Source: Balamuthia mandrillaris (taxonomy: Eukaryota). From it: 64,000 nucleotides of DNA. The DNA lies in contig JAVKOQ020000027.1 of the NCBI GenBank assembly GCA_031835245.2, positions 1 to 64,000 on the forward strand, read 5' to 3'. The translations under genes and the position numbers were made by a program. The notes below the pieces were generated by a model. It had not been told where the DNA came from. It worked only from the letters and a program-made list of their open reading frames with translations, and searched no databases. Of this stretch, positions 1 through 64,000 are shown one piece after another. Each line of letters opens with the position of its first letter. Within the stretch, counting starts at the first letter, position 1.

Positions 1-153
1 AACCCTACTCAATATCATAACTATAGTTGAAAGTTACCAAAATGCCACCCAAAACTAACCAACATCTTACCCAGTCCAAGTCATAAACATCACAAATATC
101 CCTCCCATCAAAAATGCTTCTATTTACTAACCTTAAGCAAAGGTGTAGGAAAA

Positions 154-1509
154 ATGCGGAAAAATAGGACTCTGCCACGCAAGAGCACTGAATTGATTGA
201 CAGTCAGGAGAGGGAACAGGTCCTACGTCGATGGGTGGATCTGGCCATGAAGGAACGTCTTAGACTGGGGACCCTAAACGGTAATCGTTCGTGGAAGCCC
301 GCTTTGCAAGCTGTGCAATAAGAGGCAAAGATCCCCGAGTGTTTTGTCAAAGGGGACAAGCTAAATCAGTTTCTGGAGGAAGCGTTCAAGTTGGCGGTGG
401 AAAAGTATGGGCACCTGAACACTACCACAGTCAAGATTCCTTCTCCCAGGGTGAACCAAAAGGAGGAGGACGACAGAGGGGCAGAGGATCAGTGTAACTC
501 GGTAGCGGATTCGCCCCGCCGAGAGGAAGGGACAAGTGTTGTGCCCAAGGGGAAGATTGATTCGGACTCAGTCAGTGCAGCCGGCGTTAAGGAGCGAACC
601 AATAGTCAAGTGGCGCTGCTGTTTGATTGTATTAGCCGTGTTTCTCACGAGTGTGGTAAGCTCTCCGAGGCAGGCGTACTCTCACTCGCAGTGATTGTAC
701 GATTCAGGGACCTGATTGAATCCCTCGACAAGGAGATCAATAATCTTATGGTGGAAAAAGGAAGTGCAAATAGTACCAAAGGCGGCCTTACTCTGGGTTC
801 CCAACGGTCTTACGCGGAGGTGGTCGGATCCGCTCCGCGGTGTGATATGATTACTGCGGAAAGGAATTTCCCTCCAACGGCAACTACGGTCAGCGCGCCA
901 AGCTTGGAATACTGGAAGGAAGAAATGGCAAAGGAACAAGGGATATGTTGGCAGGATAACTCCAACATATACAGGAGGACGTGGACCAAAGATACAGTAA
1001 CCGACCCGAACTATTGGTCTACAGTAAAACCAAAGTATGGCTTTGCCAGTCCCTACTCCAAGGTAGGGGCGGTGGAGGGCAGATCGATTGTGGTGAGCGG
1101 TAAGGACCTTAAGAAGGAAAAGGTAAGTGAGAGGATCTTCGAGCTGGGGCTCAAGCACGTCGGAGTGTGGAAAGTAGGAGAGAAGAATGGCACGCAGCAT
1201 TGGGGAGTTACTTTGGAGCCGGCCCAGGCTGCCGAAGACATTATTGCGGAAAGAGCCAGGCTGTATGCTTTTACCCGCTGGTGGGTGGGCAAAGCCCGAA
1301 TTGAAGAAGCCAAGAATGAAGGTAAACCGCTGTGGAAGCCTAAAGAGCAAAGAAAGATGGAGAAGAAGAAGGAAAAGGAGGAGAATGTTGGAACAGTGGC
1401 CTTGGACAGCTCTTTGGAACTCTCAAGCATCGCGCTGGCTGAGGAGGTGTATCATGGTGCTGCCAACTGGTCTGACATTGTGGAGGAGGAAGGAGAGGAG
1501 ACCCAATGA
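154..1509 (+). pseudogene. LINE ORF1 (RRM-like segment near the C-terminus), interrupted by in-frame TAA at 319-321
   Basis: ATG 154 ([14 protein letters not shown]...) is in frame with the 391..1509 ORF, with a single TAA at 319-321. IVVSGKDL...[16 protein letters not shown] resembles an RRM fold (inference). Confidence 0.8.
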
Positions 1510-4500
1510 CTTCAGTAGCGTTTGTCAACTCTAGGGGCTGGGGACAAGAGGAATTGGTCAGCTGTTGGGCTGACAGTAAGCAATTTGACATTATTGGAGT
1601 GTGCGAACATAGGAGGATGGTTGCCCCTCGATTGGAGGGGTATCGGTGGATGGGTGGAGGGGCTGCTCCAGGGAGGAGTGGCTATGGAAGGGGTGGCGCA
1701 GGTTTCTTTGTTCGAGAGGGCTTCAAGGGGAACATCAGAGAAAGGAAAGAGTGGCGAACACCCAACTCCACTTGGGTGGAACTGGCGGGACAGGGTTGCA
1801 TCTTTATAATCGGTATAGTGTATCTCCCTCCAGGAGGTACCGTGGACAACTTTAAGGTCACCTTGGCTGCGATTGAGAAAAGAATCCTGGACGTGGTCAA
1901 GGAAGGAAGACCCCTGATTATTGGAGGTGATTGGACCGCCAGGGTTGGAAAGGGATGGAATGGTAGAGGTGAATCTACTTACAACACGAGAGGAAAGGTG
2001 TTGGTGGAGGCTTTCAAAAGGCTGGCCCTCTCGTTGCCTCAGCTCGAAGAGGAAGCGCCAGTATTTACATGGAGAGCTGGAAAACGAAAGAGCATTGTGG
2101 ACTATGTGGTAGCATGGAGATGGACGGGCAAGGTAGTTGGTGACAGATGGCAAGCTTGGACCGATCATCGACCACTGGTAGTCGAGTTGAAGGCCCCAGC
2201 AGATAATTGTGGCGGGGTTTGGATGGAACGATGGAAGTGGAAGTCCTACTCGGAGGAAGATCGCAAGAGGAGGTGGAGGGAGTACAAACGCGGGTGCAAG
2301 CGTTTCTTCAAAGGAGAGGAATGGAAGGCCATGGTCAAGAAAACCCGGGAGGGAACAGCTACTGTTGAAGATCTTTGGAGCAAGTGGAAAAAAGGATTGT
2401 GGGATTGTGCAATGAGATGGTTTGGTAGAGAAAGGAGACTGATAGGAGCAACAACGAGCAGGGCAAGGAAGCCATGGTGGACAGCAGAGTTAACATCCTT
2501 GAACAAGCAGGTAGCGATAGCCCATGCTCAGTGGCTAAGAGAAGGAAAGAATGATGGAAAGGCCAGAGAGGAATTTGTGGAACTCAGGAAAAGGTTTGTG
2601 AAGTTGTGGAGAGCCAACAAATGGGACTGGATGAAGTGGAAAAGACAAGAGAACATCAAGGAAATGCAGAAATGGATCGGCAACATGTGGAGGATAGTGG
2701 CAAAGCGTAGAGCAGAGCCCAAAGCAGTTAGGGCGCACCACGGTAGCACGGCAGCCTTCAAGGAACATTGGGCAAAGCTGGGAAGGAAGGATTCTTCCAT
2801 TGGGAGCTTGCATCGAGAGGAAGCAGGTCCAGAAGGACTGCCTTGGTCTGGTAGTAACTGGCTTAAGAAGGAGAGTTTTAATCTTGCATGGAGGAAAAGA
2901 TTGAGGGTGGGCAAAGCAGCTGGGGTGGACAATATTGATGGGGAAATGATGAAGTATGGAGGCAAACATGTGCAAGATGCAACTTGGCCGCTGATCAAGG
3001 TCATTGAGAACCAAGGCATATTCCCCAAGGAGTGGAAACAGGGGGTGGTTATTCCCTTGCATAAGGCAGGAGATCCCCAGAATCCAGCAAACTATAGAGG
3101 TATTACTCTCCTATGCAATGCAGCCAAGGTGTTTGAAGGAGCTATCTTGGTACATTTGAACATACAAGCAAGAGAGCAAGGGTGGATAAGTAATTGCCAG
3201 GGTGGATTTAGAAAAGGAAGGGGAGTCATGGATCAGGTGTGGCGGTTGAAGAAATGCCTGATGAAGAGAAGCAAAGAACGTACCTATATTGCTCTGATGG
3301 ATATCAGCAAGGCATATGACATGCTTGACCATGACATACTGGCAAGGACATTACGCAAAAGAGGAGCAGAAGAGGCAGCAGTGGGTATCATTACAGAGTG
3401 GTACCATGGTATGACGAGTGTTATTCGCATGAATGGGCAGCTTTCAGAGGAATTTCTGGTGGAAAGAGGAGTTAAGCAAGGAGGAGTTTTGTCTCCATTC
3501 TTGTTCAATGTATACATTGATGTGGTGGCAAGAAAGCTACAAGCTGCAGAGGAGAAGGAAAGAGGAGATAAAGCAAGGAATGTTTGCTTGTTGTTTGCAG
3601 ATGACTTGGCAGTGGTGGCCAGCGACCCATTTGAGCTTCAGAGAAGATTGAATGTAGCAGTGGAGGCAGTGAATGCTCTGGGACTTCAGTTCAATGCAAA
3701 GAAATCAGTGGTGCTAGTACAAGGAAAGAAGGCTCATTTTCAAGAGTGGAGACTGAAGGGGGAGGCTGGGAAACGGGTGAAGGAGGCCAAGTACCTGGGA
3801 CTGTGGTTTGAAGAAAGTGGGGAATGGACAACTCATGCCAAGGAGAGGATCACCAAGGCCAAGCAAGCCCTCTACAGCCTTAGGCAGCGGGGAGCCAATG
3901 CCCAAGGCCTTGGTACACGCACTGCCCAGATTGCTGCAGAGGCTATTGTCAAGTCTACCTTGTCATATGGATTATGTATGACAGAGCTTTCCAAATCATG
4001 GTGGAAGAAGATCGAAGCAGTGTGGAATGAGACAGCAAGAAGTGTATTGCAAGTTCATCGAAGGACTGTGGCGGGGGTTTGTAGAGCAGAATTGGGCTGG
4101 TTGACCATCAAGGCCTGCTGTGAGTTGGAAAGACAAGCAGTAATTCATCATGCTGAGAGGCAAGATGGCCACTTTGAGCTACTTGAAGAGGTAAGCCAAG
4201 CAAGTGAAGAGGAAGGGGAGAAGAATGAAGGTGAGGGAGGTGACGGAACGACAGTTGTTGAAAAGAAAGCCATGAGGATGAGGGCCTTAACTCGAGTAGC
4301 CAAGATGGAGTATGCAGCTGAAGGAGAAAGAGGAACAAGAGCATGGCTATGGCATAACTTCTTGACAAATGGAAGATGTTTGGTTGGACAACAACGGAGC
4401 TTAGTGATTACCAACCCAAGGAAAGAACGTTTGATGAATGCTATTCGCTGTGGTGGCCTGCCTATTGGAAAAAAGTGGGGATCCATTCAGCAGTCTGAGG

Positions 4501-4811
4501 TGGATAGCAAGTGCCCTGCATGTGATGCTGAGGAAGAAACAGCAGAACACTTCCTGTTAAGGTGTCCTAACCTTTGGGAAGATCGCTTTAGAATCTGGAG
4601 TGTGGACAATGGAAGTGAAGAACAAGTCAGAAAGCTGATTATTGAAGACTGTACAACAAAGCTCATGTCAAGTGGAAAGAAATGTAACAGAGCTCAAGAG
4701 ATGGAACAATGTAAGCAAAGTTGTAAACGAGTCTGGAGATTATGGGCAGCAAGAGCAAGTTGGAAGCATGGAAGTTCTTCTGCATTTTATCAGTCTTTGG
4801 AAGTAATGTAA
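1506..4811 (+). CDS. LINE ORF2: APE endonuclease + reverse transcriptase + C-terminal CCHC zinc finger
   Basis: 1101 aa. APE motifs (VNSRG, GVCEH, IIGGDW, IVDY, TDHRP), RT motifs ([40 protein letters not shown]) and CPAC...EHFLLRC. Confidence 0.96.
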   Translation: MTSVAFVNSRGWGQEELVSCWADSKQFDIIGVCEHRRMVAPRLEGYRWMGGGAAPGRSGYGRGGAGFFVREGFKGNIRERKEWRTPNSTWVELAGQGCIFIIGIVYLPPGGTVDNFKVTLAAIEKRILDVVKEGRPLIIGGDWTARVGKGWNGRGESTYNTRGKVLVEAFKRLALSLPQLEEEAPVFTWRAGKRKSIVDYVVAWRWTGKVVGDRWQAWTDHRPLVVELKAPADNCGGVWMERWKWKSYSEEDRKRRWREYKRGCKRFFKGEEWKAMVKKTREGTATVEDLWSKWKKGLWDCAMRWFGRERRLIGATTSRARKPWWTAELTSLNKQVAIAHAQWLREGKNDGKAREEFVELRKRFVKLWRANKWDWMKWKRQENIKEMQKWIGNMWRIVAKRRAEPKAVRAHHGSTAAFKEHWAKLGRKDSSIGSLHREEAGPEGLPWSGSNWLKKESFNLAWRKRLRVGKAAGVDNIDGEMMKYGGKHVQDATWPLIKVIENQGIFPKEWKQGVVIPLHKAGDPQNPANYRGITLLCNAAKVFEGAILVHLNIQAREQGWISNCQGGFRKGRGVMDQVWRLKKCLMKRSKERTYIALMDISKAYDMLDHDILARTLRKRGAEEAAVGIITEWYHGMTSVIRMNGQLSEEFLVERGVKQGGVLSPFLFNVYIDVVARKLQAAEEKERGDKARNVCLLFADDLAVVASDPFELQRRLNVAVEAVNALGLQFNAKKSVVLVQGKKAHFQEWRLKGEAGKRVKEAKYLGLWFEESGEWTTHAKERITKAKQALYSLRQRGANAQGLGTRTAQIAAEAIVKSTLSYGLCMTELSKSWWKKIEAVWNETARSVLQVHRRTVAGVCRAELGWLTIKACCELERQAVIHHAERQDGHFELLEEVSQASEEEGEKNEGEGGDGTTVVEKKAMRMRALTRVAKMEYAAEGERGTRAWLWHNFLTNGRCLVGQQRSLVITNPRKERLMNAIRCGGLPIGKKWGSIQQSEVDSKCPACDAEEETAEHFLLRCPNLWEDRFRIWSVDNGSEEQVRKLIIEDCTTKLMSSGKKCNRAQEMEQCKQSCKRVWRLWAARASWKHGSSSAFYQSLEVM

Positions 4812-5858
4812 GCAAGGAAAAGAGGAAAAAGGAAAGGGAAAGAAAAGGATAGCTAGATGATACAAAGTTGGTCTGAAATCTCATTAAACACCTTTCACTT
4901 GTGAATTGAGTAACAATTGGGAAGGCATTGAGGATGAGGGAGTAAGAAAAGTAAGAGTACACTATGTATGTACAAGGCTTACTTTTTATGTATAGATTGG
5001 TGTTGCTCTCAGAGCAAATAAACTTTTTATTACTACTACTACCTACCCAGCACTTTCAAGTTTTCCACTTGTTTGATGTGAGAAAATACTGATAAACTCA
5101 GAATTTTGGAAAAACTTGATTATGCACAGTAATATCTATAATGCAAATAATTATTTTTATTTTTTTTCTAGTTGTGTAGGAAAAGTTCTTCTTGAGTTTT
5201 ACCTTTTTGACACTGGGCTCAAACTACTTGATAGTCCCTTGAAGAATGACTTAAGTAGGCAGACAGTCCCTTTTCTCTCCCTCTCTCTTTTTCTCTCTCT
5301 TATTCTTTCTTCTCCCTTGTCTTCCAGTCTTGAACATGGGTTCTGAGCCGGTTCTGTTTTTGGGTGGTAAGTTGAGAAAGAGGAAGAAAGAAGTGAAAAG
5401 AGCTGTGGGTGAAGGGAGAGAGGGAGGAGAGGAAGAAAGTGAGGGAGAGGAAAAGAGAAAGGAGAGAGGGAGAGAAATGAGACCTTCTTTCTTTCATTCT
5501 ATTAAAGGTCTTCTCCACACCCATCCCTGGGAGTCACTCTTTGGTTGACTGTCAGGCCAATAATCATGATACTACTCTCCAAAATGCCTGGACCACAAGG
5601 AAACAAAGGTGACAAGAAGGAAGAATATGTGTGTAATGCTAACTAAAAGAAGAAAGGAGATAACGGAATAAAAGGAGGAAGGCTGGTGATATGACAGCAG
5701 CAATTAATGCACATCATGGATGTCAATAGGAAGAAAGGAAGTACTCAACACTTTGTTTAGAGCAAATTGTTCCAGGGCTCTCTGGCAAGGGAGTGTTTGT
5801 GATGAAAGCAATGTTGAGTTTTAACCCATTTTCATTCAGAAATTGAACAAGCAAAAAA

Positions 5859-10735
<4,877 letters not shown>

Positions 10736-10982
10736 TAGCTTGCTCGTTTTGGTCTTTCTTTTTCTGGTTTTTTTTAAAAGAAAAAAAAAACAACAGAGGA
10801 AAAACAACAAAAAAAACAGACAAAAAACAAAACTGAGCAGTGCGACTTGCAAAACGCAGAAAAACAGGTTGGTGGTTTCGTTTTTTTTTTTTTTTTCATT
10901 CTTGTAAACAAACAATGCAGCAAAAGAAAGATAGTGTGGAGCCCAACCATCAAGGCAAAAGGGAAAAAGAGTGTAAATGTAA

Positions 10983-13900
10983 CTACTTGCCCCTGCCTCT
11001 TTTTCGTTGCGCAATCCTTCGTGTTTTGCTTGTGTGGGTGGGCTCAGGAGAGCTCTCTGATTCATGAGCTTCTTGTTCATATTTGTGTTCTTGCTCTTCA
11101 CTGCTGAGTTGTTGCTGCATCGTGCCCTTCTTCTGAGCGCAGTAAAAGTCAGGAAAAAGTAAAGCAGAATGGTCCGAGTGCAATACATTCAAGTACCTTT
11201 GTATTCTTGCTTTTAACTGTTTTTTTGGGCTTTTTGGGATGGGAACCTTCAATGTGAGCAATTGTAGTGGTAGAGGGAGTCACCTTTCGTTTCCTGTCAG
11301 AGGGTTAGCCAAGCTACTTCTGATGAGGCGAAGGGAAACCTACCGCTTGGCTACACGTCGACTGGCAGCTATTTTTCCCGTTTCCATTTCTTCCTTTGCT
11401 TCTTTCTCTTTTACGCCTTCCTCCTCCTTCTCTTTCTCGCTCTCCTCCTCTTCCTCTTCCTCCTCTTCCTCTTCCTCCTCTTCCTCCTCTTCCTCACTAC
11501 TGGAATGTTCTTTAAGTGATAGCCCACGTTTAGCCTTTCTGTCAACAGATGTTCGGCGCTGTGTAGGCTTATTTTTAGAAGGATCCAAATAGGTATCTTC
11601 CTCCATTTTGTTCTATTGTGGTTTGTTAAACACTTGTTTGCCCATGGTGTATGCGGAAGCCAGCTTTCTTACCTTTTTGGCCCTTTTGGTGCTAGCGATC
11701 TGTTTGGCAGCAGCTACCTAGATGTTTCCATTCTAAGGTAAAGAAATTTTGTAGGTGCAAGGAAGGGAAAGGGTTTAAGTACCGGTGGTGTCTTTCTCTT
11801 GGGATTTTCAGCTAAGGAAGTATCAGTGCTCTGAGATATGTATGAGGAGCAAAGACAAGAACGTTGTTGATCGTAACACAAAGAGCAACAAAATGGAGAG
11901 AGAGAGAGAGAGAGGGTTTTTCACCTTCGCAGGCGCACTTTCGTAAATAAGTCTGTGTCTAGCACCAGTTGGCAAGGAAAAGTCCGCAGGTAGATACTTC
12001 CGATTTTGGTAGGAAAAATGCGGAAAAATAGGACTCTGCCACGCAAGAGCACTGAATTGATTGACAGTCAGGAGAGGGAACAGGTCCTACGTCGATGGGT
12101 GGATCTGGCCATGAAGGAACGTCTTAGACTGGGGACCCTAAACGGTAATCGTTCGTGGAAGCCCGCTTTGCAAGCTGTGCAATAAGAGGCAAAGATCCCC
12201 GAGTGTTTTGTCAAAGGGGACAAGCTAAATCAGTTTCTGGAGGAAGCGTTCAAGTTGGCGGTGGAAAAGTATGGGCACCTGAACACTACCACAGTCAAGA
12301 TTCCTTCTCCCAGGGTGCACCAAAAGGAGGAGGACGACAGAGGGGCAGAGGATCAGTGTAACTCGGTAGCGGATTCGCCCCGCCGAGAGGAAGGGACAAG
12401 TGTTGTGCCCAAGGGGAAGATTGATTCGGACTCAGGCAGTGCAGACGGCGTTAAGGAGCGAACCAATAGTCAAGTGGCGCTGCTGTTTGATTGTATTAGC
12501 CGTGTTTCTCACGAGTGTGGTAAGCTCTCCGAGGCAGGCGTACTCTCACTCGCAGTGATTGTACGATTCAGGGACCTGATTGAATCCCTCGACAAGGAGA
12601 TCAATAATCTTATGGTGGAAAAGGAAGTGCAAATAGTACCAAAGGCGGCCTTACTCTGGGTTCCCAACGGTCTTACGCGGAGGTGGTCGGATCAGCTCCG
12701 CGGTGTGATATGATTACTGCGGAAAGGAATTTCCCTCCAACGGCAACTACGGTCAGCGCGCCAAGCTTGGAATACTGGAAGGAAGAAATGGCAAAGGAAC
12801 AAGGGATATGTTGGCAGGATAACTCCAACATATACAGGAGGACGTGGACCAAAGATACAGTAACCGACCCGAACTATTGGTCTACAGTAAAACCAAAGTA
12901 TGGCTTTGCCAGTCCCTACTCCAAGGTAGGGGCGGTGGAGGGCAGATCGATTGGGGTGAGCGGTAAGGACCTTAAGAAGGAAAAGGTAAGTGAGAGGATC
13001 TTCGAGCTGGGGCTCAAGCACGTCGGAGTGTGGAAAGTAGGAGAGAAGAATGGCACGCAGCATTGGGGAGTTACTTTGGAGACGGCCCAGGCTGCCGAAG
13101 ACATTATTGCGGAAAGAGCCAGGCTGTATGGTTTTACCCGCTGGTGGGTGGGCAAAGCCCGAATTGAAGAAGCCAAGAATGAAGGTAAACCGCTGTGGAA
13201 GCCTAAAGAGCAAAGAAAGATGGAGAAGAAGAAGGAAAAGGAGGAGAATGTTGGAACAGTGGCCTTGGACAGCTCTTTGGAACTCTCAAGCATCGCGCTG
13301 GCGGAGGAGGAGTATCATGGTGCTGCCAACTGGTCTGACATTGTGGAGGAGGAAGGAGAGGAGACCCAATGACTTCAGTAGCGTTTGTCAACTCTAGGGG
13401 CTGGGGACAAGAGGAATTGGTCAGCTGTTGGGCTGACAGTAAGCAATTTGACATTATTGGAGTGTGCGAACATAGGAGGATGGTTGCCCCTCGATTGGTG
13501 GGGTATCGGTGGATGGGTGGAGGGGCTGCTCCAGGGAGGAGTGGCTATGGAAGGGGTGGCGCAGGTTTCTTTGTTCGAGAGGGCTTCAAGGGGAACATCG
13601 GAGAAAGGAAAGAGTGGCGAACACCCAACTCCACTTGGGTGGAACTGGCGGGACAGGGTTGCATCTTTATAATCGGTATAGTGTATCTCCCTCCAGGAGG
13701 TACCGTGGACAACTTTAAGGTCACCTTGGCTGCGATTGAGAAAAGAATCCTGGACGTGGTCAAGGAAGGAAGACCCCTGATTATTGGAGGGGATTGGAAC
13801 GCCAGGGTTGGAAAGGGATGGAATGGTAGAGGTGAATCTACTTACAACACGAGAGGAAAGGTGTTGGTGGAGGCTTTCAAAAGGCTGGCCCTCTCGTTGC

Positions 13901-16900
13901 CTCAGCTCGAAGAGGAAGCGCCAGTATTTACATGGAGAGCTGGAAAACGAAAGAGCATTGTGGACTATGTGGTAGCATGGAGATGGACGGGCAAGGTAGT
14001 TGGGGACAGATGGCAAGCTTGGACCGATCATCGACCACTGGTAGTCGAGTTGAAGGACCCAGCAGATAATTGTGGCGGGGTTTGGATGGAACGATGGAAG
14101 TGGAAGTCCTACTCGGAGGAAGATCGCAAGAGGAGGTGGAGGGAGTACAAACGCGGGTGCAAGCGTTTCTTCAAAGGAGAGGAATGGAAGGCCATGGTCA
14201 AGAAAACACGGGAGGGAACAGCTACTGTTGAAGATCTTTGGAGCAAGTGGAAAAAAGGATGGTGGGATTGTGCAATGAGATGGTTTGGTAGAGAAAGGAG
14301 ACTGATAGGAGCAACAACGAGCAGGGCAAGGAAGCCATGGTGGACAGCAGAGTTAACATCCTTGAACAAGCAGGTAGTGATAGCCCATGCTCAGTGGCTA
14401 AGAGAAGGAAAGAATGATGGAAAGGCCAGAGAGGAATTTGTGGAACTCAGGAAAAGGTTTGTGAAGTTGTGGAGCGCCAACAAATGGGACTGGATGAAGT
14501 GGAAAAGACAAGAGAACATCAAGGAAATGCAGAAATGGATCGGCAACATGTGGAGGATAGTGGCAAAGCGTAGAGCAGAGCCCAAAGCAGTTAGGGAGCA
14601 CCACGGTAGCACGGCAGCCTTCAAGGAACATTGGGCAAAGCTGGGAAGGAAGGATTCTTCCATTGGGAGCTTGCATCGAGAGGAAGCAGGTCCAGAAGGA
14701 CTGCCGTGGTCTGGTAGTAACTGGCTTAAGAAGGAGAGTTTTAATCTTGCATGGAGGAAAAGATTGAGGGTGGGCAAAGCAGCTGGGGTGGACAATATTG
14801 ATGGGGAAATGATGAAGTATGGAGGCAAACATGTGCAAGATGCAACTTGGCCGCTGATCAAGGTCATTGAGAACCAAGGCATATTCCCCAAGGAGTGGAA
14901 ACAGGGGGTGGTTATTCCCTTGCATAAGGCAGGAGATCCCCAGAATCCAGCAAACTATAGAGGTATTACTCTCCTATGCAATGCAGCCAAGGTGTTTGAA
15001 GGAGCTATCTTGGTACAATTTAACATACAAGCAAGAGAGCAAGGGTGGATAAGTAATTGCCAGGGTGGATTTAGAAAAGGAAGGGGAGTCATGGATCAGG
15101 TGTGGCGGTTGAAGAAATGCCTGATGAAGAGAAGCAAAGAACGTACCTATATTGCTCTGATGGATATCAGCAAGGCATATGACATGCTTGACCATGACAT
15201 ACTGGCAAGGACATTACGCAAAAGAGGAGCAGAAGAGGCAGCAGTGGGTATCATTACAGAGTGGTACCATGGTATGACGAGTGTTATTCGCATGAATGGG
15301 CAGCTTTCAGAGGAATTTCTGGGGGAAAGAGGAGTTAAGCAAGGAGGAGTTTTGTCTCCATTCTTGTTCAATGTATACATTGATGTGGTGGCAAGAAAGC
15401 TACAAGCTGCAGAGGAGAAGGAAAGAGGAGATAAAGCAAGGAATGTTTGCTTGTTGTTTGCAGATGACTTGGCAGTGGTGGCCAGCGACCCATTTGAGCT
15501 TCAGAGAAGATTGAATGTAGCAGTGGAGGCAGTGAATGCTCTGGGACTTCAGTTCAATGCAAAGAAATCAGTGGTGCTAGTACAAGGAAAGAAGGCTCAT
15601 TTTCAAGAGTGGAGACTGAAGGGGGAGGCTGTGAAACGGGTGAAGGAGGCCAAGTACCTGGGACTGTGGTTTGAAGAAAGTGGGGAATGGACAACTCATG
15701 CCAAGGAGAGGATCACCAAGGCCAAGCAAGCCCTCTACAGCCTTAGGCAGCGGGGAGCCATTGCCCAAGGCCTTGGTACACGCACTGCCCAGATTGCTGC
15801 AGAGGCTATTGTCAAGTCTACCTTGTCATATGGATTATGTATGACAGAGCTTTCCAAATCATGGTGGAAGAAGATCGAAGCAGTGTGGAATGAGACAGCA
15901 AGAAGTGTATTGCAAGTTCATCGAAGGCCTGTGGCGGGGGTTTGTAGAGCAGAATTGGGCTGGTTGACCATCAAGGCCTACTGTGAGTTGGAAAGACAAG
16001 CAGTAATTCATCATGCTGAGAGGCAAGATGGCCACTTTGAGCTACTTGAAGAGGTAAGCCAAGCAAGTGAAGAGGAAGGGGAGAAGAATGAAGGTGAGGG
16101 AGGTGCCGGAACGACAGTTGTTGAAAAGAAAGCCAAGAGGATGAGGGCCTTAACTCGAGTAGCCAAGATGGAGTATGCAGCTGAAGGAGAAAGAGGAACA
16201 AGAGCATGGCTATGGCATAACTTCTTGACAAATGGAAGATGTTTGGTTGGACAACAACGGTGCTTAGTGATTACCAACCCAAGGAAAGAACGTTTGATGA
16301 ATGCTATTCGCTGTGGTGGACTGCCTATTGGAAAAAAGTGGGGATCCATTCAGCAGTCTGAGGTGGATAGCAAGTGCCCTGCATGTGATGCTGAGGAAGA
16401 AACAGCAGAACACTTCCTGTTAAGGTGTCCTACCCTTTGGGAAGATCGCTTTAGAATCTGGAGTGTGGACAATGGAAGTGAAGAACAAGTCAGAAAGCTG
16501 ATTATTGAAGACTGTACAACAAAGCTCCTGTCAAGTGGAAAGAAATGTAACAGAGCTCAAGAGATGGAACAATGTAAGCAAAGTTGTAAACGAGTGTGGA
16601 GATTATGGGCAGCAAGAGCAAGTTGGAAGCATGGAAGTTCTTCTGCATTTTATCAGTCTTTGGAAGTAATGTAAGCAAGGAAAAGAGGAAAAAGGAAAGG
16701 GAAAGAAAAGGATAGCTAGATGATACAAAGTTGGTCTGAAATCTCATTCAACACCTTTCACTTGTGAATTGAGTAACAATTGGGAAGGCATTGAGGATGA
16801 GGGAGTAAGAAAAGTAAGAGTACACTATGTATGTACAAGGCTTACTTTTTATGTATAGATTGGTGTTGCTCTCAGAGCAAATAAACTTTTTATTACTACT

Positions 16901-27790: not shown

Positions 27791-27874
27791 CATCGGTTTG
27801 TGCTCACCGGAAAAAACAAAAAGAGGGGGGAAGGCAGAGCAAACAAGATTCTTCTTCTTCTTGTAAACAAGAGG

Positions 27875-28419
27875 TTAGGCGACCTGGTTGCCACAAGAAG
27901 AACAGAAAAGACCGCCGCTGTGTTTGGCGCCACAAAAAGAGCAGAAGGTAGGGCCGCTGGGTGCGGAAGAGGCAGGTCCTTGTGGCGCAACCTGAACCTG
28001 GGTCTGTCCCTTTTTCTGCCTGCGTGTGGAATAATTATAGTCGTCACAGGTTAACATGTGATACACATGGGTTGCCCATTCTTTAACCACTTGCTCTCTC
28101 TCGCCACTCTCTCTCGCTCTCTCTTCCCTGCGAGCTCTTTTTCTGTATTCTGGGTGTGGTACAAAGAAACGTACTGAGTGTGCATCATGGCACCTTGCCC
28201 TCCAGAACGGAAGCCGGTAGGTCCGAAATGGGTACCATGGCAAGGCGCGCAGTAGAGTTCGCCGTCGTGGTCAGCCGCAGTGGTGGAGTCAAGCCTCTTG
28301 TTACAACTTTTGCAGGTGAAGCATTGCTTGTGCCAGTCCTTGCCAACACCAACCACCTTTTCAGCAGCGTAAACAGACTTGCCGCAACGTGGGCATTTGG
28401 GGGCTCCGCCGAATTTCAT
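27875..28419 (-). CDS. CRP/CSRP-like single-LIM protein with C-terminal double zinc ribbon (multi-exon)
   Basis: [20 protein letters not shown]...[19 protein letters not shown]...[15 protein letters not shown]. The last exon encodes FCSFCG...FCSSCG. Confidence 0.85.
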
Positions 28420-28776
28420 CTTGGTTTTTGTTGGGTGGTTTGCGGTGGTTGGGGTTGTGGTTTGTGGTCGATTGCGGTGGTGTTGCTTTTGGGTGTGCTT
28501 CCCCCGTTTTTTTGTGTGCGCAATATTTTTTTATGGCGACATAATTTAGGGTTTCCATAGCGACACATCTTATTTGTTCACCAGGCGACCGGAGCGTCCT
28601 GCTTGGCCAGCGCACATTCAGCCACAAAGTAAACCGTTGAACAAATGATAACTAATTAATTAAGTCTTGTACAAGCAACAGCGTAAAGGCAGAAGCGAGA
28701 AGCAAGCTTGGCTGCGAAACGCCAAACATATCATTGCTGCTTTTGTTGTGGTTCAGCGCTGTTGGATATCTTGAAG

Positions 28777-31700
28777 ATGAGCCGCGAGGCAGCGGCAGCG
28801 GAACATAATCACGGAGGGGTCACAGTGAGGGAATGGTTGAGCGTAATTGGGCTAAGTGAATACGCTTCCACATTTGAAAGGGAGGGCTACGACGACCTTG
28901 TTGTCGTTTCTGAGCTGGAAGAAGAAGACTTGGACGCGCTCAAAATTACCAAGAAAGGCACCAGAAAAAAGCTTCTATTGCGAGCAAAACAACTAAAGAA
29001 TGCACTGGAGAAAGGTATGACGGCCAATAACTCGTCTCCTTCCTCTTCTTCTAGGTCTTCTTCGTGTTATTGATCTTGTTAATTTTTCTTCTTATCCTTC
29101 TTATATTATTTTTCCGTTATTGGGTTAGACCCAGCCGTTGACCTTCTGCAGCACCTCGTTCAGAGAATGAGTCAAACCGTGCCTGCTATACCCTTGTTGT
29201 TGGACACAACCTCCTCCTTGACCGCTTCTACTTCTGCGCTCTCTTCCTCGCGGACAACATCATCTACTCTTCCACCGGCTGCCACTCCATTTGCGAGTGG
29301 AAGCGCAGGAGTAGGCAGTGACGGTAGTGGCTCCCCTCTGATGATTGCCCAACAGGACGTAGAACCTAACGTAGAAGAATGTTTACTTCAGGAAAAGGAG
29401 AAAAGAATGAAACGAGTTGAACAGCTTGCAATGGCGTTGACTTCTCCGCGCGACATTTACTCCACAAGCCCCTCTCCTTCTCCTAGGAGCATCTCTCCTC
29501 GGAGAGGCCCTCCCTCCGCCGTTCCTTCCTCCTCCTCTTCGCCCTATACCACCATTCAACCTCTACGGCCAAAAGATGAAGTAGAAGAATCTAAGTCCGC
29601 CACTGCTGGAGATACCGCGCAGTGGCAGGCGCAGGAATCAAATGCAATGGCGTCAAACAGCAATGGCACTAAATGTAACTACACCCATCAGTCAGCTCAT
29701 GTTACGGTTCGTCCTCCTGCGCAACCAACAAACGGTGAGTTCCCACCACCACCACAGCTGTCATCATAGGCCTAACTCTCTTGTATTTCACATACCATAG
29801 ATAAGGAACAAAGTGATAAGGCGGTGTTATCTCGGCAGTTCAGCTTCCGGTCCGTTAAAGATAGATGGGAAAAACAATCAGGCTCAATGCCTGCTGTTCA
29901 ATCCAATGCCTCAACCAACCAAAGTCATCTACGTTCCCATTCCCGTGCCAGTTCTGTCCATACAGCTGGCACTCCGAGCATCACAAACCCACTCCCAGCC
30001 GCTGTAGAAGGAAGAGAGAGAAAAGTACTAGACACATACGAAGATAGCTGCGGACTAGCAGAAGTTATTCCTGCAACTTTTGCTTCTTCAAAGGTCACAG
30101 AAGCAAAGCGAAAGATTACTAGTGACGGTGATGGTGAAGCCGCTGGCTCGGTAGAGGCGGCCTTCGCAGAGAGCTGTTGGGGCAAGACCGGCAAACGATG
30201 GGATAATGGCAACTCCAAACCAGGGGTTAGCAACAGCAGAAAAAGTACCACCAAGCAGAAGAGTTACAAAAAAGACGATTCGGAACACAAACCCGATACA
30301 GACGAGGAACAGACTGAGCTCATTAGCGGCCGAGGTAGCCGCCGCTCCTATCAACGATCACAAGAAATAGAGGATAAGGTAGAAGAGGAAATGCGAAGGA
30401 TTGAAGAGGAAATACAGGCCGAGAAAGAACGAAGGATGCGACGAGTAGAGGAGTTAAGCAATCAATTAATTGCAAGCGAACAGCAAGGAAAGAAGGGCAC
30501 AGAAAAAACGACGAGTGATGGACGGCCTCCGCAACTCTCTCAGGTAGATAACGAAGTAAGTGACGGGGAAGAGTTTGAAAGTAAAGTGGATCAGCTGGCC
30601 TCCCGGATGAAAGCTGTGGTGATGACGCGGATGAGTAACTCTGGTTCCTCTCCTGCGGTGGCGCCGGCCGCATCGGATGATGGTGATGCCTTGAGAAGGA
30701 AGTTCCTGCAGCGAATGGAAGAAAGAAAACGTCTCCATAGGGAGAAAAAGGAAAGGGAAGCACGGGCCAGGGAAGGAGCGCAACAAAAGGAGTTAAACCA
30801 GAACGATGCCATGCCACCGGTGGATATGTCTAGCAGTGCCTCAACTGTGGGCCACGACGACGGTAATGGCGGTGGTTGCGTTAGAGAAATTGCTGGTAGA
30901 GGAGGAAAACGCTGTGAAAAGATAGTGAAGGAAACGGAGAACAATGTGGATACATTACCTGCCGGTGATGACCACCCAGAAACCGGCCAACCTTCCCTCA
31001 AGAAAACAGCATCCAAGAAAAAACGAAAAAGCCAAATGAAGCAAGCCTCCACTAAAAGGGCTTCGCCACCCACCCCAACAGCTCTCAATGGTGCTGATAG
31101 CGTTCATCCTATGGTGCAGGAGAAGAAAGGAAAGACTGCTCTACATAAACACGGGGCGACGGAGACTAAGGAAGGGCGTATGTCCTTTGAACCTAGTCAG
31201 TCTTCTAGACGGAAAGACAGCCACGGAACAAAGGCTAACAAGAAGGCCACCAGGGCCAGCATGGCATCCAGCGACGGCGAAGACCCGTGCCAACAAGAAT
31301 CCAAGCACCGGAACAACTCAAAGCTAACCCATACGCAGTCTGAACAAAGCCTTACCACCAAAAAAAACTCCCATCATCAACGACATAATCGCCGCCCTCA
31401 CTCCGAGAAGGGTAGCAGTCCTGCACATGCCCCCCAGCAACGGCCACCCTCTCTTCCTCCCTACTCCCCTGTTGCGGCTTCCACTTCGTTATTAACCCCG
31501 ATCAGCCCGCGCAACTCCTCTACGACATCCAAACCAAAACCTGTCGTTGGCACTGCTGTCGATGCCACTGCGACTGGTTCCTCCTCGACCGTGCTTGGCC
31601 AAGCAGATGAGAACGATTCTGCCGACTCTGCGCCTAACAGACGTCCAGTTATGTCCATGTGGTTTATCTAAGGATAGGGCGCAACTATGTACATACATAC

Positions 31701-32975
31701 ACAGATTGGTGGATGCTCCTGCTGCTGGTACAGGCGGTGGGTGCTGCCCTTCAAAACGAAATATTTGCTGCTAATAATAAATGCTGCTGCCAAGGTGAAG
31801 CTGCGTCACCTTCATCTTGGCTGTCTTTTTGTAATGCCATGCATGCCCGCCCCTCAGATTTCCATTTCTCAGTTACGAGAGGAGGGAGGGAGAAGAGAGG
31901 GAGAAGAGAGGGAGAAGAGAGAGAAGAGAGAGAAGAGAGGGAAGAACAAGAGAACATAAAGCCTTGAGTTTTAGGGTTGCAGAAGGAAAGGTAACAACAC
32001 CAATGGATAGAGTGCAACGGATAGTTGCCAGACAACAAGAGCGGGAACGCCGCATGAGGGAAAAAGAAGCTGAACAGCAGCGTAAAGAGGCAGAGAAGAG
32101 GGACAAGGTGGTCAAAGTCTACCGCAAAGGTTCTGAGCTTCCTGTCTCTGTTTCTATGGTTGGTAGCCTCTTTTCTCTTTTGCAGTTTTTTGTTCATGTG
32201 GATAACAACAACGGCTCCTCTGCTCCCTTCGTCTCGTTCTGCTCTCGTATGCTACGGTGCTCACTTCTGCCAATATATGGCCGTTGTAACGCCAACAACA
32301 CCAACAAAAACAAGCCTGCCATTGCCCCTAAGAAGACTCTTGAGCAACTGGAGTTGGAACTAGCCGAGTCCAAGTGGAAAAAATTAGCAGAGGAAGAGCT
32401 TGGCCCTTCGCCTTCTACTGGGGACATTGGTGGTACTCTGCGTTCCCAGGGCAAATGGCAGAGAGCTACAGAAGCAGAGCATATTCCCCCCACTGACCTC
32501 TTCTCTCCACTTGAAAGGGCTGACCCGTTGCCGCAGTGTGTAGTTTACTTTTTCTCGTTTTTTATTTTTTGTTGAAGCTCCATTGACACCAGCTGACGCA
32601 GCTTGGCGCCAGTGCAGCTGGACAGCGTAGTCAGCACTACCCGCTGGCACAAAGATGACTACGGTTGGGCCAGACGAGACCAAGCCATGCGTACTATAGT
32701 AAGACCGCCTCCTACTACTTCTGCTGGTAATGCTGTCATCGTAAACGGCGGTGGAGAGTTGATGGGTGGGGGGACTGCACTTGCTACTCCTACCTCGCTA
32801 CCTGCTGAAGTGCGTATTGTTGTTTGCCTTTCTTACGAAGGCTCCACTAAAGCCCTCTCTCTGTGGCAGGTGTACATGAGCTTAAACATATCAAAGGCTC
32901 TCAAAAATGCTGACAACTTTTGTATTGGATGTAAATTGTTGAGCTTGGTGCTGGAGCAATGGTACTATTCACTGA

Positions 32976-33011
<36 letters not shown>

Positions 33012-34053
33012 CAGAGACACAGAGAAAGGAAAATGTTGGAAGGTACTATTACTGAACTTTGTCTTGCCTCAGGTATGGACAATTGAGCAATCTATCAGCC
33101 CAGAACATGATTTATAAAGACTTAAACACAGTGCACGGGATGATAGCAAGCCAAACAGCAAGCTCTGACTATGCGGTCAGTCATTTCCCTGATTCAAATT
33201 TTATGTGTCGTCTGCCTTCTTATCGGTAATGACAGAAGAGATCACATGTGTTGGCTGCATTGGACACATTCCAATCCGCTGTTAATGTTTTGCGAGAAAT
33301 ATTGGTAAAAAGTAACATTGATGAACGCCAGCAAGTGTGGCCTGCGCAAACGACCAATTTAGGTGAGTGGCAAGAGCCAGAAAACGTAGCAGAGGAAAAC
33401 AAGGAGGACCATTGGACATGTCAAAAGTGCACTTTTGTTAATTATGAGGATATGGAAAGATGTGATATGTGTCAACGTTCAAGAGAAGAGCAAGAAAAGG
33501 CTGAGCGTCGAGAAAGAGAACTTAGGCGTCAAGAACAGGTGTGGCAAGAAAAAAACAGAAAAAAATTTGCAAAGGAACTCAAAAGGTACCACCTCCAATT
33601 ACAATATGCACAGGAACAACACCAAGCCCTACAACAAATTCTCTTAACAAACTACAGCCTTGGTACTATTGTATCATTCATTCTTCAGTACTTTTGGTGC
33701 AAAGACATCTTCCTGACAATGCATTGCTAAAATCAGATATTTATCCACCGAAGGGGGTAGAAGAGTCTGGCGACATCAGCTTCTTTTGTAAAATTCCTGA
33801 TGAAATTTTATTGCAAATATTTGTTCACTTGGATTGTTTCCAAGACATCAAAGCGTGTAGCCTCGTCTGCAAGCAATTCTACCGCATAGTCTCTGATGAT
33901 CTGCTCTATAAGTTGTTGCTGAGTACTCGCTCCCAGCAGTTGTACTCATCCACGCCACCAGCATTATCGCCCTCTTTGTCATCAACCCAGCTGCCATCAG
34001 GCTGCTCCTCTTGGAAGCAGGTTTACTTGCTGTTGCTAGAAAGTAAGTAGATT

Positions 34054-34091
<38 letters not shown>

Positions 34092-34298
34092 AGAAACTGA
34101 TTTTTGAACACAGCAACAAACAGAACAACGGGAACATGTCTGTGCAGCTGCTGTGGGCAGCTGTGTTGGCGCTTTCAAGAGCAGTGCGCAAACTGTGCCG
34201 CAACTGAGTTTCGAAGGAACAGCAGGCCCCTTCCGGTGAGGGCTGTGATGGCAATTCTTCTGGGTCAGCCAATTGCACAACTCAATGTAACGCAATAA
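28777..34298 (+). CDS. Large multi-exon protein: N-terminal SAM, long low-complexity/coiled region, RanBP2-type zinc finger, F-box, Cys-rich tail (could be two genes)
   Basis: SAM: VREWLSVIGLSEYASTFEREGYDDL...KKGTRKKLL. ZnF: WTCQKCTFVN...CDMC (~33410-33480). F-box: IPDEILLQIFVHLD...SLVCKQFYRIVSDDLLYK (~33790-33910). Plausible in-phase GT-AG joins were found by eye. Confidence 0.6.
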
Positions 34299-34473
34299 CA
34301 ATACAATGCAATATCAATTCACTCTTTTTGGCAGACAGACACTCAAAATGAATTCGTTGTGCCCATTGAAAAGGTATCAAATGTAGGAAAAGAGTGCATT
34401 GTTGATTCTCTGGTGTATAAGGGGTGGGGCAGGAAGAAGAGGGAAACCAAAGGGACAAAAGGTAATGGCGCTC

Positions 34474-37400
34474 TTACTTGGAAGAACTAAGCTCGGTGGC
34501 CATTAAGTTAAGCGCAGAGCCAGCCTTGAACCATTTGATCTGGTTTTCGTTCATGGAATGGTTGGCCTTGATATCAAAGGAAGGACCTCCATTGGCGGGC
34601 TTGACAGTGAGGATAAGGGGCTTGCCTGGGGAAAGGCTTTGCAATCCTTTCAGTGTCACTCTGTCGTTTCCAGTGATCTTGTCATAATCACTTGGGTCCG
34701 CAAAGGTGAGTGGTAAGATGCCTTGCTTCTTCAGATTGGTTTCGTGGATGCGGGCAAAGCTACGGACAAGTACCACGCGGCCTCCCAAGTAACGAGGCTA
34801 ATATGAGCCACAGGCAGGGGGTGCAGCGACCAAGTGCAAAAGAGGGTTAAACCTTTACCAAACAGATAAAAGAGATGAATGGAAGAGAGTGGCGTACCTC
34901 AAGTGCAGCATGCTCACGACTGCTGCCTTCGCCATAATTCTCGTCTCCAATAACCATCCAAGGGGTGTTGTTCTTCTTGTAGAAACGGGCAACATCGGGA
35001 ACAGCACCAAACTCGCCGGTAATCTGATTTTTGACCGAATTGGCTTTGCCATTTTCTGCATTGATGGCTCCAATGAACATGTTGTTGGATATGTTGTCGA
35101 TGTGTCCTCGGTATTTCAGCCAAGGCCCTGCCATGCTGATGTGATCAGTGGTGCATTTGCCCTTGGCTTTTATGAGCACAGGCATGTCAGACACCTCATC
35201 TTTGCCATCCCAAGGCGCGAACTTCGGCAGTGTCTGCAATCTTTGGCTGCTAGGATCGATACGGACCTGCACAGCAGAGGCATCTTTAGCAGGTGGCTGG
35301 TAAGTGTTGGCTCCGGGGTCGAATCCACGGGCAGGTAGCTCGTCTCCGTAGGGGCTACTGAGCTTGAAGGACTTGCCATCGGCTCCAGTAAGGGTGTCCT
35401 TCACAGGATTAAAGGTTAAGTCACCCGCCAGAGTCATAGCGGTAACCAGCTAAATGAACAACACCAAGCCGAGTAGTGAGTTATGGGGCTTAGTACGACT
35501 CGAGGGAGGGAGGGAGGGGGAGGGAGGGAGGAGGGAGGGAGGGAGGAGGGAGGGAGGGAGGGAGGGAGGGAGGGAGGGAGGGAGGGAGGGAGGGGAGGGA
35601 GGGAGGGAGGGAGGGAGGGAGGAGGGAGGGAGGAGGGAGGAGGGAGGGAGGGAGGGGAGGGAGGGAGGGAGGGAGGAGGGAGGGAGGGAGGGAGGGAGGG
35701 AGGGAGGGAGGGAGGGAGGGAGGGAGGGAGGGGAGGGAGGGAGGGAGGGAGGGAGGGAGGGAGGGAGGGAGGGACGTGCCTCAGGGGACGCTACAAAAGC
35801 GTGAGTTTCGGGATTAGCGTCATTGCGTCCGGTAAAGTTACGGTTGTAAGACGTGATGATGGAGTTGCGTTCACCCTTCTTAATGTCATCCCTCTTCCAC
35901 TGACCGATACATGGGCCGCAGGCATTGGCCAGAACTTTTCCACCAACATCCTCAAAGACTTTCATCAAGCCATCCCTTTCGATAGTGGCACGAATTTGTT
36001 CAGAACCAGGTGTCACGGTAAAGGCCGCCTTAGCTTTGACTCCGCGATCAAGAGCCTGCTTGGCGACGCTGGCCGAACGAGCCATATCCTCATAGGAGGA
36101 GTTAGTGCAGCTGCCGATAAGACCTACATGCAACTTCGCCGGCCAATTGTTTTTCTTTACAGCGTCAGCAAAGGAGGAGAGAGGAGTGGCGAGATCAGGT
36201 GTGAAGGGTCCGTTGATATGAGGCTCCAATTCGCTCAAATTGATTTCGATGACGCGGTCATAGATTTTCTCTTCTTCGCAACCTTTGTCAGCTACGAGGT
36301 TTTCTTTGAAGGCCATGGCAGCTTCAGCAATCTCCTTGCGACCGGTGGCGCTAAGATAGTCCACCATCCTTGAGTTGAAGGGGAAAAGTGAAGTAGTAGC
36401 ACCGATCTCAGCACCCATGTTGCAGATGGTACCCATGCCCGTGCAGGAAATAGAGTCAACGCCAGGACCAAAGTACTCCACTATATAGCCCGTGCCACCT
36501 TTCACCGTCAAGATGCCTGCTAGCTTCAGGATGACGTCCTTCGGTGAGGACCAACCTGAAAGAGAGCCAGTCAACTTCACACCAAGGATTTTGGGTGCCT
36601 TGAGCTCCCAAGGCATGCCGGCCATCACATCCACCGCATCCGCTCCTCCCACGCCGATGGCCACCATTCCCAATCCGCCGGCATTGGGAGTATGACTGTC
36701 CGTGCCTATCATGAGTCCGCCGGGGAAGGCATAATTCTCGAGCACAATTTGATGGATAATACCACTACCCGGTTTCCAAAACCCTATTCCATATTTCTGA
36801 GAAGCGCTTGCTAGAAAATCGTACACCTCCTATTGCCATTGCAGCCGAAGCAATCAGAAGCATGTTCCAAACGTACATAAACCACAAAAAAAAAAAGAGT
36901 ATGACCCACCTTGTTTGTCGTTACGGCGTTTTTGAGATCCTCTTTGCCGCCAGCGTGGGCTTCAATCAAATGGTCACAGTGAATGGTGGTGGGAACTGCA
37001 GTTTTTGGTATTCCCGAGGACATGAATTGCAGGACGGCCATTTGGGCAGTGGCATCCTGCATGGCCACCCTATCCGGACGTAATTTCAGGTAGGATTTTC
37101 CCGGCTTGATTTCTGTACAGCCAGCACCAACAAAACAGCACAAGAAACGATAAAAAAAAAACAACATTAAAAACAATGAAAACGACTCACTCATAGGTAA
37201 AGGGGAGCACCTTGGGCGGGATCATCCAAGTGTGCGTACAATATTTTCTCTGATTAAAAGCGTGGTGTTAACAAAGAGCACGAGAGAGAGAAGAGAGTGA
37301 ATAATTTACCAGCTAGCGTCATGGGCCTGTTAAGATTTTTCCGCACAGATTTCAAAGTTTGCACCATGGAGGCATAGGGAAGGTCCACGCCCTCAAAACG

Positions 37401-37542
37401 GCTCATGCTGGCGTAGCTACGACGCACGCAGCTTGGGCCAACATGCCACTGAATGCAGAGCGTGAGCGAGGTACAAGACAGGCGAAGCAGCACAGAGGAA
37501 GAAACGTACAAGAGAGGAACCAAGACCCAGACCACGCAGCAT
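34474..37542 (-). CDS. ACO2: Mitochondrial aconitate hydratase (multi-exon)
   Basis: [64 protein letters not shown] and GSSREHAA. Presequence [11 protein letters not shown] starts at 37542. Confidence 0.96.
35502..35774 (+). repeat. (GGGA)n purine tract in an aconitase intron
   Basis: Directly visible, ~270 bp. Confidence 0.97.
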
Positions 37543-37903
37543 GCTGTGTGTGTTGTGTGCACGTTTGTGTGGGGCTATGCTTACCGCCTGCTGCTGCCTT
37601 TTTCAGGAAATGAAGCGGAATTGACAAGAGGTTGAGCTGCAAGGAAGGTCGAATCAACCGCCCCAATCATAAATCAAAGTTTTGAATTAAGGCTTTACAC
37701 GAGGGTTGTTTGTTTGGAAAAGGCGTCCGAGGGTTGCTCCTTTGCTTTTTTTGCAGAGGAGGCAAAAAAGCAAACCGAGAAAAAGCAAGGCGCACCCCAC
37801 ACACACACAAAAAATCATTCAGGGTTTCTCTTTTTCTGACGGCAAGTGCGCACACTCCTAAACACTCCCCCACCTGATTTCGATTATTTTTTTTTTTTGC
37901 AAA

Positions 37904-38551
37904 ATGTTGGACGTGTTGCTCTCTTCCTCTACTTTGTTGGCTTCCGACGATGCTCCCCCCTCCTCTGCCTACTTTTTTGGATTTATGGGCTGTGCTTCTG
38001 CTCTCGTCTTTGCTTGTGCGTTTATCACTCGGGGTTCTTTCTTGTTTGTTGTCGCCATTGACACGAATTCATTTACTAGGTCTCGGCGCTGCTTATGGCA
38101 CTGCCAAAAGCGGAGTGGGCGTTGCCTCGATGGGTATCATGCGCCCAGACATGGTGATGAGGTCCATCATTCCCGTGGTCATGGCTGGTGTGATCGGCAT
38201 CTACGGCCTGATCATTGCTGTCATCATTGCTACTGGAGGTATAAAGATTTTGTGCTCACCGTCTCCGCCCGCTCACTCAACAACCCCTCACCTTTACTCC
38301 TCTACCTTAACGCAGTGACTACCAAGTACAGCACCTTTAAAGGCTTCGCTCATTTGGGTTCAGGCCTTGCCGTCGGTCTTAGTGGTTTGGCTGCTGGAAT
38401 GTCTATTGGAATTGTGGGTGACGCTGGAGTCCGCGCTACCGCCCAACAACCTAAACTCTTCGTAGCTATGATCCTTATCCTCATTTTCGCCGAGGCTTTG
38501 GGTCTGTATGGTCTCATTGTTGCGTTGATCCTTTCCACCAAGTCAGACTAA
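37904..38551 (+). CDS. ATP6V0C: V-type ATPase V0 proteolipid subunit c (3 exons)
   Basis: [42 protein letters not shown] and [38 protein letters not shown]. Confidence 0.96.
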
Positions 38552-38940
38552 GACCGCAGCTATCAACCTGCCTGCCTTTGACATGAATAAACTTTGCCCG
38601 CTAGTATTTAAATGCAGCCCTCCCACTCCTCTTGCTGTTGACCGTCTTCGTTTCCTTTGAGAAAGCGAGCGCCTTGATTGAAGTCCGTGATTGTTGTGGT
38701 GCTCTCCAAGCCCAAAAGTTGAGACTAGCGAAGGTACATTATGGTTGGGGGTCCATTTCAATCAATCCGTTGTTTTTTTTTTGGTCTCTAGTTAACTTCA
38801 CCACAGTACCCTCATGCAAAGATAAAACAGGCAAGCAAACTCAACAACAGCCATTTTTATTGTGTGTCGTTGCAGGGTAATCCAAAGGTTTGTTCTCTCA
38901 GTAGCCTTGGCGAACACGTTCAGGGAGCCTCTACTGCCAT

Positions 38941-41053
38941 TTAGAGAGATGCGGCGTCACTTAAGGCATCGATGGCCGGGAGGCTCTTCCCTGTGTGGGA
39001 CAATGGAGAAAGTCATTTCTCAGGTGAGGGAGAATAAGAAGTAGAGTGCTGGAACCCACCTTCCAACAACATGAGACTAACACCACCACCAGTGCTGACA
39101 AAGGATACCTTGTCCATTGTTCCCCACTGTTTGCAAGCTGTGGCAGTGTCGCCCCCGCCTGTAAACAGTGTTAGGAGAGGGAAGGGGGGGGGGGGGGAGA
39201 GACAGAGAGAGATAGGAGTATTAAGGAAATAAAAGCGTTGGCCTACCAATGATTGTAGTGGCGCCATTTTTGGTAGCCTCGACGACAGCATCCATTGCTG
39301 ATTTAGTGCCTGCGCTGAACTTGTCCATCTCAAAGACACCCAAAGGTCTTTTCACGGAGTGCAGCACAAAGACCAAGAATTAACAAGCAAATTAAAGAAC
39401 CACTACCATGATCGCCTTCACAAGGAGAAAGCGAGAATGAGAACTTTCTTACCCGTTCCATATGATAGTTTTAGCTCTGCTAATGGCCTCTTTGAAAATT
39501 TCACTACTCTTGGGCCCACAATCTAAGCCTAATTGTAGACAAAAAATAAAAAAAGCGATCAACATAACGACGAGCAAAATTGGATGACCGCGGAGGACCC
39601 AAAGCCCTCCACAATGATGACAGAAAGGGATACCTTGCCAGCCAGCAGGAATACCAGTGTCGTCCGTAGCCTCCCCAACCTGGGCATCGTTGCTGAATTT
39701 ATCAGCCGTTACATAGTCCACAGGAAAGTGAATCTTGACGTTGTTGCGCTTTGCCTTTTCCAGCATAGCCTCAACCTTAGAGGCCCCATCCGCGTCAAAA
39801 ATAGAATTACCGATCTGAATATTAAGGGTACAATAAGCACTACAGCGATAAAGGGCACAACAAGTCATGGTCATGGCACGTACCTCCACCCCAAAGCACA
39901 CTTTCTTGAAGGTGTAGGCCATGCCCCCGCCAATGATCATTTCATCGACCTTGTCTAACAAGTTGTCAATCATGGGGAGCTTATCACTGACCTTGGCACT
40001 AATAAGAATGGATATTAAATTCTGGGACAAAAGGTATGCAACGGAGTGGCACTCTCTTACCCTCCCAGAATCGACAGTAAAGGACGATCGGGTTTTTCTA
40101 GCACTCCAGCAAAGGCGTCAAGTTCCTTCTTCACCAAGAAACCTGCGCACCTCTGCGGTAGTTTTACTCCTACCATGGAACTGGGTTTGGTTTGGTGCAT
40201 GTTAACTTCACTACTCGCCGATAAATAAACACAAAGTAATGTTACCTGTGAGCTCTGTGGCAAGTGCCAAAGGCGTCATTGACATAGACATCACCCAGCT
40301 TTGTAAGGCTTTCCCTAAACCTTTCAATGTCTTCCTTGGAAGCGGAGACCTAGGACACCGTAATTTTTGTGGTTAGTTTCATTTGCTTCACCAGTGAAAC
40401 GCAACCCTCTTCCTTGTTCTCTCATTCTCTCTTTCTTGAAGCTTTCTGCACTTGTTAAGAACAGGGCAAAATGGGCTCTCACTTCCCCAAAGGTTGGCTG
40501 ATCGTACCTTCTTTCCTTCGGCATCAAATCCCTTGCCTTCTTCCTCCAGGTGGAAGCGGAGGTTCTCCAATAGAACAACCTCACCAGGAGCAAGCTGGGA
40601 ACAGGCTTGTTCAACCTCTGGCCCCACACAGTCGGGTAAAAACTTAACTGGTACGTTGAGCAGCCCTTCAAGTTTTTTAGCCACAGGCTCCAAGGATAGC
40701 TCCTTCTGTGGTCTACCATCAGGGCGGCCGAGGTGGCTCATAAGTACCACACTGGCTCCTACAACGGCGATAAGTCATCTTTTCCTCAATGGGGTGGTCA
40801 GACCAGCTAAAGAATAATTACACCATACCGTGATCAAGAGCGTACTGGATGGTGGGCAGAGCCGCCTCAATGCGTTGGGTGTTGCTTATTTGACCATTTT
40901 TAAAGGGCACATTAAAATCCACCCTGGATTACGTGCAACACATAAAGCCTGTCAGTCAGTGTGCTGCTACCCACATGCACACAAACTCGCCCACCTGATG
41001 AGAACTCGCTTGCCTTCCACTTGTACTTGATCAATAGAAAGCTTGTTAGCCAT
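38941..41053 (-). CDS. PGK: Phosphoglycerate kinase (multi-exon)
   Basis: MANKLSID...[66 protein letters not shown] and VSTGGG. Confidence 0.96.
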
Positions 41054-41272
41054 GTTTCACTCTGAGCGGTTGCTGAAGTAGCAGCTTGAAAGCCAGCAGC
41101 AGGAGCCTGTGGAGGGTTTGTGGGGAGTATGTTTTATTTTTGGCCCGCCCCCCCCTTTTTTTTTGCGTGAGATTACAAAGCAGTTTTCTTTTGATTTTCT
41201 TTCAATCAGAGGAATCAATGGTTAGGGGCCCTTCAAGGGAATGCAAGTGCCAATAAATAAATAAATATAATT

Positions 41273-41890
41273 TTATGAAAGAGTGTCTTCCTCATCCTCA
41301 AAGTCAGCAGAATTGTCATCAAACGGGTCGCTAAAGAAAGAATCGCCAGCACCCCACACCTCATCACCGTAATCTTGCTTCTCTGGCTGAGGTTTGCTAC
41401 CCCCAAAGAGGTTTTTCCACAAGGCCCTAACACCTGTGTCTTCCTCGACGTTCAACGTGTCTTCCTCCAATGGCATCAAAGCCACATCATTGGCTGGTGC
41501 TTTCCGAGAAAGATAGAAGGCTGCTCCTTCGATGGCGGCAAGGATAAAACCACCAGCCACCGCTGAGGTCAAAGCCGCTCGCGGACCCCTGTTGATGGAA
41601 AGAAAACCACCCGTTATTGCTCCTGACATAATTGAGTTCCAAGCGTCTTCCACCCCTCGCGCATAGGAGGCCACGCAGTCACAACTTGAGAACAGTCCGC
41701 CCCACACAGCAAAGCTCCCTGCAAACCCAATGTTAGTTGTTTTTTTAAAAAAGCACTGCGAGACACTTACCTCCTGTCCGTGGGGCTTTCTCTCTGACTC
41801 CAGACACTACCTGTCCCCATCGTTGTAGAATACTTCGCGCGAAAGTCTGGAAAGAGGACACCGTGTAAGCAGAAAGAAGTGGGCGGAGAA

Positions 41891-41935
<45 letters not shown>

Positions 41936-42095
41936 AATATAAATTTAAGCACGGCCATACCTCTCTGCCCCCTCCCGCGCTGTTCCGCAGAGCAGACACT
42001 CCGTGCCACACCCCTCCTCCTATGCTACCCATTGCGAAGCCGCTCCCAACGTCGTGCACGATCCGCCAAGGGCATGGTTCTCTCATGGCATCCAT
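41273..42095 (-). CDS. TIM17: Mitochondrial import translocase TIM17 (3 exons)
   Basis: REPCPWRIVHDVGSGFAMGSIGGGVWH, SFAVWGGLFSSCDC, EDAWNSIMSGAITGG and GGFILAAIEG. Confidence 0.93.
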
Positions 42096-42368
42096 GGTGG
42101 TATTTGATGGTCTTGGTAAGCAAACACTGACAGGCAGAAGGTTAGGCGGAGAAGATCTGCGCCCTGGCTGGAGCGAGCAGTGAAAAATAAATTTAAATCC
42201 TTCCTTCTCGTTCTTCTTTTCTTTTTTCCGAGGGCCAGAATGGATGAGGGGTGGATGAGGGGGATAGGCAGAAAGCCTTCTTCTCAGAATTGATCGGTTT
42301 TTTAGATCAGCGGGTGAGTGATCACTTTCGGGACGACACAAGAGAAAAATGAGAGAGAAATCCAAGTG

Positions 42369-42480
42369 GATAAGAGATAGAGGAATAAGGGAGAGGATAA
42401 GAGATAGAGGATAAGGGATAGAGGATAAGGGATAGAGGATAAGGGAGAGGATAAGGGAGAGGATAAGAGATAGAGGATAC
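42369..42480 (+). repeat. Tandem ~14-bp (GATAGAGGATAAGG-like) minisatellite
   Basis: Directly visible, upstream of TIM17. Confidence 0.85.
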
Positions 42481-42667
42481 GGGAAATCCCGATGACATTC
42501 GTCTTTTGGGCCAATGAGCATTTTTCCCGCCAAAACAACCCTTCCTTCTCCCACGTCTTCGAAGGCAAAGTGGTGGGTTGGGGTGTGGGGTGGGGTGAAT
42601 GGAATGGATGCTCATGCTGCTGCCGCCAATAAACTTTTGGTACTCGTCATTCGCCTTGACACTTTTT

Positions 42668-43052
42668 TTTTTGGTCAGGAACTTCTCCCTCATCCTTCTG
42701 CCAGAGTTCAGGAGCCAGCAGATGGTGCGGCGAGGCCACCGACGCATTGGCTCACGAACGGCCAGAGCCATGCTCACCTGGTCCCACTATCGCTTCAGGC
42801 AGAGGCTCCTCAACAAGGCCAAGCAATTTCCGTCCTGTACGGTCTGCCTCTGCGATGAGGAATACACCTCCAAGACCTGCGGCAAGTGCGGCCAAGTCCA
42901 CCACCAGTTGGGGGGAAACAAGACCTTTCGGTGCCCAACCCGAGTGTGGCTACCAGGCCGATCGAGATGCCAACGCCGCCCGAAACATCTTGATCCGCTT
43001 TTTTACGTTACAAGCACTTACCACCTCCTCCTCCTCTGTGAGGGGGCGGTAG
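42668..43052 (+). pseudogene. Fanzor2 / IS607-TnpB-like nuclease, 5'-truncated C-terminal fragment (RuvC-II, zinc finger, RuvC-III) with one frameshift
   Basis: FLVRNFSLILLPEFRSQQMVRRGHRRIGSRTARAMLTWSHYRFRQRLLNKA...DEEYTSKTCGKCG...LGGNKTFRCP, frameshift at ~42935, then ECGYQADRDANAARNIL. Confidence 0.9.
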
Positions 43053-43113
43053 GCGGTAAGGTTGCTTTGGTGCCGGCACCGTTGCTTATAGCGAGTCGTA
43101 AGACAAGCCGTGA
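43012..43113 (+). ncRNA. Candidate Fanzor omegaRNA scaffold
   Basis: Stacked hairpins overlap and follow the Fanzor stop: a long stem at 43012-43067, GGTGCCGGCACC at 43069-43080, TTGCT-TAT-AGCGA at 43082-43094 and GTC-GTAA-GAC at 43095-43104. The position matches known TnpB/Fanzor omegaRNAs. Confidence 0.55.
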
Positions 43114-44800
43114 TTACACCCCAAACTTGAACCTGCTGCGGTACGCCTCGTACCATGTGCTTGAGGTTGAGGTTGTGGTGAGGGGAGCGGCAGGGATGTC
43201 ACGGGCCTGGCGTGCTTGGCCCAGTGCCTGGAATGAAAGGTAATCTGCGCAGTCAACTTCACCCACGAACCGAAACTTGAGCGGGTGACCCAGCAAGGAC
43301 CTGACGAAGGTAGGATTGTAGTAGGAAAGCCCGATTTTGCCTGCGGAGCTAAGCCTTGCTTTGAGAACCGCTCCGCGTGTTTTGTTCTCCCCGAGCTTGA
43401 ACGAGGCACCAACGGTGAGCCGTGGGATAGTCTCCCAATGATATTCCATTGGCGCATGTTGGTTTGACTCGTCTTCATCGTTTTCGTGCAGTGGCCCTTG
43501 GTTGGGTTTGTGATCCTCAGCCTGGTAACTTTGCTTGGCCCAAGTTACTTCTGCTGCCAAGGAGAACCTGTCGGTGATACTCTCGTAATATCGTGCCCCC
43601 ACAGAGGCGCAGGACCCATACCCTTGACTAAACAGGGTTAGTCGGTAGGTGCGATATCCATCCACATCACTGCCATTATCAACGGTTGCAGTACTCCTTT
43701 GGATGTGTGCTGCCAACGACAGGGCCAGCTTTTCTTGCTCAACGCTTCCTTCCTCCAAATCAGAAGCCAGTTGGCATCCCGCGACTAGTTGGTAGTAAGA
43801 GGTCTTACCACTGTTGCTCTGATCCATCTTCTCCTTCTCCTGCTGGATGGAGGACCCGTTGTTGCCGGCAAGGCGGTGGTTCCACAAGGCAAGGCAAAGT
43901 TTAGCCCTTGCGGTTTGTTGGGGCAGTCGCAGATGGGCGTAGAGGTGATACCAGTTGGTGGCGTGAGTTAGCATTACTTTGGAGGCCCACTTGTTCTTTT
44001 TTTGGTGGCGTCTGAGCCAATGTCCTCGCACACCCAGCTTCACACCCTCGATGTCCTTATTGCCGAGAGTAATGTCGATATCATCATGCTGTAGCTCGTA
44101 GGCCAACATGCCCACTTCCTTCTTTTCAGTCGGCAGAAGATAACCTGTGGCGTGGAGCTCACCCTCAAGCCCTTCCACTCCAAGAAAGTCTTCCGCCATG
44201 ACGGCGCCACTCAGCTTGTCCCATCCATTAGGTTCAAGACCAGCCTTGTTCACGAAGGTGAGTCCGCTAGACCCGTGTACATACTTTAAGCCAAGGGACG
44301 CAGCATCGAAGGTGTCAACCCCACAAACCTTGCCTATGCTCCCTGCTTTCCTATTCCGCCTGCCCACGAAAAACAGCCCCTCTCGGCGTTGCTCGCAAGT
44401 GAAGGACTTCAAAGTCAAACCACCCACCCACCCAGTAAGTTCAGTAGTTTGAATGGAACGAACGAGAGGAGGTGCCTACCATTCCCTTCACCTTTGGCAA
44501 TGGCAAGCGTACATAGCTATTTAGACCTGAACAAGACCAGTTGGACCGAAACAACAAATCTAAAACAATTATGGCGGTCAGAAAGTAGTAGCCGTAGTCG
44601 TAGTAGTAGGGGGGCGCAAAGAGATCAAAAAAAATAAAATAAACGAAGAGAAAGAGAAAAAGAAAAAGAAAAAGAAAAAGAAAAAGAAAAGAGAAGAGAA
44701 GAAAAGAATAGCAAGTACCTTCACAGCTGTCGGAAAGTTCCTCAAAAGCGGGCACTTCTTCCCAGGGATCATCCTCTGTGGCAGCGTAGTTGGTAAACAT
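43114..44800 (-). CDS. Divergent eukaryotic porin (VDAC/Tom40 superfamily) with long loop insertions (3 exons)
   Basis: N-terminal VPAFEELSDSCE-DLL resembles the VDAC helix (PPxFxDLGKxxxDLL). C-terminal LTVGASFKLG...VLKARLSSAGKIGLSY...FRFVGEVD...FKFGV resembles the last VDAC strands. Confidence 0.6.
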
Positions 44801-44913
44801 TACAGCTTTTCTGTTCTTTTTCTTGTTGTTGGTTTTATTTTGTTTATTATTTGCTTAACAAATTTTCGAAACAAAAAAATGAGCAGACAAAATAACCACA
44901 GGGAGGCCATTGG

Positions 44914-45119
44914 AAGGTCTTGTTTCCCCCCAACTGGTGGTGGACTTGGCTGCACTTCCCGCAGGTCTTGGAGGTGTATGCTTCATCGCAGAGGCAGACT
45001 GTACAGGACGGAAATTGCTTGGCCTAGTTGAGGAGCCTCTGCCTGAAATGATAGTGGACCAGGTGAGCATGGCTCTGGCCAACGTGGCTGTGGTCTTGCC
45101 GCACCATCTGTTGGCTCCT
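44914..45119 (-). pseudogene. Second, decayed Fanzor2 fragment in inverted orientation
   Basis: The reverse complement aligns to ~42710-42928 (GGCCAGAGCCATGCTCACCTGGTCC...CAGTTGGGGGGAAACAAGACCTT) with indels and a stop. Confidence 0.88.
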
Positions 45120-45297
45120 CGGACCAAGACCTCCTCTGCATGAGATCCAGCTAGGCGTAGCTTACTGATCCGTTTGAAGTCCTCTTTGTCCCATTCAAGG
45201 AATGCCACTGAAGGAGATAAAAGATCAAGTTCCTTAACAACGGCAATGGAGAGGACAATAGCCTGTTGGAAACTCCTCAGTGCTACCGCAGTGACGC

Positions 45298-45423
45298 CGT
45301 TGGCTGGGCCATTACTACCTCTGTGTCACAGCATTGAAGCTCATAGGTGAGAGCCAAGCCCGTGAGCACCAAAGGAGAGAAGCAGGCATCATCACCTTGG
45401 ACCCAGGAGTTCACACTTTCATG
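45298..45423 (+). pseudogene. Fanzor2 fragment carrying the WED end and RuvC-I motif
   Basis: Translates RWLGHYYLCVTALKLIGESQAREHQRREAGIITLDPGVHTFM, matching the G-x-YYLC...ENQ...IALDPGVRTF pattern. Confidence 0.8.
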
Positions 45424-45819
45424 TTTATAGTGGAACTCGCCATGGAAATTGTCTTTGCCCTTATAGGAAAGGAAAAAAAATGATTTCTTTGATAATGTAT
45501 CATTGTTTTGGCACTTGAAAGTAATGTAAAAAAAGTCTTGATTTCAAATTTCAATAATATTATTAATCTTTATATATTATTTGCTAGTCTACATTCTAAT
45601 TGTTTAGAATTAATCACAAAGCCAATGAACACTTTATTTGATTTGATGATATAGCATTTGAGTTTGATTATCAGTTAAGGCCATTATTTTTGATAAAAAC
45701 TTAAATTTGATATGTTATAATAAGGTTAAGTAAAGAATAATGCCTTTCCAATTGTTTACTATCTAGTAGTCATCACTGTGACATGAAGATATCTTCATCA
45801 TCCATTCTTCAAGCACACT

Positions 45820-46972
45820 ACCCTCAATCTCTTTGGCCCCTTTCCAAAGGATGCTAAAGACTTACCCTTATCTTCATTGACACAGCCACTCATTTCACCT
45901 TCCTTCACTAGATAACTCTAGTCATACCATGGCCCATGCTCCTTGGTAACTATGGTTTTCCTAAGATTGTTCAATTTATGGTCCTGAAGTTATTGACAAG
46001 ATCAGGGCCATCCTATGTCACATTGTTAGCTTTGACCATCATTTCATCTTGGTATATCATTCTCATGCCAACAGTGCTCCTGAGAGCCATGTTAAGCTAA
46101 GAGTACATTACTCAAAATGATATATGGATAAACTTGGGCAATGAGTCAACCTTTCTTTTTGTAGAACAGTTTGTGGTCTGCACTTGTTCTTAGGCTCGTT
46201 GGTGAGTTGGAAGGTGAATATCCATTGCTCAAAGCATACTCTCTCCTTGTACTTGTGGAACCATATCTTTTTGTAATGCTTCTCAAAGAAGGACATCACC
46301 TTTTTTTTAATTTTAAGATACAAAGAAGAAATGAATGTTACTACTACTACCAAACAAGTCTTCTCCCTTCAAGCTTTTCTTTGGGCCTGTGACTCCTTGA
46401 CAATTATTCTAAAGTCTATTCAGATTCTGTTTCTTCTTTTGAGTACTATTCCCAAATTGACTAGCTCCATTCCTTAGTTGTGCCTGCTATTGGGAAGCTA
46501 TAAATGATTACAACAACAAGCTAGCCTTTTTCTACAATCGCCTTCAGCACTCTGCTGAGTTTGCTCCAGGTGATACTTTGCAACTCTAGTGCTAAGACTA
46601 TGACAGTTCCTAAGTACCCAAGTCCCTTTGTTGTCAAGAAAAGGAATCGTACTGATGCTTATGTTTGTTCTTCAAGACATCCCTAGTTCTATTATTCCTA
46701 ACCAGTGCCTCCTTCTCTCCTCAAGAGAGCTAGCCTCTCCTCTGCTCTAGTGGAACATCTTCCTGTCTTTGATAATCACTATAAAGTGGAAAAGGTCTTG
46801 GACCATGATGACCACTCAACAATTGCCATTATATTGTTTGTTTAAAAGGCTATGATGCAGATGAAGACTCCTGGGTCATTGCCTTTGACTTTGATTACCT
46901 CAATCATCAAGTATTGGAAAAGCATACAAATACTTCACAAAGGAGGGAGGAAGTGATGTTGGCAACTGCCAA
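45820..46972 (+). mobile_element. Decayed Ty3/Gypsy integrase-chromodomain, polypurine tract and start of 3' LTR
   Basis: LFGPFP..IFIDTAT and YGFPKIVQ remnants. YKVEKVLDH...YIVCLKGYDADEDSWV at ~46780-46880, PPT AAAGGAGGGAGGAAG at 46939-46953, then TGTTGGCAACTGCCAA from 46957. Confidence 0.75.
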
Positions 46973-47129
46973 AATATTCAACATGTTGCTTCTTTCTTCT
47001 TTTTTCCTCAGCTTATGTCAGTACCTAGGTTTGAGGATGAATAGCACTCATCAAACATAGTAAACTGCTTATTAGAGAAAAGTGGAAAGGTATTCAGCAA
47101 TTTGAAGAGAATAGTAAGTGCTCTACATA

Positions 47130-47346
47130 CAAGCTGAGGAAGAAACAATAAAACACTACCTGTTAAGAAGTCCTAATCTTTGGGAAGATTGCTTTAAAAG
47201 AAGTTTATTTTCTCTTAGAGCAACACCACACTATACAAAAAAAGTAAGTGTTGTACTTACACAGTGTACTCTTACTTTTCTTACTCCGTCATCCTCAATG
47301 CCTTCCCAATTATTATGATAGTTCACAAGTGAAAGGTGTTGAATGA
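47130..47346. mobile_element. Two short diverged LINE fragments (ORF2 zinc-finger region on +, 3' UTR on -)
   Basis: Similar to ~4527-4590 and to the reverse complement of ~4880-5025. Confidence 0.75.
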
Positions 47347-47560
47347 AGTAGTAGGTATGTTTTAATAGTGTAGAGTTGGTTTGTTTGAGAGTTTGACTCA
47401 TGTGTTTCTGCCAGGTCTTGGATAGAAAATGAGCTTGGAAGGTGAAACACTGGTATTTGATGCACTATGGTTCAGAGTAGCAGTGAGTAGATTTTCATTC
47501 TGTAAAGTTTGTCTGCAAGAGAGTTTATGGCCTTTTTTTTCCTATGTAGTGTTGATGAGA

Positions 47561-47765
47561 GATAAACCCTGTGGATCAACAAAGGGACAGCACGTAAGTG
47601 ACTCTGGGTTTATTTACAAGAAAAGAGGTGTGGACCAAAGTGTGTGCTTTGAGTGTGTCGCCCAGAAAAAGGGAAAATAAAAAAGGATGAGAGAATTTGG
47701 GGTATCCAGGGAGAGTGTCAACAGGAAGTCATAATGATGCAAATTGTTGGTTTTCCAACAATAGC
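47561..47765 (+). repeat. Interspersed ~200-bp repeat of a second family (possible LTR), copy 1
   Basis: GATAAACCCTGTG...GTAAGTGACTCTGGGTTTATT...AAGAAAAGAGGTGTGGACCAAAGTGTGTGCTTTGAGTGT...GGTATCCAGGGA is repeated at ~50786-50985 and inverted at ~59506-59655. Confidence 0.75.
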
Positions 47766-50093
47766 AACCTGTGCTCTACTGCCACTGCTATCTCAGGTAG
47801 AAAATGAGTTTAGAAGGAAAACCACTTGTGGTTGATGTGCCATGATACAGAGTAGTGAAGGGTATGCTCTCATGGTGTTGTTGGTTTAAAGAGAGCTAGG
47901 TTTTGTTAGAACCTGAGCATAGAACCAAGACAGGAACAAAGAGAAAGATGGGAACCAAACATATTTAAAGAGAACAAGTGTGTTTTTCTGTGTTGAAAAA
48001 GTATTTATAATTGAGAAGGCAACCAAGGACTTCTTGGTTTCTCTGTTTTTAAGTTCTAGGCTCAGGAAAGTTCCTTGGGAAAGTTCCAGGGAAGGCAAGA
48101 GAAAGATCTTTAGAATGGCTTGGTATTGACATGCTTTATGATTGATGGGCAGATCAACTTTCTTCAAGAGGAAAGGTGGAACTAAATCACGAACAGGTTG
48201 ACCGATGAGATCTTCTAGGCAATAAGCACTATAAAAAGGACCAAGGTACTTTGGATCAGTTTTAGTGTTAACACCAAAGTTTACAAGCATTATAGTGTCA
48301 CCAGAAGCAAAGGAGACAAGAGGAGCTTTCTTGTTAAGCAGTGAAGATTTCATCCTCATTGATCATCTGGTGTTTGTCCAGAGATTTGAGGAGCTTGTCC
48401 TGTGAGGCCTTGAGGAGTTGGATGGAAGCTTGCTCCTTTTAAATGAGAAGACGAAATCTGTGGGGGATGATTCATCCCAACATTGAGCACTGTGCTTGTC
48501 ATTGTCGCTCATTGTGGTGAGGTTGCTTTTTTGCTTGATCAATACAGTGTTGGTAAACTCTGTACTATTATCTGATTGGGAAAACCAAAATCACAGATAA
48601 CTAGTATAGCGATAAGAGTGCTTTTGTCAGAGAGAGGCCAAAGAAGAGTGAAGTGAATAGCCATATCAACTAGCACCAGTATGTAGGAAAAGCCATGTTT
48701 GTCAGAAGGCCAGAAGTATCATTCATTCCAGATTCAATTGAAGATATGGGAAGCACCTTTATGAGTTTCAAAGTGAAACTTGTAAAGAAGTTCTTGTTGT
48801 TGTTCCAATGAGTCTTATCCTGGAATGTCATGACAAAGGCAGAAAAATCTTTCAATAAAGAAGAAAAAGAGATGATGAGAGATGATGACTCTTGTGCAGA
48901 CAAGGTGAAAGATGAAGATGAGGAGGTCTTAGCACCAGACAGAGTCTTTGCAGATTGAGGGATTATCCCCTGATTAGACCAACTGAATCATCCTCTTCCC
49001 AAAATTCTTCAAATAGAGTCAAGAGAAGCAGTTTTCCAGGATCATTTGTACTCAAGGATAATGTAGGCCCAGTTAAGCATATAGTGTTTAGAAGTAAAGA
49101 GATAAGTGAGCCTTGTGATTGGTGAAAAGGGTTAGATGTCATCCACTTAAACAGAATTGATAGCCCAAGGGACAATATAAACACATACTGCAGTAAGTTA
49201 ACCAGAAGTTTCCTTTTTGGGAATGGCAAGGATGGGACTGTTCAAAGGGCAATCATCTGGGGCAGGAATGATGACTTGATGCTTGGCCCAGGATTCAATT
49301 TGCTCATTAACAGCATGGTAGGCGTTAGGAAGGAGATACTGGTGTTGGAATATGGGTTGATGATTATTCATATTGAGATGCAACATCCTAGTGAAGAGGA
49401 GAAGAAAGCCCAATTGGAAGCTGTTGGTTAATATTAGAGGTCTTAGATAGCATTGACAATATGTTGCTACTCAGATGAAAGAAGAGAGACTTCTCACAAA
49501 TTGCTTGAAAGTCAGAAGACATTGGAATAGTCAAGAGGCAAAGTAAAAAGCAGAAGGGAAATTGATGAGAATACCACTCATTTCAAAGCTCAATTTCTTC
49601 AGCATATCACAGCCAAAAATGACTGTCTCACTTTGAGAGAGCAAAAGAATGTTGAAGTGATGATAAAAACAAAACTTTCCACATGCAATCAAAACAGAGA
49701 GGGCTACACCATGAACTTCTGCTACCAAGTTGTTAGCGCCCAGGGTCATGAATGATTTCATTGGATGTGGAACTTCTTAGCAGTTTCCAAGTTGATAAAT
49801 GAGCAAGAAGCACCAATATCAAGAAAAGTGGAAACTGGATGGTTGTTCACTAATGCAGGAACACTTGAAGGAAGAGGCATTGCTGGCGTCAAGCTGAAAA
49901 AGAGAATCAGCTTGGAGCTGGTTGATAGCACAATTATATTCCTCATACAAATCAGTATGAAGAGTGAACAAAGAATCATTGCATAGGAGAGGTAGGAGCC
50001 AAGTCATCAACAGAGTTAAGCAAAGTTGGTAGCTTCTTCTTAGGGAGCAGGCACTCATTGGAGTAATGGCCTTTCTGGTTATAGTTACAGCAT

Positions 50094-50477
50094 TGTTGGT
50101 AATTACTAACATAATCAACTCTTTCTTTGTTTCTTTCTTCATTCCTTTCTCCTTTTCTTTGACAGTCTCACATCAGCTATCATCAATCTTTTATGACAAC
50201 ACTGAGCCATTCCAAAGATCTTTCTCCTGCCTGGACTTTCTCAAGCCTAGAACTGAAGAACAAAGAAACCAAGAAGTCTCTTCTCAACCCCGAGCCCCTG
50301 TCCTTCCTTGGTTGTCTTCTCAACAGAAAATACTTTTCCCACAACCAAGAACAAACAGACAAACAAACGAAGAAACAACTCACTCACAAACATACTTGTT
50401 TTCTCCATCTCATTAAATACATTTGGCTCCTGTCTTTCTCTTTGTTCCTGTCTTGGTTCTATGCTCAGGTTCTAACA
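50094..50477 (+). mobile_element. Solo LTR with GCAT target site duplication
   Basis: TGTTGG...CTAACA, with GCAT at 50090-50093 and 50478-50481. Homologous to 59817-60207. Confidence 0.9.
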
Positions 50478-50785
50478 GCATGCAACATAGCTCTTGGAAC
50501 AAAGTTGCTAGGGATGGTCCAGAAGAGGAGGGACCAGAAGGAGTAGATGAAGTACCAGACGATGATAAAAAGGTGTTAGCTGAACCATTGGGCTGTTTCC
50601 TGCATCAGAGCACATGACAATTAGATTTCTCATGTCCAAATGTCTTGTGGATCTTACAGTAAAGTCGCTGCTTCTTCTTTTTGCTATCATTGTCAGTAGG
50701 AGTCGTTTAATTAGGGTGGTCCCAGAGGTTGCTTTTAATCGCCTGGGTGATATTGATTGCTTTATCTAAGGAGTCTTGATGGGGG

Positions 50786-50985
50786 ATAAACCCTGTGAAT
50801 CAAGAAAGGGACTGCATGTAAGTGACTCTGGGTTTATTCACAAGAAAAGAGGTGTGGACCAAAGTGTGTGCTTTGAGTGTATCACGAGGAGAAAGGGAAA
50901 ATAAAAAGGGTTGAGAGAATTTGGAGGGTATCCAGGGAAAGTGTTGACAGGAAGTCATAATGACGCGAATTGTTGTTTTCCAACA
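50786..50985 (+). repeat. Interspersed ~200-bp repeat, copy 2 (inside the Gypsy gag region)
   Basis: Homologous to 47561-47765. Confidence 0.75.
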
Positions 50986-51886
50986 GGAGCAAGGAGCCTT
51001 TGAAAGGACAGTACCAATGTATATGCATCAAATGTCCTTAGGAAGGGCTTGTTTACCAGCTGGTCACAGAGGGATTGATGTCAATGGCCAAAAGCTCAAA
51101 CAGTCTCACTAGGTTTGGCCTTGAAACTGTGATACTCATCTTGAAGCTTGGATTCATACTCAGGAGATGTAAAGATGCCAAACCACCAGCAGAAGTAGGC
51201 AGTGGCGGTTGATTAGTGTTTCCTGTGGCTGTGCTTTGTACCTGTTGCTGTTGTGTCTGTTGTGAAGCTTCCATCATCAAATGGTTTGACTCATCAAAAA
51301 AAAATGTTAGAACCAAAACAGGAACAAAGAGAAAGATAGGAGCCAAATGTATTTAATGAGAAGAAGAGAACATGTAGCAAAAGTTCACACTTAGTAGCAG
51401 GATAGTTCTGCTGAGCCTTGTTCAGCACTTTGTAAAGGAGATGTATTGTCAAGAGCTATACCCACTAGGAAGGATAAAGAAGAATCAGGCTTGCTGAGCA
51501 CTGGTGACAAAAAGCATCCAGCAGGACAGTAAGGCTAGTAAACAGAGGAATGAAGCCACAAAGAAAGTTAACAAAACTAAGGAACACTATGAAAATGTGA
51601 GCCTAGATGCATACCAAAGAGAAATAGAGGAAGGAACACACATGTGGATTAATCCATCAATGTAATGAGTAGCACATATTAATATCCAGCAAGACAACAG
51701 CAATGAAATATTGCACAGCAGCAGAAACCTCATCTTGATGCCAAAAGGAGCTTCAATGGCTGCACCTGCCTTGATCTTCATGCTCTCAAGGTCCTCTTCT
51801 TTTCCATCCCTTCAGTGCTTTCTGTTGTGGAGAATGTTCTTGGCTTCAAAGTTACTAGCTTTCTTTGTTGAGAATTACTCTCAATA

Positions 51887-52488
51887 TAGGAAAAATGCAG
51901 AAAAATAGAGCCCTGACAGGCAAAAGCACTGAAGTGATTGACAGTCAGGAGAGGGAATAGGTCCTGCATCAATGAGTGAATCTGGCCATGAAGGAATGTA
52001 TTAGACTGGGGACCCAAAATGGTTTTCGTTTGGGAAAGCCTACTTTGCAAGCTGTGCAAAAAGAGACAAAGATCACCAGAGGAGCATTCAAGTTGGCAGT
52101 GGAAAAGTATGAGCACTTGAATACTACCACAGTCAAGTTTCCTCCTTCCCAAAGGGCTAACCAAAAGGAGAACAAAGGTGCAGAGGATTAGCATAACTTA
52201 GTAGTGGATTCGCCCTGCTGAGAGGCAGGAACCAGTGTTGCACCCAGGAAGAAGAATGATTTGGACTCAGTCAGTGTGGAAGTCGTTAAGGAGCAAACCA
52301 ACAGGCAAGTGGAACTGCTGTTTGATAATGTTAGCAGTGTTTCTTGTGAGTGTGGTAAGCTCTCTGAGAGGCAGGTGTACTTTCACTCTCAGTGATTGTA
52401 CAATTCAGGAACCTGATTGAATATCTTCACCACGAGATCAATAATCTTATAGTGGGAGGAAAAAGGAAGTGCAAAGGGTACCAAAGGC
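51887..52488 (+). mobile_element. Older, diverged 5' fragment of the same LINE family (ORF1 start)
   Basis: TAGGAAAAATGCAGAAAAATAG... aligns to 146-785 with many substitutions and stops. Confidence 0.85.
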
Positions 52489-53969
52489 AGAGGAAAAAGG
52501 AAGTGCATTAAATAATACTTTTTGGCCTCAGTCATGTTATTCATCCATTCTAGCACAGCCTTGACTGTCCTTCTTCTAGAAATCTTCACTGATATCCCCA
52601 GTAGATAACACACATTTTTGACAACAATATTCATAAATACTGTCCTTCCATTAGCATCATCCTTCTTGACAGGGAACCAAGGATACTTGTCTGCTGTCCT
52701 CTGGACTTGCAGTGAGCTCTTTGACTGATGACCTATGCTTTATTTCATGTGTTGTTATTTTTGCATCTATAAGAGTTAGTAAGATGTTACCTTTTGTTCA
52801 TTCTTACTTGAGAAAGCAGTGAAAGACATCAGCATCATCATAACATTGTCCTTCAAAGTGGCTAACTCCAGCCAGTGGTCAAACGAGGTCAAAAAGATGT
52901 CCGAGTTCTTGGTGGTTTGCCATGAAATGTTAGTCACATTCCTACAGTAAACAGCAGACTTTGTATCTGTCAATTATCATCTAAGCTATTATGAGCTTTG
53001 TGTTTCATGTTGTCATAAATCTTGACTACCAGCATTGATGTTAGCATCCTGGAATTGAGCATAGATTATCTCTTCACCTTATCTTTTCCTGCTTCTTTCT
53101 TCTCTTTGTAAGATGATGAAGAGTTGGGCCTTGAGCCAAGATTATCATCCTTCTGACTGTTGTTTGCAAGTTGAGCCTTGAGAAGATTTTGCAGTTCAGA
53201 GATTGAGTCATTAAGCCTCAACTGTTGCACAGGTAAAAGAAAATCAAAGATGTTGTTGGCAACTGTGTTGGAAAACTCCAACATAATAGCCCTTCTTCTC
53301 TTCCTGTCGACCTCTCCCTCATGCCTGTCGACCTGAGGAAACCTCTCGGTGTCCAACTTCTCCTTTCTTGAACTTCTCCTTTTTTGTTGTTTTCTCTCTC
53401 TGCCCTTTTATGCTGATATTCTCTGTTCTTCTTTTTTGGATAATTGTTCTAGCTTAAATACTGCCTCTCCTTGCTTCTTCTTCTTCTTCTTTTTCCTCTC
53501 AGGACAACTTACAACAAAACACAAGATACTTTACTATCACTTGTACTCTTCACTTTTAGTAAATTAAGTTCGGGTCTCGTACTTACTTTGTCTCCGCTAT
53601 CATTCCCGTTCTTATTTTTTACGACAACTGCCAACATAACCAATACATTGCTTCTTTCTTCGTTCTTCCTCAGCTTACATCAGCACCTAGCCCACATTAG
53701 CATCTTGTGATTTCCCATGGATTTTTTCTTGTAGGACTAAGGAACTTCCCTTCTTCTTTTGATTGGTTCTTTTTCTCATTCATTTTGTCTCTTTCTTTCT
53801 TTATCTTCTCTTTTCTTTTTCTCTCTTTCTTTTTCTCTCAGAACAAGAACAATTAAGAAACAAACACACACACTGTCAGAACACTTTCCTTTTATTAAAA
53901 GCCTAGGCTGTGTACAGTCTTCTATAATTAGCTTTCTGACTGGTTCTTCATCTCTGCTTACTTGTATAT

Positions 53970-56900
53970 GGTAGTAATAAGAAGTTTATTTGCTCTGAGA
54001 GCAACACCAATCTATACATAAAAAGTAAGCATCGTACATACATAGTGTACTCTTACTTTTCTTACTCCCTCATCCTCAATGCCTTCCCAATTGTTACTCA
54101 AATTCACAAGTGAAAGGTGTTGAATGAGATTTCAGACTAACTTTGTATCATCTAGCTTTCCCTTTCCTTTCTTCTCTTTTCCTTGCTATTACATTACTTC
54201 CAAAGATTGATAGAATGCAGAAGAACTTCCATGCTTCCAACTTGCTCTTGCTGCCCATAATCACCAGACTCGTTTACAACTTTGCTACATTGTTCCATCT
54301 CTTGAGCTCTGTTGCATTTCTTTCCACTTGACAGGAGCTTTGTTATACAGTCTTCAATAATCAGCTTTCTGACTTGTTCTTCACTTCCATTGTCCACACT
54401 CCAGATTCTAAAGCGATCTTCTCAAAGGTTAGGACACCTTAACAGGAAGTATTCCGCTGTTTTTTCCTCAGCATCACATGCAGGGCACTTGCTATCCTCC
54501 TCAGACTGCTGAATGGCTCCCCACTTTTTCCCAATAGGCAGTCCACCACAACGAATAGCATTCATCAAACATTCTTTCCTTGGGTTGGTAATCACTAAGC
54601 TCTGTTGTTGTCCAACCAAACATCTTCCATTTGTCAAGAAGTTATGCCATAGCCATGCTCTTGTTCCTTTTTCTCCTTCAGCTGCATACTCCATCTTGGC
54701 TACTCGAGTTAAGGCCCTCATCCTCTTGGCTTTCTTTTCAACAACACTCGTCCTGTCACCTCCCTCACCTTCATTCTTCTCCCCTTCCTCTTCACTTGCT
54801 TGGCTTACCTCTTCAAGTAGCTCAAAGTGGCCATCTTGCCTCTCAGCATGATGGTACTGCTTGTCTTTCAACTCACAGTGAGCCTTGATGGTCAACCAGC
54901 CCAATTCTGCTCTACAAACCCCCGCCACAGTCCTTCGATGAACTTGCAATACACTTCTTGCTGTCTCATTCCACACTGCTTCGATCTTCTTCCACCATGA
55001 TTTGGAAAGCTCTGTCATACATAATCCATATGACAAGGTAGACTTGACAATAGCCTCTGCAGCAATCTGGGCAGTGCGTGTACCAAGGCCTTTGGCAATG
55101 GCTCCCCGCTGCCTAAGGCTGTAGAGGGCTTGCTTGGCCTTGGTGATCCTCTCCTTGGCATGAGTTGTCCATTCCCCACTTTCTTCAAACCACAGTCCCA
55201 GGTACTTGGCCTCCTTCACACGTTTCACAGCCTCCCCCTTCAGACTCCACTCTTGAAAATGAGCCTTCTTTCCTTGTACTAGCACCACTGATTTCTTTGC
55301 ATTGAATTGAAGTCCCAGAGCATTCACTGCCTTCACTGCTACATTCAACCTTCTCTGAAGCTCAAACGGATTGCTGGCCACCACTGCCAAGTCATCTGCA
55401 AACAACAAGCAAACATTCCTTGCTTTATCTCCTCTTTCCTTCTCCTCTGCCACTTGTAGCTTTCTTGCCACCACATCAATGTATACATTGAACAAGAATG
55501 GAGACAAAACTCCTCCTTGCTTAACTCCTCTTTCCACCAGAAATTCCTCTGAGAGCTGCCCATTCATGTGAATAACACTCGTCATACCACGGTACCACTC
55601 TGTAATGATACCCACAGCTGCCTCTTCTGCTCCTCTTTTGCATAATGTCCTTGCCAGTATGTCATGGTCGAGCATGTCATATGCCTTGCTGATATCCAAC
55701 AGAGCAATATAGGTGTGTTCTTTGCTTCTCTTCATTTCTTCAACCGCCACACCTGATCCATGACTCCCCTTCCTTTTCTAAATCCACCCTGGCAATTACT
55801 TATCCACCCTTGCTCTCTTGCTTGTATGTTCAATTGTACCAAGATAGCTCCTTCAAACACCTTGGCTGCATTGCATAGGAGAGTAATACCTCTATAGTTT
55901 GCTGGATTCTGGGGATCTCCTGCCTTATGCAAGGGAATAACCACCCCCTGTTTCCACTCCTTGGGGAATATGCCTTGGTTCTCAATGACCTTGATCAGCG
56001 TCCAAGTTGCATCTTGCACATGTTTGCCTCCATACTTCATCATTTCCCCATCAATATTGTCCACCCCAGCTGCTTTGCCCACCCTCAATCTTTTCCTCCA
56101 TGCAAGATTAAAACTCTCCTTCTTAAGCCAGTTACTACCAGACCAAGGCAGTCCTTCTGGACCTGCTTCCTCTCGATGCAAGCTCCCAATGGAAGAATCC
56201 TTCCTTCCCAGCTTTGCCCAATGTTCCTTGAAGGCTGCCGTGCTACCGTGGTGCTCCCTAACTGCTTTGGGCTCTGCTCTACGCTTTGCCACTATCCTCC
56301 ACATGTTGCCGATCCATTTCTGCATTTCCTTGATGTTCTCTTGTCTTTTCCACTTCATCCAGTCCCATTTGTTGGCTCTCCACAACTTCACAAACCTTTT
56401 CCTGAGTTCCACAAATTCCTCTCTGGCCTTTCCATCATTCTTTCCTTCTCTTAGCCACTGAGCATGGGCTATCACTACCTGCTTGTTCAAGGATGTTAAC
56501 TCTGCTGTCCACCATGGCTTCCTTGCCCTGCTCGTTGTTGCTCCTATCAGTCTCCTTTCTCTACCAAACCATCTCATTGCACAATCCCACAATCCTTTTT
56601 TCCACTTGCTCCAAAGATCTTCAACAGTAGCTGTTCCCTCCCGTGTTTTCTTGACCATGGCCTTCCATTCCTCTCCTTTGAAGAAACGCTTGCACCCGCG
56701 TTTGTACTCCCTCCACCTCCTCTTGCGATCTTCCTCCGAGTAGGACTTCCACTTCCATCGTTCCATCCAAACCCCGCCACAATTATCTGCTGGGTCCTTC
56801 AACTCGACTACCAGTGGGCGATGATCGGTCCAAGCTTGCCATCTGTCACCAACTACCTTGCCCGTCCATCTCCATGCTACCACATAGTCCACAATGCTCT

Positions 56901-58839
56901 TTCGTTTTCCAGCTCTCCATGTAAATACTGGCGCTTCCTCTTCGAGCTGAGGCAACGAGAGGGCCAGCCTTTTGAAAGACTCCACCAACACCTTTCCTCT
57001 CGCGTTGTAAGTAGATTCACCTCTACCATTCCATCCCTTTCCAACCCTGGCGTTCCAATCTCCTCCAATAATCAGGGGTCTTCCTTCCTTGACCACGTCC
57101 AGGATTCTTTTCTCAATCGCAGCCAAGGTGACCTTAAAGTCGTCCACGGTACCTCCTGGAGGGAGATACACTATACTGATTATAAAGATGCAACTCTGTC
57201 CCGCCAGTTCCACCCAAGTGGAGTTAGGCGTTCGCCACTCTTTCCTTTCTCTGATGTTCCCCTTGAAGCCCTCTCGAACAAAGAAACCTGCGCCACCCCT
57301 TCCATAGCCACTCCTCCCTGGAGCAGCCCCTCCACCCATCCACCGATACCCCTCCAAGCTAGGGGCAACCATCCTCCTATGTTCGCACACTCCAATAATG
57401 TCAAATTGCTTACTGTCAGCCCAACAGCTGACCAATTCCTCTTGTCCCCAGCCCCTAGAGTTGACAAACGCTACTGAAGTCATTGGGTCTCCTCTCCTTC
57501 CTCCTCCACAATGTCAGACCAGTTGGCAGCACCATGATACTCCTCCTCAGCCAGCGCGATGCTTGAGAGATCCAAAGAGCTGTCCAAGGCCACTGTTCCA
57601 ACATTCTCCTCCTTTTCCTTCTTCTTCTCCATCTTTCTTTGCTCTTTAGGCTTCCACAGCGGTTTACCTTCATTCTTGGCTTCTTCAATTCGGGCTTTGC
57701 CCACCCACCAGCGGGTAAAACCATACAGCCTGGCTCTTTCCGCAATAATGTCTTCGGCAGCCTGGGCCGTCTCCAAAGTAACTCCCCAATGCTGCGTGCC
57801 ATTCTTCTCTCCTACTTTCCACACTCCGACGTGCTTGAGCCCCAGCTCGAAGATCCTCTCACTTACCTTTTCCTTCTTAAGGTCCTTACCGCTCACCACA
57901 ATCGATCTGCCCTCCACCGCCCCTACCTTGGAGTAGGGACTGGCAAAGCCATACTTTGGTTTTACTGTAGACCAATAGTTCGGGTCGGTTACTGTATCTT
58001 TGGTCCACGTCCTCCTGTATATGTTGGAGTTATCCTGCCAACATATCCCTTGTTCCTTTGCCATTTATTCCTTCCAGTATTCCAAGCTTGGCGCGCTGAC
58101 CGTAGTTGCCGTTGGAGGGAAATTCCTTTCCGCAGTAATCATATCACACCGCGGAGCTGATCCGACCACCTCCGCGTAAGACCGTTGGGAACCCAGAGTA
58201 AGGCCGCCTTTGGTACTATTTGCACTTCCTTTTTCCACCATAAGATTATTGATCTCCTTGTCGAGGGATTCAATCAGGTCCCTGAATCGTACAATCACTG
58301 CGAGTGAGAGTACGCCTGCCTCGGAGAGCTTACCACACTCGTGAGAAACACGGCTAATACAATCAAACAGCAGCGCCACTTGACTATTGGTTCGCTCCTT
58401 AACGCCGTCTGCACTGACTGAGTCCGAATCAATCTTCCCCTTGGGCACAACACTTGTCCCTTCCTCTCGGCGGGGCGAATCCGCTACCGAGTTACACTGA
58501 TCCTCTGCCCCTCTGTCGTCCTCCTCCTTTTGGTTCACCCTGGGAGAAGGAATCTTGACTGTGGTAGTGTTCAGGTGCCCATACTTTTGCACCGCCAACT
58601 TGAACGCTTCCTCCAGAAACTGATTTAGCTTGTCCCCTTTGACAAAAACAGGATCTTTGCCTCTTTTGCACAGCTTGCAAGCGGGCTTCCACGAACGATT
58701 ACCGTTTAGGGTCCCCAGTCTAAGACGTTCCTTCATGGCCAGATCCACCCATCGACGTAGGACCTGTTCCCTCTCCTGACTGTCAATCAATTCAGTGCTC
58801 TTGCGTGGCAGAGTCCTATTTTTCCGCATTTTTCCCCCT
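53970..58839 (-). mobile_element. Full-length LINE copy 3, disabled, with 13-bp TSD
   Basis: CTTACTTGTATAT at 53957-53969 and 58840-58852. ORF1 (58829->57480) has TAA at 58065. ORF2 (from 57483) has a frameshift at ~55735 and a stop at 54422. Confidence 0.95.
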
Positions 58840-58886
58840 CTTACTTGTATATATATCTCCTCAACTCTGGTCCCATTGTTGAAGAG

Positions 58887-59130
58887 TGTTGGAATCTATG
58901 CATGAACCAAGAACAAACCAAAGAGAAATTGGACCAAAAGTATTTGATGAAAGAAAAGAGAATGAGTACTTGTGAGTATGTTTTTATGGAGAAGAGAGGA
59001 TTTATAATTGAAAGGCAAACCAAGGAAAGAAAGAGGCTCAAAGATGAAGCATAGCTTCCTAGTTTCTTAAGTTCTAGGTTCAGAAAAGATCTTTGGAATA
59101 GTGATACTGATGGTTATTATAAGATTGTCA
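58887..59130 (-). mobile_element. Diverged LTR-like remnant related to the solo-LTR family
   Basis: TGTTGGAATCTATGCATGAACCAAGAACAAACCAAAGAGAAA... resembles the reverse complement of the LTR 3' end. Confidence 0.55.
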
Positions 59131-59505
59131 ACAAAAAGACCTTCTATTATTTTCCTTTTTTCAATTAACTCTACTTCAAGGCAAACAACTTTGTGTTTCT
59201 TCTTCCTCCATCATCATTCTTTCTCAACCAACATAGATAGACCAAGGAAAACAATGAAAGGAGTAGAATGTTTGTAGTTATCAACAAATTGCTTGCAAGG
59301 AAGTACTTTCTTTCTATTTGTTTGTTTGACTGTCTCAACTGTTTGCCACAGAACAATCTATTTATCAATTCATAGCAAAGCAAAAAGGCAGAGACTCAGT
59401 GCCCTTGAAATCATTTTTCATCTTCATTGAGGTATTGTTTTGTTATACCATTCTATTGGAAAACCAAGGATTTACTTCAGTATGACTTCCTGTTGATGAT
59501 CGCCT

Positions 59506-59655
59506 TGGATACCCCAAATTCTCTTATCCCTTTTTATTTTCCCTTTCTCCTTATGACACATTCAAAGCACACACTTGGGTTCACACCCATTTTTCTTGTG
59601 AATAAACCCACAGTTGCTTACATGTCATCCCTTGATCTGCAGGGCTTATTCCCTG
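59506..59655 (-). repeat. Interspersed ~200-bp repeat, copy 3 (inverted, diverged)
   Basis: The reverse complement resembles 47561-47710. Confidence 0.65.
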
Positions 59656-59816
59656 TCCACAATTCTCTTAATACTTATCCCTATCTCTCCTTGTTTATAT
59701 ATATTTCTTTCTTTCATTCTTATAAAAGGTTTTTCCTTATGTCCATTAAGTTGGTGTCTGTTAGGCTGTTTTCCTACTAGCCTGATCACAAGGCTATAAC
59801 AAAGGTAGTGTAATTT

Positions 59817-60207
59817 TGTTGGCAACTGCCAACATAACCAACTCTTTCTTTGTTTCTTTCTTCATTTCTTTTCTCTTTTCTGTCGACAATCTCACGTCAG
59901 CTATCATCGATCTTTTATGTCAACACCAAGCCATTCCGAAGATCTTTCTCCTGCCTTCCCTGGAACTTTCCCAAGCCTAGAACTTAAGAACAAAGAAACC
60001 AAGAAGTCACTCCCCAACCCCGAGCCCCTTTCCTTCCTTGGTTGCCTTCTCAACTATAAATACTTTTCCCACAACCAAGAACACACAGACGAACGAATGA
60101 AGAAACAACACACTCACAAACACACTTGTTTTCTTCCTCTCATTAAATACGTTTGGCTCCCATCTTTCTCTTGGTTCCTGTCTTGGTTCTATGCTCAGGT
60201 TCTAACA
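59817..60207 (+). mobile_element. Solo LTR with ATTT target site duplication
   Basis: TGTTGGCAACTGCC...GGTTCTAACA, with ATTT at 59813-59816 and 60208-60211. Confidence 0.9.
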
Positions 60208-60592
60208 ATTTCCTTTTACTTGCTGGAATTATCCTTTTTCAAAATGGTAGATACATCTTGAGCTCTTTCTTCCCAGGTGATTAGGTTTCACTCTTTCTTT
60301 TTCTTCCAAAATATGTTCAAAACACCTTACAATTGCTTGGTGCATAAAAAGTTCCCAGTATAAAAAGATTTTCTGGGGCACTGTTTGTGTTCATAATTGA
60401 CTGAAAAAAAATGGTTGGGGAACGAGCCGCTTCAATTTGGTCCTATCATGTCGACATGAGGCACGCCAAAGTTCTCGTGTCGACAAACCAAAAGAAGGAA
60501 ACTTTAAAAAAAAGATTCGTTCAACTTTACCCAAGATTAAAGACCAGTCCCCACAAACCAAAAAAAAAATACAAACAAAAAATACACACATA

Positions 60593-61200
60593 ATGGGCAA
60601 GCTTGTTACGCAACAGGGGATCACCGCCAGCAAAGAACGCTTTTTGTTACTACGAAACCAAGCTTTTGGAAAACAAAAGGGAGGCCAACGTAAACGGACT
60701 GTGGCGCAGAGCAAGCGTTTGCTTGAGGAACTTAGTGGAGGTTTGTTCTACCTGCAATGCTGACGCTCTGTTGGTTCATGGTGCAGCTGTTCACCACTTT
60801 GTGTTAACCAAATCCATTCACACAACTGGATGAAGGTGAGGTTGGAAAACTGCTGAGCGAGCTTCTTCAAAGCAACTGGGGCCGCCCAGTCTTGCAGGAG
60901 ATCGAAGAAAACGCCTTCCGTCCCATTGCCCAAGCCATTCAACTCGGTTACAAGGCTTCTAAAAGGCGGCAACGGTCCCAGTGGTTGTCTGTCCTGCGCA
61001 GTGCTGCTATCTTTGTCTCTGCCAAGGAATGGCGAAGCCTTGGGGCTGACTTTACAAGCAAGGCATGGTACGTTCTCTTTTGTTACTATGGAGTACTTGT
61101 TCCTTACACCATTTATTGCTCACTACACATTGCTGTTGTCATCGCCATCGCCATCGCCATCGCCATCGCCATCGCCATCGCCATCGCCATCGCCCACTTG

Positions 61201-61241
<41 letters not shown>

Positions 61242-63034
61242 ATCATTTCTGTTTCTTTCGTTATTAACATATTTATTTCTCACTGTTTCTCTTTCTCTTT
61301 TTTCCTTCCTTTCTCCCTTTCTTTCTCTTTTTACTCTACAGGACTCAAGCTGGTCATCATTTGAGAAAATATGGAGGAGGGTCTCCTGTGCCAAAGCCAG
61401 TGCCGCCTATGTTCCTGCGCAAAGTATCTGATGACGTTATTGCAACTGTTCAGGACTACTGCATGAAGAACTCCCGCCCAGCCGACAACAAAACAGTAAC
61501 GCTCAAAAGAAAACAAAAAGCACAGCCCGCTGAAGTTGTTCCCCTCCGTTATTGGAATAAGAGCATCATCGCTGTCTGGCAGTCCTTCCAAAAGGTCTTT
61601 CCTGAGACAGACATTAGCCTAAAAACCTTTCGAAAGTATGCTCCTCCACAAATCAAACGCTGCAAAAGACGAACAGCTGTCTGCAGCAAATGCCTCAACA
61701 GAGCAAAGTGTGAACAACAGCTGAAACAGCTTCTACGAAAGATGGAGGCTTCCACAGAAGAAGGAAGACAGCTTCAAGCCTTGCGAAAGGAAGAAGAGGA
61801 GGTCACAAGCCTTCCACGTTCCTGTCTCCTTGGGTTGTGTGCTCATGACCTGCACCAAAACCCATCCACAACTGCTTCTGTCTCTTCCTCTTCCATCTCT
61901 TCCTCCCTCATTGCTCCAATCCCTTTCGTTGGAACAACTTCCACTCTCACAACTGCACCAGCTGACCTTCTTCTTGAAGCTGAAACTTGGCCAAAACACA
62001 TTACTTGCTTACGAAGAGAAGTGGAACACTATTACCACCACCAAGAACATGTAGAACAGCAAAAACAAAGCTATCGTCAACAAAAAGAGCAACTCAAAGC
62101 TCAAACAGAAGGCATTCTTGTGTTGGACTACAAAGAAACTCTTCGCCTAGGACAGAGTCTGGATGAAGAAACACGAACCTTCTATAAACAGCCACAACGA
62201 GCAGTCTTTGGTGCTGTTCTCTTGTACCGGGAGGCAGAGGGACAACCTTTGCGTATGCACTACTTTGATGTGGTGTCTGCTGTGCTGATGAATAACTCTT
62301 GGATCACGGTGCGATGGCTAAGGGAGATCTTCGCATGTCCTGAATGGAAGCAGTTCAACTTCAAAACGATACATGTGTGGATGGACAATGGACCGAGCCA
62401 CTTTCGTACAGGAGAGACCTTCTTTTATTTTCTTTCAATGATGTGTAAAGACGCTGGCATTGCTGATAAGCTCTCTATCAACTTTTATGCAGATAACCAC
62501 GGCAAGAGTATCTGTGACTGTCACTTCTCCATGGTATCGAAGGCTGTTTCCAAGTGGACTAAACATCAAAACGAAGAGGGCATCAACAACGAACTGTGGA
62601 CATCACAGGACCTCAAGGCTTGCCTTGACCAGAAGTTCTCCGAGTGGCAAGAGCAAACAAAACAAAAAAACAAACGATGAAGAAAAAGCACAAAGCCAAA
62701 GAAGGAGTGGAATTACTCTGTGTTGATTCGTGATGATACTCCTCTTACCACCAACTCCTCTCACTCTTCTTACAATCAAGCTCTTCCTAACGACTTGAAA
62801 GTGTATCATCACTTCCTCATCTTCGCCAATCCATCCTATCAGCCTTCATCTTCACTTCCAGAAACAGTCCTTGCCGCTATTTGGTCCAGTCATACAACTC
62901 TCACGCCTGTAAAACTCAAGTACAAGCACACCTCTCCACCTCTTCTCTCAAGCGCTCAATTTCTCCACCAACTTTGTGGACTGTTGGAAAAGGTTTGCTG
63001 GCCCGTGAAGCAAAGCGTCGAAGAATACTGCAAG
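60593..63034 (+). mobile_element. Intron-containing DDD transposase, Sola2-like, with in-frame TGA at 62678-62680
   Basis: Spliced model MGKLVTQ...LSG|GEVGK...SKAW|TQAGHHLRKYGGG. Contains CSKC...HxxH, LVLDYKE, VWMDNGPSHFR and NHGKSICDCHF, and the frame continues past the TGA. The 3' end and TIRs were not identified. Confidence 0.7.
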
Positions 63035-63134
63035 GTTAGTAATGCTAAGTTTATTTATTTTAAAATATTAACAGTTGTCTTTTGTTAAATAGACACACAT
63101 AGCAAGGAAGAACAAAGATACATGAACCCAAATG

Positions 63135-63660
63135 CAAATGAAAACACAAACAAAAACGAATACAGAAACCAAAACGGAAACAAAAACGAAAACGGAAACA
63201 AAAATGAAAACAGAAATGAAAACGAAAACGGAAACAGAAACACAAACATAAATGAAAACGAAAACAAAAACGAAAATGGAAATGGAAAAAAAAACAGAAA
63301 CGAAAACAAAAACAAATACGAAAACGAAAACGGAAACAAAAACGAAAACGGAAACAAAAACGAAAACAGAAACGAAAACAAAAATGAAAACGAAAATGGA
63401 AACAAAAACAGAAATGGAAACAAAAACGGAAACAAAACCAGGAACAGCAATAGAAACTCAAACAAAAACGAAAAAGAAAAAGAAAAAGAAAAAGAACTGA
63501 ACAAGAAAAAACAAGAGAAAGAAACAAAAAAGAACAACAAAGAACAAAAAAAATCAAACAAAAACAAAAAAAGAATCCAACATCAACAAAAACAAAACCA
63601 CAAACCAAAAAAAAGAAAAAACCAAAAAAAAAGAAAAACCAAAAAGAAAAAACACAAAGA
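63135..63660 (+). repeat. (GAAAAC/AAAAAC)n hexamer-based A-rich tandem repeat
   Basis: Directly visible. Confidence 0.9.
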
Positions 63661-64000
63661 GAACAAGAGTGCTGGATGAGAGATAAAGAAATTGATGATT
63701 GGGTAGCATCAATAACGCAACTAAAAGAAGCAGAAGAAACAGAAGAAGAAAAAGAAGAAAGGCAAAGAGAGCAAGAGAGTCAGATGCGAAATCAAGAAAT
63801 TGACAATTGGGTAACACAACTTCCACAATCTACAGAAGACCTAATGGAACTAGAAGATCAACCAGAGCGGACAGACCAAGGATCAGTGCTAAACCCACTC
63901 ACAATACATCCAGATAATATCCTTTTCCCTTTCTTTGCTTTGTCTACACCATCCTATTCTTTTAGCTTTCCTAAAGATCCAAATTTTATTTTGCCTTCGC

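What the first reader, a model, noticed from the sequence alone, without database searches (positions are those of the whole stretch)
42668..45423. Scrambled Fanzor2 (eukaryotic RNA-guided nuclease) locus holding all three RuvC motifs in pieces
Seen: three fragments lie within 2.8 kb. (A) 42668-43052 (+) has ILLPEF, TARAMLTWSHYRFRQRL, DEEYTSKTCGKCG and DRDANAARNIL. (B) 44914-45119 (-) is a decayed inverted copy of A. (C) 45298-45423 (+) has GHYYLC...IITLDPGVHTF. Known: these are IS607-TnpB/Fanzor2 signatures, including Pro at the canonical RuvC-II Glu position and the relocated Glu just before the zinc finger. Inference: a Fanzor2 family has been mobile in this genome. Fragment A has only one frameshift (at short C-runs, possibly an assembly error), so an intact and possibly uncharacterised full-length copy may exist elsewhere. 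No intact nuclease gene is present in this window.
Basis: partly seen in the sequence, partly recalled or inferred. Interest (0 to 1): 0.9.

Follow-up and report, generated by a model that had tools for sequence, protein, structure and literature searches.

The report
Recently jumped Fanzor2 piece in amoeba
A broken, shortened copy of a jumping gene that encodes a CRISPR-like RNA-guided DNA cutter (Fanzor2) sits in the tail of a host gene in one sequenced sample of what is likely the brain-infecting amoeba Balamuthia but is missing from three others, so this family has likely been moving recently, by a route that is still unproven.

Summary
The motifs are real and the family is Fanzor2, but this is not one scrambled gene. 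It is two separate insertions on either side of a porin-like host gene. (1) A belongs to a ~620-bp derivative (about 42495-43116) of a multi-copy element: left end, internal deletion of at least 1.5 kb, nuclease tail, and a folded guide-RNA scaffold cut short at its 3' end. Contigs of 3 of 4 DNA runs show the empty site and 1 of 4 the filled junction, so the insertion is likely recent. (2) B plus C are one older, inverted, decayed copy. Eleven NCBI proteins named Balamuthia mandrillaris are close copies; 0 of 11 is whole, yet most reads carry the open frame at A's frameshift and the family is transcribed. It nests among IS607 loci but has lost the overprinted tnpA motif, two gene models begin with a C2H2 finger, and A lacks GG cores and terminal repeats. 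No intact gene or nuclease activity was shown. The scan had not noted this family before.

The parts
42495..42666 (+). Left part of the element (left boundary uncertain by a few bases, 42492-42498); holds TTTTGGG at 42504-42510 and the first exon of several gene models
   Evidence: Depth rises from about 258 to 25,617 at 42495 in X1 and likewise in the other three runs; loose ends before 42494-42501 and behind 42666; 88% identity to residues 1-41 of P0123 at 42514-42639
42667..42670 (+). Internal deletion joint in a T run; about 500 codons plus introns are missing
   Evidence: Other copies continue behind 42666 and before 42671 with other letters, the latter encoding DDLHKKLVSW; comparison with P0124
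42671..43052 (+). Fragment A: C-terminal Fanzor2 remnant (Pro at canonical RuvC-II 42701, relocated Glu 42857, zinc finger, RuvC-III DRD 42960)
   Evidence: the Glu aligns with E467 of mimivirus Fanzor2 9b0l (residue counted by hand)
42933..42936 (+). Frameshift: two letters fewer than in most other copies
   Evidence: Two extra letters in 9 of 10 reads of X20 and 8 of 17 plus 2 of 14 reads of X21; 158.8 of 176.9 contig depth in X11; the same shift as A in P0124 and P0129
42960..43116 (+). Predicted omega-RNA scaffold, lacking its likely last 10 nt; hairpin 43069-43080 with loop CCGG
   Evidence: Fold z -3.55; 2 of 151 control windows reach -3; homologous hairpin and loop/right-end pairing in relatives; other copies continue for 17 shared nt
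43114..44475 (-). Host porin-family (Tom40/Mdm10/VDAC-like) reading frame; its stop TAA (43114-43116) lies at the element's right junction, directly after K-F-G-V
   Evidence: PF01459 E 7.2e-06, 26 bits, cut-off 28.4; single-copy contigs in X1 and X4
44905..45196 (-). Fragment B: decayed 3' part of an older copy (residues about 453-469, weak, and 526-600 of P0124), with an 11-nt and a 1-nt deletion and an in-frame stop
   Evidence: in one 1300-nt X1 contig with 0 differences
45199..45423 (+). Fragment C: inverted middle part of the same older copy (residues 280-322 and 402-442, RuvC-I DPG at 45400), head to head with B
   Evidence: tblastn E 7e-14 and 4e-29 within the 650-nt segment

Best explanation
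Fragment A is the tail of a non-coding, internally deleted copy of a multi-copy Fanzor2 element that likely inserted recently into the last codons of a porin-like host gene, probably as a whole-element intermediate released by a still unidentified enzyme encoded elsewhere and joined in imprecisely by host repair, while B and C are likely one older, inverted and decayed copy. Shown: family identity, element extent, internal deletion, empty and filled junctions in different runs, family transcription. Inferred: intact copies elsewhere make a ~560-600 aa nuclease (C2H2 finger, HTH, RuvC, zinc ribbon) that binds a 3' omega-RNA ending in CCGG and cuts vacated donor sites so that repair restores the element, as TnpB does in bacteria. 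This copy can do neither, since it lacks RuvC-I and the likely pseudoknot strand. Confidence: identity 0.95, recent polymorphic insertion 0.85, mobilisation route 0.4.
For: Identity: best hits are named Balamuthia 'transposases' at 93-94%; best PDB match by sequence (E 5.5e-20) and by fold (E 5.4e-19, rank 1; Fanzor1 SpuFz ranks 38 and 43) is mimivirus Fanzor2. Empty site: one X11 contig joins 42377 to 43116 with 59 repeat letters between; the X1 and X4 porin contigs start matching at 43116 and carry 59 and 95 further letters. Filled site: the X6 porin contig starts at 43087, 30 nt inside the element. X1 flank contigs of 1.3-1.9 kb have 0 differences from the window, so the difference is young. 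Both breakpoints lie within about 17 nt of the family's shared ends, which random copying would rarely give. Transcription: about 10 reads deep over A in both RNA runs, against about 1.5 over a neighbouring repeat that is far deeper in DNA. B and C abut head to head at 45196/45199 and cover adjacent, non-overlapping residues.
Against: No intact copy was seen (0 of 11). The filled junction rests on one contig of one run, which may be the window's own source, and its left junction was not listed. The empty-site letters were not printed, so a 0-3 bp duplication cannot be fixed. No mobilising enzyme was found. The species is described as diploid-like with uneven haplotypes (10.1101/2025.02.25.640156, passages), which could blur presence and absence. 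The RNA runs are unstranded, may come from another strain, and were sampled at 3-5%. The RNA fold window was the best of 4 that were tried over the 3' end (z from 0.07 to -3.55).
Confidence: 0.7

Rival explanations
1. Ordinary IS607 transposition: a serine recombinase encoded by an unseen autonomous copy moves the element through GG cores.
For: The nearest fetched loci are IS607 with a resolvase (67 of 109 loci with at least 1100 nt upstream). The family sits in a 97-supported clade with such loci (quick tree). It keeps a TGGG near the left end and a likely CCGG scaffold end, like the TGGG and UCGG of PMC10690162 (passages).
Against: The window copy has no GG at either junction and stops short of the CCGG. 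Listed copies share 7-13 nt outside the TGGG and 7 nt beyond the CCGG, where IS607 flanks should vary. The overprinted DRLxRFG scores 2 of 6 against 5-6 in 37 of 82 relatives. No resolvase in the window.
Confidence: 0.2
2. Fanzor2*: the nuclease and its old IS607 ends were captured inside a eukaryotic cut-and-paste element with terminal inverted repeats and target duplications.
For: Known in molluscs and Chloropicon (10.1101/2023.08.09.552727, part 4). Listed left flanks are A-rich and right flanks T-rich, which could be a degenerate inverted repeat. tnpA overprint lost.
Against: No inverted repeat between the ends of the window copy among the 25 longest of 58 pairs shown; the window copy lacks the A and T tracts; any duplication is at most 3 bp.
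Confidence: 0.25
3. Nuclease-driven spread: Fanzor2 with a nearly constant guide cuts matching sites, and repair copies the element in from another locus without any transposase.
For: All listed loose ends at 43116 (4, 1, 1 and 3 contigs in four runs) share 17 nt and then a T-rich run. Many broken derivatives with breakpoints near 42895-42950. No tnpA trace.
Against: The window's target does not resemble the predicted target; that motif is not enriched in the window (2 matches at 2 mismatches, 0.74 expected). 132 loose-end rows were not shown, so the sample of ends is small.
Confidence: 0.15
4. A or B/C are retrocopies made by the host's young LINEs (B/C with a twin-priming inversion).
For: Three near-identical 4.9-kb LINEs lie in the window; the head-to-head B/C layout is what twin priming gives (recalled).
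Against: The LINEs end in TAC repeats and two have 13-14 bp duplications; A and B have neither, and A keeps sequence that gene models treat as an intron. A plain DNA inversion gives the same B/C layout.
Confidence: 0.07
5. A is an assembly artefact.
For: Three of four runs, one with identical flanks, lack it.
Against: The X6 contig crosses the right junction.
Confidence: 0.05

Closest known systems
ApmFz2 / ISvMimi_1 (mimivirus Fanzor2, PDB 9b0l; PMC10530073, passages)
   Same: HTH-WED-RuvC layout, DPG, Pro at RuvC-II, relocated Glu (E467), C4 finger, structured 3' RNA
   Different: ApmFz2 lies in a viral IS607 with TnpA. This family is nuclear, has lost the tnpA overprint, has predicted introns, and two models start with a C2H2 finger
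ACa-1/ACa-2 Fanzor2 elements (PMC3627910, section 13; the host Acanthamoeba castellanii is recalled from the name)
   Same: Fanzor2 in IS607-like elements of an amoeba; no TIR or TSD
   Different: They encode a serine recombinase; none was found here. No sequence comparison was made
Fanzor2* of molluscs and Chloropicon primus (10.1101/2023.08.09.552727, part 4)
   Same: Multi-copy, eukaryotic, Fanzor2 only, partner transposase unknown
   Different: They have clear TIRs and 4-5 nt TSDs, which this copy lacks; the Chloropicon protein P0116 is not a sister in the quick tree
'Ghost' loci of Fanzor elements (PMC10432273, passages)
   Same: Derivative with both ends and the RNA region but no working gene
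   Different: Ghost RNAs can work; this copy has likely lost the 3' pseudoknot strand
Metagenomic IS607 pro-Fanzor loci such as L080, L081, L001
   Same: 40-46% identity over the core; homologous 3' hairpin
   Different: tnpA overlaps the nuclease N-terminus; right ends pair through TAGG instead of CCGG

Membership tests
Fanzor2 | RuvC-I DPG motif | tested here: met
   45400 in C; D435-P436-G437 invariant in 30 aligned proteins. Deleted from A
Fanzor2 | Pro at canonical RuvC-II and Glu six residues before the zinc finger | tested here: met
   P523 and E575 invariant; E aligns with 9b0l E467; definition from 10.1101/2023.08.09.552727 part 4 and PMC10530073 passages
Fanzor2 | C4 zinc finger followed by RD | tested here: met
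   Split by the frameshift in A; continuous in P0125 from the second Cys pair and in a 153-nt X11 contig
Fanzor2 | TnpB-like compact architecture with HTH, unlike Fanzor1 | tested here: met
   PF12323 E 6e-10; 9b0l ranks first and SpuFz1 38th/43rd; no Fanzor1 hit at E 0.1 by sequence
Fanzor2 | Encoded in a eukaryotic genome | tested here: met
   GT-AG introns in neighbouring genes and single-copy flank contigs; named NCBI copies on 11 contigs
Fanzor2 | 3' omega-RNA | tested here: inconclusive
   Predicted fold and pseudoknot only; no small-RNA data; no Rfam match over it
Fanzor2 | RNA-guided DNA cleavage | not testable with these tools
   Needs an intact copy and a TAM assay
IS607 element | Serine recombinase TnpA in the element | tested here: not met
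   None in the window; overprint motif incompatible. A non-overlapping or distant tnpA was not testable, as no genome is held
IS607 element | GG core at both junctions, TGGG on the left | tested here: not met
   The window copy's junctions read GACA and ACA; TGGG lies about 10 nt inside the shared left part
IS607 element | No target-site duplication | tested here: inconclusive
   A possible ACA repeat; the empty-site letters were not printed
Fanzor2* (captured by a TIR transposon) | Terminal inverted repeats | tested here: inconclusive
   Not seen in the window copy; A-rich and T-rich flanks in other copies
Fanzor2* (captured by a TIR transposon) | Target-site duplication of fixed length | tested here: inconclusive
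   At most 3 bp at one locus
LINE-made retrocopy | 3' tail and long duplication like the resident LINEs | tested here: not met

The most novel reading that the evidence does not exclude
A transposase-free Fanzor2 is jumping now in a human-pathogenic amoeba: it carries a eukaryotic C2H2 finger and a nearly fixed guide frozen from an ancestral IS607 target, and spreads because its own RNA-guided cuts are repaired by copying the element in. This would be a live eukaryotic system for testing what Fanzors do in their hosts.
Probability: 0.15. Interest if true: 0.8.

Novelty: new variant of a known kind. Interest (0 to 1): 0.5.

Why it matters
The biological role of Fanzors is stated to be unknown (PMC10432273, passage), and their mobility has mostly been inferred from copy similarity. 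A presence/absence site between near-identical samples, with filled and empty alleles, makes the insertion route and the donor-cutting model testable in a culturable eukaryote. The family would also add a GC-rich nuclear Fanzor2 with an unusual N-terminus to the nuclease catalogue.

Tried and rejected
No whole genome is held, so copies could not be aligned. No RNA holder was listed among indexed runs; raw RNA runs were laid instead. The porin-like frame gave no homologue among 7993 candidates, no PDB hit, no Atlas answer and a useless single-sequence model (pLDDT 31.6), so Tom40, Mdm10 or VDAC stays open. The right-end pattern was absent from metagenome contigs, and P0124 alone found nothing in viral contigs. 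A resolvase search listed 120 of 573 hits with no Balamuthia name; this is weak, as most rows have no name. The 17-nt extension is not elsewhere in the window. An early reading that the IS607 right end is the AGG directly after 43116 was dropped for the CCGG 10 nt further on after the pseudoknot comparison; the partner in the extension has a 0.15 chance by composition alone. The careful tree did not finish; only the quick tree is used. The Atlas look-up of the N-terminus did not complete. Supplement searches for Balamuthia in PMC10530073 (2 files) and PMC10432273 (9 files, one scan not searched) gave 0 hits; the first also missed Acanthamoeba castellanii, so it is a weak negative. Supplements of the 2025-26 genome preprint were closed and may list these elements.

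Full report
Observation. Six-frame translation confirms every motif of A, B and C at the given coordinates. A matches PF07282 in both frames, and B is an 87.6% inverted copy of part of A. The window is eukaryotic: RNA reads show GT-AG introns in neighbouring genes, and the frames around include aconitase, PGK, Tim17 and LINE reverse transcriptases.

Family and host. Fragment A's best hits are P0001 and P0002, named 'Transposase [Balamuthia mandrillaris]', at 94% and 93%. Their clusters hold 11 proteins on 11 contigs. I infer that the window is from this species or a very close one. P0124 hits mimivirus Fanzor2 (9b0l) first by sequence and by predicted fold (mean pLDDT 66.6). D435 and E575 align with its D324 and E467, which PMC10530073 (passages) names as predicted catalytic residues. 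In a quick tree of 72 rows, P0124 lies on a long branch inside a 97-supported clade of 51 rows that includes several resolvase-linked loci. None of the 11 models has all five checked motifs in one frame. P0124 and P0129 share A's shift; P0001 and P0122 shift elsewhere; the others are deleted or rearranged. Two models begin with a consensus C2H2 finger, found in 2 of 277 proteins held at that point (Pfam E 0.015, below cut-off). The differing models just before FATSHG suggest an intron there (inference).

Anatomy of A. Depth in four DNA runs rises at 42495 and falls after 43116. The stretch 42514-42639 matches the start of P0123. Other copies continue behind 42666 and before 42671 with coding letters, so the window copy has lost about 500 codons plus introns at a T run. 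Single long contigs inside the element are roughly 21 times (X1), 5-6 times (X4), 45-56 times (X6) and 11-12 times (X11) deeper than the porin contig; the tool warns that this is no true copy number. At the frameshift, most RNA reads and most X11 contig depth carry two more letters and the open frame. Whether this one copy is truly shifted is open.

Empty and filled sites. One X11 contig joins 42377 to 43116 through 59 letters, the length expected for the rest of the local tandem repeat. The X1 and X4 contigs of the porin gene match from exactly 43116 and carry 59 and 95 more letters, and depth over the left flank rises accordingly. The X6 contig instead begins at 43087, the 30-nt overlap expected of a filled junction with no alternative. 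So 3 of 4 runs look empty and 1 of 4 filled. X1 flanks are identical to the window over contigs of 1.3-1.9 kb, which argues for a very recent event. X6 may be the window's own source. The insertion places TAA directly after K-F-G-V, where the Pfam match suggests the last strand of the barrel; the effect on the host protein is unknown.

The RNA end. 42960-43116 folds with z -3.55 (best of four windows tried); 2 of 151 control windows reach -3 and none -3.5. Relatives have a small hairpin after the stop. A loose pattern found it in 10 of 100 loci. Of the 7 cases whose loop starts with CC, 5 have a perfect 5-nt partner ending in GG downstream, against 0.47 expected. This fits the pseudoknot described in 10.1101/2023.08.09.552727 (part 5). 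The window's matching hairpin (43069-43080) has loop CCGGC, and its partner lies in the 17 nt that all listed other copies carry behind 43116 (chance 0.15). I infer a scaffold end at CCGG, 10 nt beyond the window copy's end, followed by 7 shared nt and a T-rich run. This copy's RNA is thus likely crippled, and the guide seed of the sampled copies is likely constant. Only 9 contigs support this, and 132 loose-end rows were hidden.

Mobilisation. The Balamuthia proteins cannot encode the resolvase motif at the matching place (2 of 6; 37 of 82 proteins score 5-6). The window copy has no GG core, no terminal repeat among those shown and no LINE-type tail, yet both breakpoints fall within about 17 nt of the family's shared ends. 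I therefore favour a whole-element intermediate, mobilised in trans and joined imprecisely (0.4 for this step). Captured-TIR, canonical IS607 and nuclease-driven copying remain rivals.

B and C. C covers residues 280-322 and 402-442 on plus; B covers 453-469 (weak) and 526-600 on minus; they meet at 45196/45199. This is one copy with an internal inversion and several deletions. It is present unchanged in X1 and nearly so in X4, so it is older. RuvC-I in C therefore belongs with B, not with A.

Literature. Searches for Fanzor with Balamuthia and Fanzor with insertion polymorphism gave 0 papers. Fanzor with C2H2 gave one red-algal genome preprint, seen as a listing only. A genome preprint on the species (10.1101/2025.02.25.640156, passages) calls it replete with unannotated transposable elements and has no occurrence of TnpB or IS605; its supplements were closed. 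I read parts 1, 3, 4 and 5 of 7 of 10.1101/2023.08.09.552727, section 13 and passages of PMC3627910, and passages of PMC10530073, PMC10432273 and PMC10690162. The library lacks most subscription papers.

Verdict. A real but dead derivative of an apparently undescribed, recently mobile Fanzor2 family. It works like TnpB/Fanzor2 by inference, is a Fanzor2 by every sequence test that could be run, and fails the IS607 end and TnpA tests at this locus. New variant of a known kind; interest 0.5.

Noticed in passing
window 145-5042 (+), 12009-16905 (+), 53971-58835 (-): Three LINE copies of 4.9 kb, 97.7-99.2% alike, two with an open 1111-codon endonuclease/RT frame; TAC-repeat tails; 14-bp and 13-bp target duplications at copies 2 and 3. 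A young, probably active family.
   Followed up: partly
window 42895-42950 and its equivalents: Breakpoints cluster here: end of B, a joint 42935 to 43058 in X1 and X4, rearrangements in P0002, P0121, P0125, P0126, and the frameshift. It is close to the start of the folded 3' RNA. Unexplained.
   Followed up: no
window 47223-48425: Non-coding repeats with very high DNA depth (36,000 against about 120 in X1) and almost no RNA reads; related pieces at 50093-51376 and 59453-60208.
   Followed up: partly
window 44441-44854 (-): A short frame starting MFTNYAATEDDPWEE at 44800, followed by a GT, may be the first exon of the porin-like gene; an Mdm10-like reading is recalled, not tested.
   Followed up: no
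window 42355-42484: A GAGGATAAGG-type tandem repeat directly left of the insertion varies in length between runs.
   Followed up: partly
window 61268-62677 (+): A 470-codon frame with a weak match to coenzyme F420 hydrogenase beta C-terminus (E 0.001, below cut-off), unusual in an amoeba.
   Followed up: no
P0136 (1029 aa): A Fanzor2-like protein with an N-terminal ubiquitin-conjugating domain match; may be a gene-model fusion.
   Followed up: no
P0031, P0298, P0302: Fanzor2-like and IS607-resolvase-like proteins named for the fungus Diversispora epigaea.
   Followed up: no

Follow-up and report, generated by a model that had tools for sequence, protein, structure and literature searches.

The window, a 64,000-nt stretch of the Balamuthia mandrillaris contig JAVKOQ020000027.1 read on its forward strand, contains a Fanzor coding remnant, a block of hairpins that overlaps the end of this remnant (43012–43116), and a convergent porin-like gene on the minus strand. 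The question raised by this locus is whether the hairpins constitute the omegaRNA of a Fanzor element and, if so, whether this copy can still supply a guide. Sequence checks confirmed that the hairpins described in the sequence-only reading lie where it had placed them. The first, a long imperfect hairpin (Stem A), pairs AAGCA (43012–43016) with TGCTT (43063–43067), CTTACC (43017–43022) with GGTAAG (43055–43060), and CCTCCTC (43030–43036) with GAGGGGG (43040–43046) around a TGT loop, and encloses the Fanzor stop codon TAG at 43050–43052. It is followed by a palindrome (43069–43080), a TTGCT/AGCGA stem (43082–43086 and 43090–43094), and a GTC-GTAA-GAC hairpin (43095–43104). On the minus strand, the porin-like gene ends with a stop codon at 43114–43116, again as described.

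The hairpins belong to a copy of a multicopy Fanzor2 element on the plus strand (42494–43116, with an uncertain left boundary) that is both internally deleted and clipped at its right end. Other copies are represented across this span by reads and contigs, which exit the window at both ends. The data on other copies came from eight sequencing runs (X1, X2, X5, X11, X12, X15, X21, and X22), two of which, X21 and X22, are RNA; the DNA evidence consists of contigs throughout, and contig assembly can drop alleles. The Fanzor gene model starts with an exon-like part on the plus strand (42514–42642) that matches residues 1–42 of P0123 at 86%. From residue 42, the tblastn match jumps to about residues 512–549 across a deletion junction at 42668–42672, which has removed the coding DNA for WED, REC, and RuvC-I, including the DPG motif, and joined the first 42 codons to the last ≈125 at position 42671. 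Reads and contigs of other copies enter the window at this position from upstream Fanzor coding sequence (10 and 17 RNA reads, and three contigs). The C-terminal coding remnant (42668–43052, plus strand) comprises the shifted RuvC glutamate, the zinc finger, and the RuvC-III aspartate, matches PF07282 in two frames, and is 98% identical to P0124 over 149 codons. The glutamate is present, and the aspartate motif is out of frame; two letters are missing near 42935, causing a frameshift. Two extra letters were found at 42935 in 9 of 10 reads in X21, and the frame is kept in these and in 8/19 plus 2/16 in X22. With the internal deletion at 42671 and this frameshift, there is no complete Fanzor ORF in the window copy. 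An 830-nt contig from X15 (contig 1) has the same internal deletion, is complete at the right end, and differs in its left flank, a hint that a second locus carries the deleted form; this contig has low depth and may be chimeric. Near the left end of the window copy, at 42500–42560, are CCAAT and TTTTCCCGCC words that are common to many unrelated contigs. The latter we take to be E2F-like, and the element may be using a host promoter motif here.

A protein search returned 209 matches, the best of which were “Transposase [Balamuthia mandrillaris]”, and two clusters hold 11 NCBI gene models of the element in B. mandrillaris, on contigs that all differ in length. Eight of the 11 models have the DPG motif at RuvC-I, and in eight the RuvC-II glutamate is shifted C-terminally and precedes the zinc finger; it aligns with the same region of the mimivirus Fanzor2 structure, 9b0l. 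The RuvC-III aspartate is in frame in two models, and all three catalytic motifs are in frame in one (P0126), for which 9b0l was also the best solved-structure match (E = 1.1e-17). The three models that were scanned for domains all matched PF07282 (zinc finger and RuvC-III aspartate) and PF12323 (TnpB-like HTH), with no match to a resolvase or transposase domain in these three. At the N-terminus of P0002 and P0126 there is a weak match to a C2H2 zinc finger (E = 0.015–0.07, below the cut-off), at the position of a MerR-like transposase helix in a relative. Full-length copies are transcribed, as seen from the RNA reads entering at 42671, and many keep the frame at 42935. The RNA libraries are 150-nt mRNA-seq and apparently unstranded, and are therefore unable to show an omegaRNA; no sites with massed molecule starts or ends were listed. 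The amoeba has a Fanzor2 family that is young, multicopy, and transcribed, and this family was not found in the literature searched: the searches returned no Balamuthia Fanzor or TnpB, and Balamuthia is absent from the supplements of PMC10530073 and PMC10432273 that were examined, although the bioRxiv supplements may list it.

The other copies also define the right end of the element. Among the loose ends listed, they extend 12–18 nt past 43116 in seven of the eight runs and then diverge. The tip that they have in common beyond 43116, GGCACGCCGGAG, was found in X21, X22, X2, X15, X1, X11, and X12, in some cases with small changes; the loose ends listed for X5 were only variants that end before the shared tip. 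The tip has CCGG at letters 7–10 and AG at letters 11–12, with GG following CCGG in X15. At least four different continuations follow the tip among the loose ends listed, one of which is the commonest. Many copies have four to six further letters in common past CCGG and AG, and the deepest contigs are unbranched beyond this point for four (X11) and six (X12) letters. No copy of the missing tip exists elsewhere in the window (a single chance-level match was obtained across the searches with the tip and with the flank of the other allele, described below). A sharp stop in conservation had been predicted near 43110, and the coverage by other copies does drop at 43116 in four runs; however, since the sister copies continue 12–18 nt further, this drop reflects a break in the window copy and not the end of the element. 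The right end is thus not at 43110–43115 as had been proposed. The window copy is clipped short of the family end, and the porin sequence that follows is therefore not a natural guide: the flank does not follow the right end of the element. The proposed guide (43115–43133, plus strand), which is antisense to the porin-like coding sequence, has no second site in the window within three mismatches. The suggestion that the RNA was better preserved than the protein was not borne out either. The surviving coding sequence (42671–42789) and the RNA block (43024–43116) are both identical to high-depth contigs from other copies, and each has suffered a loss, the gene of its middle and the RNA of its 3′ tip.

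The reading that we favor, with a probability of about 0.8, is that the hairpins form the omegaRNA scaffold of a Fanzor2 (IS607-type TnpB) element present in multiple copies, clipped at its tip at this locus and probably a non-functional remnant without a natural guide. In intact copies, a read-through RNA would fold Stem A and then a second hairpin, Stem B, the CCGG loop of which would pair with the CCGG just before the right end, and the flank past this end would serve as guide for a putative nuclease made from the full-length copies. At the window locus, a deletion would have taken the tip of the element together with the seven C-terminal codons of the convergent porin-like gene, probably by end joining at one shared letter.

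The junction itself is real and polymorphic. The break point is at 43114–43116, where what remains of the element ends in TTA, letters that on the minus strand supply a new stop codon to the porin-like gene, with one shared letter at 43116. A 1,515-nt contig from X5 (contig 32) bridges 43075–43400 with no differences, including 42 letters on the element side, and the junction therefore exists outside this assembly; no second porin contig was seen in X5. In two other studies, X1 contig 8 and X12 contig 22 exit the window before 43116 into other DNA, of which there is no copy elsewhere in the window, and the porin-like gene in this allele, read by hand, has seven more codons. No read of the RNA runs X21 and X22 crossed the junction, but with a coverage of the porin-like gene of 0–4 this does not count against it. 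X2, as filtered, had no coverage outside the element and has no bearing on the junction. The porin-like reading frame (43114–44427, minus strand; VDAC/Tom40/Mdm10 superfamily) is seven codons short at its C-terminus. It matches PF01459 with E = 6.6e-6, below the curated cut-off, and its top Atlas match is Mdm10 (0.95, with low recognition). No homolog was found at E = 0.001, and a single-sequence structure model had a pLDDT of 30.9 and was unusable. We tentatively identify the gene as a mitochondrial barrel of the VDAC/Tom40/Mdm10 type. The C-terminal β-signal of mitochondrial β-barrel proteins is described as PoHyGhyxHyxHy (PMC3045335). In the window allele, this signal ends after position 4, at the stop codon made of element letters, and the X1/X12 allele supplies positions 5–8, of which 6 is Leu and 8 is Trp (by hand).

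The polymorphic junction could also be viewed as a scar left when Fanzor homing was aborted: the nuclease would have cut an empty allele, the element would have been copied into it, and the copying would have stalled in the hairpin-rich end, followed by joining to resected porin DNA. The right end and the adjacent host DNA were lost together, with one shared letter at the junction, and the same block is rearranged in other copies: the C-terminus of P0121 corresponds to the hairpin block read on the minus strand (43005–43075), implying an inversion in that copy, and contigs from X5 and X15 have an inverted right-end word after 43032. The region 43005–43075 looks like a rearrangement hotspot. 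However, an ordinary later deletion across the hairpin gives the same picture, and we consider the homing scar unlikely. It would be similarly improbable that the junction as a whole is a footprint of Fanzor2 activity in a native nuclear genome, where aborted homing cut short the guide RNA of the element and deprived a host mitochondrial barrel gene of its import signal, in an isolate with the shortened allele only, from a family that is still transcribed and has a CCGG pseudoknot unseen in the relatives examined.

The favored reading, a clipped scaffold, assigns a function to the missing tip, and related elements provide a basis for this prediction. A set of 159 related loci (80 metagenomic and 79 viral) was collected, 95 of which have the terminal protein motif. 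There were 64 non-redundant loci with a 140-nt tail, and 32 of these have a small Stem B hairpin, chosen without viewing the 3′ end. An exact complement of the locus's own loop word plus [CA]G was found downstream in 25 of the 32 tails, compared to 55 of 768 cross-pairings, by a rule that was drawn up after viewing the tails; eight different loop words were represented. An earlier, narrower rule with three loop words matched 16 of 76 tails, compared to 0–2 in 30 shuffles, and gave no match in the window. The sibling pairs L004/L006 and L005/L017 diverge 0–1 nt after the pairing word; a third pair was ambiguous, and a fourth proved to be the same locus. When 22 of these 25 relatives (L042, L057, and L137 were left out) were aligned with the window, 93% of the pseudoknot cells were paired, a count biased towards structure, as the partner word determined where the segments end, and four of the six pairs were changed on both sides. 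The geometry agrees with that described for ApmFz2, in which the pseudoknot uses positions −4 to 0 and G(−192) pairs with C(−2) and C(−191) with G(−3) (PMC11832414).

The tail of the window copy has one Stem B candidate, the palindrome at 43069–43080 (plus strand) noted in the sequence-only reading, which unguided MAFFT placed in register with Stem B of the 22 relatives. Its loop word, CCGG (43073–43076), would form the 5′ strand of the predicted pseudoknot. There is no partner for this word downstream in the window, and it is the tip of the other Balamuthia copies, with CCGG followed by AG, that is complementary to this loop. CCGG is not among the eight loop words of the relatives, in which the corresponding column pair is always A-U or U-A, and the Balamuthia pairing consequently rests on complementarity and position. 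Covariation was found for the pseudoknot in the relatives, but within Balamuthia no compensatory change was seen at those pairs, and we infer the loop-to-end pairing there as a prediction from the sequence. Two other pairings that were considered fit the family layout less well, namely a pseudoknot end at TAGG/TAAG-type words (43049, 43057, 43089, and 43098) and a long-range pairing of 43020–43028 with the G-rich tip. CCGG is also self-complementary, which in principle would allow loop-to-loop pairing between two RNAs.

In the ISXfa1 TnpB, a single pseudoknot mismatch reportedly reduced activity to <1e-4, with partial rescue (10.1101/2023.08.09.552727). Since the predicted pseudoknot strand was lost with the tip, the window RNA is probably a dead scaffold that has lost its guide function, and not a trans-acting ghost; loading of a Fanzor in trans, as had been suggested, appears unlikely with the predicted partner absent. 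When the clipped copy was folded over 43012–43135, the loop paired with GCCG at 43107–43110 in a shifted register of four pairs, which might partly substitute for the missing strand. On this basis, the clipped copy would still make a working omegaRNA, with GCCG as substitute strand, the porin sequence as guide, and a Fanzor from elsewhere. That the predicted fold pairs the loop with 43107–43112, that full-length copies are transcribed, and that ghost omegaRNAs of SpuFz1 are described as working in trans (PMC10432273) would all agree with such an RNA. However, the substitute is out of register, loses a C-G pair that is near-invariant in the relatives (21/22), and lacks the following [CA]G, and the sister copies have the longer end. 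The SpuFz1 ghosts are also described as retaining their ends, and the pseudoknot is reported to be present in Fanzor2 and absent in Fanzor1 (PMC11832414). We therefore consider a working clipped RNA very unlikely.

Whether the block is structured at all was judged by folding. Stem A (43012–43067, plus strand), which spans the stop codon and is part of the likely scaffold, had a folding energy of −31.5 kcal/mol and a z-score of −4.66 (0/200 shuffles), with its ends chosen after the stem had been seen. It was the most stable of the 15,986 56-nt windows on the plus strand of the window, ranked by raw stability without correction for G+C, and a hairpin was seen by eye at the same place in the relatives. 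The (CCT)n run in its 5′ arm (43023–43036) varies in repeat number among copies, and one variant has insertions on both arms. The claim of a structured block held for this long stem, but the three small hairpins together (43068–43116) folded no better than chance (z = −0.26, 69/200 shuffles), and 43000–43140 folded as a whole gave a z-score of only −1.39. The two hairpins at 43082–43104 (plus strand), which also fold at chance, are variable among copies, being changed or missing in variants: some copies have A43100C, and a variant in X5 and X11 is without the third hairpin. The GNRA loop was accordingly rejected as a conserved feature. By eye, one variant in X5 and X11 appears to have a G-C to C-G swap in the tetraloop stem and an added pair in a terminal hairpin. 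The 5′ arm of a predicted terminal hairpin (43107–43112, plus strand), recognized by eye from the loose ends of other copies, would be orphaned in the window, with its 3′ arm in the missing tip. There was no Rfam match near the gathering score among 10 weak matches in 42000–46000, and a 29-nt piece of the block had no matches in the viral contigs. Least credible is the notion that the hairpins are passive DNA-level end structures or a microsatellite-derived fold-back, or that the junction is an assembly error, since, despite the length-variable (CCT)n run, the ability of Stem A to fold on the minus strand as well, and the small hairpins without significance, the position and layout match the family scaffold and an independent contig bridges the junction without differences. 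The sequence-only reading is upheld to this extent: the block is the structured 3′ end, conserved among copies, of a multicopy Fanzor2 element, and it is likely the omegaRNA scaffold.

Descriptions of Fanzor2 omegaRNAs, of the pseudoknot in these RNAs, and of ghost loci are already in print (PMC11832414; 10.1101/2023.08.09.552727; PMC10432273; PMC10530073). The best solved-structure match for the full-length Balamuthia protein is ApmFz2, or ApmFNuc, of Acanthamoeba polyphaga mimivirus (PDB 9b0l; PMC11832414, PMC10530073). Both have the DPG motif, the shifted glutamate, and the zinc finger, and in the Balamuthia family, too, an RNA is predicted to overlap the gene end and its 5′ loop to pair with the last letters before the guide. 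Unlike ApmFz2, the Balamuthia family is a nuclear amoeba element with a probably shorter scaffold of about 120 nt from Stem A to the end, compared to 205, a self-complementary pairing word, a weak N-terminal C2H2-finger signal, and no transposase in the three models scanned, and its window copy is without the 3′ pseudoknot strand. The reRNA of the IS607 TnpB ISXfa1 (10.1101/2023.08.09.552727) is described as having the same three-stem layout and a loop-to-end pseudoknot that is required in ISXfa1, and 98 of the 159 related loci have a serine-recombinase-like motif, identified by a loose regex without a chance control. In contrast to ISXfa1, the Balamuthia element is eukaryotic, has a probable intron after the first exon, and is apparently non-autonomous. 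Ghost loci of Fanzors in Spizellomyces punctatus and other hosts (PMC10432273) have, like the window copy, an internal deletion and a preserved 3′ RNA region. In the published ghosts, both ends are described as kept and the RNAs as functional, whereas the window copy has lost the tip of its right end. X15 contig 1 suggests that a comparable deleted form with its right end whole exists as well.

The window copy is probably inert, and the proposed porin-targeting guide should therefore be dropped. More generally, the loop-to-end rule offers a simple predictor of the right end and guide start in such elements. The break is polymorphic and shortens a gene that likely encodes a mitochondrial barrel, an unusual host-gene truncation. 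The role of Fanzors in their native genomes is described as still open (PMC10432273).

Further mobile-element sequences are present in the window. A second, scrambled Fanzor remnant without the 3′ RNA region lies on both strands (44904–45119, minus; 45196–45423, plus), with 87.6% identity over 218 nt and additional tblastn pieces, so that two Fanzor remnants flank the porin-like gene. A LINE-like element is present in three 4.9-kb copies that are 97.7–99.2% alike (145–5042, 12009–16905, and 53971–58835), and a 1,111-codon frame at 13339–16671 has endonuclease and reverse transcriptase domains.
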